Positions 1-64,000 of a stretch of 64,000 bases of DNA are shown here, piece after piece. The DNA comes from Marsupella aquatica. Lineage: Eukaryota; Plantae; Marchantiophyta. Each line of letters begins with the position of its first letter. Position 1 is the stretch's first letter. The notes below the pieces were generated by a model. The model was given only the letters and a program-made list of their open reading frames with translations. It did not search any database and was not told the origin of the DNA. The stretch lies in assembly GCA_973895155.1 (NCBI GenBank), contig OZ316891.1, positions 17,916,095-17,980,094 on the forward strand, in the 5' to 3' direction. Made by a program: the position numbers and the translations under genes.

Positions 1-420
1 AAAAGTAAACCCATAGGCTAAACCAAAATTCACAATGCGAGAGGCCTTAGGCCTAAAAAAGTTAAACTACTTTGAAAACAACTCAAATTCACATTTGTGA
101 AGCTAATGCGTTCACAAAATGCGAAGCCCTAATTTTTGCGAAGGCATTGCGATGGCTTTTGCGATGCGCGTACCTTCGCAACAGCATCAGAAAATCCAAA
201 AAGAAAAAAGTGCATAATAGAGTTTGCGAGGCTCTTGCGAACAAATGCGCATCGCAATGGGATCGCAAACTGTGATCCCGAGAGGTTTTTAAAAATGCAC
301 AAATTTCTAAGTGTCAGTCGTGACCTAAAACAATGCACAAGCAAGCACATGAGAGCATGGACATTCATGACATTCCATTCACTTGCATTACCTCAACTGA
401 GAAAGTAAGGAGGAAAGAGC

Positions 421-1342
421 TTAGGGAGGAGAGGAGACACTCACAAAGTGGGCCTTGAGACCGGGGAGACCGCCTTGACCCAGCTTGTGGACTGGATTGG
501 GGGTGGCTTTCACTCGCTTGGCTGCATCCATGAAACGTTTGGGTGGTCTTCCTTCTTCGTCGACCACCTTTTGCACATCAGCTACCTTCTGCTCGAGTCC
601 CTTCAGGTCATGGTCAAGGGGGAGCTTCCCGGTCTCCTTTGCTTTCAGGGATCGAGCTAGTGTATCCTTCCATTGTTCCAACTCGCGAGCTGCTTTGATT
701 TGCACCTCAATCTTGTAAAATGCATTCCAGATGTCCTCAGTGAATTGGAGGGGCCTGCGCAAATTCCTGTACGATATCAAGTCTCTCAGGTGGGCTCTAA
801 TCTTCATCCTATCATGGTATCTCATTTGAGACATGGAATTAGAAATCTTGTCTGCCAGCCATTGCTCATCTATGTCAGCTCCATTACGAAATGCATCCTT
901 GATCTGATTCATCACTCTCTTTCGCTCTGCCTTCTCAACCTTTCCCCATTGCATGCCTCGTGAGAAATTGCTTGTGATGATCTGTTTGATGGTGCTCTTA
1001 GCCCCTGCATAGGCTAGCTCAGTTGGAGTCCCAGTTGTCTCCAAGGCAATGAATGGAAGCTTTTTCCTTGCATCCTTTTTGACGTTGCTCATCTCGTTGT
1101 TTTCGAATTGCATCCCTCTCCTCTCTTCTCTTCTGTTTTTCTGTGGCTTGAGGAGAGGCAACTCCCGACTTAGCCCTCTCCTCCCTCTTCCTTCTTTTCT
1201 CTCTAGCCTTCTCCTCAGCTGCGACCCTCTCTTCCTCGTCTCTAGTAGCTTGCCCTGCCACAATTCCTGTTTGCAAAACCTGGCCTAAAATGGCACTCAA
1301 GGAGGCAAGCCCTGCTGGAGTATTCAAATTTACTTCACCCAA
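421..1342 (-). pseudogene. TnpA/Ptta-like CACTA accessory protein exon (frameshifted; probably continues toward the window start)
   Basis: RPLQFTEDIWNAFY...VHKLGQGGLPGLKAHF resembles the Transposase_24 P..W..F...H..G..G pattern and is followed by a GTGAGT donor. The N-terminal part is in another frame (ORF 1019-1342). Confidence 0.55.
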
Positions 1343-2029
1343 CTGTGCAGCACTGAGATGTTGGGCTACTAAGTCGCTCCATGCATATGTTGCTTCTCCT
1401 GATTTGCCCCATTGCCACTACCACCAGCACCATGTCCTCCACTCCCACCGTGCTCTCCACTCCCACCGGTAGCCATAGCTCAATCCCTCTCAGGTCTCTC
1501 TCAATCTTCTCCCCGCGGCCCCTTCTCCTCTCGCTCTCCCGATCAAACAAGGAATGAGCTTGATGCGAGCTCCCGCCGACACTTACGCATTTCAAAAAAA
1601 CCTCTTTGCGATCACATTCGCATCACAAACTGCCACCCTATTACCTTCACAAATGGTCTCGCAACTTGCGATACTTTTGTGAAGAACATACCCTCGCTAA
1701 TCCATCGCAACCCGCAGAAACGCCCAAAAATTGTTCTCGGCCTCTGTATTTGCGAAGATGTTGCGAACCCGGGAGGTTCGCAAAATGCATCTCTAATTTG
1801 TGAAGCAATTTGTGAGGCAGGTGATCTCGGTTTAGGGTGGGAAACTATCCCAGGTGTTTAAACGGCTTTACAAGGGTATGGCCTATTTAAACCCTTTTAA
1901 CTCAACATGGATTTGTGAATGGCCAATTAGTTTGAAGAAGAGGATTTTAGGTTGTAGTTGGGCTTTGTGTTTTTGTTTTTGAATCTTAATTGGGTTCTAA
2001 TTTAACAAAGGGTTTGAGTTTTAATTTGG

Positions 2030-2790
2030 GGTTTGGATTTAGAAAGGGTTTAGTTTAGGGAGGGTTGTGTTTCAATTGAAGGGGTTAATTTGGGTTTAGG
2101 TTTTAATGTAAGGGTTGGGTTTGACTTTTCACTGATTTCATATTTTTTGCTCTATACATATTTCAGTTTAGGGACATGGTTTTAATAGAGGGCTTTAAGT
2201 TAGGGTCTAAGGTAGGGGTTTGGGTAAGGTTGTAATTGAGAAGTTTGGGTTAGGGTTTAGGGTAGGGGCTTGATTTTGGTTTAAGTTTAGGGGTTTGGGT
2301 TAGGTTTAGGGTAGGGGCTTGATTTTGGTTTAAGTTTAGGGGTTTGGGTTAGGTTTTAAGTATAGGGGTTGGGTTCCATTTTAATTCTAAGTTGTGTTTC
2401 ATTTTTAATGTGGGGTTTGGGTTAGGATTTTTGGGTAAGGGTTTGATACATAATGAGGGAATATGGATAGGTAACTTAGGAGGGAGTTTGAGTTAGGGTT
2501 TAAGGTAGGGGTTTGAGTAAGGTTTTAGCTGAGGGGTTTGGGTTAGGTATTGAATATAGGGGATCGATGGGTTCAATTATAATTCAGGCTTGTGTTTAAT
2601 TTTTAATTTAGGGATTTGGGTTAGGGTTTAGGGTAAAGGCTTCATAGGTAATGAGGGAGTTTGAGTTAGGTTTTAGCTGAGGGATTTGGGTTAGGGTTTG
2701 AATGTAGCAGTTGGGTTTTTAGCGTAGGGGTTTTGGTTAGCTAGGGCTTTGGGTAAGGGTTTTATATGTTCATGTTTAGGGTAGGTTTTT
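2030..2790 (+). repeat. Degenerate telomere-like (TTAGGG/TTTAGGG) array inside the CACTA element
   Basis: Many GGGTTAGGGTTTAGGG-like units, including a ~50-bp tandem duplication at ~2245-2355. Confidence 0.75.
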
Positions 2791-3225
2791 TTTCTAATTG
2801 AGGGTATGCTTTCTTTATTTCATTAACATGAAGGGGTGGAACACTCTAGGAGTTACAGGGCACTTCCCCATCGTTTTGAGAGTTTTGGCTAATGCATATG
2901 CATTGCAAGAGCTTGGGCATCTGAAAGGTAAAGCTTGTTTTCCTGGCATTTTTTATTTGTACTGTAACTTGAGGGTCTATCATCCCTTTCTATAGTTTAC
3001 CATAAGTCATTGCTTAATTCATTGTATATTTGCAGATTTCTCCCTCCTACTTCCAGATTGGGTTCATCAAGTTTGGACCAAAAGACCTATAGGCATTGCT
3101 GAGCCCGGGTCTCATAAAGGTATTTTTTCCTTTCATTTCAGTTTAATATGTCTACTTAGGGATTACAAATGATCGTTTTAGCTATTTGTTTACTAACTCG
3201 CTATTCCAAATCTTCCACTTGCCAG

Positions 3226-4378
3226 ATGTCTTCATCCTCTACAACTTCCACCACATCAGACTCCTCCTCTGATGAGGACATAGATCCTCCTCCTCAGCCT
3301 GAAACAGCCGCTCGTCGACCTAGTGGTCTACCACGCCAACTTTGCAGTTGTAAAAAATGTGTGGGGATGGTTGTCCAGAAGTCATATGTATGTGCAGACC
3401 ATATTTCTCGATATGGACAACATCGAGGTCTTACACCCGGAGCCTCTTCATCCCATACGGTGAGTTGTAAACTTACTATGGTTTATTTTTTATTCAATAA
3501 ATATTGCTAGCATGATAAGTTGGGGAAGTTTACAATCACTTTGTTGGATTTGTTCCCTATAGGTATCTAATAGGCCTACACCCACGGCACCAGCACCCTA
3601 TGTTCCCTCACAAGGAGTTCTAGATGCTATAGGCTCGGCCCTTTCACAAGCTTTCCGTTTGGTTGCAGCAGAGCGAAGTGGTGTTGGGACAGTTCAGGGT
3701 GATGGTATTGTTACACGAGGGAAAAAACGGTCTAAAAGGCAACCTAGAGGGGAAGTTGATCAGTACACCTATAGGGTTGATGGTAGGTGGGGACCTTGTA
3801 CATTCACAGGGAAATGTGTTCCTATCATAAAGGATTGGAATCCTGATTGCCTTGGTTTGCCATGTGATATAACCTATGGTGAGGAAATAGAGGTTTGGGG
3901 AAGACATTGGATTGTCAAAAGTTCTACACTAGGGGAGAGACATGGGTATGGAATTTTTTCTTGCCAGGACATCATTGTGGATGATATGGGTGGAAAAGGG
4001 CACTCTCAAGATGGACCAACGTTGTTCCCATATGGTGGACCCATTTACAAGCGAAGACATTGGAATATGCTCCTTGTACAACACCCTGAGTGGAAGACTT
4101 ATGCATTGGACATGGATACTTTTGATGGTTGCACTAGGAAGTATAGTGAACAACGTATAATTGATGGTGATCCCATCCGTAGTGGAAATATAGCCGGTTT
4201 CATTAACAGTACTATGGGGACCCAGCCTAAGCGTAGGAAAAACTGTGAATGGGTTTTTGTTGATGGTCCCCCTCCAGCATCATATGGGCAGAGATATCAT
4301 CATGACCATTGTCTAGTTGTAGCTACCAGGACCATCAAGGCCGGAGAGGAGTTGTTTACACATTATGAGTGGGATTAG
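3226..4378 (+). CDS. Zn-finger (transposase-associated-like) + SET-domain lysine methyltransferase; exons 3226-3459 and 3563-4378, ~349 aa
   Basis: Exon 1 encodes CSCKKC...CADHISRYG. The GTGAGT donor at 3460 and the AG acceptor at 3561-3562 are in phase 0. SET motifs: HGYGIF, IDG...GNIAGFINST, VATRTIKAGEELFTHY. Confidence 0.8.
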
Positions 4379-4574
4379 GCTTATTTTAGGGATATGTATT
4401 ATTTATATGTTCCTTCATGCTTTGTGAACATATATTTTGTAAGTTAGGGTTTACACCCTAAACCTATGATGTTCTTTCACATTGTATGTTAATAATATGT
4501 GTCGATATTGTTTTTGTCTTATGAGGGATTTAATTTGGAGTTTGATTGTGAATGCTTTATTGTATTGTCCATAG

Positions 4575-7500
4575 AATGTGCGACCTAGCCAAGATATGTT
4601 GCCAAGGAGGTTGAGAGCTACATATGAAGAAATGGGCATGCCACAAGACGAAGTCACATCATCAACAGATTCTTCATCCAATGACAGTGACAATGAGCAT
4701 TTGGACGAAGGGGCACCTAGGACAGATTTTGAGGTCATGCAGGACCAGGAGACAGCCATGGATGACTTCATGACAGATTGGTTTGGTGTGGACGCCCGTG
4801 TGGACGTTGATGGTGAAGGACGTGGACCACCCAATGAAGGAGCTCCTCCACCAAATGCTGCACATGACCCTCGACCTCAACATACACCAGAAGGTCAACA
4901 ACAATGGGAAGAAGCGGAGGCACATGCTAGAACACCTATTTATGGGGGTGCTCGTTTGAATAGACTCTCTGCCATCTTGGCATTGATGAATCTTCAGGCA
5001 AAACACAAGGCAAGCAATGCCCTTCTATCGGATTTGTTTGCAATTTGCCATGACCTCATGTTACCTAGTGACAATGTATTTCCAGGAACTTGGAAGGAGG
5101 CAAAGAGAGTTCTATCATCCATTGGTATGGAATATCATATCATTCATGCTTGTATGAATGACTGCATCCTATATCATGAGACCAATGCCAACATAACTGA
5201 GTGTCCAATTTGTCATGAGCCTCGATATGACAACAACATGTTGACGGAAAAGGTGCCCAGGAAAGCTGTCCGTTGGTTTCCCATTATTCCTCGATTGTTG
5301 CATATGTATCGATGTTCTGACTTGGCAGAATTGATGGTATGGCATAAGACACATCGATCAGAGGCCGGTGTCATGTGGTTGCCAGTTGACTCCCCTGCTC
5401 ACAAGCATGTGGAGGCACAATGACCAGAGTTTGCACATGACCCTCGTCATGTGAGGTTGGATTGGCATCGGATGGGGTCAGTCCACACTCCCTTGGTGGG
5501 AAAGGACGCCCAACATCAGTTTGGCCGGTGGTTGTTATGAATTACAATCTTCCACCATGGTTGTCCATGAAAAAGGGCTTCTTATTGCTTCATTGATTAT
5601 CCCAGGTCCATCTAAGGTAAAAAACATGGACACCTATTTGGCACTATTGGTTGGGGAACTCCAAAAATTATGGGACGGTGTGTGGGCCTATGATGGTCGA
5701 AAAACTACAGGGGGATTACCACGTGTCTTCAAATTGAAGGGAATCAATATGTGGACCATGCATGACTATCCTAGTAAGGGGTATGGATTGGTGTTTTTTT
5801 ATGTAATAGAGAGTTTGTTTTAAAAGAAGTCCCTCATATTTATGTATGTACATGAACTTTTTACATCCTTTGACTCTAATTGAGAAAGTTATTTTGGTTT
5901 GGGTTTGTTGCAGGGTTTGGGTTTGTTTCAGGGTTACAAACTCAAGGGTATAAGGCATGCTCCACTTGTGGTCCAAGCCTTGAAGATATGGCCAAGTACT
6001 CAAGATGGCTTCGCAAGATAATCTACCTTGGGCATACCAAGTTTCTTCCACTTGGACATGAGATGAGGTCTGACCCCCTTCTATTTTCAGACTTTGACAT
6101 GATCAATGGTGATGAGCGTGACATACCTAAGCGTACATCCTTTGCACATTGGAAATCCATAGCTGATAGGGTGGCAGACCCTAACGACCCCATGACATTT
6201 GATGGAAGTGGGTTGACGAGGTGGAGTATACTAGCAACATTGCCGTATTGGCCAGAGTTGAAGATTCATCATTTGTTAGACCCCATGCATATAGAGGGAA
6301 ACGTTGGGAAGGCTTTGATCAAGCATTTTTATGGAGAAAAGGACCATAATTTTAGGGAGGCATGCCAGGGTCTAGAACGACATCCAGATGTATGGATAAC
6401 AGTTGATGCATCAACAGGGATGGAACACCGTCCTTCAGCTCCTTGGGTTTTGAGTGTTGGTGAAAGAAGAGAGTTTCGACAACGCATAGGTCAGATGCGG
6501 TTTCCTACAGGCTATGGTGCCAATCTCCGGAAAGCTTTTGGGATGGAGGACAATCATAAGTGGCCAATGTATTTGAAGACACATGACTATCACCGTTTAC
6601 TACAACATATACTTCCTGTGGCAATCATAGGCTTGGGCAGTGAAGAAATGCAAGACGCCCTATGGTCATTGGGCACTTTGTTGAGATGGATATGCTCAAA
6701 GGAAATATATGAAGAAGAGATCCCACGGATGGAGGTATTGGCAGCAGAGGTAGTGTGCAAGTTAGAGAAGGCCCTCCCTCCTTCCTTCTTTGATTGTCAA
6801 GTACATTTACTTGTTCATCTTGTGAGGGAGGTTGCCATTGCTGGTCCAGTGCATTGTTGTTGGATGTATTGGTTGCAAGGTATATGGCTGTGTTAAAGGC
6901 TTATGTACGGAATCGTGCACGAGTGGAGGGGAGCATGGCAACAGGATACTTGGCAGCTGAGAGTATGTTCTATTGCAGCAACATCTTAGCCACCATTGAT
7001 CCTAGTTGTCCACACAGTTGGATGGAAGAGAGAGAAATGGAGGAGGATCGTTTAACAGGAGCCAAAAAAACACGCTTACTAACCGGAGTGGAGTTGACAC
7101 AGATGACTACTTTCATGTTGAGTAATAGTACTGTGATGGAAGAATGGAGAGAGTTTTATGAGGATGCAAAGAGGGAGAGTCGTCGTCCAAGGATTTTTCC
7201 AAAGTTCCTTGAGTATATGAGGGAGAAAGTACTTCAGTTGGATGCTATGGTGGCCCAAGGTGAGAGTGTATCACATTTTCCAGATATGACTCCTGAGGTT
7301 CGAACAATTGTTCATGGCCCTTTGAGACTTGTTCAGACCAGAACAACAATGTGGACACAAGGGAGACATTTCAGGATTTCTGACCTTGATGAGAAGAGGG
7401 GTAGAACTTTTGACTGTGGAGTTCAAGGGCAGTTCATGCAGGATTCACAAAGTAGCGGCCATGACACCAATGTCATCCGAGATGTGGTGCCTCACTATGG

Positions 7501-7861
7501 GAAGATAGAGGAGATCTTGATTGTATCCTATGATGCGGATACAAAATTTGAAGAGTATGTCTTCAAGTGTAAGTGGTTCAAAATTCACTTGGTTGGTGAG
7601 AATCGCACAGTACTTCTTGATGATTGTGGGTTTACTCGACTGAAGACATCGGCAACTAGCTTTCAACCATCTCATTGGCAAACATCTGAACCGTTTACAT
7701 TCCCAAGTCACCTTGAGCAGTGTTTCTATATTCCGTACCCACCAGACCCAGAGGAGTGGTCAGTTGTTATACCGTATGTGCCACAATCTCGTTCCATTAT
7801 CTCAGAAAAACCTGAAGTTATTATTGTGTCAAATGGAGGAGAGGATGAGGACCAAGTTTGA
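4575..7861 (+). pseudogene. CACTA TnpD/tnp2 transposase (Transposase_21, DUF4218 and DUF4216-like regions), disrupted
   Basis: IHACMNDCILY...CPICHEPRY, LASDG, YNLPPW, IIPGP, HDYP, LDPMHIEGN, LKTHDYH, PPSFFD..VHL.VHL, YVRNRARVEGSMA. TGA replaces Trp at 5421, with frameshifts at ~5460, ~5590 and ~6875. Intron 5774-5913. Confidence 0.92.
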
Positions 7862-7918
7862 TGCATCACTAGTAGTAAAACTTGTTGTGAGCGTATAATT
7901 GTGATTATATTAACTATC

Positions 7919-8060
7919 TGTTGTAACTCATACTTGAGTTAAGTCTACCTTTGGGATAACTACCTATGTAACTACCCTAACTACTTAGGCCGTAGCCACA
8001 TGTACATATTCTACCAAGAGTAAAGATGGAACCAACTCTTTGTCTCATTATCCTACAACA
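7919..8060 (+). repeat. 5' LTR (142 bp)
   Basis: TGTTGTAACTC...CCTACAACA; matches 22551-22693 except for one substitution and one indel near the 3' end. Confidence 0.95.
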
Positions 8061-8074
8061 CGTTATCAGCACGA
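8061..8074 (+). promoter_or_regulatory. Primer-binding site complementary to the anticodon arm of tRNA-Ile (half-tRNA primer)
   Basis: CGTTATCAGCACGA lies directly after the LTR. Its reverse complement TCGTGCTGATAACG matches the tRNA-Ile(AAT) anticodon arm, with wobble A read as G/I. Confidence 0.7.
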
Positions 8075-10765
8075 CTCTACGAGGCTGAGCGGAGCTAGGC
8101 CATGAAATTTTTTTAAGAAGAAGGGCGAATTGAACAACGAAAAGAAGAAGACATTGATAATCTCATAAGGATCAAAGCAGGATTAAGAAAGACCGAGTAA
8201 GGCAGATCCGGGAAAGAGGACCGAAGGCAACCATTCGACAACTGTGAGCACTTTCAGAAATAAAATTTTTAACAAGGACATTGACGAATCAATGAAAGAA
8301 GCGCAACATCGTTCGAAGACGATAAGGACAACCTCAGACTGGCTGAATTTTTATTTTTTTAGGCCATGACTGATTCACTCTAAGACCTGAAGAGGCCGAG
8401 CCATGACGGAGCTTTGTTAGAGGGGCAGAGAGAGGTATGAACGAATTTGGCGATGTATCGCTGGAAAAAGCTGAATGAACGAGAGAGAGATGGCGGAATT
8501 AAGGATTGTGATGTGATGGATAAAGAATTGCGTCATAGCGTGCACAAAATTTGCGGATGAGAGAGTCCTATAGTGATGCGAGGTGAGGTCATGTCAATCA
8601 AGGAAAAAGGGATTGTTATCTCTGAAGGCGGAAGCGGCTAGCTAAAGAAGCCGAAGAGTTTTCATCAGATTCTACTAATTCCCTATCTCCACATCGGCAT
8701 TCTTTTCATGTGCATCCATGTGCACAATGTGGGCCTGGCGATGGTGAACTGAACCTTCAAAGTTTTTCCCGCGTTCCGAGGATTATGAACCGAATGGATT
8801 GTTTTCACAAACGCAAGTGAACGCCCTGCTTGATCTGACCTAAAGGAATGACAAAATCATACGCACTGGCTGAGATTCAAAGCGTATTCCAATGAATTTC
8901 GAAGAAGGAAGAACGACAAAGGCGCTTTGATGAAAGAGAATTCTCCTTTTGAAATTGACCAGACGACCCAATCTTGAACAAGGGCCCTCACACAGAGCAA
9001 GACTTACCGACCGGGCCACCGACTACCTTGAAGTCCACCTGATTCAGAGACACACAAAACTAACTACAGAGAAGAAGGATCGGACCCAGATACAATTTGG
9101 CACACAATGATAAGGACAGGGGAGAAGGAGGCCCGAGTCATTCGAGTACGATACCGCATCCAGAACGATACAAGTGCTGTATCGATTTTGGCAATAAGGA
9201 TAACAAGGCAGTGACATCGACGGCATTTAGCATGAAATATCGAGGAGGCCCCAGAGATAAGAACCAGAATGTCACATCATAGGTAGAGAAGACGGCACAA
9301 TTCACGGGACACAAACAGACCACCACAGAGCGAAATAGTGATGCGATGTGGAGGCGTTGAAATTCGGAAATGAATATGAAGGAATGCAGCAAGAAGTGAC
9401 CAGAGGGAAGGAATGAAGGAAGGAACCATGCCACAATAAGCGAGTGAAGCAGAAGATTCAGAGGATTTCCCCTTGTCGAAGGAAGGATTGGGACCAATAA
9501 CAGAAGATAAGAGAGAGCGCAAACCGGAGAATTATACTGTCGACAACCATGACCAGGCGCAGATGGAGTGAAGGACGATAGATAGAGCAAAGGACCACAA
9601 AGAAAGAAGGCATACTTGACGTTTAGAGAGCACGAAGGGAATGCCTACAGCTGACGAACAAATCTCGCAACAAAGAACTTCAAAACTTTGAGAAAACATC
9701 GAGAACATACCGCTAAGTGCAAACCCTCCTTAATTGCAAAATCCGTCAAATAGATTTGCGTATACAAAGAACAATGTGCACTGAACCAGGGAAACACACA
9801 TACTAAGAACGGGGACAAAATGGCATTAAAATGAAAGATATCTATTGGGAATATTACCATATAAGAATTGCCATTCACAAATTAAGGGGGAGAATTGTTT
9901 TTCCCAACGTGCCTATTGCATTTAAAAGCTGCCTATGGCACTTAAAAGTTAAGCTCCGTGCCTACTACACATGGAAGCAAATGAGTGCCTACTGCACATG
10001 GAAGTAAATGACAAATTGAGGGGGAGACATCAAGTAAGACTTGACATCAAGCAATGTAACCCATGGGATGTGCCTATTGCACAAGTGCCTATTGCACAAG
10101 TGCCTTTCGCACCAACGAATACCTAAAAATGGAACTCTATTCCATGCATATGGCAAATCATGAAATCTAAGGAATTTTTATAAATGATTGAACATGGTGT
10201 TAACACAATCACTTACCAATACTTGATGAGGTATACTGGATATTAAAGTACCATATGATAATATGAGGTACAGTACTAGGTCATAAGGTACCATAAGGTG
10301 AGACATGGCATGGTAAGGCACCATAAGAGATGGTGCGCCATACCCCAATATGATAACCCTATGTTGTGGATATGGTACGTGATGTGGTGCAAATAGGTTA
10401 TACCCACACCAAATCTAGGGTTGGACACCCAATCCAATTCCAAGGCCATGGATTACACCATCTCATCTTCATTTTGTACTAATACTTTGCTTTGTCATGA
10501 ACACGATTTCGGACCGACCGAGAAGTGTGTCGGAGTTCTCGTTTAGCCCGATCCCGTTTTTTTTCTAAGGCAATGCAATGACCGATAAAACTGGCAAAAA
10601 CTCTCCGAAACGCCACTTTCCTCCATTGCATCGCCGCGGGAATGTAGGGAGCGATACGTGCATCGGGTTTTACATTCCGTCAGTGAAAAAGTCCGAACTG
10701 CGAGTAACTTGGTTCGAACCGCGTAATCCAGGAATGACCACGCACTAACCCAGGTAAAAGGGGAA

Positions 10766-10819
10766 CTTAACCATGGTTAAGGGGAAATTAACCATGGTTT
10801 AGAGCGTCTCCTATATAAA
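10766..10819 (+). promoter_or_regulatory. Putative cargo promoter: duplicated TTAACCATGGTT palindrome followed by a TATA box
   Basis: CTTAACCATGGTTAAG at 10766-10781, a second near-copy at 10788-10801, and TATATAAA at 10812-10819. Confidence 0.45.
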
Positions 10820-11414
10820 GAGGAGCGGGCTGCCCATAAAACGTTTTCTTTCGCCAGAGCAAATATCTCCTGACTGAGAGCGAATACCAAACTCCCATCA
10901 AGTCTTACATTCCTCCCAAGCGATTCGACTCTTTCTACCGAAAACCCGATAAATTTATCGGAACAGCCATTCCTGTTCAAGTTCTCCATGTAAGACTAAC
11001 TAGTCATTTAGTGTAAAATGTCCAGATCCGAGCGGACTGCGATAAATTTATCGCATTTTGCATTCCTCTGTTGCAATCATTTGATCCAGTGTGTTTAGAG
11101 AGGTGTTGCCTTCATTCCGTTAAATTTATCGGAGTCTCCATTCCTTTCATGGAAAGAGGAGTAATTGAGAATTCGATAAATTTATCGGAGTTGTCATTTT
11201 TGTGAAAGATTGAATTCAGGGCTTAGGTGTTTGAGGAAGTCATATTTTCAATTCGAATGCGGAGTGCGATAAACTTATCGCATCCTCCTGTGAGAATCAT
11301 TTTCCTTTGTTTTGTTTGGAGACTCATCTTCATCTCTGATGTTGCAGTGTTGCCGGGTTTAGGAGGCACAACGGAAGGTCGATTGCACTCCGTGGACAAC
11401 AGGTATTGTGACAA

Positions 11415-11744
11415 ATGGCTGTCTTCCTTGAAAATCGTGTCAAACGTGCACGCCGGTTGTACAAGAGACTCGTGCGACTCAAAGTTCTCCCCATCGGTAT
11501 AGGAGCATTGTGGATGGGTGGTACTGATCCTGGAGATAGGCAGAATCCTCTCCGCATTGAATTCTGCGGAATGAATGATGCAGGAGTTCCAATTTGTTCG
11601 AGGTTGATGTTAATGGCGTGTTTACATTCTTTGGAGTTTTCTTGTAACTATTGTTGTCGTCGTCTTGATAACAAGTACCACAAACAGGCTCACTTCTGTT
11701 GTAAGATTTGGAACGAAGACCCTTGGGTGAACCTTTCACGATGA
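11415..11744 (+). CDS. Transposon cargo ORF, basic and Cys/His-rich, function unknown
   Basis: ATG-initiated 109-aa ORF (RARRLYKRLVRL; CNYCC...H...HFCC). Confidence 0.4.
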   Translation: MAVFLENRVKRARRLYKRLVRLKVLPIGIGALWMGGTDPGDRQNPLRIEFCGMNDAGVPICSRLMLMACLHSLEFSCNYCCRRLDNKYHKQAHFCCKIWNEDPWVNLSR

Positions 11745-11932
11745 GTGTTTCGACCTTTTCATTGAGGCGCATCTTGGAAGGACATATTTAAATAAACAAG
11801 TCCTACCCTTGCGCAGCGAATATAATACGTCATGAGTCCTAATCGTTAAACTGTCGTGCAGGGTTGGTACTGTGTTTGGTTACACCTGGTGATTGAAGGT
11901 ATTTTTATTGGTGGTTTTGGTAGCTCTGCTTC

Positions 11933-12481
11933 ATGGCTGCATCGGAGAATCTAATCGTTGCAAAGATGGGATCCGTTTTAGCCCACGAGCGTAGGAAATA
12001 TATTCGAGGAAAAGTGCCCGGTGTGGAATGCGGAAGTTTTTTGAATGGACTTCCCGATGAACTCGTTGAATCTCACATTTGGCCCCTCCTAGCATTGTCT
12101 TGCACACAAGATGAAAACCTTGGCCTTGACCTAAAACTTCTACCAGAAGAACGACTAACTCGAATGAGAACAATCATTTGTCTTGGAGCCACCTCGAAGA
12201 AATGGAACCATCTTGTTGTTGGTACACGATTTTGGGCGCTATTGAAATATGCAGTCCGTGAGATCAATGACATAAACAAAATGCTCGCAAGCATTCCTAA
12301 TGCCGTCCTTCTCTCAAACCTACATATTGCTAGGGTCTTCCGAGAGGAAACTCATTTCCTCCCTCCCATAGATATGCTTGGGTGCTTCTCGTATGACCGA
12401 TTAGATGTGTTTCTTAGAGTTTGGGTGAATCTTGGAGAAAGCGGGAAGCGGACAATTCTTGCATGGCATGGACGAGTCTGA
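11933..12481 (+). CDS. Transposon cargo protein with an F-box-like motif
   Basis: FLNGLPDELVESHIWPLL...ICLGATSKKWNHLV...FW follows the F-box pattern LP.E....I...L....L..V.K.W..L. Confidence 0.6.
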   Translation: MAASENLIVAKMGSVLAHERRKYIRGKVPGVECGSFLNGLPDELVESHIWPLLALSCTQDENLGLDLKLLPEERLTRMRTIICLGATSKKWNHLVVGTRFWALLKYAVREINDINKMLASIPNAVLLSNLHIARVFREETHFLPPIDMLGCFSYDRLDVFLRVWVNLGESGKRTILAWHGRV

Positions 12482-12773
12482 GTGGATGAGGCATTGCAGC
12501 GAACATCCGATAAATTTATCGCACTCCTCATTCCTCTAGTCGATTTTGGGTGCTTGTAAAGAAACACTTTGAATATAATTGACTCTGCCTCCCCTGACTT
12601 CGGGTTGTGTGGTCCAGAGTGTATTTTTTTGCGCCTCTTCGGACGATTAGCTGACAAGTGCATTGGCTTCACAGCCCGTTATACAAGGTACTGTAAAGTT
12701 GGATGAAACTTGTAGAATTGTAATTAGTATGTTCTCCAAAATTTATTCCTGATTTCTATTCGGTGATCAGGCC

Positions 12774-13250
12774 ATGCTCGAGCGACGCATTTTTGTACCC
12801 TTCCCGGATCCTCCAGAATGGGGGAATGGAGCCATGCTGGACCAGCTAAGGAGGCTGGATGAGTCACTAATTTTAAAGATATGTAGGCTGGTAGTAAAAC
12901 CGTTTTACCATAACGCATTTCACTTCTACGTAGATCAGGTAGGGGGAGAAATTTATATTCGGTGGGATAGATATGTTGGATTTTCTAAAAGAGTTATCCT
13001 ACTCTTTCTGAAAATTGGTGCAGTAAGACGTTTTATACTCCACTGCTGTCATGTTGTGAAGGGCAATCCTGCTTATGAGCCAGAATTCTATGCCGACAAC
13101 AGACGTAGAGCATTCGATGAGATTCAGGATGTGATTGACGAGCTAGACAATCCTCTTGCCACCGAGTTTTTTATTGACACTGGTGGGAAACTATATTCAT
13201 ACAAGATTCGTCAACTCCCCCCCCGGCCAGCCGGTCCGTGGGCTCTTTAA
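12774..13250 (+). CDS. Transposon cargo ORF, function unknown (158 aa)
   Basis: ATG in GCCATG context just after a CAG acceptor; globular-looking composition. Confidence 0.45.
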   Translation: MLERRIFVPFPDPPEWGNGAMLDQLRRLDESLILKICRLVVKPFYHNAFHFYVDQVGGEIYIRWDRYVGFSKRVILLFLKIGAVRRFILHCCHVVKGNPAYEPEFYADNRRRAFDEIQDVIDELDNPLATEFFIDTGGKLYSYKIRQLPPRPAGPWAL

Positions 13251-13711
13251 CTTGATCTATGTAAGTTGCCTGTGGACGAACGTCCTTGCCAATGGTGAGA
13301 TCTGTCCATGTTGCACAAATGCTTGTTGTGACATTCCGTCACGCCGATATTCAGTAGCAATAGTGAATCCTGAGACTGGTGAAGTTGATTTCCATTGGCT
13401 GTGGGCTTATGATCATCGCGTCACTCATATTCCCCAATGGCCCAAGAAGCGGATCGAACGCTTTGCTCTGGCGAGGTTCAACTATGATTAGGGTTTAGGT
13501 TTAGGGGTTAAGGTTTTGGATTTAGGGTTCCGTAGCTGATTCTTCGACCTGTACACTCGGCCGTCAATTTAAAGAAGGCTCACTTTTGCGATAATTTTAT
13601 CGGTCTCTTTGTCCTTGTGTGATGAGATGTCGTGTCCACATGTGCTGTGAGATTGGCGGCGATAATTTTATCGCTCTTTGCATTGGAATTTGTTTATTTG
13701 CAGACTTTTCC

Positions 13712-16700
13712 ATGGCTGCTAGTGGAAAGAGTGGATCTGCTGAGGCAGAAAGTCTCATGACAAGCCTCACCAATGCAATTTGGACAAGTGAAGACATTTG
13801 TGAAGGGATCAAGTGTATCAAGAAGTCATGGTACTTCCGTGACGCCAGATTACAGTCCACGGGTTTCGAAGACTGTGTTACCCCAATCCTTTGGGTCCAG
13901 TTGCAAAAATCGGCGAAGGTTAATGTTTCGTATGGCCCTGTCATTGTTGTTGCCGTCGTCGAGTTCATGGTTGGCCACGGGGAGGGAAAAGTGTTGACAG
14001 AGGGCCTTAGTTTCTTGACAATGTGTGGGCGCAAGGGTTTCACATCTCTCATTGTTACTCTCGATAACTTTGATGAGAAATCGATGGACAGTTATCCAGA
14101 AGATCCCCTTGTTGCTGATGTTCGGGCAGCAAGAGAGATGAATGTTATGGGTTCGGCTTGGATCGGCCAGTATGTGCAAGATTGTGATGCCATCATGCTT
14201 CCAAGGGTGAACGCAGAGTACAAGAGACTTGTGGGTGAAGAGTTCAAACCTGTCCGCAAAATTGTTTTCAAGAAACCAGGTTCAAGTGGAAGCGGTGGTT
14301 CTAATGCCGATAAAATATCGGGGCGGAAAGAACCATTGCAATCCTCTACACATATTGACGTGGACGAACCTACAACTTCTGGTCGGGTTTCGGGAAGTGG
14401 AAAAGGGAAAGGGAGAGGTAGCGGCAGGGGAGATGTCGCGGGAACCTCTGACGGTGGGAAGAAGAGCCAGGAAACTGGCGGTAGTGGGAGAGGCCGGGGC
14501 AACCATTGAGGACCATCCATTAAACCAAGCGAAAGTAAAGGATCCGAGGGATCCGGGCCATCTGGTTCTGGACTTAGCACAAAGAGGAAGAGGACTGGTT
14601 GGACTGAGACGGTGGCTGCAGAAGTAGATAGAGCTCCATCAATTCCATCAGTTCCAGTCGCGGTTCCTACGGCGCCATTGGTAAGTACTACGTCGTTGTA
14701 CTGTTTAACAAATACGAAATCCGATAAAAATCTCGCTATTTATTTCCTGAATTGCGGATTGTGGAGTTATGTTGAACAAATGCGAACTCCGATAAAAATC
14801 TCGCAGTTTCTTTCCTTAATTGAATTTGCAACGCTTTTGTAGGCTGATCAGGAGGAGGAGACGGCTCTTTCGATGTATGAGACGGACGCGATCAAGGCAG
14901 AGCTCAGTCTTCTGATGCAACAAAGGGTGCAAAGGACAACTGTGCTTCTGCATGTCGACAATCTCATATTTGATGAGGAGGGGGATTTGACAACTTTGAT
15001 TAGACCAGTGGATAGATTGCATGTGGAAAATATCAAGATACTTCTCATGAAAAACCCCACCAACTTCAATGCCCCGTTCGTGCTGTGTGTGGATCCGAAG
15101 GATTGTCCCACAACCGCAGATTGGGACATCCTGAAGTCAAGGGTATGGAAGTATAGAATTATTGGAGGGAATCATGGTGCTCGGGCAAAGTCCGAGTTGT
15201 TTAAAATGTACAGGAAGCAAATATATGGTGAGCTGGAAGCTTGGGTTTACGCTGGGCTTACGAGATCCGAGGTCCGAAAGTTAGGCTTCCAGCATAACTA
15301 TGACCAGGAGTATCGGAAGAACATGACTAAAATTGACCAAGTTCGGGCTTGTCACAATATTTTCCTTGAAATGGGTGTGGGCTCGACTAAAGATGTCCGC
15401 GAAGCATGTTGTCAAGAATGCATGATGGAGTACACGCCAGGAGTTCGTGACTCCATGGCCAAACATGATCCGGCTTTCCAAATTGCTTTCCGAACAGGTG
15501 AAATTTGGGATCTTCAGGAGCAGATTTTCCAGATGTGGGAGAAAGGTATTGTCTTAGGACAACCCAAAAAAATTGTGGCAACGACGAACACAAAGGGAAA
15601 GGTGAAACCTTTGACGGTAAGGGAGATTAAAATGAATAAACTTGCTGGTGACCTCAACTTAAATTCATTTCGAGGTCTCCAAGGACTATCAAATAAGGAG
15701 CATGTCAAGCGCCTCTTGAATAGGGTTATCGGGAAGGTGATCACTTTGGATCAAATGCACAAGGAAGGTGAGAAGTTGAAAAAGCTTGCCAAGGTGAAGA
15801 AACTATTTTTGCAGATATCTGGTCAGCCAGATTGGGCAACATGCAGAGAAATGTTTCCCAACGAAACAGATGTCTCGGTCCTTGGCATATGGGCGGAGAA
15901 ATTGAGTGACGCGGTAAGCATTCCTCTCACAGCATGCTCTATCGCGAGATTTTTATCGGCTTTAGCATTCCTTTGTTGGTTTCTAAGCGATTCCATTTAT
16001 TGGCTAGCGTGCTCCATCGCGAGATTTTTATCGGCCTTAGCATTCATCTCACGCTATTCTAATTGTAGATGTGTCTGACATTCTTACAGCTGAAGATTAA
16101 TTCAAAAAGGAAAAGCAAAGTGGTTCCGGCTGTCACTTATAATTCTGCGGGGGAGGTTATTGTTCCCTCAGCTGAAATCCCTTATGTGTTTAAGAATTTT
16201 GTGCTTGCTGCAATCGATAAGTACAATCGGCTGAGGTCCTTAGGCGAGGGCACAGCAGAAGCGTTTGAACAAACATGGAAAAATGCAGACGGGGATTCTT
16301 TTCCCTACTATCTCCATGTTGGTGATGTTCGAATTTTGGATTCTTTTGTTCAGCCAAGGGCTTACACCCTTGCGGTTGCGGATATTCCGTATGGTTTTAA
16401 TGCTCCTGGTTCGGAGTTTGATGAAGTGGCCTTCACAGAAAAGGACATTTTAGACATGTTGACAAGTTTCTCAAAGATGACGACCGCTAAGCAGTGGAGG
16501 TTTGTTGTGATCCATTCACTACAACAAACGCATATGGTGATGTCTGCACTGGAGAGTGTATGCAACTGTGGGATCGAGGCTGGAATCTGGGAGAAGACTA
16601 ACATTCATGAGCGTCCCGCTGGAGCTCGATTGGCGTGGGGTTTTGAGAACTGGTCGATAGGTTTCTATAGCGAGGAAGGCATTCGGAACATGAACATGTA

Positions 16701-17202
16701 CAATTTCCAACCGGATGAGTCTCGCGTCAATATCATCAAGGTTCCATGTGTAACCAAGAAGTCCGTTGATCCGTTGGGATTTGTTGTGAACCCATATCAG
16801 AAGCCTGTTGGTTTAGGGGCTTGGTTTGTTTCCCATTTCTCTGAGAAAGAGGATTGGGTTATTGATCTTTGTTGTGGAACCGGATCGACATTAGCTGCTA
16901 CGCTCCTCAATTCTCGCTAGGGTTGTGCTGTTGATAAGAGTTCTACGCAGATTGGTTTTGTAAAATCCCGGATCATGATTCTGGAGTCAAATTGGAATTT
17001 ATATGAAGAATCCCAGATTGAAGGGCACGGCGTTGAAGGTCATGAGATTCAACCACCAATTGCAGGCCAATTGGGTGTACTCGGGACATCGACTTACGTA
17101 GTTGAGGTCGTGAAGGAGACCAAAGAGGAACAAGAAGAAACTGAGGAAGAGCCTCCCAGAACACCAAATGAGGATGATCTCAATGACATGTTATTAGATT
17201 AG
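13712..17202 (+). pseudogene. ParB/Srx-like domain + beta-class N6-adenine/N4-cytosine DNA methyltransferase fusion (~1050 aa; exons 13712-14680, 14843-15913, 16090-17202) with two nonsense codons
   Basis: Both introns are GTAAG...AG in phase 0. ParB-like RPVD..HV..I...PFVLCV...YRIIGGNHGARA at ~15000-15190. MTase motif IV DIPY (16381), NPYQKP, then motif I DLCCGTGST (16864) give the beta order. In-frame TGA at 14507 and TAG at 16918, with the reading frame continuing after each. Confidence 0.85.
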
Positions 17203-17530
17203 TTGCGTGTGCTTGTTAGGATAATGTCAATCACCAATGAAGTTGTCGATAAATTTATCGACTTCTGTATTCCATGAGGAAGAACCTTTGTCACATTTAT
17301 TAATGCAATAAATTTATCGGACTTTGCATATATCGGACTGTCGCGGTGTTCCTGCTGGGGGAATGGAGTTGTCGATAATCTTATCGGACAGCATTGTATT
17401 CTCTAACTGGTTTGTCATTGCAATTATTTAAAAAAAAAGATATCATTATAGCTTCGGAGTACATAGTCCCAGAACGATAACCACTGTACATATTCATGGG
17501 AACGATAATCATTATAACTTAAACCTGAAA

Positions 17531-20500
17531 CTAGCTTCGACTATCAACGACTACAGTCTCCATTGCATTTTGAATGATTCGTCTTGTTTGTATAGGGAGA
17601 GTACTATTTGCCAATAACGCAAAGTTATACGCATAAACGGCAGTTTCTGATAGGGACAATTCATCCTCCAGTACTTTGCTAGACGAAGCCTCTTTCTCCG
17701 GATAATATCTGCCTTCAATTGCAGACTCTTCCTCCGAATCCATTGCATACCAAGTGATTTTAATCCGCTCCGGGATGTCGTTAATTCTTGTGAGAATCTC
17801 AGTCACTTTTGCCATCCAGAATGGTCTTCCCTTGGGATCCTGATGGGCTGCTACACATATCATTGCAAATTTAGTATTCACCTCTAGATCCTTGAAGTCT
17901 CCAATTTCCGTGACTTTTCTTCGACTTCCGGAATACATGACTGTCCTCACACCCGCTACTTTATCAACCAAGCTAGGTTCCATTGCTGCTTCCGTAGGAT
18001 TACTCGGAAGTTCTCTCTGTACGTTTACCTTGGGCCAACTCCAATCAAAACTCCATTGTGCAGGTTTCAGGTGGTGCTGAATCACTTCTTTTTGTTTGTC
18101 AAAAAAACGACCCCACCATAGACGATCTGCGTCGTCAAAGTAATTGAATCCATCTTCAATTGCTCTTCGATATTTTTGAAGAGTTGACAAATAACTTTGA
18201 GCCGCCGGCTCATCTTGTTCCTCAGCATCATTCTCTTGCTCTTCATTGTCTCCTGTCGCTCCCGTGGCCGACTTCAATGCCATTTGTGGTGCGACCCACA
18301 TTCCAGATGATGGAATGTACCAAAAAAAATCCACCGTCTCCCCCCAATCGATTGTCGTTGAAAGATGTTTGGCATGGAATACGGACCGAGCACTTCCATC
18401 TTCGAGTACTCTAGTAATCCGAAATTGTTTTTGAGCACTTATGCCGTGGAGAGTACGTAGAACCTGACCATCCATATCCTTGTCATTTGCTTGATCCTTG
18501 TCTGACACAAATTTCTTGAAATCGGTAACCTCGTCGACGAAAAATATCTTTGCCGTAGGATTGTAGGATTCCTCTATGATTGCTGAAAGAGTGTCCAACC
18601 GGAAAGCTTTCCGCTTGTTCAATTTTGAAGAAAACTTGCTAAACATTTGATCAATTTGATCATGGGTGTGCCCCACCAGTAGGAAACCAACCTTTATTTT
18701 CTGGAAAACACCTATCTCCACCAACATATTCAAATATGCCATAAGATATTTATTCTTGTTTTCCCGAGCTGTGTTATCAAGCTGGAGGTAAAGCACTGGA
18801 GGGAGCAGACCTTCCCAGGTATTCAGAATATGCTGGATAACGTGGATGGTCAGGTTGCTATCATTGTGAATATTTGGATAGTTCAAAAAAACATTTGAAC
18901 TTAATTGTTTGTTGAAGATCAAACAACCCACTACGTGTACGGGGATGAAATACTTTTCATCCATATTCTTCGGACACCGAATGAAATGAGGTAACTCTGT
19001 CTTCTTTTGATCCATTCCATCAATACAGATGCCCAAATATTTCTCCGGACTCTTGTAACATTTGCTCCGGTGCTTTGCTAACTTCTCCCTCTCGACTGCT
19101 TGTGCCTTCCGATGCTCGTTTAGCAATGTTGAGAATTTTCCTACAACAATAAAAAAATTTAGGACAAAACATGATAACCGCAATGTTGAACCCTGACAGC
19201 GATAAATTTATCGGGTTCAGTATTCAAACACGAGACCGTAATGATAAACCCTGACAACGATAAATTTATCGGGTTCAGTATTCAAACACAAGACCGTAAT
19301 GAAAAACTGTGACAGCGATAAATTTATCAGGTTCAGTATTCAAACTGTTCAAACGATATATTCACTCACATGGCCAAAGAAGAAGCACATGAATACTCAA
19401 CCCGATAAAATTATCGGGAGTAGCACACAGGTTTAGAAATTTACTCTTTTCTGCTTCGAGTGTTGCCTTGTCACGGAGTGCTTTGAATTCAGTACACGGG
19501 GCGCAGGTGGAGAAACGGCTCCTTTTGGGGATGCGCACGCGAGGAAACTCCTTGTTCCAAATGCGAACAAACCACGAATATGTCATGCCTTGTTCTTGGC
19601 GCATTAGAGTTTCGGACTGGAAGGCATCAAAAACTTCTGTTTTTGTCCAATTGTCAGGTAAATGAAAGATATCCTTGTTGGGGAGACTCTCGACATTTGT
19701 GGAAAAAAAATCATCCAACCATTGGACGAGACCAAGATGTGCGGGTGATTTTTCTCGACAAACTGTACCGATCTATATCCGACAAAACATGTTCTGCGAG
19801 ATTTTTTGGAGACGATTATTTCCCAGTGAAAATAATTTCTTAAAACCACTTCGACAAAAGGATCTACCGCTAACTGAGTAACCACTTGCACCAGCATGCC
19901 CACCCTTCACACATCCTCTTAGAAGGACGTTCTTCTCTGGGTAGGATAGCCCATAGTAATAAGTGCGTTGTTTCGTCACGGCTAGCAGACCCAAATTCCG
20001 CAGACAGTAATTATCACAACACGAATACTTATGAATTTCTCTCATTTTGTTTCTATTCAATTTGTCATTTATCACATTGTCTTTCCTAGTAATTCGGTCC
20101 CTATCTTTTTTACTAGGCTCATTTGACTTCTCTACAACCTGAAATCCGTTCATAACATTGGCATTTTCGGGTCCTTCAGGTGCCTCGTGAATAGATGCAT
20201 CACTCTCTGCTGAGCTACCATCCTCTATAGATCTCCTTGACGCATTTAGAGGGGCACTGAATAGACGACTATAGCTATTCTCTTCGACAGCTCCTTCTAA
20301 ACATTCAGACACAACTTGTGCTATTATATCGGATTCTCTATCTCCTTCCTCATCTTTGTCCTCCGATGCACTCGACTCATCTGAAAACACAATTGGACTC
20401 CGTGGCTCTCTATACATAACCCGAACGCCACTAAGACCTCTCCTTGATACTTGGAGCCTGGAACCAATGACAGTCCGCCCTTGAGAACTTGGAGATTCTG

Positions 20501-21122
20501 GATTCGCACGTGCAGTCCCAACGACTCCGCGAGCTGCTGGAAAATTGAGCACTTGTTCACCACGATTCCCACGGACCATTCGAGAAAGGGCCGAGTCTGG
20601 ACTTCGCAGTCCGATTCCCTCGCTTGCTCGCACATCCAGTCCAGGCAATGCAAAGACCGATCGCCGTATCGGTCTTTGTATTTCTGTGTCCCGATCCTCA
20701 CCCGGAGACTGAAAGATCCGTCGTTGAACTTGTGTTGAATGTGGCAACTTGAATGCCGACTGCGATACGCGTATCGGTCGCCGGATACCCTCTCCATAAC
20801 CCGGGATGGATGGCCTGAAGCGACGTCTCGGACCTAAACCTGGGATTGAAAGTTTCTCATTTCTTGGCGATGGAACGCTCAAGAGACGATGCTTCTCAGG
20901 TTTACTAGGCGACACATAGTAAGCACTGGGCTCAGGACCAGAACTTGCATCAGAATCTGAGTCAGAGATTTCGGGCACTATTTGCTGTGAGAGAGGTAGA
21001 GCTTTAAGTATGCGACTTGGCAAACAGCGAGCGACAAGATTAGGAGAGGATTCAACTGAACTGGAAGGTGAATCTGTGTCTGATTGAGACATGGCTATCC
21101 GAGACACTATGGGGCTTTGCAT
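17531..21122 (-). pseudogene. Sola-like (DUF7869-type) DDD transposase; exons ~21122-19445 and 19140-17531; one nonsense codon
   Basis: IDGMDQ...LQLDNTARENKN...FLLVGHTHDQIDQMFS catalytic motifs and Cys clusters SCCDNYCL and FSTCAPC. Intron 19444-19141 restores the frame (EK-R-KFS). In-frame TAG at 19773-19775. Confidence 0.85.
19177..19345. repeat. ~58-bp tandem repeat (3 units) in the transposase intron, each carrying the 14-bp palindrome
   Basis: CCCTGACAGCGATAAATTTATCGGGTTCAGTATTCAAACACGAGACCGTAATG-like unit; palindromes at 19200, 19258 and 19316. Confidence 0.9.
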
Positions 21123-22550
21123 TCCTCCCACAATCAGGGAAAACGAAAGGCTCAACGGACAGAATGTTGCTCCAAGAACACAACTCCCAAAACTCTACTC
21201 TCGATAATGATGCCAAAAACTTATCGGCGGTGGCCCTTTTATAGTGTCTGTTGAGGGGTTGGCCCACGTGTCCACTTTTGATTGGCTGTCACCCTAAACG
21301 ACAAAATAGCAGAAAAGGGTATATTTCTTGGATTTCCAATTTCATTCTCACACGTGCATCGTGGCAAAATTATATAGTTTTGAAATTGAAGCGATAAATT
21401 TATCTGATGTTGGTATTGCAAAAGTGGTTCCTTCATATGGAAGTTGCAATTTTGAAATTGAAGCGATAAATTTATCTGATGTTGGTATTGCAAAGAGTTT
21501 TCTTCATATGGATAGGAATTTTGAAATTTAATCGATGAACCGAAGGATCTTAGTATTGTCGACTAGTATTTTTGTCGCCCGTAGTTTTTGCGATAATTTT
21601 ATCGGACTGCGCATTGCTGTTGAAAGAATGGCATGTTGACTATGGTCACTTGCGGAGGTAACTGGTCAATTGCGGAGGTAACTGCAAGGTAAATTTGATG
21701 AACCGTGCAGTAATTCTTATCGACTGTGATGTAAAATATTTTTGGTAAATATCCAAAAACTGAGAAACCTGAGATTGGGTCGGAGTTTTCGTGGCTCAAA
21801 TCCGGAGTTCGATACAGTTATCGCACTTGGCTCGAAACATGGATATGGATTTATAGATAAGACCTTTCATATATCTTCGGAGAGCGTGAATATGAGGTCG
21901 AGGAGAAAGTTTTTCGGATCTAATTGTTCCTTGATAATATGAATGTTTGTTAGCATGAATTTCATTGGTTTTGATCATTATTAAATTTGTTGTTTCAATC
22001 CGAACTCCGATACGAATTACATTATTTCCCCAAAAACGCATTTTTGATGAAAAAAACTGCCAATTTCGCGAGATTCGGCGGAAAATAAAAATACACTTCT
22101 CGTTTAGAGGAAATAGTTCTCGTTCGGTCCGAAATTGTGTTCATGGCATGTAATCGGTGACCATCAAGGAATCTCCATTTCCAGATTGGAAGATCTTCAA
22201 CAAGCCTATAGTGCTAACAAGCACCTTAAGAGACTTTGTAGAAATTACACATACACTATATGCTTAAACCCAATTATGTTACACCCATGGGGATGGTAAT
22301 ACTCTTTCCTCCCACAAAGAAAGTAGGGGAGGTTTTAATGAGGTTACATCCCCGACTTACACTTTACCATGCAACATGAATTATAAGACATCTATTAGGA
22401 GAAGCTTGACATTCATTTATAGTAGACTTGAGATGGCTACACCATTTATAAAATAGACTAGACATAAACAAAACCTATTGCATACCACTGAATATACCCA
22501 AAGTAGACTCTTGATTGTAACATTTCAACCCCAATGTTACAAAGGGGGAG

Positions 22551-22693
22551 TGTTGTAACTCATACTTGAGTTAAGTCTACCTTTGGGATAACTACCTATG
22601 TAACTACCCTAACTACTTAGGCCGTAGCCACATGTACATATTCTACCAAGAGTAAAGATGGAACCAACTCTTTGTCTCGTTTATCCTACAACA
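22551..22693 (+). repeat. 3' LTR (143 bp)
   Basis: Preceded by the PPT and followed by TSD CTATC. Confidence 0.95.
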
Positions 22694-23399
22694 CTATCAT
22701 GGTTTTATTTATATTTACCTATTTATTTTCTTCTTTTGTCTTACAAACACTTGGACTTTGAAATTTCATTTTACTGCTATACATGCAACCCTAGCCACTA
22801 GAAAAGTTCTCCTCATGCATGCCACCTTTTTTAAATCCCTAGCTTATAACCTAAACACATGCATTCTCCATCTTCTAAAGTTTTCTCTCAAAAATTTCCA
22901 TTCTGAAAACTTTGCAAACAACTCTCTTTGTGAAACATTTTTTGAACCAGACAGGAATGAATTTTTGAACCTCTTGTGAATCCAATTCCATCGGTACTTG
23001 TGATACAAATACGTTCTCAAACTTGCGACCAAATTGGCTTCGGTACTTTGCAACCCACCGTTCTTCACAACACTTTCCGAACATAATAGGTTCACAAACC
23101 ATTTGTGATAGTATTAGTCTCGCTAAATTATGAACCAAAATGTATCCGAATACGGTCGCGATGGTCGCGGACTCACAAAGTTGTTGCGAGATAACTAGTA
23201 TCTAAACGTGTTGCGAAGTCAATAACATCAAAACTTAATTGCGATGTATGTAGCTTCGCAACGTGAATGTGCGATGGTAAGAACATGGGATATTGTGATG
23301 CGTGTTACATCACAAAATATCTGAAGGTTCTAACATCGCAAGGCCTTTTCGACTTCAAAAAACACCTTCGCAAAAGGGGCCGATATGTAGTAGTGTTTA

Positions 23400-26300
23400 G
23401 AAGGATGCGTGATGTACCACCCCAGCTTGAGTGACAATGTTAGTCGCTAGAAATGAGAGCTTTAAAGCACATTGTTTGGAGTGGTTTCCGGAGTGACAGA
23501 CTTACAATGGATAATGAGAAGTGGATCCACCTTGCCGCAATTCTCGCAGGGTCACGATTAAAGGAGGAGGGTTGGGCCCGCCGCCACCACAATTCCTCCG
23601 GTTAGCTCCCCCATGGTGAACCCATGGGACACCCCCATCACGTATGCCAACTAGTTATAGCAACGACAATGAGATTGTGACGCATAAATTGCCAAGGTGG
23701 AGAGATTTGAGGCACCCAAGTGATGCAACATCATGAACTCCACACAAATCACTCCAAGACTCTACAGAATTACAAATATGGGGCTTATTTGATGCATCCA
23801 CACAATTCACTCCTTTTAGCACTAGTTCATGGCAAGTGATCGCACCAATGTGTGTTGCATCACTCAAATATGGATGTAGTTTGTAGTTGCAAGAAGATGA
23901 GAGCCCGAAAGGACCTTATGTTAAGTGGTTGGGCTGGTATTTACCAATGCACTTGATTGGAAGTTCAAACACATAACTTTCCCAACTCAAAACATGGTGG
24001 TATTTCAAGTGACAGGTGCCCAAAACCCTCAAACCAGGTGTTCTGTAGTGGTTTGGGTACAATTTGTAAAAAAGAATTTATTTATCGCTGTAATTTTGGT
24101 GGCATGCATATCGTGACTGAAAATGTGTGTTGCTAATGACATCATTGGGAGAGATTTTCGACATCACAAAATAATCCTTTCAATTTTCAGTCATTTGTCA
24201 AAACTGTTTTGACACTCTAATGTTGATGGCATTTGTAGTTGCAAAATGTATTTAAAGAATGACATTATTCATAGTGATTTCTGAGAATGAAAAATGATCT
24301 ACTTCATTTCAAGTCATTTGCAAGGCCCTGCATTGACACTCTACTCTTAGTGGCATTTGGAGTCACTAAAATGTGCGAAGAGAATGACATTCTTTAGAGT
24401 GATTTTGGACCAAAAGAGGATGTGGCACTTGGTTTGTAGTTGCATCAAATAATATTTATTGGACTCTAATATTAGTGGCATTTCTAGTCAGACAATTTGT
24501 GATAATAATGACTTTACTTAAAGAGATTTTGTACATTGACAATTAATTCACTCAATCTTAAGTTGTTTGTAAGAATTTCCTTATCACTAAAATATTTTTA
24601 AGTGATTTTGCCAAAATTCATTTATGACTCCACTATTGGTGATATTTATAGTAACAAAAGGTGTGCTCACAAATGACATTATTTCAAGTAATTAAGATCA
24701 CTAATTGGAAAAGATTCACTTGATTGGGAGTTGATTGAAAAAACACCTTTACCATTCAAATATTGGTGGTACTTGTATTTGTAGTGCTTTTGGCCAGTAG
24801 TAAAATCTTAGTTAAAAATAGAGTTGTAAACATTGACGGTGTAATGGACGGTGGATTGTAGTGATTTGCAAATTGTGTAATATACAACTCTAATTAAAGT
24901 GATCTAAGTTTTAGTGGCAAAAAAAAGAGTTGTAATTAGTGATTAAGGTAACATAGTTCTAATTAGAGTCACAAAATGCAAATTATTACAACCCATTAAA
25001 AAAACAGTGGTTGGCACCACGTATGAGTTGTTTAGGCAAAGTAGTTGCAAGGCATGTAGTAGTAAAACACAGGTTTTCTTCTAGTGTGGGTCTTAACACC
25101 AAAAACGTCACTATGGGTGCCAAAACCATCTCCTTGTACCTGAGGATCACAAAGGGATGTTGTGAAGGCCGGTAAACACCAATTTATGCCCTTAACACCA
25201 GACTATCATAGCAAGACTCCGTCACACATCACCCAAGCTCAATCCCTAAGAACCAAGGTTGGAATTAGATCATGTGCTCATGATAGTTCTGGTGAGAAGG
25301 GGTCTTCATATTGGGCCCGTACACACATGGCCTAGCGCTATGGTGCGCATATGTCTATACATATGCTTACTGTCATAAGTATATTTCTATTCCGCCATTG
25401 GAATGTACCCATAAACCAGTGACTCCTGACTGATTCCCGGCTTAGGGACTTCTAAGCCATTGCCCCACCACTCTGCCATTCCACTCTCAGCAATCAGAGC
25501 TGTGACAGCCCTCACCCAACCCACTTCAATGCACCTGATACACCTCTCAATGGCGTTGCTAGTCCCATCATACACTCAAATTGCCTCACACACACACACA
25601 TCCATGAGAGAAATGAGGCCTGAGAGGAAAACTCAGTTAGATTCAAAGATGTGCACAATAGTTCACTGAAAACACTTGATCCGAACAATAGGCCCGAAGG
25701 CTGTCTCCTCCAGATTGCGACATGCTTGCCCTGCAAGCTCAATCCTGAACCTGAGCCCGACTCACTCCAGATTGCGACGGTAGATTGGACTCGAACCAAT
25801 CCTGTACTTGGCTTGCAAACTCAATCCTGAACTCAACCTCCTTCACTGCACTTCATTCTTGGGGGCACATACAGATCTCACACCTCCATTTCAGAATGTC
25901 AAGTTACGCATGTACAGTTGACTCGACTTCAAAGCTGGTACCAGGCCTAACGGCGATCTACCCTAGACTGCAATGAGGCCCGGCCTCATGCTTGCCCTGC
26001 AAGCTCAGCCCTGGCCATAAATCCCTTAGTGCTCTCTCCCAGACAAAGGCCGGGACTCCCCATGGATCACGTAGCCTTGCCAGACTAAACTGTAAATGCT
26101 CCTCCTGCTGCCCCTCAATCAGTATCTCAGCCTCCCTAATGTGCTCACCACAAATCACATTGAAATCCTCCCCACAATTTACAATCACCAACACATCACC
26201 TATCACCAAGGCTCTGTATCGGGGGGAAAGAACCCAGTTGTGTTGCCTACTAGAAAGAGCCACAATCCAGCTTGCAAACCTGGCCAACTATTGCTGTGAA

Positions 26301-27202
26301 GCGTGGTTGATTACTCCCTGAGTAATAGCACAACCAAGCTCTCCCCAACACAAGCTTCCAAGCCCAGCCTTCCTTGCACAGAGCTCCTCCCTGCTACTCA
26401 ATCCACGTGAGATCACACAACTGAAGTTCCCCCTGGCTCTACCGGGGGGCTGCTCTATATCCTCTCATACTGAGCCCAAATGGGTGGATACTACGCTGCT
26501 GGAGCCCCATCCTAGCCCTAACAGAGCCGCCACTATCTCTAACTACTGAACCCTAACTCGCAACTTTATTTCTATCTCGAATTGGCTATGTACTTTGGAT
26601 TTGACCCTCCTCCATGGTTTTTGCAAGCTTGCGCCTCCTCTCCCGATTTCTCTATTCAACCATTTGCTGCGTGGATAGCAGCGTTGGAAGCGGCTTGAGT
26701 TCCTCTTTCCAACGATGTCAATTATAGCCGATTTGGTCAAATACACAGAAAGTTATACCCCCGTAACCGAGAGGGGGTACTCACCGCTGCGTTAACCCGA
26801 GTTACATAGCTAATCCGAGTTTGGCTAACCTAGCTATCCTATCTAACCCGACTAGAGCTAACCCATGGTCTCGGGTTAGGCCGCTACCCGCTATCCGCTA
26901 ACCTAGGCTAAGCTGAGCCCGAACCCGAGCTTAGGCTAACCAAAGTTCTGTCTAACCCGGGCTCAATCTAACCCGGGTTTGGGTTAAGCCTAAGTTGATC
27001 GAAGCCGTGTTAACCTGAGCTAAGCTGAAGCTATGCTGACCTGAGCTAAGCTGAAGCCGTGCTGACATGCGATAAGCTAAAGCCGTGCTGACCTGAGCTA
27101 AGCTGAATCCAAGCTCACATAAGCTAAGCCGTGGGCTTAGCTTAGGGTAACCCAAAACCGAAGCTGAATCCGCTCATTCCGGCCACAAGTTAACCCGTCA
27201 CA
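23400..27202 (-). mobile_element. Degenerate Gypsy (Tat-like) LTR retroelement 5' part: putative LTR 27202-26534, PBS and gag remnants
   Basis: Minus strand starts TGTGACGG at 27202. Degenerate tRNA-Arg-type PBS TGGCGGCTCTGTTAGGG starts at 26532. CENCGK zinc-knuckle remnant at ~23530-23550. Tandem GCTAAGCTGAAGCC repeats at 26800-27160. Confidence 0.45.
24040..25086 (+). mobile_element. Right end of a second, truncated CACTA element
   Basis: GGTTTTCTTCTAGTG ends at 25086 (reverse complement CACTAGAAGAAAACC) after AT-rich subterminal repeats (AATGACATT, GAGTTGTA). No matching left end was seen. Confidence 0.65.
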
Positions 27203-27829
27203 CTAATCAGACCATATCTTTCTTAATATACCTCTATTTCCCAAGTGTTTTTATATCGATTTTACTCGCCTTGACCAGATCTTTCCAATGCTCTTTACAG
27301 ATCCGGATTTGGTGAGTATTGAAAGAGATATGGTCACCGACCACCCGCAACATAGCTTTTATTTCCCTAACATTCTAAGACTAGACTATGAACCACTAAC
27401 CCAAATAACAAAATGAAGCTACACACCCAAGACATTTAGATTTCATCCTGAGCACAATCACCATACCCCACGGCTTCATATTCAGCTATGGAGACTCGCT
27501 TCCTTGAATTACCATGCCTACCTCCGTACCGGCGTCTTGAAGAGCCTCCATGCTCCATCTTGCTTGTCAAGAAGATGGTATGCTTGAAGAGCTGAATCCT
27601 CTCTTCCCCAGTTTCTCCTTTGTGGCCTTGACAGTGACTACCTCAACTGTGTCTGCCTTGGTTGTGCAGTCTTCAAGCTTAAATACCTTTATCCCTACTC
27701 TTAACGCCATGATTGCCCTTATTCTTGCCAGCTGGCTAATTGTTATGCGGTATCAATAGCTACTCCTTGCATACAACAGCCTAGTTAATTGGATTATAGA
27801 ATAAGGACCATGTCATCAGCGTCACACCG

Positions 27830-28203
27830 AACCAACAATTGAGGAAGGCTTGTACCCTGGCGGGTATGTCATCGAAGTGATGACGCTGTAATTTCACCGT
27901 GCCAAGGATCCTAAAAACCTCGTCCGGGAGTCAAAGGAGCGCTTCTCCGAAGCCGAGGTACTTGGTTCCCTTGAAGAAGAACTTGGAGATCTCTGCGTCC
28001 CGACAGTACTTGCTCTCAAATGGAAGGTTGAGGTCGTTCTTGTAATGAGAGCGCCCGTTCAACCGGATAAGCCGTTTGTAATGCCTTTTGGCTTTGTACC
28101 TTCGCGGGTTGTGTTCTGCAAGTGAGGTTGCAAGATGGTTACCAATGCACAGAAATTGGTACCAAAAGCAAATAGCCAAACTGGACATAACCGTGACAGA
28201 CAT
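27830..28203 (-). pseudogene. Unknown protein, paralogue of the region starting at 29224 (+)
   Basis: SSLAICFWYQFL...KRHYKRLIRL.GR.HY...EALL*LPDEVF...LQRHHFDDIPARV; TATAAAA on the minus strand at ~28311-28317. Confidence 0.55.
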
Positions 28204-29223
28204 ATGGCAAAGTGTCAAGGGCTGGTTGAATCACTAAGTGCGCAAAGGGGCCGAGCTCAAAGCTTGCGCGAGGAAAGAACTGGTAAATTAGAGACGGGGA
28301 AGAGTCTGCCTTTTATACCCCTCTTGTGCGTTGATCAATCGGCCCTTCTCGCTCACAATAGGCCAAGCTTGTCACACTCGAGGCTTACCGATCACTCCTT
28401 CCATCCGGGTCAAAGCATGGCAGAGAGCTGCCTCTGGATCAATTATAAGGATCCGAGGCTGACAGCCATAACGCGCCCCTAATCTGGTGGTACGTCAGGT
28501 GCCATGCCGCCAGCCCGAGCATAAACTCCCATTATTACTAAAACCTATCCTAAGCATCATGACTAGCTAATTTTGTGTCGTTATGCTAATAACTACGGAT
28601 TCCTATGTCTACTCCATACGTGCTTAACATAGATTAAGCCATATTACTCATTACCAGCTGTGTTGGCGGCATCACAACATAAAGTGAGGCACATCACATT
28701 CTAGTGCAGATTTCCAAAGTGCTGACCTGCTGGCTACTGCCCTATCCCAGCGTGACATCGCCGGTACGGTGGCTAATAAATGATTCGGCCTAACCACGCT
28801 TAGCACGCGCAGTAGAGGTATCTTAGGCCGTAATTATTAACATAACGACAGTATTTAGGTAGCCATTATGAGTAGGAAATCATTAGTCAATAAGGGGCGT
28901 TCGTGTTCAGGCTGGCGGCGGGTCGCCAGTCGCACGCCCGGGTTGTGAGCGTGTAATGGGCCCTCCCCTTTCCCCCTTGGGTCCAAATAACGAACTTCGG
29001 GAGGCGGCCACTGACATGCGCTGACCCGAACTGGCGGAGTGGCCGGTACATTGCAAGCGTGAAAGGCTTGGCCTATAAGCGATGAGGAGGCGACGGGCGA
29101 TCGACGAGCTCTCAAGGTATAAAAAGGGGGACGATCTTTTGTAGTGCACCAGTTCTTCAATCCACGCGCCAGCTTCGACCCTAGTTCTCTCGTTTATCCT
29201 TAGTCGCCTTCCATCTCCTCTAA

Positions 29224-31890
29224 ATGACGCACACGATCCTTTCTAGTTTGGCCATACGATTCTGGAAGCAATTCTTGTCTATCAGAGGGCATTGGCCGAC
29301 TCGTTGAAACACGCCAACCCACAACAATACGAGATCAAACGCAAGTACAAGAGAGCCATCCGCCTAGCAGGCCGCCATCACTATCTCCTTAACTTTGATT
29401 ACCCATCCTAGAGCAAGCTTTACCGACCCAAAGAAATATCACGCTACTTCTTCGACAGAGGCAAATATATCGGCTTCTGGGAGGCATTGCTTTGGCTCCC
29501 GAACAAGGTCTTCAATATTCCGAGCACAATCGACTTACAGCGGCACCACTTTGACCACATCCCCGCTCGGGTCCGGGACATCATCAACAGCGAGTCCAGC
29601 GCTACCCGATCTACAAGGGCGTCTACACTTGCATCAAAAAACCTCTACCGGCACCTATAGAATTTCATGGCAACTACACCATCAACCACCGGTGCCAGCT
29701 CAGCCATGCCCGTACCCGCACCAGCCCAGGCTCAGGCTCAGGCTTAGTCTCAGGCTCAGGCTCAGCCTCAACCTCAATTTAGCCTCAACCTAGCCGATCC
29801 CCACCACCGGTCACCCCGCCAGTACAAGTACGCTCCATCGTCAACGCTGTGGACCTCAGCGATGACAAAGACGATACCTTACCCCTGCTTAGGCGGCCTA
29901 GAGGATCAAGCACCCAGGGATCCAGCACTACATTGCCCCTTCCCCAGGCCCGGACCCGAGTAGTGGCTCTAGCGGATAACACGGTGACCGTAGCCTCCCC
30001 GGCCCCAATACTAACGGCGGTGGCACTACCCATACCCGATCAGGAGGATGGGGAGGTGTCACCCTCCCCGAGCCATCACGGGAGTCAGTCTCGGGGAAAG
30101 AAGAGGAAGGAACCCGCAGCTGTATCCGGGCTACCCATGGCCACGGTAGCCGCGGCCAAGGTAACAATGCACCGCATGGGGGAAAACGTGCATAAGAACA
30201 TCCTCGACCCCAACCATGCGGTGTACTTGAAGACTCAGGGGTTTGAGCACCTCGCCTCTCTCCCCTAGAACACCTGCAGATACTACGGGGAGGACATGAC
30301 GGAGTTTGTCAAGAATTATGACAACGTCCGTCAGCATACTTGGTTGCGGGGGAGGAATATGTCCCTCACAGAGGAGCGGCTCAGGATGATCTTTGGGCTA
30401 CCCAAGGGCGATCACCGAGTCGAATCACGGGCTCCCAGGGGCAAGGGAGCCAAGTACCAATCCTCGAGTTTTCCCTCCGAGGGGTCAGTGGACAACGGGT
30501 TCATGATGAGGACCTGCCTCATCCCCGAGATAGCTGAGTGGCTGGAGTTCCAGAGGTACGCCCTCCACATGATGGAACCCCGGGGCGAGATCTCCGCTGC
30601 CCAGGTTATCCAGGTCAAGAACTATCAACCTAGGAAGTGGGCTTCGTACTTCGCTACAAAGTTCCATGAAGAGATGGAGCGGCGAAGGAAGTCGCTATAC
30701 ATCAGCGGGAAGGCGTATTTCGCGAGCCACATCGAGATCATTCTCGAGTGGTACGCCCGGTTTGATTGACAAACCCATCCCCAGGTCAACGTAACTAAGT
30801 TGGTCCCGACTAAGTGGATCTTCCCGGCCTTGGAGAGACGGCCTCAACCCGAGGCTCGAAGTCTGGCGGCGACGCAGGCCTCACCCATCCAACCTCCACA
30901 GGTAGCGGTAGCCGTGGCCGAAGAAGTACCGGAAGAGGCAGTGATCGCAACCTTAGACGCGAACCAGGCCGGGCCTGGTGCAGAAGTCGGGGCGGTGGAG
31001 GCCTTGCTCGAGCCCGAGGGTCCAAAAGACCCACCAGTGGCTATTCCAGAGGACAGCCCGATGGTGGAGGAGGACACTCTAGCCCCTTCCAACACTACAT
31101 CCCCAGGGCTGGATGTCACTACCCCGGCTCCCACGCGAGTTAACGTCTGCCCGTGCTCAACTCCAGACGGGCATAACCTGGACCACCCGGAACTCTTTGT
31201 ACCGGGTACATTTATAAATGGGCTTTTGGGAGATTTCTCCCAACAGATAGCCCGGGATACCGGGGAGTTCATGGCTCAGAAGGTAGCCTACGTCTTCAAT
31301 CAGGAGTTGGTTACCGCAATAAAGGCAGGTCGAGCTCAATCGGAGGCCCTTCAGTGGATAGAGCGGTATCGGGTTGAGTCCGTGTACCTAAAGGATGAAG
31401 TTGCGGCTCAAGAGGCTGAGCTTCTGCAACTACGACCCAAGGTTGCAACCGCCAATGAGTTGTTAGCAAATGTGCATGCCCTTACCGCCTTAGCCAAACA
31501 GGCCAAAGCCGGGAAGGAGGCCGAGATTGCACGGCTCTGGACCCAGGTTGAGAGTTTGAAGAACCAAACTGTCATCTGGCAGAAAGACCTAGAGGAGGCC
31601 GAAGAGCGGGCCCAGCGTGACACTGCGGAGATTGCCACCCTGCAAGCCAAAGTGGCACGGCTTCAAGCCGAAGCCGAGAAACAGACCCAGGTGGTGGACA
31701 AGCTGTCAAGCAACGCCCAGCAACTGGAAGAGGCATGCCAGGAGGCAGCTGAGGACACGGACGCGGCGAAGCAAGAAAACAAATCTCTGCTAGATCAAGT
31801 CCGGCTCCTCAAGGCGGACAACGACAGACTCCGTAGGTAGAGGGATGGCCGCTCCCACTCGGACGGCTCTGGCAAGCGCTCCAGACATTA
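29224..31890 (+). pseudogene. Large TE-accessory gene: unknown N-terminal domain, Pro/Ser linker, plant-mobile-domain-like region and C-terminal coiled coil; several stops
   Basis: Collinear ORF pieces 29224-29640, 29849-30268, 30296-30769 (EFVKNYD...LRGRNMSLTEERLRMIFGLP) and 30800-31840 (heptad-rich); TATAAAA at ~29118. Confidence 0.55.
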
Positions 31891-32917
31891 GCGGAGGGTT
31901 AGGCTTAGAATAGACTTAGGAGTAGCTAAAACAGGCTGGTAGGACAAGTGTCGGCCAGAAGATAGCGGCGTTGACAACATTAGCCAGCCTGTGTAGAATA
32001 GGTTAGACTAATAGGACAAGCAAGCACCAGCTTAGTAAGGATATAAGTTAGCGTAGATTTGGGCACAAGGCCAGGCCGGTCCTTGGCCCTTAGTATTTAG
32101 CGGCCCCCCAGTAGAGGCAAGGGGAGGGGGATTTTAGACTCAGAGGTTGGCCATTCGCAGTACGCACGGGAGTCCCGAACTCGATGAAGTACCGGAGTGC
32201 CAAGGGGAGGGTATACAACTAAGCTCGCGGGGCGAGTGCGGAGCCGGGCTCCGTTGTAGTGTATACTCCTCGGCCTTGGGCCCGTTTGTTCACGAGGTGT
32301 CGGGTTAACCAATCGTAAAGTGTATGATCATAAATGAATGAAATCCTTTCTCCTTAATTCCTTTGTGTAAATCAAGATTTCTGTTATGTATGAATGCATG
32401 TATGAGTCTCGTGTGCAAGTATCAACACCGGGCCGAACATGTTATGCCAACCGTGCACGGGGTGCCGGATACGGGTACGGGGTTGCGAGCCTTTTTTGAG
32501 CCCTTGTACTAATGGATCCGGATTGAAGGCGGTAACACAAAGGCTTAGATCGAAGTCCATGAGCCGGGGTCGACCCCGTGTCGACTAAGGTACGTTCCGG
32601 CGGCGGAACACAAACTATACCTAGGAGGTGTCTGTACATAACAGTAAGCGCACTTAGCGCTAGTTTACGTGAGTTAGGAGCATTTTGTGCGTCCCTCCCT
32701 GCCCGAACCCTCATATTTACAAAGGATCTGCTTGTCTAAGCCAAAGCCCGAGTTAAGGCCTAGGCTGACAACGTGACACCCAGCCAAACTACGTGGACAA
32801 CATTGAAAACCTAAATTAAAGCCTCTGTCCAAGGTTGAATTCATCATGTAGCCTTCAAATTAGTCCTAGCAGTATATCCCCATTCAAGTTTGGGTTCTCT
32901 GGTGGGACTTCAGATGC

Positions 32918-33480
32918 CTATTGTTCAACACTCAAACATGAGCTGGGAGAAGTTGATGGCAGCCTACTTCTGGATTTTGGACCATGTCTTAGGAACACTG
33001 GCTTTGGCACATTTGGTTTTGGATCCACAAAGGAAATGTTCTTCACACTGATTTCATAGTCCCAAACTTTGAATTGGACCATAGCCATGGGTGTTCCTTG
33101 GGTCAAAGCATGAACGTACTAAATCTGCTCAGATTCTGAGCAACTCACAAATTCAACGGCACTGCAATCCAAGAAGGTCTCTGTTGCATCCCATAGGTTT
33201 GCACGTAGAGGTGGAACCCCTCCATGAACAGCATCAATGAAAACCAATTCAAAACAAAATCAATGCCTTCCGGGCATTGAATGTTCACAATTTTGCCCAA
33301 ACTCTAAGGATCTTGCACATATCCTTCCTGTTGGCAGCTTAGCTGGACAGAACAGGTATACAATTAAAGTTTTGAGGATAAAATCAAGCAGCGACAAAGT
33401 TTGCAACATAGACCAATGTTGGGGATTGAACAACCATCTGTCCCTTCATTCTACAGTCTTTGACTTCAGCTAACGATGTG
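32918..33480 (-). pseudogene. RPA1 C-terminal OB-fold-like pseudogene
   Basis: Reading through stops gives ...CEHSMPGRH*FCFELVFIDA...ANLWDATETFLDCSAVEF, resembling the RPA1 DBD-C pattern R..L.V.D......F...E.LLG.SA. Confidence 0.4.
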
Positions 33481-36400
33481 TACACAACCATCGTAAGAAG
33501 AAACAGGAATGACACGATGATCACCTTCCAGGCTGCAAATGAAAAGCACAACATGAATTCTTGGCCTAAGCCTGGCAATGAAATAGAGAACTGAGAGATG
33601 TGTGGGCAAAGCCTAAATGCGCTTTCATGAACCTGAACAACAACTTGTCTTGACTCTGCTCCACCCTTCGTGATCCCCCTCGGGATTTGGCTCCACTCTT
33701 TGACAGCCTTGCATGGGTTACCAATGTGGGCCAGCGACTCCCCGTGACTGTCACAACAAGCGTCTTCGTGCGGCCCAGTCGAAAGTGGAGTTGCCGTTGG
33801 GTAAGTGGCTGTCGCGATGTCCCTCGATCAAACACTCTGTCAAAGCAAATGGTGGATTGCATGATTGAAGACTACCAAAGGAGGCAAAAAGTCTCCAGTC
33901 CTTTCACTAATCCAAAGGATTGTCAACAACCAAGATTAGCACATCTAAAGTCAAAAAGGACTTAAACAAATCAAATGCGTATAAGATGCATTCATTAGTA
34001 TTTCAGCTCCCGAGGTAACCCCTTTCTTGTCGCAACTCTAATTTATGAGTGAAGGACAACCGGTTCTCTAGGAGAGTGCTGGCACTATTAGTTCTGCGTG
34101 GAGGACTTTTCAAAAACAAGGAGTCAAAGTCCTTTGGAGAAACTCATTTTTTGTCCCGACATGTAATTTACAGTTGGACAACTAGTTCTGTGGGAGAATG
34201 TCGTCGGTGCTACTAGTTTCGCAGGGAATTTTCAAAATCTAGGAGTGAGAGTCCTTCTCACTTAGGCGCGAGCTACAATTTGTTCAGAAAGTATCAAAGC
34301 CGAGCGCAAGGGTCCATACTTAGCCTCGTGAAGCACAAGATGGATGCCTCTGTGAGAATTCATTCAAGAGCAGTCGTGCGATGATGTGAGATTCAAGATG
34401 TTCTAATTTGTGTTGCCTTCAAAGCATGGGGAATGAGCTCATGCAAAAAGGAGGGTAGGGTTTACTTGAAGCTCTCCCAAACAGCCAATCAAGCTGCAGA
34501 TTTAATTTGCGTCTGAAGCTTCACGGATGACATTCAAATCCGAGCATGAGCAAGGGGAATGAGCGCAAAAAGGAGGGCAATGAAGCTGCAAGTTTTATTA
34601 GGGTCTGAAGCATTGCTGATGATGACGGGAACTTTGGGAAAGAGTGCGAAGGAGGTCTGAAGAGGATCAAAGGGTTGAATATTGACTCAAATCACTCACT
34701 AGCAGCCATCATCGGCAGAATTGAGGTAAATATATGCCTCAATGCTTTTGTTTTCGAAGAGGAGATTTTTCTTTGCACTGAAGAAGCAAGGACGTTGGAC
34801 AGAGTATGTGATGATTGACAGAATCAGAGTAGCTTAAATTTTGAAAGGCTTTGTTTGTTAACAAGAGTTCAAGTTGCGTTAAAGTCTGGAATGACCAACA
34901 TTGGCCTTTAAAATACCTAGCCTAGCTTGTGGAACGCAAAATAGGTAGCAACTCTGGAAAGTTCTATGATTGGGTTAAATTGATTGAAAGAGCAAGATCC
35001 GTGGTATGATGTGAGATCCATGCTCTGATAAATCCATGTTGCCTTCAGAGCATGGGGAATGAGTGCAAAAAGGAGGTTCAATGAACCTGCAGATTTATTA
35101 GGGTGTGAAGCTTTGCTGCCGACATACATTTGAATCCGAATAGGAACTTCAAGAAAGAGCATGGAGAGGAAGGTCAAGCAATCAATCAAATCAGTATTGG
35201 CAGCTATCTTGAACAGAATTGAGGTACATTAAATTAAATTGATTTGCTTTTGTTTTGAAGAGGAGAAGTTGCTTTGGACTGGAGAAGCAAGGACACTAGC
35301 TAGACAGAGTATTTGATGATCGACACAATTTAGGGAGTTCCCAGTTTGAAAGGCTTTTCTTAGGGCTTTTCTTTTTCAAGAGGAGAAGTTGCATTGGACT
35401 CGATCAGGAAGGGTAGCAAGTCTAGAGATTAAATGTGATGATTTTGTGAGGTATCTTCTAAGTCATGAATTGAAATTGGATCCCTAGGACGTAGGTGAAT
35501 TTGATTCTATGAGGGTGGGCGGCCTTTGATTGGTAAAGGAAGTTGAACACCCCGACGTATTAAATGCTCCATGATTAGGCTGAAATGGCTACTCTTAATC
35601 AGGTATCCGATGCCCTAGCAAGAGAGAGGTTGGAGAAGCAAAGGTTGGCAAATCGCAAATCCAAGTTGAAAAGACAAGAGCAAATAGCAAACGGTCAGCA
35701 CATAGGTGGTCAACAGGCAGTTCCCACTGATGAAATGATTCATGAAACACAACAACAGTGCAATCTCATGATGGAGAGTGCTAAGCAGCAATGTCAAGAT
35801 TTAGTGATTGATGGCAACCGAAGGCAAAGAGAGTTATTGGCTGCTGGGCAATCAGAGGCAATGAGAATTACTAGTGAGGCTCATGAAGCTGCCGCTGTGA
35901 TGTTGCGTACAGCCCGGGAAGAAAGTGAAAATCTCAAGGAGGCTGCGCATTCATGCCATTTTGAGATTTTAGAGTCTAGGCGGAGGACCCTAAGGGCAAG
36001 CATTCCAACACAGGTCAACGCCCACATTCGAATGCCAAGGCAGAGCACCCAAACTGCTTGCACTCAAGTGCATGCAGCCCACCTTCATCCACTAAATGAA
36101 GGTGAGCACGATAATTGTGGTTGTGATGACCAATTGCAGGAAGATTCCATTCTTGAGAAGAGGAGGAAGGATGCAGACAAGAAGAGATTTGAGTACCAAA
36201 GGAGCAAGCGCTCTGTTCCAGAAGACGGTGTAACTCCCAACCGAAAGAGAAGGTGCATTACAATTGTGTTATCAGATATAGTTAGGTACATTTTGGAGAA
36301 GACTGCTACATTCAATGTAGGTGCAAAGAGGGCAGTACTATCTGGTATCTGGTTGCACAAATACTTGAAGAAGTACCAGCCTACAAGACTAGGTTCGCCT

Positions 36401-36959
36401 AAAATGGATTGGGCTGTAGCTGCTGCATTATGTGATGTGAGGAAAACCTTGAGCATAGTGAAGCAAGGGATGAAGATCGTGAAAAAACTTATCCTATGGG
36501 GGAAAGAAAGGTACGTCGAGATAAGATTTCTGATGAAGTTCGAAAACAGGTGGAACACTTTTGGGAAACCCACACTTAGATTTCTCCATGTAAGAACAAT
36601 GAAGCCAGATTGCGACTAGGGCGGAAAGTGTATGAAACACATCAAGTGCACTGGCTGGAGGATACACAGGTGAGAAATTCTCCATGATTGATTTTGCCAC
36701 TTTTGCTTTTAACTCATAATACAATCTGCAGATGTTGAGAAGTAGTTTTGCTTCATGTGTGCTTTAGCCATTGTGCTCTGCTGTAACCACCTAGTTTCTT
36801 CTTTAAGGTAGGATCTGAATAATTTTGTGAGACCTGACGTCCTATATAGCCTAGCAGGAAGGACTCTGTTCCAGGAAAATTCCTTCAGGACCGACTATCT
36901 AGGCCTTCAGGAAGCACTGTTGAATCCTTGTCAAGTGAAGTCTGGCATGAGAAACAAGT

Positions 36960-38560
36960 TGAGTCCTTGGCAAAGTACTATCTAGTTAATCACTAAGGAC
37001 TATATAGTCCTTGACTCAGGAGTATGGATAGCAGTGAAGTCCTTAGTCAAAGGACTTTACTCCTTGGATAAAAACTATAGTCCTTAGCAAAGGGCTTCAC
37101 TAAGCGTCAAGGACTATATAGTCCTTAGCAAAGGACTCTACTCCTTTGCCCAGGACTATATAGTCCTTAGCAAAGGACTCTACTCCTTTGCCCAGGACTA
37201 TATAGTCCTGGGAAAAGGACTGTAGCCCTTAGACAAAGGACTGTACTCCTTTGCCCAGGACTATATAGTCCTGGGAAAAGGACTTTACTACTTTGTAAAG
37301 GACTTTCTGAAGGACTTTACTACTTTGTAAAGTACTATAGTCCTTTCTAAAGGACTTCACTCCTTTGTGAAGGACTATTAATAGTCCTTACTCAAGGACT
37401 TTACTACTTTGTAAAGGACTATAGTCCTTACTCAAGGACTTTACTACTTTGTAAAGAACTATAGTCCTTTCTCAAGGACTTTACTCCTTTGTGAAGGACT
37501 ATTAATAGTCCTTCCTAAAGGACTTTACTACTTGGTAAAGGACTGTAGTCCTTACTCAAGGACTTTACTACTTTGTAAAGGACTATAGTCCTTCCTCAAG
37601 GACTTCACTCCTTTGTGAAGGACTATTAACTCGGGGGGGTCACTTCCACGGAAGTGACACATCACGTGCGACGAAGTATAGGCCCATTTAAATGGGTGTG
37701 GCGGAAGACTTCCAAAGTTTGGTGGAAGAACACATAGGGCATGTTTTATTGATTGGTCGACTTTAAAGAACACATAGGCCTATTTAATTGCAAAAAATAC
37801 TTTCTATAAAGTTTTTAGGGGTTTTTTAATAAAAAATGACAAAATTTTAAGAAAGAAAGGGCTTTGCAAAAAATTATTTTTCACTTTAAAGTTAGGGGGG
37901 TCAAACCCTAAAACGTCGCACGCGATGTATGACCCTCCATATAGTGACCCCCCCAAGACTATTAATAGTCCTTACTAAAGGACTTTACTACTTTGTAAAC
38001 GACTATAGTCCTTCCCCAAGGACTTTACTCCTTTGTAAAGGACTATAGTCCTTTCTCAAAGACTTTACTCCTTTTAACAGGACTACTAATAGTCCTTGGA
38101 CTTTACTCCTTGGTACGGGCTTTCGTAAAGGACTATAGTCCTTATTCTTTCAAGAACTGTAGTCCTTTGTAAAGGACTATAGTCCTTACTCAAGTGTTTA
38201 CTCCTTTGTAAAGGACTATAGTACTTACTCAAGGACTTCACTCCTTTGTAAAGGACTATAGTCTTTATTCAAGGATTGTAATCCTTATTGAAGTACTTTA
38301 TTCCTTGTCGAGGACTGTCTTTAGTCCTCATCCGAGGACTATGTAGTCCTTCGATAAGGACTTTCATCCTTTGTAAAGGACTATAGTCCTGGGTTGTGTT
38401 ACGTCTATAGACCCCGCTATAGACTAGTCCTTTGTCAACGAGTGAAGCGCTTTGACCAAATGATTGTAGTACTCCTCCCCGATGGACTTTAGTCCTTAAG
38501 CTTTGCTGGTAGTCTTCCAATGAGGATTCCAACCCTTGCTGAAGGACTTCAGTCTAAAAG
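36960..38560. repeat. Intronic array of AAGGACT/AGTCCTT units forming the palindromes AAGGACTATAGTCCTT and AAGGACTATATAGTCCTT
   Basis: Dozens of GGACT/AGTCC units visible inside the transposase intron. Confidence 0.9.
37630..37957. mobile_element. MITE, 328 bp, 8-bp TSD ACTATTAA
   Basis: TIR CTCGGGGGGGTCACT / AGTGACCCCCCCAAG; TSD at 37622-37629 and 37958-37965. Confidence 0.9.
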
Positions 38561-41500
38561 TAAGTAGTACCCAGATATCTAGGGATTTTTATGGCTGCAC
38601 ATTTGAGGGTGTCTATTTGCTATAGTATTTCTAATAAAACTCTCCTATATGTTTACAGTATCAATTCTATTCAGCATTTCGTGACTGGTGCACAAGGGAG
38701 CAGAATGGGGTGTCTGTAGGGATGCGGTCATTCATACACTTCAAGCCATATTATGTTCGCAAGATGAAGGACCGAAATGTTTGTTGCTGCAAACAACATG
38801 TGGAGATGGACTTACTGAAAGAGGCAATTAACAAATTTAGGTGGCACCAGCACAATAAGGACTGTCCTTGTGAATGTGATATCTGTAGACCCTTAGGTGT
38901 TGTACCCATTTCTTCTTGTATGGCATCTACAAAGTCCATAACCTCAGTTCGTGGCTGGATCGAGGAAGCTCTCTGTCCTAGATTGCCTGAGAACGAGTGG
39001 CACCAAAAAGCCTGTATTATAGGTGAATGTGACAAATGTGGAGTAGAGAAGTTGGATTGGTGCACTCAGGAGTTGGACCCTGCACAGAAACAAATGATCG
39101 ATTGGCAGTCGTTTGAATATCATGACCTGGATGACACTGCCCAACAAAAGAGAGAGAAAAAGAAAGGGTCTGAAGAGAGCGCAACAAAGAAGGCTAGGCG
39201 ATTGAGGATGGTTTATAAGAAAACTCCCATGGTAGATTTTAAGAGCGCGGTGTTGGATACCATGAAAACATTTATTGTGCATAACTTTCAAGCACATTGG
39301 CAGTCGCAACAATTTAGACAATGTCTCAAAACATTTCCAAGAGGGACAATTGTTTCTTCAATAGATTTTTCAGAAAATTACACTTTTTGCCTCAAAATGA
39401 GATTCAGAGTCAACATTGGGACAATAAGCAAGTGACATTGTTAATCCATGTTACCTATAGACATAGGGAAGATGCCGATTCACTTGAAGCTGCAGTGGGT
39501 AGGCCTGTGCAAGCAGCACAAAATGCTGATAGGACTCGTGATATTATAGCCGATTACCATTTCTACATTAGTGATGATAACTGTCATGACACTCTTTTTG
39601 TGCAACATTGCATGGATGCACATTGGGAGTGGATGGCTGATCAGGGCATTCATGTTGATCAACATTGGGTTTGGTCTGATGGGGCTGCCTCTCAGTTCAA
39701 GGCCTGCAGACCGTTTTATTACGTCAGTAGGTACTACTCGAGGTTTGGTGCACGGATGAAATGGTTCTTCCATGCCTCTGGCCATGGGAAGGGTGTTGCT
39801 GTGAGTATCTTTTGAACACACTTTGCAACCAATTCTGTGAATACCCGCCTTTCAACTGAAGTGTAGTAAGTTTCTAATGGAGTTGGATGTCCAGACTTGC
39901 ACACCTAAGAGACTTATAATTTGTGTTTCTGGTATGCTGTAATAGGATGCTCTCGGAGGTCACATCAAGACCGGGCTTGCAACTGAGCAACTGAAAGGCA
40001 TCAATGGTCATCGTCTGGAGGGTGCATCAGATGTGGTGAAGTTTTGCAAAGACAAGTTTGCCATTGGTCAATTGCAAGAGTATGGTGATGTGCAACTCGT
40101 TCGACGTGTTTTTTGGGAAATTCCAGTTGGCACTGTAAACAGAAGGAAGAAGTGGGATTGTGATCCAATCAAGGATTGTAGATCTTTGCACTGCTTTGAT
40201 GGATTTAGTAAGAGTTTGTCAACATTGTTGCAAGTTTGAGAGCTCAGTTTTTTTGTGTAGCTTGTGTTGATGATGATCCAATGAATTGTGAGAACAAGGA
40301 ATGGGTAGGCAAGTATCGCCTAGAGATGGTCAAAGGGGTATTGCAGGCAGATGTCAGACCTAATGTACAGAACATCGGAGAGGGTGAAGGACTGCTTGAC
40401 AACATCTCTCTGCCAGAATGTGTCCAATTGGGAGATTTCTATGCATGTCGTGCTTGTCAACCGAATCAAGATAATGTAGATTTCTACATTTATCAGTGCG
40501 AAGAGGTGCTCCACATAGTCACAAAGAGTTTTGCTCATGGGTACCAGGTACAATTCAAGGCAGGGGACATGGCCTTAAAGGGGAGGTGGTTCCAACCATA
40601 TCCAGGATCAGAAAACAAGTTTGTCTTCAATTCTGCTTCTCCTTTCAGCTACTACCACCCAGGGGAAGTCATTCACATTCGATTTGGTTTGACACCATGT
40701 GACGTGCCCAAGGGAGGCAAGGGACGAGGTGCTAGATTTTACACACTAGACTCAGACACTATAGAAGCCATTTATGACTCGCTGCAGGTGTAGGTTCTGT
40801 AAGACTCGCTGCAGGTGTAGGTTCTGGATGTGTGTGATGAGGATATCCAAAGTTTCAGTCTTGTAGGTGAGGCTAGTTTTGTCTTACATGAAGATTTCCA
40901 AGAATTCTGTCTCGTAGGCGAGGCTGGTTTTTATGGAATTGTAAAATTGTTCAGAGATTTAATGTAAGGTGCGCATTGACTTATTTTTCACCTTCATTTC
41001 ATTTTAGCATCAACAATGGTTGGTCACAACCCGTCAGGCAGAACCAGTAACATTGTGTAAGTACTGTTGTAATGGTAGTGTCCCTCAAAAGTGTCGGAAT
41101 GACTAAGTGTCATTATACTTTTTTGACAAAACATAGAAATCTATCATCTTTGACTATTTTTCACTTCTAATCCTAAACTCAAAAAGTGGTGAATCTTAAG
41201 CCGTGGCTTCTACTATCTACAATCTCTATGCTAACAATTTTTAAGACTTTTTTTGAGTAGCTAAAGTGCCTCAATAAAATTGCAGAAAAGTGCTTACGTA
41301 GCACAAACCCTGAATCCATCCATATCCATGAACAGATTCCTTGTCGCCTAAATACTTGATGTCTTCAGGTTCTTTCCATGGTTTCCCATTCTACTCGTCC
41401 GACCCTGAAGGGGCTTTACTAGGACAATATTGAATATCTATCCCAGTGGGAGTTTTATTGGTTTTGAGGCACTTTGTCTCTCAATTGAGAGAGTTAAATT

Positions 41501-41712
41501 ATCATTTTTGCATGTACTCAATATTACATATTCAATATTTCACCGGCGGGGCAATAATTTTGATCACATTGGGGACACCCAGATGGTTCTGTTGCTCGCC
41601 ATGACTAAAGAACAATAGAAAAAAATCACATAAACCATAATAATGCACTTTGCCAGTAGTTCAAAGTAAAGCGGGTCTGGAGAAGTGTCCCATGTTGAAG
41701 CCAGATATTATC

Positions 41713-42009
41713 CTCGGGGGTTTCACTTCCACAAAAATGGCATATCACGTGCGACAAAGTATAGGGTCATTTTATTGGTTCAAAGGGAAGACTTAAGAAT
41801 TTTCTGAGAAAAACAATAGGGTCTTTTAAATCCAATTTTGAGACTTATAAGAACATTAGGGTCCTTATAACAAATATTCTGGAATATTCCAAGAATATTC
41901 CAACTTTATAGGGGTTGAAAAAATAAAAAAAATTCTTGCATTTTAGGGGGTCCAAGGCCTAAAAACGTCGCAGGTGATGGGGAGGCATCCGTATAGTGAG
42001 GCCCCCGAG
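41713..42009. mobile_element. MITE, 297 bp, 8-bp TSD ATATTATC; same family as 37630-37957
   Basis: CTCGGGGGTTTCACT...AGTGAGGCCCCCGAG with shared internal ATCACGTGCGAC/GTCGCA motifs; TSD at 41705-41712 and 42010-42017. Confidence 0.9.
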
Positions 42010-42330
42010 ATATTATCCCGCAAGGAATTTGCAGCACCCACACGTAGACAGGATCCTAGTGGAAACAAAAGACGAAATGTATGGAGCTTTCGTGACCAAA
42101 CCACTCAATTAAAATAGACATGAATGTGGGCATGAATAACATGTGCGGTTTTCTTCAAACTATCTAAATTGTAACCAGGCACCAAATTCTGAGATGAATA
42201 CATAGTTGGTAAGAAAAAGTCTTACAATGAAAATGAGGCTCCCAAGGCCTCAATCCCTAACAAAGTATCATCCAAAACCAGATGATTTAACCCAGCCATC
42301 CGAAACCCTTCTCTTGTATAGTTTGACTGC

Positions 42331-42912
42331 CTACTTTTTGATGCTAAAAGACCTGAATGTCTCCAGTATGTCTGACCCTAGGTCAGCAACAATATTCTTA
42401 AGCTTGCTAAGGCCAACTTTGGCCACAGACGACTCGTCTGCTGGAGCCTCGACTTTGATTTCTTCAAAGTACAATGCTCGAGGCAGATCTCCTCCCTTGT
42501 CACCCTTGACATACCTGATGATCCAAGTCCTTGCCAAAACCTGATCCCTGATCTCATCTCTCCTCTCATCATCAGAATCCCTATAGTCCTGGCCCGAGAT
42601 CCCCATCGACTGCAGACCAATAGCTTCATTCACTTGAAGCACCACATCGCCAACCTGCACAGCAAAACAGTACATATATGTTCCTTCCCCATCCCTAGAA
42701 CAAGAGTGCTGGAGTCTGTTGCGTGATCGAGGACCTAAAGGTGACTCAGGATTCTGCATTCTCAACCTCCGTTTGTGCTTTCCCAAGGTGCAGGGACGGC
42801 CGTCACTCAAAACTCCCCCACAGCCTTCATAAGTAAAGGCTCCAGCACATAGACCCCATATCTGATCAATCCTGACCTCATGGAGAGTATCATAAAGGCT
42901 AAGCTTCTCCAT
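42331..42912 (-). CDS. Cargo protein resembling the RPA1 C-terminal OB fold (ssDNA binding)
   Basis: FTYEGC...C...C...YMYCFAVQVGD...GLQSMGISGQDY...IRDQVLARTWIIR; uninterrupted 193-aa ORF. Confidence 0.5.
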   Translation of the reverse strand: MEKLSLYDTLHEVRIDQIWGLCAGAFTYEGCGGVLSDGRPCTLGKHKRRLRMQNPESPLGPRSRNRLQHSCSRDGEGTYMYCFAVQVGDVVLQVNEAIGLQSMGISGQDYRDSDDERRDEIRDQVLARTWIIRYVKGDKGGDLPRALYFEEIKVEAPADESSVAKVGLSKLKNIVADLGSDILETFRSFSIKK

Positions 42913-42979
42913 CTGCCAAACTGAAGCACCTCATTCTCAAAATCAAGAATTCAACAATTTGAATCAAACAAACTAACCA

Positions 42980-43460
42980 AAGACTCTTGCACTTTCTCAC
43001 TCCACAGACTTTTGCAAGGATTTCCCAAGGACTTCAAGTCCTTCCTCACTCCAAGTCCTTGGTAAATCCTTAGAGTCCTTACCGAAGGACTTAGCCAAGG
43101 ACTCAGTGTTCTTGTCGATGGACTAAGTGTCCTTGCCCAAGGACTCCTGTCCTTTCCCAAGGACTCGGGGTCCTTCCCCAAGGACTCCAAAGGACTCCGG
43201 GTCCTTTCCCAAGGACTCCCTCTCCTTTCCCAAGGACTCCGTGTCCTTGCCCAAGGACTCCGTGTCCTTGCCCAATGACTACTAGTCCTTTCCCAAGGAC
43301 TCTGCCCAAGGACTCCAAGTCCTAGTCATGGCCGAAGGACTCCCAATCCTTGCCCCACGACTCCAATAAGGACTTCAAGTGCTTATGAAGGACTTCAAGT
43401 GCTCAAGCGAGAACTGAAAGTCCTTAAGAAGGACTTGAACTCCTTGGCCCTTGTTGTCTG
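42980..43460. repeat. Second AAGGACT array (CCAAGGACTCC..GTCCTT units)
   Basis: ~20-bp tandem units upstream of the OB-fold ORF. Confidence 0.85.
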
Positions 43461-43549
43461 AGTCCTGCTAGTGTGACAAACCATAATGACAACCAAAGGC
43501 AAACAAATAAAGGACAAAAGAACATCACAAGGTAGGAAACCCATAGTTA

Positions 43550-46185
43550 CCTGCTTGATCTCTACAACTAGTTCACAGTAGTGGCTCTTGTTTTCCGCCC
43601 TGATTTAGTTTGTTGCACATAAAACGATTTTCTATATTATTCAGTTTACAGCACCCAGAGAAAAACCTTCTTCCTTTTGCTACGGGTCTCTCACAAGAAG
43701 TTGCAATCTTTTCCTGGAGTTTGATGACTTGGGAGGAACAACTTGGGATTGGATTGCACTCCTGGACTGTGGAGGAGATGTTTCTCCTGCTTCAGTTTGA
43801 ACAAGGCTCAACAGTTGCCTGAATGAAACATGAGAGAGAGACTCAGGAGTGAAGGGCAAGGTGCCAAGCTCAAGAGATGTCAATGGGGTACTGGTCACCT
43901 TGCTAGCTACTTCACTCTCCTGCTTCTATTTCTTCCTCACATGCAGTCCGATGGCTGCTGTGGAATTGAACACTGGCATTTCAGGAGACTCATCCACAGG
44001 GGCACCCTGTTCATGCACCACACTAGTGTGGTCCACATTGTTCAACAACACAGTTGCTTGGACCTCGGCTTGTTCCTGCACACACAATGACGACATTCAC
44101 TTAATGGCCCAACTAAAAACTCAAACTGTCCAACTACCTAAACATGACCTGCAAGCCTAGTCTGGTTATACACATACCACTGCTTGCGTGGACTGCATCT
44201 GTTGCAAAAGGTGACGACGTGTGCCCAATTGGGCACTGTTAGCCCCATATGTTGCCTTCAAATCCTGAATATAGGAGCCTTCACCTGACGGCAGCTTGTC
44301 TACCGCTCTCTTTGGAAGACCCCAACTTCGAATCCAATCTTCACAAAAGGGTTCCCCACAAGCAAAGCAACAACTTGTCCTTGTTTTATCCCCCAACAAG
44401 GTAAATAAACAATGCGGATGATAGGCGTGGCCACAACTTGCTGGAACCCAATTGAAACAATGATACCCGTGGCAACAAACTGGACAATTACTCACGAGCA
44501 CTTCAGTTCCCACTATCGTAGTTGATGTGGGAACAAATCAAGGCTGCAATGCTGGACATGGATTGGACAACACAGGCTCCAAAATGGACAATTCAGCCTT
44601 TTGAGCTGCTGCAGCCAACTCCAAACGCTTCACATGTCCTTCCAACTGTGATTCCACAACTTTCAAACGAGCCACCTTGTGTGGTAACTGTTCAAAGCGC
44701 TTCTTCCTGGTCTCAATGAGCTTCTCAAATGTAGGCATCCCCTTTAGGATAAATGACTCAGATTCCTTCAAAGCCTCCATGGCCTTGTTACCCTCCTCCA
44801 ACTTCTGTTGCAGGATAACAACATAGCTTTCCTGCCCACCCCAAAAAAGATATGCACACGACAACATTATTTGCAGCTCATCGTCAATGCATCAATGCCT
44901 CGTCCTGCTAAATTGAATCCAACATCTCAACTAAATATATATATCCAGCCTACAGATAGTTTGATGGGCACAGGGACAGGTATATATATGGTCTGACATT
45001 GTACCTCCTCATCTTGCTCTCCCTTGAGCTCCTCAAGCTCTATTTCCGTTGACATGTCATCATACAAGGTGTCTGCGGCCTTCACTTTGATTCTCACATC
45101 TTGCAATTCTTGCTGTAGTTTCTGAAGTTGGTCCACCAGACCAGAGCTGAGTTTTGGATGATCCTCATTTGCTGCCTCCAAGTCTTGCACAGTCTTCTGA
45201 ACCTTACTGATGCTCTCATGGGTGTCTCTAAGACTGCATTTGATCGTGACTATTTGCCCATCCAGAATAGCAAGCAAAAGACTTCTTGGCACTATAGGGA
45301 CAACAGGAGAAATAGGCTTGGCAGGGAGAAGCGTTGTTGCGGGGGCAGAAAGGGCAGCCTCCAATGGTTTGGGATGTGCGCTCTCGCGTGCGCTTCCCTT
45401 GCTACCAAAATCCGCTCCTGAATCGGCTGTCCCCGGATGAGCTTTGTCCCCTGGCGCTTGATGCTTGATACAAATCTTTTTCCTAACCCGATTCTGAGTA
45501 TCTTCACTAAATTCCTGAGGCACTGGTGGCGAATACAGACGCAACCTCCTAACGCAAGGAGGCCCATCTGGCTTACCCTTTCCATCTCGCTCCCATTGGG
45601 CAATTTGCCCCTTCAGCTTCGACACCGCATACACACACCAGTCCACCTTTCGCCTTTGGATCCTTTCTGCATATGCCCCTTTGATGAAAGTGAAAGACAA
45701 GAATCCATTCACTGGTGCATCGTAACCATCCACGACTTGGGATAGCTGCAAAACCTCCTCAATTGGGAGGCCCACACAGAGACTCAACTTATACCCATTC
45801 CTGTCTTTCTCTCCAAACACTTCGGCCAATTGCTCCTTTGATCTTTGATCTTATGAGGACTAACACCTTCATTTGGAAGACCAAATGTGACATGGAAATA
45901 CTCTGCGTCCTTCACATAATCTTTAGGATCCCATGGCTCTAGAGGCGGCTCCACCTTAGTCTTTGGTTTTGCAGTTTTGATACTCTCTACAAGAGCTGGA
46001 GAGTCGGGAGAAGCACGATCTGTAGCTTGGGAGGCATACGTGGTTGGTTTGCTAGTGGACCGGACTCTGCTGCTACGAGGGAGAACAGGGTCTGGGACTG
46101 TAACTATCTCCATTTCTCCTAGCTCAAGAGTAGAAGTTCTAGGAGCTTCTGGATTATCAGTTAAGGCATCCATGACGGCATTCAA
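43550..46185 (-). pseudogene. Cargo gene: plant-mobile-domain-like region + coiled coil + RING finger
   Basis: Collinear ORFs 45784-46185, 44927-45829, 44538-44867 and 44166-44513. RING: CPVC...SCGHAYHPHC...CFAC. Confidence 0.65.
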
Positions 46186-48302
46186 AAATACGCTAGTACA
46201 GAGGAAAGTTGTGGTGAAAACTCAAAGTATAAGCAAGCGTATCGGGCCAACACCTACATTATTACCTCAGGACTGCTGCGGATTGAAAGTGGATGTTGGT
46301 TGGATTCAATCACCAATGACTCGGGTAAAATTTCCTCCGCTGGCTTCAAACAAACCGCCCACTCGGCCTACATGCATTACACAATGGAATTAGAAGGTTG
46401 CATTACTCCAACCAATGCAGCTGACGGATAATCCCATGTTAATAGCACGCGAACAGATAGGGGTACATACGACAGTCTATCAAAAAGTCAGCTAAGGAAT
46501 CGAAAGAATGCTAGCCATCATTTTTGAGAGTTTGATCATCATGTGCAAACCAAACCTATGTCAGCGACCCGTCGAAGTGCTCAGATGTGAAAAAAACAAT
46601 GAAATCGCTTCCGAAAGTAAGTTGGCCGTCCTCCACTAGCTTCCCTTTGTTGCCAATAAACTCTGCTGCGACGAGAGCTCTCGGGCTGTAATTATCTCAA
46701 TGGTTTGAATGGGTCGGGCCGACATGGACAATCTTGCAATGCGCAAAAAAATACCTACTTGTTTGCAATTTCTCGTCGCTCTCTCTTCCTGCCCCAACAC
46801 TCGAACACTACTGATTTTGCCTATGGACCTCAAGCTGCTTGGTGTCCACCATGAAACACTTCGTAAAATTTGATAGCTCAGGCATAAAACTCTCAATAAT
46901 ACTCCTTTGTCCTCGAGTCCTTACTACTGTTGAGACTATCGCGCCAAAGTTGGAAGGACTTGGAGTCCTTGTTTCAAAATGTCCTGGCCGGCGGGGATTG
47001 CGAGGACATTTATTGTAGGTTTCCAAGACTTCCGAGTCCTTTTTTTGAAAAGTAAACGACGGCTACTCGCCTCGAGGACATTAAACACATCATAAGTACT
47101 CTATATGAGGATACGAGTGCAAGCTTTACTAGGGTCCTACTAAATCCAAAAAAATCATTTAATGGAATCAGTTCACCAGTTCAAATCTAGCCTTTGATAT
47201 ACGTATCCTCAATCTTGGCCATTGAGGGATATGTTGCACATTTAATGCAAAATGGCAAGGACTCGAGTCCTTTTTGTGGAGAAAATTGGTAGTCCTCAAT
47301 CATGCAATCCACCAAATGTCGAGTGGTCGAGTGACCGTCAACTCTCTGCGAACGCGAGTGGTCAGTGAACCGTCGCCTGGGCATTTGAACTAAACCCGTG
47401 GCCCATTCGTCATGGAACTTGCTAATGGAAATGGGAAATGGTCATTTCCCGCGGCCAAAAGTTAAGGTATGCAAAATAGACATACCATTTGAGTTACGGG
47501 AAAGTTGTTAACCAGAGGGTTAACGCTTGGCGTTAAGTCTCAAAATCCCAGGTTTGAGACGCCCTATTTGGTAGACTTGGTTGAATGACTCTCAACAGAC
47601 CAAAGTTCAAGAATGAATAATCTCAGGACTCAACATTTCAGGCAATTGTACAAAGTTTGTTGCTGGGTTGGTGTTATAAGTACTGAACATAGCTCTTTAG
47701 ACAAGAGCTCTTAATACAATAATGTTGAAAAAGAGCAAGAACCCTCGTTTATATGGCTAAATTGTTTGAAGAGGGCTATATACTCTGAATGACTACCGTG
47801 TGAGAGTATCAATAAGGGCAGACAGTAGATAATTATATAAACGCACACTTCGGGATGATCTAAACAAAAGTTTAAACTTCGACTCAACGATGGGGCACAA
47901 CAAAGTAACAAGGACTTAGCGCAAGCACTCAGCACTCAGCACTCTGATTCGATTTGCTCTGAGTAGTAGTTGTAGTAATAGTAGTAGTACAGCGCACGCC
48001 AGGGAGTGAGCGATGATGATCGCCGCGGCTGCAACCTCAATTCTCTCCTCTCAAGCTTCTTGATCTCCCTCCGCACCGGGTAAACAACGTATCGCATTTG
48101 CCGGAGGGGACTGGTTCCCAAGGCATCCCTTATCTCCACCGTCTCCACCACCTCACCGGCCCTGGCATGGGACCCTTACGAAGCCATACACTCTTAATAG
48201 ATCTGTATATAGAAAGCTTCGACGAGGTCAATGTTCAGAACGAAGTATGTACTGCAGGTCATTACGACATCAACTCTAATCTGTCCAGAAACGTGGATAA
48301 GC

Positions 48303-48755
48303 TCAAATTTTCAGAAAAAAGCTGGTGGTGAAGGAGAGGGTGCAAATCATCAACACAGTCATGCTGAAGTATCCCAACATCCCGCCCTTCAGTCTCCTCT
48401 TGGGCTCACCCGTGGAATAGCCTCGGAAGTAAGTGACACGAGCCGCCAGGAACAAGGCTCCCGCGAGGGTGGCAATCCGAGGATGCTGGAGTCCAGCCGT
48501 CAGGAGCAAGGTAAGAAAGAAGGGCACGATCTCCAAGAAGTTCTGATGTCCCATCTGGACGCAGTTGAACAGCTTTGCGTCCTTATTCTCGCTCTCCAGC
48601 GCATACAGATTCGGAAACCGGACGCCATACTTCTTGTGAGCAGCTCCCACGCCTTTCATCATGTAGAAGTCCACAACGCAGGCCGCAACCACAACCAGAG
48701 CCACAAGGCTGAACTCCGAGTAAACCTCGAGCCCCATTCTTATCGTTTCGATCAT
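48303..48755 (-). CDS. MAPEG family, microsomal glutathione S-transferase 3-like
   Basis: KKYGVRFPNLYA...FNCVQMGHQNFLE...RVTYFRGYSTGEPKRR; hydrophobic helices; single exon. Confidence 0.9.
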   Translation of the reverse strand: MIETIRMGLEVYSEFSLVALVVVAACVVDFYMMKGVGAAHKKYGVRFPNLYALESENKDAKLFNCVQMGHQNFLEIVPFFLTLLLTAGLQHPRIATLAGALFLAARVTYFRGYSTGEPKRRLKGGMLGYFSMTVLMICTLSFTTSFFLKI

Positions 48756-49978
48756 TGCACCAAAATTATGTGACTTCTAGGACTTCTAGGTGTGACTAGA
48801 CCGATGTAGAGAATGACTTTGGATTCGCTCTTAATTTACAACCGTGTATCTCCTGATTTTTCTTCAAACAAGGGCCGCCACTATAACTTGAAGAAATGAA
48901 ACGACGAAAGGACCCGCAAGTACGAAGAATTGGAGTACGAGCTAGGCGACGACGGCCGGGCTGAAGCTGACGCCGCACCGTATGGACTACAGCAGGGACC
49001 TTCGCCGAATGTGACGCCAAATTGTCATACGCATTATTCAACGGTCTCGCAAGGGTATGAGTATTCTTCTACTGTGAAGGGATGATGAGAAGTACGCCCC
49101 TCTTGTTTGTGTTCTTTGTTTTCTTTTCTGCTGGTTTTTGCAGTGGGTGCTGTGGAATACATTTGGTGCACCGTAACGTACCTTCACTTCACACTAAACT
49201 TGAAAATTTAGTACAAGATGCTCATGAACCAACGCACACAAACTGCTCTGAAATGTTGGTTTTTCAAGGTAATAACTTTCCTTTGAATATCATCATTTCT
49301 TTTGGGGAAGTTGCCGATAGCCCTGCAACTAGTTTGCAGACCGATACAACTCAGTATTCCATTTTTTGTAAAGTTCATATTTGTATGGATTTGCTAACCT
49401 TGTCAAAACTTAAGTGGTATGTTTATTTCTGTAATTATTTCCTCTTTCTAAGTTTTGGGGTTCACCTTTGCATACCACTTTTAAGTGTGGTTTGGTGTTT
49501 GTCTGCTTTAGATCTCCATTGCTTTTTCTTCATTGAACTTTGTTTTTGCCCTTTTTTAAAACTTAAAAGTGTTGTGGCTTAACCGTGTTTTCAACCTTTC
49601 AGATTAAAGGTATGTTTATATCACTTTAAGGTTTTTCTCTTGTAAAACTACGTCCTTATTTAGTTCAGAGCAAATGCAAAGCAATGATGACCATAACAAG
49701 GCCCATTTCTGGTGTTTAGGCTTGCAAGAGTAAGTTTTGGAAGGGAATGTACTGTAAGTGACTACATTGATAAACATGATGTCCAGCTGAAAGTGCACGG
49801 CAGGTCACAAGTATGTAGCGAAAGAACTTGTGGGGTAGTTCACGTGGTCCTAGTTGACTACAGTAGTTCATAAAGTCCCTAGTGAGTCAGCTAAAAGATC
49901 CTTCTTTGAAAAGTAGGGTCCTGCAAAGTTTGTGTTGTTCAGGTCCCCAGTGTTGGTCTGCTGGAAATCGGGTCAGAG

Positions 49979-50258
49979 CAGTGTTTTTTTAGTGGCAAAA
50001 ATTTGCTGGATTTCACCTCCCAAAAAATCTTTCGCCACTTTTGGCAAAAATCCGCTACTATTTTGCTGTCTCAGTAGCCAGTGTTCCACCTAATCCCGGG
50101 CCCCATTAGCCAGAATCTAACGGTCAGCCTTAAATCTAGGGAGATCTGACGGTCAAGAAAATAATTGAATAGGGAAATTTTTGAGCATCTTCTCCTTCAC
50201 ACGTTTTACATTCTATCGCCACTCTGCCAAAAAAGTAATATCCTTAAAACATACGCTG
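49979..50258. mobile_element. Possible hAT-like MITE remnant
   Basis: Starts CAGTGTTTTTTTAGTGGC and ends TTAAAACATACGCTG, with internal TCGCCAC repeats; the TSD matches only partly. Confidence 0.35.
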
Positions 50259-52947
50259 GTCCCGAGTAGTTGGTCTTTAAAGTTAAATACTTCGCATGTC
50301 TGGACAGGAAGCAGCCTTGAATGTAGCAGTACAACAATAACGATAATGTGAATCTCGCGACCAATGTCTATTCTCAGCACAATAGCACAATTGAGAGTCC
50401 GAGAGTAGCATCAATGAGGACGCCCGGCTAGAATTTCAATTGATTAGGACCTCGCAAAGTTTCAAATTGGATGGCTTGGCCATAAACAAGTGGCTATAAC
50501 TTTTTCATAGGGTTATGTAAAAGTTGTTTTCTCTAGTATTTATGGTCATGGAATAGAAGGATATGCTTGGTGGACCCCACAAAGAGAAAAACTTTACCTG
50601 ATCTGCCCCTGGACTTTTTTTTTCCCTGATCAACCCCCTCTTAATAAACCATACAAGATGTTCTTGTAAGGGTTTTGCTAAAGCGAGGTTCAGGCATACT
50701 AGGACCAAACTTGGTTGATGATGACTACAGGCCCTGAACCATGAACTTGGTCTAATTTTGATGTGACTGTGCAAAGCGGGGTGCAAAGGGGAAAATGCAG
50801 GTGTTAAATGGGCTTGTTTGTTGCTGGGACAGGCGCCGAGGTCATTTTTGCACCGCAAATGACAAGATTAAGGTAATCACAAAGTGCAAACATTCATGTG
50901 ATGCCTTCCATTTTGTAAGCATCATTCCTTGTTTTGGCAATGTCATCCCGGTAGACCTTTTGGGGATGCTAAGTATGACCTAAAGGCAATGTAGAAAATG
51001 TCCACAATGTCTTCAAAAACCACCACTGTCAGCCATTCACACACCCAAACGGCATGGGTGAGCAAAAAATACTCTCACTGAAAAAAATGTTAACTGACAT
51101 GACATATAGACAATGTTCACATTGTCTCCCAACACTGTTTTGGGTATTTAAAACCCCCAAACCTAATCCTTAAATCCTTGTGCTTTGCTTGCAATGTACA
51201 GATCTTACCTGTCAATTAGTGGGCCCTTAAATTGGTGAATAATGTGGAGCTTAGGATCTCCCCAACCTTACGAAAACCTCCAAACAGAAGGTTTTTATGT
51301 AATTATGCAATTTGCATTTAATGATAGAGAATGGTCCCCCATAAATACCCGGGACACACTGCTGGAAAATTAAAGGATCCTGCTTCACCACAAGAATAGA
51401 TGTCCAATAGGAATAGGTATTGCAATTCAGCACAAGCATACTGCAGAGAGCATCATTGCCATAAATGGGAGGCTAGGACCAACTTCTTACTCTACAGCCC
51501 ATCATACAAGACCGAATGTCACGGTCCCTATTTTGTTGGGATATGATCTAGATCGAACAAGACAACGTCAACATGCATGCACACTCATCCATAGACTCCG
51601 ACATTGACAATATGTGGTTCACCCGGTCTGGGCTACGTGCGCACCCGTCAGAGAAAACCAACAATGTGAAATGATTACACTTGCCATGGCCACGTGCTAG
51701 AGCTCCTCCTCTCACTCTCTCTCCTCTAGAGTGAACCTTCAAGTGTGAACACAAGTTTGTGTTTTTCTTGGATATACCCCCTCCCATGATCTATGGAAAC
51801 CTGGAACTCAAACTAGTGTTCTGCTAGTCTACTAAAATCTAGCTAGTACTATGAAAATATATAAGTTATACTAGAAACATAACCTAACACATTCAAGTAG
51901 TCCTCACCCTGGCGAACTAATGGCAGCCTTCAATGTCATTCTTGCATTGTAAAGCTTTGCTCCAAGCCTAAAGTACCATACTGATTTTGTGCCTGCCTAA
52001 CTTAATTGTTATCACCTCTGCCCAAACCGACTACTTAAACAATTGTGTCTATCTAAACCACAAGAGAAACAACACCACAAGAGAAACAACGCTCCCCCAC
52101 AAGAAAAAGTGACATCATTGGCAATCCAGGACATACCATGTTCAGACTTATCACCCTAAACTCTAAAACAACTTGAAGACATAATCTATAATGTCATCAA
52201 TTAAATGCTAAGCTGGAAACCGCATAAGTGTTTCAAAAGTAAACTTTGTTCAGCAAGTCATTGTTTGACACGTGGAGACACTCCCCCAAAACTAAAAATA
52301 GACAAGCACAGACAAACTTTTGGTGTCATTTAAGTTCTCTCAATTGCTGTGTCTGCTTTTGAATTAGGACTTTTTTGTGTTTTCCAACGAGAACATTTAC
52401 ATTTGAGAGACAACTACTTCCTTGCATGCAAATAGGTTTCCATTTGGGTCCCTGGACAGCTGGGCCCGGCCATGATTGCTCTTATTTGGGCTTAGGGATG
52501 ACCATGACAAATGGACTTTCTATAATTAATACTTAAAGGAACAAATCATTTACAATTAACATCAGAACTTCTTAACTGATCTCCAGTCGACATCACGTCA
52601 ATATACAAAGCAACCTTAAAAAGGCTTGCAAACGACGTGTCCGAGGGACCCAAAGGACCACCAGGGGTCAATCTGGATCAAGAAATATTTTATGAGGACA
52701 GCAAAAGCTGCAAGAATGGAACACAGCAAAGGCTGCAAGAATGGTAGAGAGATCAAACCTCTCCATGCTACATTGGACTATAACTCCTTGAGATCAAGGG
52801 CTCTCACAACAAATGGGAGTTAGGCCACAGCCAAACTAACTAGGTGAACCATACTTCGGTTCCACTCAGTGACGACCTTTGCAAGGCAAGCATTAGCTTA
52901 AGATCTCTCTTCTCTCTCTCTCTGTGCGAACTACTACATTCCTAATC

Positions 52948-55900
52948 CTACCTCCAATTTGCAGCATGCCCTTTCTCCCCATCGGCAATCTTACGCTCTC
53001 TCTCATATAATCGGTACAGTAGCGTGGACTTAGACATCTGGGGCTCCGTCTCAAGGAAAGCAATAACTTCTTTAATAGTAATCGCTCGATCACCTCTTCC
53101 AAACTTTGACAAACCCACGCGCCGTCCACTTAATAATCGTGGTGGTACACCAGGTCCAGGCCCTGAAAAAGTGAGTGGCTCAGAGTCTGTCCGCAAGAGG
53201 CCAATCAAGCGACGGTACAAGAGACAAAAGTGAAAATTCATCACCTAACAAACCCAGAGTGACGTTGCACAGAGCTTGCAGTCATAATAGCCAGAACTAT
53301 GATACGGTTTGTTCTTAAAACAGATTCCACCCTGAATGTTTTAGAACCTATTTCACGAGTAAAGTGAGAAGCGAACGCTTACCGGGAGCCCTTCCTGTGG
53401 CTGATGCCGAAGGAGGTCCTTGAGAATCTGTCTCAGCGTTCCCAGGGCCCGCTGCTGCTGAATCACCATTTTCTAGTTTCTTGTCAGAGTGACTAGCAGA
53501 AACACCGTCTGCTGATGAGACTCCTTTATTAGCAGCAGCGTCGTCAGCAGCTCCTGAGAAAATGGCATACACAGCAACCAAATCAGCTGATTGCGCAACA
53601 TTACACTACATTACATTACAACATAGCAAAGAAATCTTGACGTGAAGGCATTTTAGTAGGCACCAGGGAAAATGAGGTCTAGCTGGAGGCTCCTGTATCA
53701 CTTCCGAAAAGTGAATTTCAATACAATCTATAGACAAAAAACTAAGCTATTACCTGCATCACCTCCTTGACGTTTTTGACGACCTTGCGCAGCCATCATC
53801 TGCCATTTGAGAAGCATGTCATCGGCCCCAACAGCAGCACGTGCAGCTACATTCGCTGCATTTGCTTTCAGCCTATCTTCTTCCTCTTGTTGAGCCTGTC
53901 ACAGTACGCAAAGTAGATATCAAAAAGGCGCTGGAAATGAGAGTTGCCAACCAGCAACAGTGAAGTTGGGACCTTGGGAAACTTCATAGTGCTCACAGAG
54001 AGAAGAGATTTGAACTTCGTTGCAGCTGTACCCTATTTTAGTTTCTAAACAGTGGACTACAGTAACATGACAAGCTTTTAAGAATTTTTTTGAGGACTCT
54101 GTTTCAATAATTCACGTCATCTCTGACCATAAGGCACACGGTACGGACAAGAAGAAGTTATATTACTGAGAACACATCTCCATGTTCATTGGTTTACCTT
54201 TTGAGCCTTTGCTTTCAGCTCCTCCCTCTCCACCTCAGGCAGAGACCCTTTATCTTTTTTCTGCACATATGGTAATGTGTAAGCGAAAGAAATGTGGAAG
54301 AATATTTACAGTACATGTGGGAAATCGCACAAGATATACAATGAAAAACCATGCCGGGATTCGGACCTCATTCAATTTGCGCAATCGTTCACTCTCCTCT
54401 GCCATTTTCTTGTCCAACAACTCTTTGGCTTTCCTCTTCATCAGTAGTATTTGACGTCGTACATCTGAAGTAATGACAACTTTGTGCCGTTCTTTGTCTA
54501 CATCACAGCGCTGTTCAACAAAGTTGTCAGCAGCAGCTACAAAACCAACCATTCCAATACTTTCTGGACAGGTGCGATAGCTAGTAGTAGGAGATGCAGA
54601 TCCTTACCTGCTTTGAAAGTTTGATTAGCCTGTACAGCATGCTCCTTAGCCGTTCTTCAACAGACTACAACAAAAATTCAGCAATCAGAAAATAGAAGCG
54701 CAACTACGTAGGCAACATCCTCGCAACAAAAATGAATATTTATGATTGTCAATGTTTCTCAACTTTATCGTAAGTGGAACTTCAATGATGGCAGGCTCAT
54801 ATACCATGGATAGACATCTCCCTACATCCTCACTAACGCTTTTAATGCCACATCGCGTCGCTGCAAGGGAAGGTAGAACCCATCAGTCATTACAATCATG
54901 CAACCCATTGTGAATTAAAACGTGGTACTTATGATCTCACTCATCTTGAATACTTACACAAGTGTTCTCCGTTCCCATACATACACCGTAATTCAATATT
55001 ACAAAAGAGGAAATCAACCCATATCAGGACAATCGAACACTCACCAATTGCAGCAACCTTTGCCCGTAATGGTCCTCTTTCAAGGAAAAGCCTTTCTTCT
55101 TCTTCCTGCACAATTTTCCGCATAGCCTCTGTGGTACGACTCTCCTCTTTCGGTCCAATCAGAAGCTGCTCCTCTTCCTCCTGCGTAATTAAGTGCACCA
55201 GAAGCTGTTAGTCAGTATTTGCCTTCAAACAGTGTAACAATTGGAAACTAAAATTTTGAGGATTCAAAACGTAAGTCAGGGACGCTCTTTCAGTGGCCAG
55301 CTTTTCTATACTGGATGCCGTAAAAACGTTTCACGAGGTGCTGTGAAACTATTTAAGACTAAGAGAGTGTGCCACATATTGGAGCCATTTGAAATTACCT
55401 TGAGATTAACACCACTGACAGCAGTCACATCGTTCAGTTGATCGATACTTTGATCCGGCTCTGCGCCTGAAACCTTCTGTTTCTTGCTGTTTGATACGCA
55501 GGGCAACTAGATTAAAAATACGTTGAAGCCTAGCCATCATTGAATCCCTTCGCCACAACCGAAACTTAATCCTTTCATTGGACAAGAACCTCCGAGAAAC
55601 TGAGTGCAAATTACACAAACCAATCCATCAAACCCGAAAATCCTGAGAGCAAAAGAAAGCCCGATAGCAATTCTAAACTCACCTAGCTGGCTGTTGCCCC
55701 GGTGCGCTTTCAGCTGCTTTCTTTTGACCAACAGCTGGCTTTTTTGAGGGAGTCTTAGCTGCTGGCGTTGCACTCACAGGGGCAGCTGCCTGTGAGGCCT
55801 GCCCTGTTGAAGCAGGAGGATGTATTGAGGTGGAATTGACCCCAGCTGCAGGAACAGAGCCCAATCTTTGTTGGCCAACTCCCTGCCCAGTCAACATTTA

Positions 55901-58900
55901 GGCAGTTTGTTAGAATAGCTGTGACACGGATATCACTATCGACAATTTGTAAACCTGAGCACACGTATAACTACACCGTAAAAAGACGTGTAACGAAAGA
56001 GGCGAACTTCGAGAAGAATGTCAAGCAGGCCATCCTTTTCCAAAACAGCGAGCGACCTAATCGGAAGGGTTGTCATCACCGAGCAGCAACCCACGACAAA
56101 AGAAAATGCAGTCAAACTGTCACGAAGAAAAATAGGCGCAGTGCCAAATTTTATTTCTAGATATTTACCTGCTTTATGGGAACTGTTGACTGGAGACCAG
56201 AGGCCCCTGCAAGGGAAGGGACTGGCACCATGCTAGCGGCAGGCATTGAAGCCACGTCAGCCTGCTGTGCCAAGCTTGTGACTGTGCTAGGAGAGGGGAA
56301 CAGCATACTTCCAGGCACCTGTTCAGCGTTGGACCCTTGTAGTACTTGCCCTTGACTTGTAGGCCGCACAGCAGCCTCGGAAAGCGAAGCTTGTCCAACA
56401 GGCTTCTGTGCCGCCTGCCCTGAAAGCAGATCCAACGTTTGGGGAACTTGAAGAGATTGCCTCTTGTGTCCTGACTGCAAATCAGAAGGTTCTTGCTTAA
56501 CTGGAATCAGAGACAGCCCCTGTCCTGCGGCAACCAAACCACTAGGAGCTACTTGTGCGACGTGTTGTTTGTCTACCTGAGAGACAGAAGCTTGTATGTG
56601 TGCTTGGTGTGATAAGGAACCCGGATGATGAGCATAAGCCTGTTTGTGAAGGTCAACCGTAGGAGTAGAATGCTGGGGATGCAATCCTTGGTGTGCAACC
56701 ATCACTGTACCTGAGGGTGCGCTGTGTAGCTTGTTCATATTTTCTTCCTCCATCATCTTGTTCAGTCTCTCTTCCTCAGCCAGCCTCCTTGATCTCTCTT
56801 CTTCTTCACGTTTCTTCTGCTCCCTTCTAAGCTTTTGCTTAGCGTATTTGGTAAGAGGCTTCTCAGGCGGCGGCTGTGCTTGTGGGGTTGGAGCTGGAGC
56901 TGGAGCTGGAGCTGGGGCCGGGGCCGGGGCCGGGGCTGGTACTGACGTTGGGGTTGGCTGAGGCAATGGAGTCACAGGACCTGGTGCTTGGGGTATAGCT
57001 TGTGATTGATGCAAATGTACATGCCCTGGAGATTGGCCAGGAAGGGTTTGCTGAGGCAAAGCCATCACCACCGTAGGCTGCAACATCGGTGGAGGTCGAG
57101 GTTGGGCCACCATAGGTGAGGGTGCTTGCTGCTTTGCTAACGAGATATCTACCTCGTGTTTTACTTGCTGCAATAGTATTGGAACAGTAGTTTTACTGTT
57201 GGGAGGCTGCACTTGTCCTGCATCTTGCTGTCTGTCCATGTGATTAACTGAAGAGGAGTTCAATTGGGCTTGCAGCAAACTAGATGACAATTTCGATTGA
57301 GGTTGGGATCCTTGAGGCAAGGGCTTAAGGTCTGCAGTGGAAGGAACCTGTGTCTGCTGCAAGGGATGTGCTGGCGGATGGACCACTTTCTGTTGAGTAG
57401 CACTGGCGACAGTCGGCTCCAGAGTTTGAGCAGGCGTTGGGATTGTCTGTGATTGCAGGTTTTGAAGTGGACTTGTCTGCTCCATCAATTGATGTTGCTG
57501 CTGGTGATGTTGTCCAGTCAGGAGTGCACCTGACGCAGACACATTCGGTGAAAGCAGCTGCTGGGGTTTTGTTGACTGTGGATCTGATGACTGTGGTTGA
57601 GATGGTTGCTGCTGTTGTTGCTGATGCTCTCGCTGCTTTTGAAGCTCTTGCTGCTGAAGTGCCAGCTGTGCCTGCTGCTGATGCAATGAACAACCCAGCA
57701 GTTTCAGTATCCTTTCAACTTTGTAAGGCGAGAGTGAAGCATATAATTCATTCACCAAACCAGATTCGAGTAGTATAATGGCTGTGATGGATGAACATGC
57801 CTTTCCGTGCATTTCCCGGATCGTCTTTACCAAAACGTGATCTCCAGCAATAACTCTAGCACCTCTAATGAAATCTTCCCTTGAAATCTCATTTCTCTGC
57901 GAAACAGGGGACTTACAATGTTGGACGTTAGGAGACGCAAGAAAGACCTTTCCGCAACAACAAAATCATAGCCCCCAAACATCCAAGCTGTTCTACATGA
58001 CTTGCTAGCGATATAATAAAGAGGAACATAAACACAGCCGCATACCTTGAATTTCTGATATAAAACCGAAAGCTGCTGACCCTGCTCAGGAGGCAGGTGA
58101 GGTTGAAGGAGAGGCATTAGGGCAGTGAATGAAATGCCTTCTCTTGTCTGACCCTTTCTGGCACCAGGAGCACCACTAGCAGGTTCTGCCCGCGGTGGCT
58201 GCTGACCCTGTTGGTGTGGCTGTTGCTGGATTATTTGCTGCTGCTGTTGCAACTGCTGCTGCTGCTGCTGCTGCTGCCGCAAACGCCTTTGATAAACCTC
58301 CCGCTGCTGTTCTGGGGTGAGCTGACTCCATAGCAGTTGTTGTTGACCAGGAGTTGGCGCTAGAGAAACTGGTTTGGTGCCACTGGGTCCTGTTGAAGAC
58401 AACCCTTACAAGCACTGAGGAAACTTGCTTGGAAATCATGTCGTGAATAAATGAAGTAAATAAATTTGACTACATCTTCATGTACACCCTCGAGTATGAA
58501 AATTCATAGACACAAAATGAACCGCGACCAATCAAGATATGCTAGCACTGATTTTCGGTACATCAGTACCATAAGAGAAGTTGTGGTCCAATTCTACTCA
58601 GCTATCGTAAAATTTACAGGAGACAAACTTTTTCATCAATATTTTAACCAATGCTAGGGAACCGATTGGTTGATGAGGAAGTGCCTATGATACAGATTTG
58701 CTGCCATACACCTTTAGTGAGTGGGATTGACAAAGCTTCATTTGCAAACATTCCGCACAACCCAATCATTGCACAATAGTACATACTCACGGGACAACAC
58801 AAGTACTCAAGGGATGTCTTTCCAAGAAAGTAACCTGTCGTAACAGGAGCTGCCGGCGATTGTGATACAGGTTGAACAGTTCCATTGCCAGGGCGTGCAA

Positions 58901-60127
58901 CGCCATATCCAGCAGCAGCAGCTGCAGCTGCATGGGCAGCACCACCTAAGTCGCCTTTCAACACCGCAGCAAAAGCATCCACATCTGCTGCTGGCGGTTG
59001 GGCATTATCATCCTGACGAAACAGAAGCCTCTCATGAGATGGACAATATCATGCGTTGCTGTACACTAACTTGGAATTCATGGAAAGAAGACTGGTCAGA
59101 ATGACCAACCTGTCCCATTCAACCTTATCAGGGTATTTTCCATAAAGCACTCTACTGAAAAGAGCCTAAACATTTCGAACACAGCACTAAAACTAATTTA
59201 GGTCAACAACAGACGCTTGTAGTAAGACATTCAGGCCCAAACCCAAGTCATGGCCAGTTCGTAAACGGATTTCATAAACGTATTTAGGGTCTAAAACGAC
59301 TAAGAGTGGACGAGGATCCCGCAGATGACCAGCGACAAATCCTCGACATATTTGAAACAGCTCATCATGCATAATACGTAGGGGGAAGTCGTCGAGATAG
59401 ATCCTTCCAGCAGGCGGCCGCGCCACGCGGATTTCTTGCCGAGCCCACCAATTAATATACAATACGGTTTGCCCCGGGTCCAAGGGTGCGTTTAGAAAGG
59501 AATGGGAATAGCGTTGAGCAAACCGAGGAAGAGCAGAACCAAAACAAAAATTTCCCTGTCGTTCGGACAAAACCTGCCTGGACTCAGTTTATCCTCCCAC
59601 ATAGAGTAAATGGTTCTAGATTGTTGTTAGGCAAGCACATTTTCCACAATCAGCCACTCAGTCAATTCCGTGACTCGTGTAAGCTTGTTGTACACATTTC
59701 AGCCCAATAAGCGGGAAACCTAGAAGTGGTAAGCACCAGTGCAACGGAATTTGGCGTGCATCGTTAGGGGGACAAGCCAATAAGGTTTAGTGGATAAAAG
59801 CGCTGAATTCAGAACGAGTCGGAGGAACGAGCCGTCAGCTTAAAGGAGAGAACCGACGACGTACAGTTCTTGCTTAAGGGTCACTATCTGTACGAAAGGT
59901 TCATTTTCAGCCAACTAAACCCTCAGCTCGTTTTATTTTGGGCCTCCTCCAAGTTAAACTAATGCACCGGTCGATGAACTTTTGATTCCAGCTCCTCCAG
60001 CCGGGAGCTCAGGAGAAGCGTGGAGAGGGAAGAGAAAATGACGAAAATGGAAATGAGGACGAGAGGAGAACAGCTACTCGAAACAGACCTCGTCATCGTC
60101 CAGCAGTTTCAAAAGACCGGGATCCAT
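52948..60127 (-). CDS. TAF4: TFIID subunit TAF4 (TAF4b-like), multi-exon
   Basis: Start [13 protein letters not shown] (60127-60089), then [12 protein letters not shown] domain [14 protein letters not shown]...LYQKFK|[14 protein letters not shown]4 domain EEEEQLL...LFLERGPL...VEERLR...RCDVDKE...[20 protein letters not shown]-terminus [26 protein letters not shown]. PolyQ and PA repeats. Confidence 0.93.
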
Positions 60128-61029
60128 GCGCTAAAACCGCCAATCACATGCCCTGCCGCCTGCGTTCGATTCCCGCTCAACGCGCTAACTCTCACTTCTC
60201 CAAATGAGAGACGTAACTGGGTCGAAGCCACAGACATCCTGCACTTCCTGTAACGACCGTAGTCACCATTCCCCCGGCTGCTGTTCTTTCGTCCATATTC
60301 CCAACGACTGCTCCTCTGCCTGGCGCATTCCCTACATGCCGTCTCGTTTCCCACATTTTCGTCCAAATCCGCCCTCCTTCTGCACTTCTCGTCGCCTGCT
60401 GCCTCCTCTGCTCCTCCTGTGCTGCAGCAACCTTCCAGACCTCTCAACACCTTCCTCCTTCCATATCTCCGTCTCGTAAATTTCTCCAATTTAACTCTTC
60501 ATCCTCCCTCCTTCCCTTCCGTCTCTAATCCGGTCGCTCTCAATTCTCTCCGACGACGTTTTGACCAAAGACGTCGCGACTAGCGAGCGCTCTCTGTTTC
60601 GGCCTCTCGCTCCATTTTCCCTGAGGAGTTCCTTTCAACAAACTCGTCAATGACCTCAAAAAAGCAGGTGAATAACTTACATCCACACCAATAATGAATT
60701 GCTAGATTTCTCATTATCGAAATTCGAATTGCCTCGCGCGCAAGGCGTTTCCTCGCCTCACGTTGTCGTGCTATCGTCTCTTTCGCTTGCACCCACCCTC
60801 TCCGCCTCGAGCAGCGGCAGCTGGACTCGACTCTCGAGCTTCTCTCCGACTTTATACTTTTCGCCCTAGTGTCTCTACTTCGCTACTCTTACTAACGCCA
60901 AGCCAAAATTCGTCCGATACATGCGCAGCGAAGAGTAATATGCGTACGGACCACCCTCAAAACTTACGGACACTCACCAACTAGTAAATAAATGGTACAC
61001 TTTGATTATAATGTACTGGCCCATGCATA

Positions 61030-61340
61030 TGTCACTAAGGTGAAAAAGATGTAGAGGAGAGAGACTGTCTAGAGCAAAGGAAAGATGTGGGTGAGATAAA
61101 GTTGTGAAGGTGAAAAATCATGGCTAGATAATAAAAAGATAAAGATGTCCAGGTGAACGAAAGATGTGAAGCCAGGTGGGTAAAAATCTCAAGGACAAAA
61201 AAAGATGTTGAGGAGAGAAAATATATAAATGTGAAAAAAGGTGTGTGGTGAGATATTTCAATGTGAGAAAATATGGTGAGATTAGAAAAAGATGTCAAGT
61301 CAAGATAAAGATGTTGAGGAGAGATATAAATGTAAAGATT
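61030..61340. repeat. Degenerate purine-rich AAAGATGT repeat region
   Basis: AAAGATGT recurs about every 20-40 bp upstream of TAF4. Confidence 0.5.
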
Positions 61341-62199
61341 AATTAGTTAGACCGCCCCTTGGTTAGATAAAATTGATGTTATTCAACAATTAAGTTAGAA
61401 CACATGAAGAGTTACATATTGGAATAGGTTTGAATATGGAGATGAGAGTAAAAAAAGTGTAGATTATTCATGGAAGTAGTGCATGCACAATGTCCCCTTG
61501 GTACTTGTGGGAGCCAATGAGTTTCTTAATTACATTCTTTTGGTATTCCTTTATCCATAGTAGTCAAAGTGTTTCTTATGTTCCCTTGATGTTTCTTTTT
61601 CCATAGTAACCCAATGGTTTTTTACATTATCTTGGTAAATGTTAGAGTAGTTGAAGAGTTTCTTTCTACCCATGATTATTTCAAAAATTGCTAATTAAAT
61701 AGAAAAGTCATACAATCTATTGGAAAACTGATATATCAATCACAGCCCATCCAAAGGTCATTTTCTTTATCTCCTTTTCACCCCTTTCTTTGTTTATTTG
61801 AAATGTTATTTATCAGTTTTCAATTGTTTTTACAGTTTCAAGGTCTAATTGGTTTTCTTTGACTTGTTTTGAACACATACAATCTTGTTTGGTGCTTTTT
61901 GCACAACGATTGAACTATTCTTGTTTGTGACCAATAGTGCTGATGTGGCTGCACATGCTTCCAGGGATTCTGGAAGGAACTTCCAATGAGGGTCCGTAAA
62001 AAAAAATTAACCGATTACCCCATTGATGGGCATATTAAAATGGCCACCCTCTTCTAATAATTAATGTTTTCATCTTGGGTAGGGTATGGGCAGGCTCAAG
62101 TAGCTTGGGCAGAAAGTTAAAATAAAACAGCAGCAGGCCATCAACGGCAGAAAACATAGGAAGAGCAAAGAGGTAACAACCATCTATCCACAAAAGAAC

Positions 62200-63070
62200 C
62201 CTATCAATATAAAAGAAGGTGTCGTCCTATAGGTATCCCAAGGCCAATCCAAGTTGTAATGAGCAGACCAAGGGATCAAAAGGCAAGACAAACCTTATGT
62301 AGACTCGAGTGGCGAATACTCAACTAGAGAGTAAGTTCTACCCTACTTTAACCAAAAGTCAATGGCTAGAATATCAAACCTATACTCAATGTTGATTAAG
62401 GCCTTAGAATAGCAACTCTTCAGTGAGTAACAATAGTTGGACTACAATACCTAGAATCCTAAGTTGTTCCCGTTCAAGTAACAATTTGGCCTGAGTGAGT
62501 CACCCATTTTTCCTGCTCAGGAGCGATGCTAAAGCTACTGCATTCAAATGGTCAAGAGCTTTGGAGAAGACCTGCAACTGGTCAAAAGTCCTCCGCCTTG
62601 ATCTGCGAAAAGTTTGACAGTTTCAGTCCAACCAAATGCACCACAAAGTCCGGAACAAGAGGAAAGTACACAACATATTCAAAGGTGCTTTCCCCACAAT
62701 AGATAGGAGAAGCCCAAGTATACTCACCCTACCAATCACCAAAATACCATGTAGCCAATCGCTAGCTTTATTCAGCAACAGACCGCATACCTACACAAAA
62801 GAAAAATGTGTGGGATGGTCTCCACAATGCCAGTGCAAAGTGTGCAAAACCCGTCTGATTTGCAATCTGCAAAGCCCGATTGCCCGAGAAGAGGCCTTGA
62901 GCCAAGATCCTCCACACGAAGGTTTTAGCCTTCATGGAAAGATCGGCAGTTGTGGTGCAATTCCCTCCGTTGAACACAAGGAAAACACCAAGAACAGATG
63001 TCTTTCAGTCAAAATCGGGTTGCTCTACATTGTTAACTATGGATTAGCCGATCAGGAATAGCAATTTTAC
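62200..63070 (-). mobile_element. L1-type LINE 3' fragment (zf-RVT region)
   Basis: DLSMKAKTFVWRILAQGL.SGNR...(frameshift) CTLC.GIVETIPHIFF matches the zf-RVT pattern. Confidence 0.7.
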
Positions 63071-64000
63071 GTACATTTACCACAGAGATTATTTGGTTTG
63101 AGGTTTAACAAGATGGTACTCATACTTACTACGCGTCTATCCTCTACATTGGTATCTTTGGATTCTGCCATCAAAATATTAATATACCTGATCAACTTGA
63201 TAACTCAAAACCGTTTGAGGAATTCTTCAGAATACGTACACACTCAACCCGGCAACCAACTCCTTGCCTTATAAGTGAATTGAATGGGCAAATTCCAATC
63301 ACAACTTAGTTGCAATAAACAACAAGAACTCAGATAACCTCTATACTGTTGAAGCCAACTCTAGTAAAACACTCAACCACGTACACAATACTTTAGGCAC
63401 ACATTCTGCAAGCTCAGCTTTGCAACCAACTCAATTCAGACACTATACATGGGAATTGCAGTGTATTCTTTACTAAGTACTTTACATTGCCATCCAGCCA
63501 AGAACTTATCTATTCTCTACTGCTCAAGCTTGGGTGCATCTAACTTGACTAAGAACAAGCCCCAAGAGCCACGCTATGAAGGGATTTATCCTTACAACGT
63601 GCTCCCGAACCCTACCTACAATTTCTACAAACTTGAATGGGAATGACACCTCTCTAGTAGAGGACGCCTAGCTACCCATGCAATCCTACTACATTCCCTG
63701 GAGTCATTGCATGTTGCAATACTCATCAATCGCTTTCCCTACTCCTCGCATGATCAATGACCTCCTTGTCATCAAGAATGTCAGCATCCACTTATTGCTC
63801 TCATTGTCACGACTGGGACAAACCTCCTGGAATGACTGATTCTAAACCTGTCTCCCTCTTGTCTCTTCAGCTTCTCCGCCAAGGCCGTTCTCTCTAACGG
63901 CCAAATTATTTGTATTGGCCTAATGACCAATGTCGGGCCTAATCTCTAATTGGGCACGTCCCCAATGATATTTACATTCCCAATATTGGGTATATTCCCG

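Follow-up and report, generated by a model that had tools for sequence, protein, structure and literature searches.

This locus raises the question of whether one transcription unit of a CACTA transposon can make both its transposase and a SET-domain protein, and what such a protein might do for the element. The window analysed is a 64,000 nucleotide stretch of the Marsupella aquatica genome (contig OZ316891.1). It contains a CACTA (En/Spm) transposon of bryophyte type, which is present in many copies and has decayed in this one. The reading we prefer, and consider likely, is that the element carries a conserved SET exon between a zinc-finger exon and the transposase body, and that the one unit gives rise to two proteins.

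The right terminus at 23395 is a CACTA-type end, CACTACTACA reading inward on the minus strand. On the left, the element extends beyond the window edge; in five related loci with four different flanks the left termini read CACTACAACA about 1.5 kb before the divergent gene ORF2, and none of the related loci holds both ends together. Transposase_21, DUF4218 and DUF4216 score above the Pfam cut-off in the TnpD fragments, identifying a TnpD-type transposase. The Transposase_21 domain and CACTA terminus place the element outside HarbingerS. In the first 30 kb, 22 of 30 matches to TTGCGA/TCGCAA fall in three clusters (136-263, 1606-1778, 23023-23368). We predict the following features:

136..263, no strand assigned: subterminal-type repeat cluster with eight TTGCGA/TCGCAA repeats (motif count)
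421..1417, minus strand: ORF2, the second, divergent gene, with at least one frameshift in the window copy (frames 1019-1417 and 421-1284)
1606-1778: second TTGCGA/TCGCAA cluster, seven repeats (motif count)
2870..2926, plus strand: predicted non-coding exon, start approximate, ending at donor AAG/GTAAAG, which is kept in three of four aligned loci
3036..3119, plus strand: predicted non-coding exon with no ATG; 76-78% nucleotide identity to five related loci, in which acceptor and donor align
3226..3459, plus strand: first coding exon, with ATG, Ser/acidic stretch, zinc-finger-like CxCxxC-x13-H motif and phase-0 donor (sequence, Pfam, alignment)
3563..4378, plus strand: SET exon, phase-0 acceptor (TAG/GTA), 271 codons and a TAG stop at 4376-4378
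4379..4574, plus strand: AT-rich spacer of 196 nt, with the predicted 3' end of the SET transcript and the TnpD acceptor region
4575..5773, plus strand: TnpD exon, phase-0 acceptor (TAG/AAT), seven conserved codons and then ATG 4596; ASDG at 5465, HDYP at 5761
5914..7861, plus strand: last TnpD exon, with CxxC at 5958, MHIE at 6285, DUF4218 and DUF4216
7919..22693, no strand assigned: LTR-bounded insertion splitting the CACTA 3' arm (LTRs 7919-8060 and 22551-22693; target duplication CTATC)
23023..23395, minus strand: subterminal repeats of the right end, with its terminal inverted repeat; related locus L020 has the same terminus

The order ORF2 (minus strand), zinc finger, SET, TnpD is common to the relatives. 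Considered as a possible TnpA-like DNA-binding accessory protein, ORF2 is conserved, with about 60% amino acid identity to nine related loci (omega 0.20); profile and PDB sequence searches gave no Pfam match below E 0.07 and a best PDB match at E 0.028. In subfamily contigs, similarity runs to about 2930 and restarts at about 3040, and exon 3036..3119 has a 1-nt indel relative to the relatives.

The first coding exon begins at CAG/ATG (3226) and ends at donor ACG/GTGAGT (3459/3460), giving 234 nt, or 78 codons, in phase 0, as originally predicted. Its zinc-finger residues C40, C42, C45 and H59 are invariant in all seven aligned sequences, and its omega is 0.26. The likeness to the transposase-associated domain, also part of that prediction, holds for the CxCxxC..H motif, but the match to Pfam Transpos_assoc (E 0.011, 16.3 bits) is below the cut-off of 27.7. 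A comparable motif opens grass TnpD (a weak profile match, E 0.006, probability 6%), and the only motif of this kind in the window gene is in the upstream exon.

The acceptor at 3563 opens an intact SET exon, stop-free over all of its codons to its own stop. The Pfam SET match (E 5e-7, 30.5 bits; cut-off 22.4) recurs in 27 of 28 aligned members, with no other domain in the exon or in those 27. We assign the SET motif names to GxG (3944-3952), YxG (4031-4039), the motif III Asn (4205) and ELxxxY (4349-4366), whose Tyr we take to be catalytic. The first Met of the exon is codon 142, after motifs I, so the exon depends on the upstream ATG.

The predicted structure has a pLDDT of 91.4 (a model from the 28-sequence alignment scored 39.6 and was left unused). 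Its top structural matches are SET/PR domains, and the best is the yeast COMPASS SET domain (VIA-align; Z 12.4, rmsd 2.5, 124 residues aligned). The fold does not pick a substrate class, since the Z scores for COMPASS, PRC2, SET7/9 and SET8 differ by less than 1. The core resembles that of minimal SET enzymes (LegAS4/RomA, SET7/9, SET8; Z 11.3-11.8, rmsd 2.4-2.9). Unlike them, the window protein has two long insertions and an additional subdomain at its N-terminus and lacks an ankyrin or post-SET part, and identity to them is only 17-28%. A PDB sequence search with the single SET protein and a shallow profile gave no match; the best profile match to the SET exon is LegAS4 (E 1e-4). Giant-virus SET proteins also match the fold (E down to 5e-7). 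A recent viral donor is without support, as the viral contigs searched contained no relative; the viral fold matches have 7-22% identity.

Residues of the SET motifs are widely conserved: G128 (65/70), G130 (69/71), G159 (71/73), N215 (66/74), E263 (64/66) and Y268 (60/64). On our reading of the alignment, five of the six LegAS4 active-site residues have counterparts (Y157, T179, Y180, N215, Y268). The residue is unchanged or is Y/F at Y157 in 73/73 sequences, Y180 in 74/74, N215 in 66/74 and Y268 in 60/64. We judge it somewhat probable, from this model and alignment, that the zinc-finger-SET protein is a catalytically active lysine methyltransferase. Both isoforms could instead be made with SET as a pseudo-enzyme, a non-methylating reader or decoy for histone tails, SAM or silencing factors of the host. 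The histidine of the NH motif is replaced (Ser follows Asn in 68/74 sequences), and the protein stops three residues past Y268 with no C-terminal segment after motif IV, so that the sixth LegAS4 residue (Y231) and the post-SET lid are absent. The NH(S) His and the post-SET/C-terminal lid of canonical eukaryotic histone KMTs are thus both missing, and the Pfam score is modest. Against a pseudo-enzyme, conservation of GxG, YxG, Asn and the motif IV Tyr extends over 74 sequences with identity as low as about 26%, and the Legionella protein LegAS4 (also called RomA), the nearest solved sequence, shares the His-less motif III (it reads YINFS) yet methylates H3K14 (bioRxiv 10.64898/2026.05.29.728679, in the text available). 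We regard the pseudo-enzyme as unlikely, and it is the strongest of the alternatives.

An active SET enzyme may also act on a non-histone substrate (TnpD, ORF2 or a host protein) and so regulate transposition. Fold and sequence give no substrate class, and no pre-SET module, post-SET module or known reader domain was found in the SET protein or its aligned relatives. Histone methyltransferases make up most of the nearest matches in structure and sequence, which argues the other way, though these dominate the library. This alternative seems to us a little less likely again.

As predicted, acceptors 3563 (SET) and 4575 (TnpD) are both in phase 0, which is read directly from the sequence. A peat-moss-type family with about 75% DNA identity (74-76%) and a dS of 1-1.5 has the same order and splice positions; horizontal transfer between lineages at this divergence is a possible reading. 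The donor follows codon 78 in 17/17 loci (GTAA in those 17), the SET acceptor is in phase in 14/16 and the TnpD acceptor in 25/27. The donor and both acceptors keep position and phase although the introns of that family differ in length and sequence; the spacer of the relatives is 136-147 nt and of different sequence. The SET exon was present in other copies, among related contigs and loci. Of 40 loci, 27 hold the SET 3' end and at least about 150 nt beyond it and all 27 run on into TnpD, while 10 end too early and three (L023, L033, L034) break off within SET; all were recovered via SET, which kept any relatives lacking it out of the set. The contigs of six sequencing runs cover introns and behave as DNA. 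Among their matches listed (15 of 44, 15 of 17), none has the exact joints 3459 to 3563 or 3459 to 4575, which has no bearing on expression and points to no DNA derivative that has lost SET.

Public gene models join the zinc finger to SET in Sphagnum (343 aa; its cluster has 360 members) and in Calypogeia fissa (351 aa). Divergent relatives form 111 clusters, among them Riccia models that place CxCxxC..H ahead of SET and SET ahead of Transposase_21.

The TnpD body had been thought to lack a start ATG at its beginning, which proved incorrect: an in-frame ATG is present at codon 8 (4596) in 27/27 related loci reaching that far. The codons before it are conserved as protein (NVRPSQD against NIRPSED), with eight nucleotide differences that are mostly synonymous, including an AGC/TCT serine. 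Under random placement, P is 0.007 for at least five identical residues and 1e-5 for the BLOSUM score. Because these seven codons are conserved as protein, TnpD is probably read from the upstream exon. The splice model's rival is that the SET exon took over the zinc-finger exon, with zinc-finger-SET as the sole zinc-finger product and TnpD, with no zinc finger, starting at ATG 4596 on a separate or bicistronic RNA. The invariable codon-8 ATG would suit this, as would a GTAAGT at 4439 in the spacer that could join the SET 3' UTR to TnpD. A direct zinc-finger-TnpD join was found in none of nine and none of eight public gene model matches (both searches weak). The amino acid conservation before the ATG speaks against it, as do a TnpD acceptor whose position and phase agree between the two families and a 4439 donor that is not conserved. 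A rough scan with a weight matrix found no donor common to both families between the zinc-finger donor and the TnpD acceptor. We consider a takeover improbable and, judging from the sequence comparison, alternative splicing of one gene in two ways highly probable. The original claim that one unit yields either zinc-finger-SET or zinc-finger-transposase gains support from the conserved splice sites, phases and pre-ATG codons, support that is comparative in kind.

The last TnpD exon lacks the two GT..AG introns of the peat-moss-type family. We take ASDG, HDYP and MHIE to be the catalytic-acid (DDE) motifs of TnpD. In the window copy, TnpD has a stop at 5421-5423 and three 1-nt frameshifts near 5458, 5588 and 6872. 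Position 5423 is G at full depth, and so no stop, in contigs of all four sequencing runs compared; the TnpD-exon lesions (this stop and the frameshifts near 5458 and 5588) are missing from other copies. The observation that SET is intact while TnpD is broken is true of the window copy, but it is peculiar to that copy and could well be chance. TnpD carries four lesions over about 3,150 nt, a rate at which the 816-nt SET exon would be expected to have about 1.0 and would have none with a P of about 0.35. We rejected the observation as a sign of selection.

The SET exon is under purifying selection between families. Its omega is 0.18-0.20 (CI 0.10-0.30), versus 0.11-0.13 for TnpD, when the window is compared with locus L009. 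The question of neutrality has a divided answer, since omega is about 0.2 between families but about 1.1 among 14 recent peat-moss-type copies (1.08 for singleton changes and 1.10 for shared changes, which may include one genomic copy sampled twice). TnpD is below SET in those copies (0.63 and 0.45). A neutral SET exon among recent copies fits dead copies or action in trans, and also a relaxed need. That the exon is passive cargo from a host gene, carried without benefit, is suggested by this recent neutrality and is very improbable, being largely refuted by the between-family omega at a dS of about 1, and also opposed by the retention of SET beside TnpD in lineages down to about 30% identity, the lack of a host KMT among the named sequence matches, and the copies near the window's, where seven of the 12 best-supported variants are synonymous and four of the other five revert to the relatives' common residue.

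Under the preferred reading, the choice of acceptor would decide between a zinc-finger-SET protein of 349 aa and a transposase, zinc-finger-TnpD, of about 1,130 aa. The SET isoform may be an accessory factor acting in trans, in the role that TnpA has in maize. The shared N-terminus would bring it to the chromatin of the element or to the transposase complex, where it could methylate a histone lysine and alter silencing of the family. A histone lysine target, and the direction of the isoform's effect, are tentative. Doubtful, on our assessment, is the fullest version, in which an old bryophyte CACTA clade (peat mosses, leafy and thalloid liverworts) would carry an active minimal histone methyltransferase as an alternative terminal exon, with a zinc finger targeting its own chromatin and a splice choice between marking the family and excising.

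The published systems are compared here as far as the available text of the sources describes them. In En/Spm of maize and in Arabidopsis EN/SPM3 and EN/SPM7, TnpA and TnpD come from one gene by alternative splicing, and Spm3 TnpA is reported to counter silencing (PMC13547354; bioRxiv 10.64898/2026.08.24.746577). The window element is similar in its CACTA terminus, Transposase_21/DUF4218/DUF4216 domains and predicted accessory protein from the transposase unit. It differs in having a SET protein, not a TnpA DNA-binding protein, as its predicted accessory product. The accessory exon precedes the TnpD body, with which it would have a coding zinc-finger exon in common, and a further divergent gene (ORF2) is on the other strand. 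Red-algal Plavaka of the EnSpm/CACTA superfamily likewise encodes a SET domain, in accessory gene PAG2 (bioRxiv 10.1101/2025.02.11.637652). PAG2 is a separate gene in a three-gene cassette and fuses an N6-adenine methylase to SET, whereas the window SET is an exon inside the Transposase_21 gene with no methylase domain (a comparison of layout, not SET kinship). SET methyltransferase genes are also carried by other DNA transposons, namely HarbingerS, Phytophthora (oomycete) MuDR families and Helitron captures, with a proposed anti-silencing role (cited in PMC12730594 and in the Bostrychia preprint). These belong to other superfamilies and hosts and are described as accessory genes, with no first exon shared with a transposase mentioned in the available text.

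SET cargo in DNA transposons is already published, which limits the interest of the finding, and the shared-first-exon layout is without a published match that we found. A literature search that excluded Repbase reports, subscription journals and bioRxiv supplements found neither this layout nor a SET exon in a land-plant CACTA element. The window adds a second family, which makes the splice model testable by conservation. According to the sources available, VANC and TnpA, the anti-silencing factors described for plant transposons, regulate by binding DNA, and mosses and liverworts differ in the chromatin marks on their transposons. If the model is true, land plants would have a histone writer encoded by a transposon, a counter-measure of another kind than VANC and TnpA.

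The coding exons of this decayed CACTA (En/Spm) copy are:

3226–3459, plus strand: zinc-finger-like first coding exon (ZnF)
3563–4378, plus strand: SET exon, a predicted lysine methyltransferase domain
4575–5773 and 5914–7861, plus strand: exons of the transposase (TnpD)

The ATG at 3226 lies immediately 3′ of a CAG acceptor, and the ZnF exon has 78 codons, ending in ACG before a GTGAGT donor. Acceptor 3563 is in phase 0 and opens 271 codons without a stop; acceptor 4575, also in phase 0, opens the transposase body. The exon order and phase-0 donor and acceptors of the original prediction were thus confirmed in the sequence. In Pfam, the second coding exon matches SET above cut-off, and the remaining exons match Transposase_21, DUF4218, and DUF4216. 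The motif that begins grass TnpD is present in the ZnF exon, where the Transpos_assoc profile match is weak (E 0.011, below cut-off); a profile comparison with grass TnpD likewise matched weakly (E 0.006, probability 6%). The TnpD exon had been thought to lack a start ATG at its beginning; there is an in-frame ATG at codon 8 (4596). The first Met of the SET exon is codon 142, so this exon likewise relies on an upstream ATG. Two non-coding exons are predicted 5′ of the ZnF exon, with splice sites of relatives at corresponding places, and the 84-nt exon upstream of ZnF contains no ATG. We predict that one promoter 5′ of the non-coding exons drives a single pre-mRNA in which the ZnF donor likely chooses either acceptor. 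Joining to the near acceptor would produce ZnF-SET (349 aa), and joining to the far one ZnF-TnpD (about 1,130 aa).

The SET core model has a pLDDT of 91.4 (74 sequences) and matches COMPASS, PRC2, SET7/9, and SET8 (Z 11.8–12.4, rmsd 2.4–2.9, 124–135 residues), favouring no subfamily; giant-virus SET models match it at low identity. The alignment shows conservation of the GxG and YxG motifs, of Asn in motif III, and of Tyr in motif IV. Ser occurs in place of histidine after the Asn, and the chain ends three residues past the Tyr. A pseudo-enzyme is thus an alternative that deserves some weight, though we doubt it. The top profile match among solved structures, LegAS4 (E 1e-4), is likewise without the histidine and is an active H3K14 enzyme (bioRxiv 10.64898/2026.05.29.728679). 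Of the six active-site residues described for it, five correspond to Y157, T179, Y180, N215, and Y268 of the SET exon, and the sixth falls past the end of the window's SET protein. Methyltransferase activity of the SET product is plausible, and an enzyme acting on a non-histone substrate seems unlikely. The weights that we give to the alternatives overlap partly with the main reading.

The SET exon is found in other copies. A search with it returned 40 protein clusters from 503 candidates, of which the named ones belong to Sphagnum species or to Calypogeia fissa, a liverwort; their predicted gene models (343–351 aa) join the ZnF exon to SET. When representatives were searched with a profile, 111 clusters were recovered; among 20 looked up, six representatives are named Riccia sorocarpa and two C. 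fissa, and several predicted models contain CxCxxC..H then SET, or SET then Transposase_21. Two C. fissa gene models (P0158 and P0159, each with a second near-identical model) are divergent SET-family members with other N-termini, possibly on other elements or domesticated.

A metagenome scan recovered 40 loci of a peat-moss-type family via SET, and is hence blind to SET-less families; their translations match Sphagnum-named proteins. Every one of the 27 loci reaching far enough past SET runs on into TnpD; of the others, 10 stop short of that point and three break off within SET. The CACTACAACA left end is common to five loci with four different flanks, which indicates past mobility. Exon DNA identity to the window is 74–76% (loci L009 and L016), with a dS of about 1–1.5 that would be low between a liverwort host and a moss host, and would in that case suggest horizontal transfer. 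Peat-moss-type TnpD contains a pair of GT..AG introns, each about 150 nt long (L009, about 2625–2775 and 3643–3795). Both are cleanly missing in the window's family (near 6507 and 7370), which fits the frequent intron loss described for CACTA transposases (PMC4158355).

The peat-moss-type family has the donor after codon 78 in 17/17 loci. Fourteen of 16 loci have an in-phase SET acceptor and 25 of 27 retain that of TnpD; introns and spacers of the family are unlike those of the window in sequence. The codon-8 ATG of the TnpD exon occurs in 27/27 loci. The seven preceding codons read NVRPSQD in the window vs NIRPSED in the commonest family form, with eight base differences that include an AGC/TCT serine. 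Random placement of eight changes would leave at least five identical residues with P 0.007 (one comparison, with splice constraint near the acceptor outside the model). Kept as protein, the seven codons are probably part of the translated product, and a phase-0 donor further upstream would then be required. This argues against translation of TnpD from its own ATG, a quite improbable alternative. In its favour, no direct ZnF-TnpD join was found in the predicted gene models searched, and neither ZnF splice junction was seen among the listed public-run contigs, which cover introns.

Constraint on the SET exon, important to the original prediction, stood between families (omega about 0.2) and did not appear among 14 de-duplicated peat-moss-type copies (15 before one near-duplicate was removed). 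Between the window and L009, omega is 0.20 for the SET core (CI 0.12–0.30), 0.18 for the SET domain, and 0.11–0.13 for TnpD parts (0.16–0.27 with a transition bias of 2.5); medians over loci concur, with ZnF at 0.26. Within the 14 copies, omega in SET is 1.08 for singleton and 1.10 for shared changes, as under neutrality, and in TnpD it falls to 0.63 and 0.45. We infer that this pattern is as expected of a trans-acting product whose copies are mostly dead; relaxed need for SET in the peat-moss-type family may also account for the neutrality. That SET is passive cargo is very improbable.

The window copy is dead because TnpD carries one stop and three frameshifts and ORF2 is frameshifted. The contrast of intact SET with broken TnpD carries no weight as an argument, as the intact frame fits chance (about 1.0 lesions expected, P(0) about 0.35). 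Position 5423 is G in 4/4 public runs compared, so the TnpD stop is private to this copy; public-run contigs contain hundreds to thousands of matching pieces of several subfamilies. The element's left end lies beyond the window. The 3′ arm is interrupted by an LTR-bounded insertion (7919–22693, target duplication CTATC, 5 bp), and continues with TTGCGA/TCGCAA repeats and the CACTACTACA terminus at 23395. The LTRs are short (about 142 nt) and almost identical, and the internal coding region appears decayed, with no long ORF.

ORF2 (421–1417, minus strand) is a further gene of the element, conserved in the family (about 60% amino acid identity, omega 0.20) and flanked on either side by subterminal-type repeats. 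Neither a Pfam nor a PDB match was found for it, and it is a candidate TnpA-equivalent. Degenerate telomere-like G-rich repeats separate ORF2 from the first non-coding exon (1850–2830); they fall within the likely promoter region and may act as telo-boxes. TTTAGGG occurs nine times in these 980 nt vs seven in the window's last 55.9 kb, and 0–1 times in three related loci.

Other features of the window are:

10493–22148: nested DNA transposon (11.7 kb; 39-nt terminal inverted repeats)
14843–16078: 411-codon ORF without a family, preceding the methylase-like ORF of this transposon
16069–16920, plus strand: its N6/N4 DNA-methylase-like ORF (E 5e-4, below cut-off)
17531–19207, minus strand: its DUF7869 transposase-like ORF (E 1.5e-49)
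35579–40793 and 37049–38390: ORFs resembling another DNA transposon, without a Pfam match, broken up by an array of ~20-nt direct and inverted repeats
43000–43400: repeats similar to this array
48303–48776, minus strand: intronless host gene, MAPEG-family
56157–59048, minus strand: host gene, RST-domain and Gln-rich, which we take to be TAF4-like

The 11.7-kb transposon is possibly the window's second with an epigenetic enzyme, and its methylase-like ORF recalls the methylase of red-algal PAG2.

In maize En/Spm and in Arabidopsis EN/SPM3 and EN/SPM7, alternative splicing is known to yield both an accessory factor and a transposase (PMC13547354; bioRxiv 10.64898/2026.08.24.746577). Reported carriers of SET genes include HarbingerS and Phytophthora MuDR (PMC12730594), Helitrons and, in the CACTA superfamily, red-algal Plavaka with its PAG2 gene (bioRxiv 10.1101/2025.02.11.637652). 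A literature search of titles and abstracts, with Repbase reports and bioRxiv supplements outside its scope, found no SET exon in a land-plant CACTA transposase gene. The SET-exon layout is real, conserved, and testable. In the proposed mechanism, the SET isoform would act in trans as an accessory factor, methylating a histone lysine on copies of its own family.

Follow-up and report, generated by a model that had tools for sequence, protein, structure and literature searches.

The 64-kb window (the whole stretch of Marsupella aquatica DNA that was analysed) contains an 11,642-bp DNA transposon, at positions 10500 to 22141. Both of its TIRs are imperfect and about 32 bp long (10500 to 10531 on the + strand and 22110 to 22141 on the - strand, by sequence comparison), and it is flanked by a 4-bp target-site duplication, CATG (10496 to 10499 and 22142 to 22145). 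We found the empty site, with a single CATG, in public contigs: the joint from 10494 to 22141 is present in two of four runs, and a third run has a matching loose end. Because of this empty site, we are confident in the limits of the element and in the 4-bp duplication, so the TIR-bounded element that had been described from this DNA is real. An internal-deletion derivative (joint from 11289 to 21210) is present in one of the four runs and retains only two terminal clusters of the short sites described below. It is a true insertion in a land plant and belongs to a young family with multiple copies. The window copy is broken by three in-frame stops (two in the ParB-methyltransferase gene and one in the transposase); it is non-autonomous, and it could be served in trans. 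Three cargo open reading frames lie on the + strand between 11924 and 13491 (11924-12481, 12753-13250, and 13147-13491). The first of these has a weak F-box-like match (E = 0.055), and we found no counterpart of the three in the related loci L001 to L005. Another repeat in the window contains palindrome arrays, with no ParB or methyltransferase match detected.

The transposase is encoded on the - strand by exon 1 (19445 to 21092) and exon 2 (17531 to 19140), with an intron between them (19141 to 19444). Exon 2 contains the catalytic part and matches DUF7869 from Pfam (E = 1.5e-49), in agreement with the earlier note, which had a minus-strand transposase convergent with the ParB-methyltransferase gene. 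The convergent transposase is also present in both of the loci that reach that far (L003, 54%; L002, 57% over 28 amino acids). Its in-frame stop (TAG, 19773-19775) comes in addition to two stops that were named previously. Sola elements are recognised by TIRs and a 4-bp target-site duplication, and this element has both (CATG, from one insertion only). The target of Sola1 is A/T-rich, which CATG does not match. Pfam is said to have no profile for Sola (PMC5751038).

The ParB-methyltransferase gene, on the + strand, has three exons (13712 to 14680, 14843 to 15913, and 16090 to 17202) and two GT-AG introns (14681 to 14842 and 15914 to 16089). The exons join in one frame of 1050 codons, with stops at codons 266 (TGA, 14507) and 957 (TAG, 16918). 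The TGA is private to the window copy. The TAG is not among the differences with a share of at least 65%, and there is one unlisted difference near an end of the covering contig. Exon 1 encodes a conserved domain of about 180 amino acids, of unknown fold, and a low-complexity linker; exon 2 encodes a ParB N-terminal fold (residues ~30-160), an HTH (~160-225), a basic linker, and a helical part; and exon 3 encodes a beta-class amino-methyltransferase. With both the fold and the methyltransferase confirmed, the spliced fusion gene proposed earlier holds up. The domain in exon 1 is 30% identical in all three loci that reach that far, and a four-row profile of it matched one further protein among the proteins searched.

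The fusion of ParB to the methyltransferase is also found within single proteins (P0012, P0063, and P0001 from Chara). The proteins of the element and of relative families are 49-72% identical, while synonymous sites are saturated (pS of 0.78-0.86), and the methyltransferase exon is conserved like the ParB exon (56-72% identity with saturated pS). Both coding exons are under purifying selection. A word search with the methyltransferase exon among longer proteins found nothing, yet P0001 is a clear relative, so this search was insensitive. A pattern scan of viral contigs (IMG/VR) and of GTDB found no close relatives, and the best phage matches are at 21-28% over long stretches.

Exon 2 is not recognised as ParB by profiles from Pfam, NCBIfam, or PADLOC, and its relationship to ParB is structural. 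The predicted fold aligns to ParB N-terminal domains (Z of 10.9-11.5, rmsd of 2.0-2.7 over 92-99 residues), and the alignment extends beyond them to cover the KorB HTH (Z = 9.0, rmsd 3.4, 137 residues aligned) and that of Caulobacter ParB (Z = 9.1, rmsd 4.9, 136 aligned). The model itself is of middling quality (pLDDT 64, pTM 0.49, with residues 235-283 below 50). The sole match to exon 2 among PDB sequences is the DNA-binding domain of Spo0J (E = 0.089), and L002 has a match to HTH_ParB that is below the cut-off (E = 8.6e-4). Together with the KorB and Caulobacter ParB alignments, these matches give moderate support to a central, DNA-binding HTH. The earlier label of a ParB/Srx-like domain was thus right as to ParB and too narrow in the rest, as the ParB N-terminal fold is followed by the HTH.

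In exon 3, motif IV (DIPY, residues 97-100) comes ahead of motif I (DLCCGTG, residues 259-265), which is the beta-class order. The full methyltransferase exons of all three loci pass the Pfam cut-off for N6_N4_Mtase (PF01555); the window exon, shortened by its stop, scores below it (20.5 vs. 26.7). The earlier identification of a prokaryote-type beta-class amino-methyltransferase is correct. The D, P, and Y of motif IV and the glycines of motif I are kept in 4/4 rows, and all 14 of the further rows in which motif IV is covered begin it with D, 9 of them reading DxPY. In motif I, a C replaces the usual F. The family has DIPY or DVPY instead of DPPY; DPPY does occur in three distant members, and DLPY occurs in one phage protein that is annotated as a methyltransferase. 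SPPY, the motif of eukaryotic N4C methyltransferases, is not present in the family. A motif IV with D goes with N6A, and SPPY goes with N4C (PMC8885841), so 4mC, which had been offered as one of two products, is not supported.

The element also contains many copies of a 14-bp palindrome, CGATAAATTTATCG. There are 19 matches with at most 2 mismatches, all between 10947 and 21823 (the chance mean is 0.10, and none of 100 shuffles reached 19), and 24 matches with at most 3 mismatches in the 64-kb window, none of them outside the element. The earlier count of about 23 copies, confined to the element, is in line with this. The palindrome is a real signal and not the whole of it: it is one version of the frame CGA(G/T)-N6-(A/C)TCG, and the full composite site is CGA(G/T)-N6-(A/C)TCG-N7-YATT, of 25 bp. 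Exact frames number 21 in the element (0.37 expected), 11 in L001, 20 in L002, 6 in L003, and 4 in L005; L004, which is almost wholly coding, has none. With other spacer lengths as a control, we found 0-5 frames. YATT lies exactly 7 bp out at 57/62 sites (19/21 in the element, 11/11 in L001, 19/20 in L002, 6/6 in L003, and 2/4 in L005), and at most 3 times per locus at any other offset (the background is 1.4-2.3%). The A of YATT is invariant and its first place is C or T. YATT is on both flanks of some exact sites (6/11 in L001, 4/6 in L003, 2/4 in L005, 3/21 in the element, and 0/20 in L002), as a dimer would allow. We defined the frame on these same sequences, a circularity that is reduced but not removed by the controls with other spacers and by the four loci outside the element.

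The sites form 10 clusters, 0.7-2.0 kb apart, that recur about every 1.2 kb, and 8 of the clusters are internal. From the left, there are six composite sites in a subterminal cluster (10652 to 11280; sites at 10652, 10947, 11040, 11118, 11174, and 11267); a weak single site on the + strand that may be due to chance (11739 to 11763, with 1 mismatch and an atypical core); one site between cargo frames (12508 to 12532, + strand); two just upstream of the start of the ParB-methyltransferase gene (13589 to 13684, + strand; 13589 lacks YATT and 13660 is complete); two in each intron of that gene (14722 and 14790; 15945 and 16020); and two between the convergent 3' ends (17247 and 17373, with a decayed site at 17306; 17247 to 17386). 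The transposase intron holds four sites (19200, 19258, and 19316, in a 58-bp tandem repeat, and 19403), and the right subterminal region (21392 to 21823) has 21392 and 21464 (one arm changed), 21591 (complete), and 21810. Short tandem repeats at 19177-19345 and 21378-21539 hold some of these sites. Coding sequence makes up 55% of the element and holds 2 of 23 sites. The palindromes had been said to avoid the main coding exons; this avoidance is confirmed except for two divergent sites (20658 and 20763) inside the transposase coding sequence, in the low-complexity N-terminal part of exon 1.

In the relatives, the sites occupy the same introns and flanks. Across the element and four relatives with saturated synonymous sites, the core and the spacer vary and the geometry is constant. 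Spacers are nearly all distinct (20/22 in the element and 17/19 in L002), so the sites are not mere copies of one repeat. L001 falls in one group with L003, and both have an ACNNGT core; there are only three core types among the four informative loci (L001, L002, L003, and L005), which come from one data set. That the relatives keep both the gene and the geometry supports the earlier pairing of element-wide non-coding sites with the element's own ParB-methyltransferase, as compared in one direction, in elements that carry this gene. The same geometry with family-specific cores is what is expected of a cognate protein-site pair.

We propose that a dimer of the ParB-HTH docks on the 14-mer and that the fused enzyme writes 6mA nearby, most simply at YATT, which would mark the element about every 1.2 kb. 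This reading of the sequences has, in our view, about an even chance of being correct. The HTH dimer quite probably reads the two arms, and the family-specific core would be each family's own address. It is somewhat more probable than not that intact copies encode a working enzyme whose product is 6mA and not 4mC. The target may be an adenine in YATT/AATR, at a fixed distance set by the docked HTH and with one enzyme domain per flank, although we hold this step more loosely; the alternative target would be an adenine in the palindrome arm. Action would be local, with no need for CTP-driven sliding, and this local action would explain why the sites recur along the whole element. The mark may favour the expression or mobility of the family, which is the weakest step, or it may act in self-restraint. 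Stated for land-plant transposons in general, the tentative claim would be that they write their own 6mA, using a ParB-derived HTH dimer on a family-specific 14-bp palindrome and a beta-class enzyme on the YATT adenine 7 bp away, in a system common to elements from charophytes to Ginkgo.

The methyltransferase domain might instead be a non-catalytic partner, so that the protein would regulate in the manner of VANC or KorB, with YATT as a second binding contact. Motif IV is DIPY, 5 of the 14 plant-type rows depart from DxPY (DIPH, DFPC, or DALY), motif IV is degenerate in the animal relatives (DMPQ, DMPK, or DVPN), and the sites are placed like those of VANC21, in introns, intergenic regions, and terminal regions (PMC5735166). 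We nevertheless consider this unlikely, given that conservation is equal in the methyltransferase and ParB exons, that the Pfam cut-off is passed at all three loci with the key residues of motifs IV and I kept, and that three distant members have DPPY.

It is rather unlikely that the transposase binds the sites, in end synapsis or transcriptional control, with the ParB-methyltransferase as cargo that has another target. This would fit with the internal-deletion derivative, which keeps just the two terminal clusters; with the neighbouring element, whose palindrome arrays have no detectable ParB; and with a report that transposases can act as sequence-specific activators (10.64898/2026.08.24.746577). 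However, the motif is missing from the TIRs, most clusters are internal and include both introns of the ParB-methyltransferase gene, and in Bostrychia, ParB genes adjoin arrays of inverted repeats in elements whose EnSpm-type transposase is unrelated (10.1101/2025.02.11.637652).

A canonical ParB clamp, as in the earlier note, would load with CTP at parS-like sites, slide, and spread methylation over the element. The fold is that of ParB-CTPase plus an HTH. Also, the pocket residues appear to be under selection (across 17 rows, H151 and N152 are invariant and G108, G109, N110, H111, and R114 nearly so), so some ligand may still bind. However, box II reads GGNHG in the window exon, without the arginine of GxxR, and this arginine is present in only 3 of 120 aligned homologs (43 have S, 42 have G, and 10 have T). 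The register is fixed because one member reads DGNHR. ParB-fold proteins no longer bind nucleotide once this arginine is changed (PMC12704722), and a long-range slider would presumably not need sites every ~1.2 kb or a second element at a fixed distance. A CTP sliding clamp is doubtful on these residues, and we view loading followed by spreading as improbable. Finally, tandem duplication could have left the palindromes behind as neutral remnants, as the sites within short tandem repeats might suggest, but this is largely refuted by the geometry kept across families at saturated synonymous divergence with diverged spacers, and by the avoidance of coding sequence.

Of the 14 C-to-T changes that are private to the window copy, 12 lie at CG or CHG, so this copy bears the footprint of host 5mC and was not kept free of it; the counter-silencing role suggested earlier is putative. 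We saw no protection of the CpGs in the sites (2 decayed among 24 sites vs. 7/216 CG cytosines in 14440-16990).

Two studies of algae proposed that ParB accessory proteins bind and modify their own transposons, and neither demonstrated it in the text available to us (PMC12477816; 10.1101/2025.02.11.637652). This family turns that proposal into a base-level prediction, with a 25-bp site and a named candidate adenine, and it offers tens of near-identical copies and, in relatives, naturally open reading frames. If the prediction is true, then these elements would join VANDAL as the second self-modifying class of transposon and would supply land plants with genuine, local 6mA. The protein would be a compact methylase directed to its sites by an address that can vary from family to family, and through a reader-guided, fixed-distance writer, programmed 6mA would reach a lineage in which it is presumed absent.

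We know of no ParB or methylase domain in VANC, and the window element has no MULE or VANC-type match in Pfam, but DUF7869 and the ParB-methyltransferase instead. VANDAL elements are alike in that an element-encoded protein goes with family-specific short motifs in introns, intergenic regions, and terminal regions; they differ in being Mutator-like, in that the motifs are non-palindromic and in same-orientation arrays, and in that the outcome, by experiment, is loss of 5mC (PMC5735166). Bacterial ParB, Noc, and KorB, with parS, NBS, and OB, also combine a ParB-CTPase fold and an HTH with a palindromic site, and phage fusions of ParB to N6_N4 methylases have the same PF01555 partner (PMC12704722). 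Our gene differs from these in lacking the box II arginine, in being a spliced eukaryotic gene, and in its bipartite site. DN4MT1 from Marchantia and N4CMT from rotifers are likewise bacterial-type beta-class amino-methyltransferases in eukaryotes, but they are host genes with SPPY that make 4mC and lack ParB, whereas the window enzyme is D-type and transposon-borne (10.1101/2021.02.12.428880; PMC8885841). LTR and DIRS retrotransposons that carry DAM resemble our element in that prokaryote-type adenine methylases are tied to 6mA on the element; they differ in being retrotransposons with a methylase of the DAM family and no ParB ("parb" has no match in the available text) (10.64898/2026.05.21.726589). 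The same study reports that DAM-LTRs are absent from Streptophyta and that abundant 6mA is absent in land plants.

The closest parallels are algal, so we do not retain the earlier description of a new system: the gene layout and the idea of self-modification were published for Sola1-1_Ec32 from Ectocarpus (PMC12477816), ParB with inverted-repeat arrays was published for Plavaka elements from Bostrychia (10.1101/2025.02.11.637652), and both papers propose that the element's own DNA is modified. In the literature passages seen, there is no land-plant report, and this kind of element is described only in these two papers, with no mention of a bipartite site; their supplements or Repbase may describe the repeats. 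The main text on Sola1-1_Ec32 has no match to "palindrom" and describes no cis-site. Sola1-1_Ec32 is also a giant TIR element with an accessory gene on the strand opposite that of the transposase, whose 1104-amino-acid product (1050 in the window) combines a ParB-like domain with an N4C/N6A methyltransferase; it is from a brown alga and is 21.5 kb, and we assume homology to the window element from the layout, not from sequence (PMC12477816). In Bostrychia, Plavaka (EnSpm) elements have a ParB accessory gene (PAG2/PAG3) beside inverted-repeat arrays, with proposed binding to their own element, and the element in question also encodes an N6_N4 methylase (PF01555), as here. There, the fusion partners are a 2OG oxygenase for ParB and SET for the methylase; these fusions are separate genes, and the transposase is another one; the arrays adjoin the gene instead of being spread through introns, and the text as available describes no second element at a fixed distance (10.1101/2025.02.11.637652). 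The window element is of a known kind, with algal precedent, and what is new here is the cis-site with its fixed-distance YATT.

The main new result is a composite 25-bp DNA site whose anatomy is sharply testable. It joins the frame CGA(G/T)-N6-(A/C)TCG to YATT, with a 7-bp spacer between them. An earlier note on this DNA had described a 14-bp palindrome in the element, which we confirm and which is one version of this frame. For comparison we used five metagenome loci (L001-L005) with a related ParB-methyltransferase (ParB-MTase) gene; four of these have introns and flanks, all four from one data set. The window's own palindrome is absent from these relatives and other motifs occupy the same introns and flanks; the motifs of the element and its relatives all fit the single frame, with a family-specific core (AAATTT, ACNNGT, or GTTTGG). 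There are 21 exact frames in the element (0.37 expected) and 2 in the remaining 52 kb of the window, and the loci have 11 (L001), 20 (L002), 6 (L003), 0 (L004), and 4 (L005). Control spacer lengths other than N6 gave 0-5 frames.

YATT lies exactly 7 bp past an arm in 57 of 62 sites (background about 2%); at other offsets from 0 to 19 it occurs at most three times per locus. Both flanks have YATT in 12 of the 21 sites of L001, L003, and L005. The 7-bp spacers between arm and YATT are almost all distinct. Family differences inside the sites number three, all in the spacer, and two of them are adjacent, so this is weak evidence. If one mismatch is allowed, there are 23 site positions inside the element and 1 in the rest of the window. 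The element's sites form 10 clusters that are 0.7-2.0 kb apart. Its coding sequence holds two sites, which fill a gap in the transposase's first exon, and its terminal inverted repeats hold none.

The transposase (minus strand; two exons, about 1085 codons) matches DUF7869 (E = 1.5e-49). The ParB-MTase gene (plus strand; 13712-14680, 14843-15913, and 16090-17202) has three exons and 1050 codons, with GT-AG introns in phase 0. L002 and L003 likewise carry a convergent transposase. As previously noted, the ParB-MTase gene of this copy contains two in-frame stops (codons 266 and 957); a stop in the transposase had been overlooked. At position 14507, in codon 266, C is at full share in both runs, so that stop is private to the window copy. 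Given these stops, we consider the window copy to be dead; as the codon-266 stop is private, the family probably is not. Also, purifying selection acts on the ParB and MTase exons, whose identity across 9 pairs is 49-72% at a pS of 0.78-0.86.

In a profile search, 341 proteins scored E ≤ 0.001. We looked up the organism for 30 of the 150 that were listed, and these included several from Chara braunii, three from Riccia sorocarpa, and proteins from Ginkgo biloba (P0063), an amoebozoan (P0138), a sea cucumber (P0194), a hemichordate (P0114), an anemone (P0170), and amphioxus (P0164). At the level of protein homology the family is wide. In a tree of 46 rows, the window sequence lies within a clade of 12 (support 100/100). 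One homolog (P0070) has an additional SAM domain and another (P0111) has a weak Tudor match.

Exon 3 encodes a beta-class amino-methyltransferase domain. It has a PHROG match (E = 1.2e-6), every Atlas match is to N6_N4_Mtase (0.95; 193/256 features), and the complete exons 3 of L001-L003 exceed the Pfam cut-off. Across the family, N6_N4_Mtase was found in 8 of 39 long proteins scanned (7 over the cut-off), and a local profile detected it in 18 of the 189 proteins examined. Animal members with this part have a degenerate motif IV. The domain might be non-catalytic, with the protein acting as a regulator; we think this unlikely, and it is the most probable of the alternatives. In the exon 3 sequences, motif IV reads DIPY or DVPY, and an aligned phage enzyme reads DLPY. 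According to the available text of PMC8885841, a D-type motif IV goes with 6mA and SPPY with 4mC, which points to 6mA as the predicted product of exon 3.

The element is delimited by imperfect inverted repeats at 10500 and 22141, and the ends proposed from sequence proved exact: public contigs contain the empty site (joint 10494->22141 in two of four runs; a third run has a loose end at 10499). Because the empty site retains a single CATG, the insertion must have duplicated 4 bp of target. Public contigs cover the element in all 30 bins in all four runs. Main contig depth was about 480-550 and 830-940 in two runs, versus a lowest depth of 14-19 and 23-28; depth is not copy number, and as a rough guide only it suggests that copies number in the tens. 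Over 2551 bases the window copy departs from the majority sequence at 20, which makes this a young family. The flanking DNA is repetitive too (the empty-site contig has a depth of 453). Two directly repeated copies of a 151-bp sequence, 97% identical, flank the element (7919-8068 and 22551-22699).

Run X3 contains an internal-deletion derivative of ~1.7 kb (joint 11289->21210), and depth is raised over 21226-21676 in three runs; these are non-autonomous relatives. The derivative preserves only the terminal site clusters, as might be expected if the sites belonged to the transposase instead of ParB-MTase. Another repeat in the window also has palindrome arrays without ParB. We give this explanation a rather low probability, a little below that of a non-catalytic regulator. 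The other repeat has dense AAGGAC-N4-GTCCTT palindromes and 20/40-bp repeats (36960-38500 and 43027-43436; also 34118 and 46954-47260), and is possibly another motif-array element. Its arrays stand between two ORFs (35579-36619 and 38638-39435) that lack Pfam matches and that we take to be transposase-like by motif; profiles gave no ParB or MTase match in the region. A MITE-like insert of ~320 bp with G-run/C-run inverted ends lies inside the array (37630-37955). Elsewhere, at 3563-7861, a SET-domain ORF (E = 5.3e-7) lies ahead of a CACTA transposase (Transposase_21, DUF4218, DUF4216); this is a second transposon, and its cargo may be chromatin-related. Host-type genes are a MAPEG family ORF (48306-48776, minus strand; E = 7.7e-25) and a TAF4-like RST-domain gene (56157-58405, minus strand; plant RST domain, E = 2e-6). 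The RST domain indicates a land plant and, as a guess, a bryophyte.

Profile libraries gave no ParB match for exon 2. We modeled its structure from an alignment of sixteen homologs (51-80% identity; pLDDT 64). All nine PDB matches from Foldseek at E ≤ 0.001 are ParB, Noc, or PadC, and the named top matches among viral structures are nearly all ParB/Spo0J. VIA-align gave Z of 10.9-11.5 and rmsd of 2.0-2.7 over residues 30-160, and with KorB and Caulobacter ParB the alignment extends to residue ~220. Among PDB sequences the alignment matches only the DNA-binding domain of Spo0J (E = 0.089). We take exon 2 to encode a ParB fold plus HTH, in agreement with the suggested ParB-methyltransferase fusion. 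The proposed loading as a canonical CTP clamp is doubtful, and we rate it slightly below the transposase explanation: box II is GGNHG, with arginine in 3 of 120 aligned rows, and this arginine was needed for nucleotide binding in the ParB-fold proteins tested (PMC12704722, in the text available). The remaining pocket residues are conserved, so some ligand is possible. In Atlas features, exon 2 is nearest to fungal DUF3723 clusters (0.95; 164/256 shared; a lead only). DUF3723 is conserved cargo of Starship elements, and may be a ParB-like self-binding protein as well.

The non-coding site geometry is under selection, because it is kept across families despite synonymous saturation; that the sites are neutral repeats is very improbable. 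From the element, its genes and folds, the selection, and the site, we infer how the system would function. An HTH dimer would read the two arms, and the fused enzyme would reach a fixed distance and methylate an adenine. YATT has an invariant A and no invariant C, so its adenine is the simplest predicted target. Beta-class enzymes with GAAT-like targets are known. Methylation would act locally, hence sites every ~1.2 kb. The consequence of the mark for the element is the weakest step of this proposal. The window copy shows a footprint of host 5mC (12 of 14 private C-to-T changes are at CG/CHG), so protection from host 5mC, if any, is partial or stage-limited.

The earlier note's observations held up and its interpretation did so in part; its claim of a new system did not, as this kind was already predicted in print. 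The article passages covered contain no report of ParB-MTase transposons in land plants and no bipartite site. As far as its available text goes, PMC4738411 describes other ParB-linked eukaryotic methylases, and the present type is not among them. A Bostrychia preprint (10.1101/2025.02.11.637652, in part) describes ParB genes that adjoin arrays of inverted repeats, and regards VANDAL as the sole example with proof. The available part of PMC12477816 proposes self-modification by a ParB-methyltransferase element, with references to comparable proteins of green and red algae. Self-modifying transposons of this type are thus known as a prediction and are unproven. The element in that study, a 21.5-kb Sola1 element of Ectocarpus, encodes a ParB + N4C/N6A methyltransferase of 1104 amino acids, versus 1050 codons here, and in both the gene lies opposite the transposase.

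Follow-up and report, generated by a model that had tools for sequence, protein, structure and literature searches.

The window (the whole 64,000-nucleotide stretch of DNA that was analysed) contains a DNA transposon inserted into an LTR retroelement. The transposon carries a DUF7869 transposase gene, a gene predicted to join a ParB-type protein to a DNA methyltransferase, and four unclassified open reading frames (ORFs). The features of the locus, with the evidence for each, are as follows.

7919..22693, + strand: LTR retroelement hosting the inserted transposon (near-identical LTRs, CTATC target duplication)
10496..10499: CATG to the left of the transposon (sequence; joint with 5 shared letters)
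10500..22141: TIR DNA transposon of a multi-copy family, 11,642 bp (TIR alignment, empty-site joint, contig coverage)
10500..10524, + strand: left TIR, identical to the right TIR at 23 of 25 positions, with CGAGA at TIR positions 20-24
11415..11744, 11924..12481, 12774..13250 and 13147..13491, + strand: four unclassified ORFs (ORF listing)
13712..17202, + strand: gene for a predicted ParB fold, a candidate ParB/KorB-type DNA-binding domain and a beta-class N6/N4 methyltransferase (domain make-up by sequence, predicted fold)
13712-14680, 14843-15913 and 16090-17202, + strand: exons of the methyltransferase gene (matching donor-site end in homologues)
residues ~152-357 of exon 14843-15913: central domain of the methyltransferase gene product
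17531..21092, - strand: DUF7869 transposase gene, exons 21092-19445 and 19140-17531 (Pfam PF25273, E 1.5e-49)
22117..22141, - strand: right TIR, 25 bp, with CGAGA at TIR positions 20-24
22142..22145: CATG to the right of the transposon (sequence)

Contigs joining position 10494 to 22141, and so representing the empty site, were present in three of four public runs (X1, X5 and X7), and the element was covered in all 30 bins by contigs of X1, X2 and X5, with many variant contigs among them; contig depth in these runs is not equal to copy number. The empty-site joint and the many variants together point to a multi-copy mobile family. The flanking CATG is likely to be a target duplication of 4 bp; equally compatible is a duplication of just AT (2 bp), which would leave the element with GAAC/GTTC ends, because CATG is palindromic and is compatible with a target duplication of 4, 2 or 0 bp. 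Sola elements have TIRs and a 4-bp target duplication. Compared with these traits the element, a possible member of the Sola superfamily, has a 25-bp TIR and a CATG that fits 4 bp, as it also fits 2 or 0 bp; Sola1 is listed for Physcomitrella. The copy in the window has three in-frame stops across the methyltransferase frame (14507 and 16918) and the transposase frame (19773-19775). Introns were placed from GT/AG signals and the boundaries of homologues.

A scan of the 64-kb window for the 14-bp palindrome, with up to 3 mismatches allowed, gave 24 matches, 7 of them perfect (starting at 10947, 11040, 11174, 12508, 17247, 19200 and 19258), where shuffled sequences gave 2.2 on average and 5 at most. 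This agrees with the 7 perfect and about 16 variant copies of the preliminary description. All 24 matches lie at 10947-21823, within the transposon. A position matrix that ignores the centre of the site, trained on these 24 matches, reached a score of at least 12 at 27 of 11,642 positions inside the element and at 0 of 52,322 outside it. It added four sites, at 10519 (degenerate), 10652, 20658 and 20763, giving about 27 sites in total, arranged in nine clusters. Both the mismatch scan and the matrix scan found no copy in the remaining 52 kb, so that within the window the palindrome is not the generally common motif that had been named as a possible objection. The clusters are listed here.

10519..11280: cluster 1, sites at 10519 (degenerate), 10652, 10947, 11040, 11118, 11174 and 11267
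12508..12521: cluster 2, a perfect copy between two ORFs
13589..13673: cluster 3, sites at 13589 and 13660, upstream of the methyltransferase ATG
14722..14803: cluster 4, two copies of CGATAAAAATCTCG in the methyltransferase intron 14681-14842
15945..16033: cluster 5, two copies of CGAGATTTTTATCG in the methyltransferase intron 15914-16089
17247..17386: cluster 6, sites at 17247, 17306 and 17373, between the convergent genes
19200..19416: cluster 7, sites at 19200, 19258 and 19316 (a 58-bp tandem) and at 19403, in the transposase intron 19141-19444
20658..20776: cluster 8, sites at 20658 and 20763, in the transposase coding sequence
21213..21823: cluster 9, sites at 21392, 21464, 21591 and 21810, with a weak site at 21213, upstream of the transposase

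The last four sites of cluster 1 are likely to lie inside a 5' leader intron, as judged by its GT/AG signals. None of the 24 original matches falls in coding sequence, though this makes up about 69% of the element; the two coding sites of cluster 8, which have GC-rich centres, came from the matrix. Gaps between the nine clusters are 629-1827 bp, roughly one cluster per 1.2 kb, and they are more even than random placement would give (CV 0.28 against 0.58, p 0.009, a post hoc comparison). The group counts given earlier (5, 2, 2+2 in opposite orientation, 3, 4 and 5) hold, and the perfect copy at 12508 was missing from that list. The palindrome had also been described as no part of the TIR: the right TIR indeed contains no full site, but the degenerate site at 10519 overlaps the inner end of the left TIR. 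The three extensions to 16-18-bp perfect palindromes are all present in this copy; bases 17261-17262, however, differ in all covering X1 and X2 contigs, which makes the extension at 17245-17262 atypical of the family, and such extensions were dropped as a feature of the site.

The full site is longer than the 14-mer first noted and reads AATR-N7-CGAKA-N4-TMTCG-N7-YATT (36 bp). The outer AATR/YATT element sits 7 bases outside the core, at half-site positions -11 to -8. AATR occupies this place in 19 of 48 half-sites against a background of 1.1%, with 0-2 of 48 at other offsets, tandem pairs among these half-sites not being independent. It flanks at least one side of 18 of the 24 sites. Neither this outer element nor the two coding-region copies had appeared in the preliminary description. 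Searches of viral contigs with the 36-bp pattern returned 45 single sites, which we read as chance. A Type I restriction-like reading of ATCG-N7-CATT was dropped, as its A/T spacing does not fit the rule for such sites.

Over positions 10930-11300, the four public runs contained 38 variable positions in total. The 50 arm positions held none of them, where 5.1 would be expected (p 0.003), and the one variable position among 70 core positions was at the centre; wrongly placed paralogous sites could inflate the variation counted in the flanks. By ungapped flank identity, a test that older duplicates with indels would escape, 26 sites fall into 21 groups with unrelated flanks, and recent tandem copies explain only four small groups. 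The arms are thus conserved and tandem duplication is limited to these four groups, in place of the local duplication without conservation that had been raised as a counter-explanation.

Nine metagenome loci (L001-L009) formed the set of relatives. The plain pattern matched arms in four of them (L001, 3; L003, 5; L004, 1; L005, 2), the sites occupying the same transposase intron and downstream spacer, and L001 also carries a convergent methyltransferase. Relatives with 57-64% transposase identity retain arms, flank and positions, and the centre of both half-sites is changed from AA to CC: of the 52 half-sites here, 41 have A at position 6, and of the 28 in the relatives, 24 have C there. AATR flanks 12 of the 14 relative sites, and the pair 4-11 is broken in 12 of the 14. 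Site conservation therefore extends from the copies of this element, where the arms are invariant, to distant relatives, where they are kept, and by sequence comparison this supports the earlier proposal of a homodimer-binding site. At about 40% identity, L007 has a different palindrome, CATGA-N2-TCATG, in 7 copies, some of them in the intron. No such sites were found in the stretches examined of L002, L006 and L008; L002, at 65% transposase identity, has none in its intron. L009 contains a 5-copy tandem palindrome whose link to the family is unclear.

Two further loci, L055 and L058, have 25-34% transposase identity and lie on contigs filed in bacterial MAGs, of which they are probably eukaryotic contaminants. 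Palindromes of the form GCGATCA-N-TGATCGC are clustered between their genes (11 copies in L055, 6 in L058), and L057 has no palindrome cluster. A ParB-methyltransferase was not detected in L055 or L058, both contigs being possibly partial. A ParB likeness of the last ORF of L055, suggested by eye, found no support from hhalign (probability 0.1), Pfam or PDB, and the ORF stays unclassified. Searches for related loci in viral contigs, and for the ParB part in GTDB, found none. The closest named relatives, at 25-53% identity, are in ferns, Riccia, Ginkgo and Chara, which points to a land plant as the likely host. In Riccia, a DUF7869 protein and a ParB-methyltransferase fusion carry adjacent locus tags, R1sor_010795 and R1sor_010796 respectively.

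These comparisons bear on whether the sites could be RNA hairpins, DNA cruciforms or neutral relics of duplication, since the majority of copies are intronic and some neighbouring sites, those of the four tandem groups, are duplicates of one another. The predicted fold of the 14-mer amounts to just -2.1 kcal/mol and those of the variants to 0 to -0.5, the bases of the would-be loop are often self-complementary, AATR stands on either side (9 left, 15 right), and Rfam gave 0 matches. The symmetric switch of the centre and the broken stems in the relatives fit recognition of double-stranded DNA by a dimer and do not fit a hairpin, while the 21 flank-unrelated groups and the invariant arms amid varying flanks speak against relics. 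We consider this family of explanations very unlikely and largely refuted already; the sequence evidence fits a protein site on double-stranded DNA rather than a hairpin or a by-product of tandem duplication.

The most suggestive candidate for the protein is the product of the methyltransferase gene. A search with its middle exon found 341 relatives (E ≤0.001), and the ten whose source was checked include proteins from Chara, Riccia, Ginkgo and an amoebozoan; no match to the methyltransferase exon was found among 1,859 longer candidate proteins or in phages. In a model of the product of this exon (overall pLDDT 64), the top 16 listed Foldseek ranks were all ParB/Noc/Spo0J-type (best E 7.9e-5), and comparison of the N-terminal part with ParB, Noc and KorB gave Z 10.8-11.5 and rmsd 2.0-2.7 over 92-99 residues in five of the top seven rows. 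The N-terminal part is accordingly predicted to have the ParB-CTPase fold.

The central domain, folded alone, gave a pLDDT of 90. Among the 48,161 chains compared with it, KorB and the KorB-operator complex took the first two ranks; Spo0J, ParB-parS and SopB-DNA were at ranks 5, 6, 17 and 18. The Z scores of 4.2-6.3 are under the tool's noise level of 8, with about 100 residues aligned collinearly, and Foldseek gave no match for this domain under E 0.76. The only PDB sequence match of the profile was the Spo0J DNA-binding domain (E 0.09), and HTH_ParB was present in 3 of 17 members (best E 0.043). The tentative KorB/ParB-type assignment is made because the domain is collinear with the N-terminal match and because Spo0J is the sole sequence match.

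The GxxR Box II of ParB is altered in this protein, its arginine being replaced by Gly/Ser. Box II reads GNHG, without arginine, in all 16 close homologues that cover it; a scan of 194 proteins found GNHG in 45 and GNHS in 14, with Arg at that place in 4 motif matches. ParB and KorB need this arginine for clamp closure and sliding. It is required for nucleotide binding (PMC12704722). Its absence makes sliding doubtful.

In the last exon, motif IV precedes motif I. PF01555 matched the stop-truncated exon at E 5e-4, below the cut-off, and was above the cut-off in 4 of 7 homologues. PDB matches of the profile were MboIIA, CcrM and RsrI, with beta-class N6-adenine enzymes first (E 9e-11), and entries of the bdelloid N4C type matched weakly (E 0.1). 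The catalytic motif, which in this class has the form (D/N/S)PP(Y/F/W), is DIPY here rather than DPPY or SPPY; in homologues it is DPPY (3), DIPH (2), DLPY (1), DIPF (1) and DVPY (1). By sequence the exon encodes an amino-methyltransferase of the beta class, with N6-adenine enzymes as its closest matches.

We give about an even chance to the palindromes being parS/O_B-like operators for the element's own ParB-methyltransferase fusion, a proposal built on the site sequences and on the modelled folds. ParB-family proteins bind palindromic, multi-copy sites through their central domain (PMC7383237, PMC11790492), and KorB regulates its own plasmid from palindromic operators (PMC11790492). Binding by the fusion would allow the element to recognise its own DNA and perhaps to mark it. 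A dimer of the central helix-turn-helix domain would read CGAKA on each half of the site, and a second contact might read AATR about one helical turn further out. The fusion may then act locally at each cluster rather than sliding, as the change of the Box II arginine to Gly/Ser suggests; local action would explain why clusters recur at intervals of about 1.2 kb, and also why two sites lie in coding sequence, where no intron is near. In KorB, the R117A mutant keeps repression from proximal operators and loses it from distal ones (PMC11790492). Most speculatively, the tethered methyltransferase could place methyl marks on the DNA of the element, at adenine N6 or, less likely, at cytosine N4. 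These marks, or the bound protein itself, might tune the promoters of the element, and the marks may shield it from host 5mC silencing.

The transposase itself is a serious rival for the role of binder, since its gene, and no other, is present at every locus that has repeated palindromes (the window, L001, L003, L005, L007, L055 and L058), the CGAT half-site recurs in L055 and L058, where transposase identity is 25-34% and no ParB fusion was detected, and CGAGA stands at positions 20-24 of both TIRs. The palindromes would then be internal loading sites or autoregulatory or anti-silencing sites, with the fusion as cargo or co-factor. The degenerate full site at 10519, which outscores every outside position, and a perfect half-site at 10572 would also suit a transposase, and for the AtMu1 transposase both motif binding and activation of cognate copies are described (10.64898/2026.08.24.746577). 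Its peaks on its own copies are, however, at the TIRs, and TnpA binds at termini, not in introns (10.64898/2026.08.24.746577). The right TIR here is without a full site, the transposase is encoded in L002, L006 and L008 although the stretches examined there have no such sites, and the element already encodes a domain that by modelling has a palindrome-binding fold. On balance we regard binding by the transposase as possible but not probable.

Some other binder, either a VANC-like protein from an unclassified left-hand ORF or a host transcription factor, appears improbable. The layout does match that of the VANC21 sites, which lie in introns, spacers and terminal non-coding DNA, have grown partly in tandem and follow a family-specific motif (PMC5735166); in addition ORF 11415-11744 is Cys/His-rich and the clusters flank likely promoters. 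Nevertheless, no DNA-binding family was detected in the left-hand ORFs: none of the four had a Pfam match, the three tested against PHROG had no significant match, and the one tested against the atlas had none. Sites of a host factor would be expected beyond the element too, where 0 of 52,322 positions qualified, and such a factor would not change the centre of its site family by family.

Set against known systems, the operator reading has partial precedents. The VANDAL/VANC elements of Arabidopsis, an anti-silencing system marked by loss of host DNA methylation on binding, are multi-gene DNA transposons that likewise carry a short motif in their introns, between their genes and in the non-coding DNA of their ends, in arrays partly grown by tandem duplication and with a motif that differs between families (PMC5735166). 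The VANC sites, however, are 9-bp, asymmetric, in one orientation and in a Mutator-like element (PMC5735166), whereas here a 14-bp quasi-palindrome with AATR accompanies a DUF7869 transposase and a candidate ParB-methyltransferase. None of ten element ORFs had a MULE or VANC-type Pfam match; the element is laid out like VANDAL/VANC yet is not a member. KorB-O_B of RK2, ParB-parS and Noc-NBS share with it a ParB fold, here predicted, at the N-terminus followed by what may be the same central fold (PMC11790492, PMC7383237, PMC12704722), and a multi-copy palindromic site, KorB regulating a mobile element's own genes. The present case differs in being a eukaryotic transposon with introns, in its absent Box II arginine, its unrelated site sequence and its binding, which is a prediction; a C-terminal methyltransferase replaces the dimerisation domain, and no ParA was seen. 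Spm TnpA and the AtMu1 transposase are also transposon-encoded proteins acting through dense clusters of cognate motifs, but they bind termini (10.64898/2026.08.24.746577), while the clusters here tile the whole element.

A ParB-type module joined to an amino-methyltransferase is found in phage ParB-N6/N4 methyltransferase fusions and in the chlorophyte-type Dam with ParB-HTH (PMC12704722, PMC4738411). The known examples in those reports are either phage or prophage genes or, in chlorophytes and chytrids, Group-2 enzymes (PMC12704722, PMC4738411); the fusion here is beta-class, occurs in streptophyte transposons and has candidate cognate sites. MpDN4MT1 of Marchantia and the bdelloid N4CMT are likewise bacterial-type amino-methyltransferases in eukaryotes (10.1101/2021.02.12.428880, PMC8885841), but both are host genes, MpDN4MT1 being described as free of extra domains and N4CMT having SPPY and a chromodomain; the direct comparison with the fusion consists of the weak PDB match given above. 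The literature search, which covered the main texts of openly available papers, found no plant transposon with a ParB-methyltransferase fusion and cognate palindromes; the supplements of PMC4738411 and PMC12704722 may list such plant proteins.

CpG retention in the element is 0.82, against 0.37-0.38 in two other transposons of the window; it does not stand out against the LTR element (0.72) or the stretch at 28-33 kb (0.78), and is mixed among relatives. This gives weak support to an escape from 5mC. As a wider and distinctly tentative hypothesis, plant DUF7869 transposons may have possessed, from before the split of Chara and land plants, a reader derived from ParB/KorB and fused to an adenine methyltransferase, together with a regularly spaced parS-like lattice that runs through introns, spacers and even codons. 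With these, each family would put on itself a methyl mark foreign to the host and escape or tune silencing, the sites being switched from family to family like those of ParB and Noc.

Should the fusion read these sites, it would be a second, unrelated answer to the problem, met by VANDAL/VANC, of addressing the whole length of a transposon, built from the parts of bacterial chromosome segregation and coupled to a DNA-modifying enzyme. In early land plants, whose 6mA and 4mC marks are debated, it would also offer such a mark a definite enzyme and a definite place, with marks predicted only on the transposon family and near the clusters. Readers with switched centres, if real, would make up an orthogonal read-write toolkit. 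Even if binding falls to the transposase, DUF7869 elements with palindromes spaced evenly through their interior appear to be undescribed in the literature searched.

Palindromes of other sequence accompany distant relatives of the main element, the DUF7869-transposase transposon. One such relative, at 668-3423 of the metagenome locus L007, carries CATGA-N2-TCATG, which is placed at a divergent promoter, in the transposase coding sequence and in the transposase intron. Elements that combine an OTU protease with DUF7869 were found on two contigs assigned to bacterial MAGs (L055, 3866-7002 and 7087-8490; L058, 3712-3955), and here GCGATCA-N-TGATCGC palindromes form clusters 5' of each cargo ORF. 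An identical 8,492-bp contig is present in two MAGs from different phyla (L055 and L056), which suggests that its presence in bacterial MAGs reflects contamination.

A second transposase-like locus, without a Pfam name and unrelated to the main element, lies at 35579-40793. The GTCCT/AGGAC pair of its palindrome, AAGGAC-N4-GTCCTT, occurs in 16 copies within 35-41 kb of the window, and a search of the 64-kb window found no ParB-methyltransferase match accompanying this locus. Other features of the window are as follows.

36983-38390 and 43082-43436: dense AAGGAC-N4-GTCCTT palindrome arrays of the second locus
37630-37957 and about 41713-42008: two mutually related MITE-like insertions, ~300 bp each
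421-7861: CACTA-like element with Transposase_21, DUF4218 and DUF4216
3563-4378: SET-domain ORF within the CACTA-like element
2057-2740: telomere-like repeats within the CACTA-like element

Both MITE-like insertions have the termini CTCGGGGG...CCCCC(A/G)AG, and their 8-bp duplications are ACTATTAA and ATATTATC.

Within the main element, telobox-like TAGGGTTT repeats (13489-13527) immediately 5' of site cluster 3, the palindromic sites upstream of the methyltransferase ATG, possibly represent a promoter element of that gene. By Atlas features its ParB exon (14843-15913) groups close to fungal clusters of DUF3723 (score 0.95), a domain known as Starship cargo. The ParB-methyltransferase family extends to a gymnosperm (Ginkgo, P0069), and an amoebozoan transcriptome also contains a member (Clastostelium, P0144).

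Follow-up and report, generated by a model that had tools for sequence, protein, structure and literature searches.

A predicted ParB-methyltransferase fusion carried by a Sola1-like transposon of the liverwort Marsupella aquatica, and its candidate palindromic target

Described transposons with related cargo

The transposon Sola1-1_Ec32 of the brown alga Ectocarpus has been published with a ParB and methyltransferase (MTase) cargo, for which self-binding and self-modification were proposed (PMC12477816). The element that we analysed in the liverwort Marsupella aquatica, within a window of 64,000 nucleotides (the whole stretch of DNA under study), resembles it as far as that account goes: a ParB-like and an N4C/N6A MTase domain are joined in one protein (1,104 amino acids in Ectocarpus versus 1,050 here), and the cargo lies on the strand opposite the transposase (PMC12477816). 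The ends of Sola1-1_Ec32 read AACCG-CGGTT with a 4-bp duplication, versus AACAC-GTGTT with CATG here (PMC12477816), and the elements differ in host (brown alga versus land plant), length (21.5 kb versus 11.6 kb) and terminal inverted repeats (TIRs; 282 bp versus about 32 bp). The likeness is one of description, and the description compared here mentions no target motif, unlike the Marsupella element (PMC12477816). Because a Sola1 element with ParB and MTase cargo has already been published from Ectocarpus, our locus is less novel: it adds a land-plant example to a known kind, the Sola1-1_Ec32 type, whose function has been proposed, and contributes a candidate target site. Green-algal cases are reportedly covered by Iyer et al. 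in 2011. Among the full-text papers searched, none dealt with ParB and MTase transposon cargo in land plants.

Two further systems share part of this design. In the red-algal Plavaka elements of Bostrychia, the cargo genes PAG2 and PAG3 likewise encode a PF01555 methylase domain and a ParB-like domain, and inverted repeats adjoin the ParB gene (bioRxiv 10.1101/2025.02.11.637652). Unlike the fusion described here, the Bostrychia cargo is reported as two proteins (MTase with SET, and ParB with a 2OG oxygenase) beside an EnSpm/Plavaka transposase, and its repeats form tandem arrays by one gene, whereas ours are dispersed through all introns. In the VANC21/VANDAL21 system of Arabidopsis, the short target motif of the accessory gene has built up in the non-coding DNA of the element that carries it, within introns, between genes and at the termini (PMC5735166). 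VANDAL21 is, as described, a Mutator element with an unrelated protein; its 9-bp motif is no palindrome and varies from family to family, and the system acts through loss of 5mC (PMC5735166). The Marsupella palindrome, in contrast, is shared by families whose proteins are 55-60% identical and is accompanied by a candidate writer enzyme.

We propose that the protein encoded by intact copies, if expressed, binds CGAK-N6-MTCG palindromes in the DNA of its own element through its ParB part and methylates an amino group at or near them, thereby marking its own copies; such a mark would likely keep them transcribable despite host 5mC silencing. We give the binding, methylation and marking of own copies a probability of roughly one half, and weigh the competing accounts below.

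The element, its cargo gene and the copy in the window

The mobile DNA around the cargo gene comprises the following features, in window coordinates.

7919..22699, plus strand: short-LTR retroelement hosting the insertion; LTRs 7919-8068 and 22551-22699, 97% identical; duplication CTATC
10500..22141, no strand: Sola1-like DNA transposon of 11,642 bp, ends AACAC...GTGTT, TIRs about 32 bp
10496-10499 and 22142-22145: target duplication CATG flanking the Sola1-like element
11924-12481 and 12753-13250, plus strand: two more open reading frames (ORFs) in the element, with only a sub-threshold F-box-like match (E 0.055)
17531..21122, minus strand: DUF7869 transposase gene (Pfam DUF7869, E 1.5e-49), tail-to-tail with the cargo gene; in-frame TAG at 19775-19773; start codon approximate
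19444-19141, minus strand: predicted transposase intron; exon model predicted, partly from L006

The short-LTR retroelement is in turn nested in a CACTA-type element (Transposase_21, DUF4218 and DUF4216 matches). The TIRs match at 28 of 33 positions, and 3 of 4 sequencing runs contained an empty-site joint, 10494>22141, which fits CATG with AAC...GTT ends and, alternatively, a 2-bp duplication with GAAC ends (runs X5 and X7, small shares, entered this test alone). TIRs, empty site and transposase linkage together uphold the claim of the preliminary description that the gene resides on a transposon. The element is termed Sola1-like: its ends and 4-bp duplication are as in Sola1-1_Ec32, and its transposase is known by the DUF7869 match only. 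The cargo gene is laid out as follows.

13712..14680, plus strand: exon 1; N-terminal domain (about residues 1-190), then G/S-rich linker with KRKR; nonsense codon 14507-14509
14681..14842, plus strand: intron 1, predicted from conservation; 162 nt, GT-AG, phase 0, holding 2 palindrome copies
14843..15913, plus strand: exon 2; ParB/Srx-fold domain about 14921-15322, then helical region
15167-15187, plus strand: GNHGARA box of the ParB domain, within exon 2
15914..16089, plus strand: intron 2; 176 nt, GT-AG, phase 0, holding 2 palindrome copies
16090..17202, plus strand: exon 3; basic SKRK patch, beta-class amino-MTase and acidic tail; nonsense codon 16918-16920
16381-16392, 16789-16806 and 16864-16884, plus strand: exon 3 MTase motifs IV (DIPY), X (NPYQKP) and I (DLCCGTG)

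The preliminary description had read a series of ORF fragments as a single gene, and our analysis agrees: the three exons, each of a length divisible by 3, join into 1,050 codons across two phase-0 GT-AG introns (borders GTAAGT..TAG and GTAAGC..CAG), with in-frame stops at codon 266 (TGA, 14507) and codon 957 (TAG, 16918) and nowhere else, and KRKR, IIGGNHGARA, DIPY, NPYQKP, DLCCGTGST and the acidic tail all lie where it had placed them. Intron 1 also has a length divisible by 3, yet an in-frame TAG stands at its end. Splicing is predicted from the conservation of splice sites in relatives of 55-62% identity: a phase-0 GT after exon 2 and a CAG before exon 3 occur in all 5 related loci spanning junction 2, all 3 relatives compared at exon 2 have the CAG acceptor of intron 1 ahead of it, and homologue P0060 continues in frame through junction 2. 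Since the splice sites are conserved and P0060 runs in frame, one gene with two introns is supported beyond chance. No joint skipping either intron appeared among the sequencing-run joints listed, a result uninformative on expression, and none of 3,114 candidates searched was a longer fused protein, which is weak evidence.

The gene might instead be a passively captured sequence (Pack-type) or a chance joining of separate ORFs, as the two stops in the window copy would allow. This account is scarcely credible and already largely refuted, however, by the in-frame junction of P0060 and by an exon structure, linkage and orientation that are conserved across elements with saturated synonymous sites. 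Of 6 close loci, 4 have the cargo gene tail-to-tail with the DUF7869 transposase, and the remaining 2 end about 300-360 bases past the gene.

Both stops are C>T changes particular to the window copy, other copies having sense codons there. In four sequencing runs, C made up 88-100% of contig depth at 14507 and 16918; the stops therefore belong to the window copy, which is a dead copy (pseudogene) of an accessory gene in a multicopy element family. Among majority differences, 73 of 118 and 74 of 114 were T>C or A>G, and 17 of the 24 sites listed were in CG or CHG context, so that the window copy shows a 5mC-deamination footprint. The observed/expected CpG ratio, which is confounded by age, was 0.68-0.83 in coding DNA of the family, 0.37 in the CACTA and Sola2-like transposases nearby and 0.73 in a Gypsy-like stretch.

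The N-terminal domain encoded by exon 1 is 27-32% identical to those of the related loci L001 and L003. It matched nothing in Pfam or PHROG and nothing convincing in Atlas/PDB; the Atlas matches score 0.76-0.77 and are leads only. Matches to PPR were rejected as summed 4-bit repeats.

The predicted ParB and methyltransferase domains

Although a Pfam profile search gave no ParBc match, structural comparison predicts that exon 2 folds as a ParB N-terminal domain, as the preliminary description had suggested. The Foldseek search matched 6sdk (E 7.9e-5), and each of its 9 matches at E<=0.001 was ParB, Noc or PadC; VIA alignment gave Z 11.4 (rmsd 2.8, 100 aligned) against PadC and Z 9.3 (rmsd 2.5, 94 aligned) against KorB. 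The helical region that follows weakly resembles the ParB DNA-binding domain, with a weak Spo0J match (E 0.089), a weak HTH_ParB match in 3 of 17 sequences (best E 0.043) and, for residues 160-227, a VIA score of only about Z 4.5, to TetR-type domains. In ParB CTPases the box has a G-E-R-R register. Exon 2 has 16 homologues (51-80% identity). All 15 homologues covering the box read GNHGARA, and the missing arginine that had been pointed out for this copy is thus family-wide; the arginine-rich CTP-binding box of ParB CTPase clamps is absent from the family. In Caulobacter ParB, R103A and R104A are reported to abolish CTP binding (PMC8367383). Because the box lacks arginines needed for CTP binding, the ParB part more probably binds its sites without forming a CTP-driven sliding clamp. 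The protein thus shares with ParB, Spo0J, Noc and KorB an N-terminal ParB/Srx fold, a subsequent helical region and a candidate palindromic site (14-18 bp), but differs from them in that GNHG replaces the G-E-R-R box, there is no ParA partner and a helix-turn-helix is not clear.

In the Atlas, exon 2 is tied to DUF3723 clusters (0.95, 78% of members; 0.94, 22%) and to unnamed phage clusters; a tblastn search of phages with exon 2 gave no match.

Exon 3 is predicted to adopt a beta-class amino-MTase fold with motif order IV-(TRD)-X-I. Its top Foldseek matches, CcrM (E 1.1e-11), which bears out the class proposed in the preliminary description, and N4CMT (4.3e-10), followed by M1.HpyAVI, BceJIV, RsrI and PvuII, were obtained at 13-19% identity to the solved MTase structures. 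Fold and IV-X-I order are shared with CcrM, M.RsrI, M1.HpyAVI, M.PvuII and bdelloid N4CMT (PF01555), but the Marsupella protein is distinguished by its D[IV]PY motif IV, its ParB fusion, its introns and its transposon location. MpDN4MT1 of Marchantia and bdelloid N4CMT are likewise eukaryotic beta-class amino-MTases of prokaryotic type; according to their descriptions, these are host genes with SPPY, the former lacking extra domains and the latter bearing a chromodomain, versus D[IV]PY, ParB and a transposon here, and nothing in those descriptions points to orthology with the ParB-MTase family. For the predicted enzyme, the modified base is more likely N6-adenine than N4-cytosine.

Among 32 exon 3 homologues (49-76% identity), the 27 that cover motif IV read DIPY (22), DVPY (4) or DILY (1), so that across the family Asp, the second Pro and Tyr are retained while the first Pro of DPPY/SPPY is replaced (the general form of motif IV is (D/S/N)PP(Y/F/W)). 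Motif I could be matched in 24 homologues, of which 22 read DLC[CSA]GTG; the other 8 are fragments that do not extend to it. Judged from the single pair L004-L005 (dN/dS = 0.075 and 0.06), synonymous sites being saturated in all other pairs, strong purifying selection acts on D[IV]PY and motif I, with dN/dS at about 0.07.

One could suppose that the palindromes are bound but that the MTase is dead or minor, the protein being a DNA-binding or scaffold module with VANC-like recruitment of host factors or a block of methylation. Motif IV departs from DPPY/SPPY and is DSNY in L010, and the window domain falls below the Pfam PF01555 cut-off (22.3 versus 26.7 bits). The catalytic arginines are also gone from the ParB box, so the fusion tolerates loss of catalysis. 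We nevertheless hold a dead enzyme to be improbable: strong purifying selection has kept motif X, motif I and the Asp, Pro and Tyr of motif IV, homologues P0005, P0007 and P0017 exceed the Pfam cut-off (32.9-33.3 bits), and DLPY is found in a phage MTase, that of mEp515. Another possibility is that the substrate of the MTase is RNA, for instance transcripts of the element, or that the MTase shields element DNA that has been excised or is replicating and leaves no chromatin marks. A shift to RNA is frequent among eukaryotic N6A-MTases (PMC4738411), and METTL3/14 are among the fold matches from rank 42. With the best fold matches all being DNA enzymes and the partner domain coming from a DNA-binding family, we judge this very improbable.

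Exon 3 is collinear with four phage PF01555 proteins. Phage matches have 22-41% identity, over parts only. The preliminary description had envisaged a horizontal acquisition carried on a transposon; the transposon location stands, while donor, date and route do not follow from such partial matches. No ParB was annotated in any of the four phage MTase regions; in the Vibrio phage, the MTase is preceded by a helicase gene. Patterns specific to the family, scanned against viral contigs (57 and 62 stretches) and against genomes of prokaryotes (32 stretches), brought up no relative.

The palindrome and what it may mean

The candidate target site of the ParB part is the palindrome.

10652..21823, no strand: 21 dispersed copies of CGAK-N6-MTCG, commonest form CGATAAATTTATCG

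The element holds 21 copies versus 0.66 expected, with 2 in the other 52 kb of the window, and the related loci L001-L006 hold 20, 6, 11, 6, 5 and 3 (total 51; 0.09-0.29 expected), the degenerate pattern being derived from the same sequences in which it was counted and L001-L007 from one assembly. As in the VANC system, the distribution is non-coding: 19 of the 21 copies fall outside assigned coding segments of the element, as do 50 of the 51 in the relatives, where the spacer is always 6. L008-L010 had 1, 0 and 0 pattern matches.

The palindromes could instead serve the transposase, as sites for synapsis or self-activation, with the ParB-MTase acting on another or a broad target and being co-inherited rather than guided by the motif. 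Transposases and TnpA do bind clustered cognate motifs (bioRxiv 10.64898/2026.08.24.746577), and L007, a more distant ParB-MTase fusion, retains the fusion and not the motif, its 1 pattern match being in coding sequence. A Sola2-like element in the same window contains 37 copies of its own internal palindrome and no ParB or MTase match, so palindrome arrays can arise without a ParB-MTase gene. Against this, only 3 of the 21 sites come within 500 bases of the element ends, the other 18 being farther inside, and none lies in the TIRs, whereas the binding by TnpA was terminal (bioRxiv 10.64898/2026.08.24.746577); inverted repeats are moreover bound by ParB-family proteins, and such repeats adjoin PAG3. 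We consider transposase sites an unlikely explanation, though one to be taken seriously.

A fuller version of the self-marking proposal, in which a land-plant ParB-guided enzyme docks on parS-like palindromes in every intron and gap and writes a private 6mA or 4mC mark that counters 5mC silencing, is doubtful. The 5mC-deamination footprint indicates that the window copy did not escape 5mC, and this counts against an anti-silencing reading. The family is well suited to testing: many of its copies carry sense codons in place of the two stops, strong purifying selection acts on the catalytic and SAM-binding motifs, and a single short palindrome has been kept among elements that have reached saturation at synonymous sites. 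If self-marking at the palindromes is correct, this would be a transposon that writes, rather than erases, a mark on itself, at a defined site and in an apparently catalytically intact family. It would then represent a second self-targeting mechanism alongside VANC and, in addition to Marchantia DN4MT1, a mobile gene that supplies land-plant chromatin with 6mA or 4mC.

Predicted exon structure and carrier element of the cargo gene

A preliminary description had joined five ORF fragments into one frame through two phase-0 GT-AG introns and two nonsense codons. We rebuilt this frame as 1,050 codons from three predicted exons, with in-frame stops at codons 266 and 957 only; both introns have GT-AG borders and phase 0, and every motif named earlier was found in the joined frame.

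Features of the window
2057-2721 and 13487-13515, two tracts of degenerate TTAGGG/TTTAGGG repeats resembling telomere sequence, within the CACTA-type region and immediately upstream of the cargo gene, respectively
3563-4378, SET-domain ORF (E 5.3e-7) adjoining the CACTA-type transposase (4575-7861)
7919-22699, multicopy short-LTR (150 bp) retroelement hosting the Sola1-like element; CTATC target duplication, LTRs 97% identical, ~2.8 kb internal sequence without a long coding frame
10500-22141, Sola1-like element with flanking inverted repeats
11924-13491, further ORFs in the element (185, 165 and 114 codons), outside the stretch covered by related loci; one weak F-box-like match (E 0.055)
13712-14680, 14843-15913 and 16090-17202, plus strand, predicted cargo gene exons
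35579-43436, second DNA transposon; ORF without assignment at 42331-42930, minus strand
48303-48776, MAPEG ORF lacking introns (microsomal glutathione transferase-like, E 7.7e-25), possibly a retrocopy
55000-59100, minus strand, RST-domain, glutamine-rich host gene, TAF4-like, which marks the host as a plant

Ten related loci were found on metagenome contigs (out of 49 stretches examined; a single assembly supplied L001-L007). In 5/5 loci spanning the second junction, exon 2 is followed by GT and exon 3 preceded by CAG; CAG also stands before exon 2 in 3/3, and the homologous protein P0060 reads through junction 2 in frame at the predicted position. From this conservation we infer that the fragments form one spliced gene.

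Four sequencing runs yielded 288-955 contigs matching the cargo gene at 85-99+% identity. C stands at 14507 and at 16918 in 88-100% of contig depth, which is not a measure of element copy number, in all four runs (among the 40 listed of 322 variants). The gene belongs to a multicopy family and is a pseudogene in the window copy, where the transposase gene also carries an in-frame TAG. Element-wide majority differences, at ~1% of sites, are T>C or A>G in 73/118 cases (run X2) and 74/114 (run X4). Among 24 such sites from the listed variants (two excluded, one from a single contig and one a minority variant in three deeper runs), 9 were in CG and 8 in CHG context. This excess reads as a footprint of 5mC deamination, by which signature the window copy was 5mC-methylated.

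The placement of the gene on a transposon was borne out: besides the inverted repeats, contigs joining 10494 to 22141 in 3/4 runs represent an empty site, and a DUF7869 transposase gene (E 1.5e-49) lies tail-to-tail with the cargo gene. The joint is compatible with a CATG duplication and AACAC...GTGTT ends, and also with a 2-bp duplication and GAAC ends. The element is nested inside the short-LTR retroelement, itself inside a CACTA-type element. One X4 contig links 15555 to the left end of the element (a copy nested in another), and internal stretches of 8.7-9.9 kb are missing from further contigs (11289/21210; deletion derivatives).

All six close loci keep the cargo gene, four with the transposase tail-to-tail; the sequences of L003 and L005 stop short of that region. 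The four distant loci (25-40% identity) show no comparable transposase, and L007 retains the ParB C-terminal exon. For the L004-L005 pair, dN/dS was 0.075 (exon 3) and 0.06 (exon 2); synonymous sites were saturated in the remaining 14 and 9 pairs, respectively (pN 0.13-0.35). That the gene is passive cargo appears scarcely credible.

The ParB-like and methyltransferase domains

Profile search found no Pfam ParB match in exon 2, but the predicted structure (pLDDT 64) gave nine matches at E<=0.001, all to ParB, Noc or PadC (Z 11.4 to PadC), which argues for the proposed ParB-like domain. The helical region weakly matches the ParB DNA-binding domain. The missing GxHR arginine is family-wide, the box being GNHGARA in 15/15 homologues covering it. 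Since box arginines are required for CTP binding in Caulobacter ParB (PMC8367383), a CTP-driven clamp seems unlikely. At 27-32% identity to L001 and L003, the N-domain is conserved but unassigned.

Exon 3 fell under the Pfam N6_N4_Mtase cut-off (E 1.4e-4), which the homologues P0005, P0007 and P0017 exceeded; P0005 matched PHROG DNA methyltransferase families down to E 2.9e-15. Its predicted structure (pLDDT 68) matched CcrM (E 1.1e-11) as well as N4CMT, M1.HpyAVI, BceJIV, RsrI and PvuII, and four phage MTases are collinear with it (motif IV DPPY in three, DLPY in one), consistent with the beta-class amino-MTase suggested earlier. The departure from DPPY/SPPY likewise looks characteristic of the family: the 27 homologues covering motif IV (of 32, from 592 candidates) have DIPY (22), DVPY (4) or DILY (1). 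An aspartate in first position favours 6mA, though 6mA and 4mC folds score alike and the first-residue rule has exceptions. The SPPY versus DPPY distinction is a described guide to the methylated base (PMC8885841). A dead enzyme serving as a binder is distinctly unlikely, and action on RNA or another substrate very improbable.

Among the distant loci, L007-L009 (30-40%) have an additional intron within the MTase at a conserved IW position and no palindrome array; L008 has DIPS at motif IV and looks decayed. L010 (210-1411) encodes a more remote PF01555 protein (25%) whose motif IV reads DSNY, probably with an intron 3' of motif I.

A palindrome array and its possible readers

CGATAAATTTATCG (<=3 mismatches) occurs 24 times, always inside the element, and the relatives' own repeated words share the core CGAK-N6-MTCG. 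We counted 21 matches to this core in the element, against 0.66 expected from dinucleotide-model samples, and 2 in the other 52 kb; L001-L006 have 20, 6, 11, 6, 5 and 3 (expected 0.09-0.29). These expectations are no formal test because the pattern was derived from the same sequences. L007-L010 have 1, 1, 0 and 0, and spacers other than 6 (range 0-12) gave 0-5 per sequence. Most sites are non-coding (19/21 in the element, 50/51 in L001-L006), and 3/21 lie <500 bases from the element ends. Sites of VANC21, an accessory protein of VANDAL21 in Arabidopsis, are located in VANDAL21 introns and gaps (PMC5735166).

We give a probability of about one half to the reading that the ParB part would dock on CGAK-N6-MTCG palindromes while the MTase part, by a presumed activity on a presumed base, would modify the element's own DNA, self-marking that likely helps the element remain active. 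The second transposon, which we take to be Sola2-like by its motifs SDG..QFK and HGKG, has 37 copies of a different palindrome, AAGGACTATAGTCCTT (<=3 mismatches), between and 3' of its coding segments, and no ParB or MTase match was found in it. This array, together with clustered motifs read by transposase-derived proteins (10.64898/2026.08.24.746577), weakens the self-marking reading and speaks for a palindrome read by the transposase, which we consider unlikely. Self-marking is also weakened because the window copy was apparently 5mC-methylated.

Known systems and significance

In Ectocarpus, the element Sola1-1_Ec32 has, opposite its transposase, a gene for a 1,104-aa protein with ParB-like and N4C/N6A MTase domains, which has been suggested to bind and modify the element that carries it (PMC12477816). 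The top match listed for Sola1-1_Ec32 is a Physcomitrella Sola1 transposase. The window element shares this layout, with 1,050 codons; the ends are alike, AACCG-CGGTT with a 4-bp duplication in Ectocarpus and AACAC...GTGTT with CATG (or the 2-bp reading) here. In Bostrychia, Plavaka elements contain one methylase+SET gene and a separate ParB+oxygenase gene that has inverted repeats next to it (10.1101/2025.02.11.637652); by analogy with the SET domain of their accessory gene PAG2, the SET-domain ORF at 3563-4378 is possibly a second chromatin-modifying cargo gene. Iyer et al. 2016 describe ParB-linked MTases from both phages and algae, and record few N6A-MTases for land plants (PMC4738411).

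Our full-text literature search found no land-plant account of ParB plus MTase transposon cargo. The cargo gene is a real feature, a land-plant case of the cargo recently described for a brown-algal element. The layout match suggests that the ParB-MTase pairing may be old or have moved between eukaryotes; direct prokaryote-to-plant transfer finds no support here. The value of the family lies in its testability, as its enzyme motifs look intact and a candidate site is defined.
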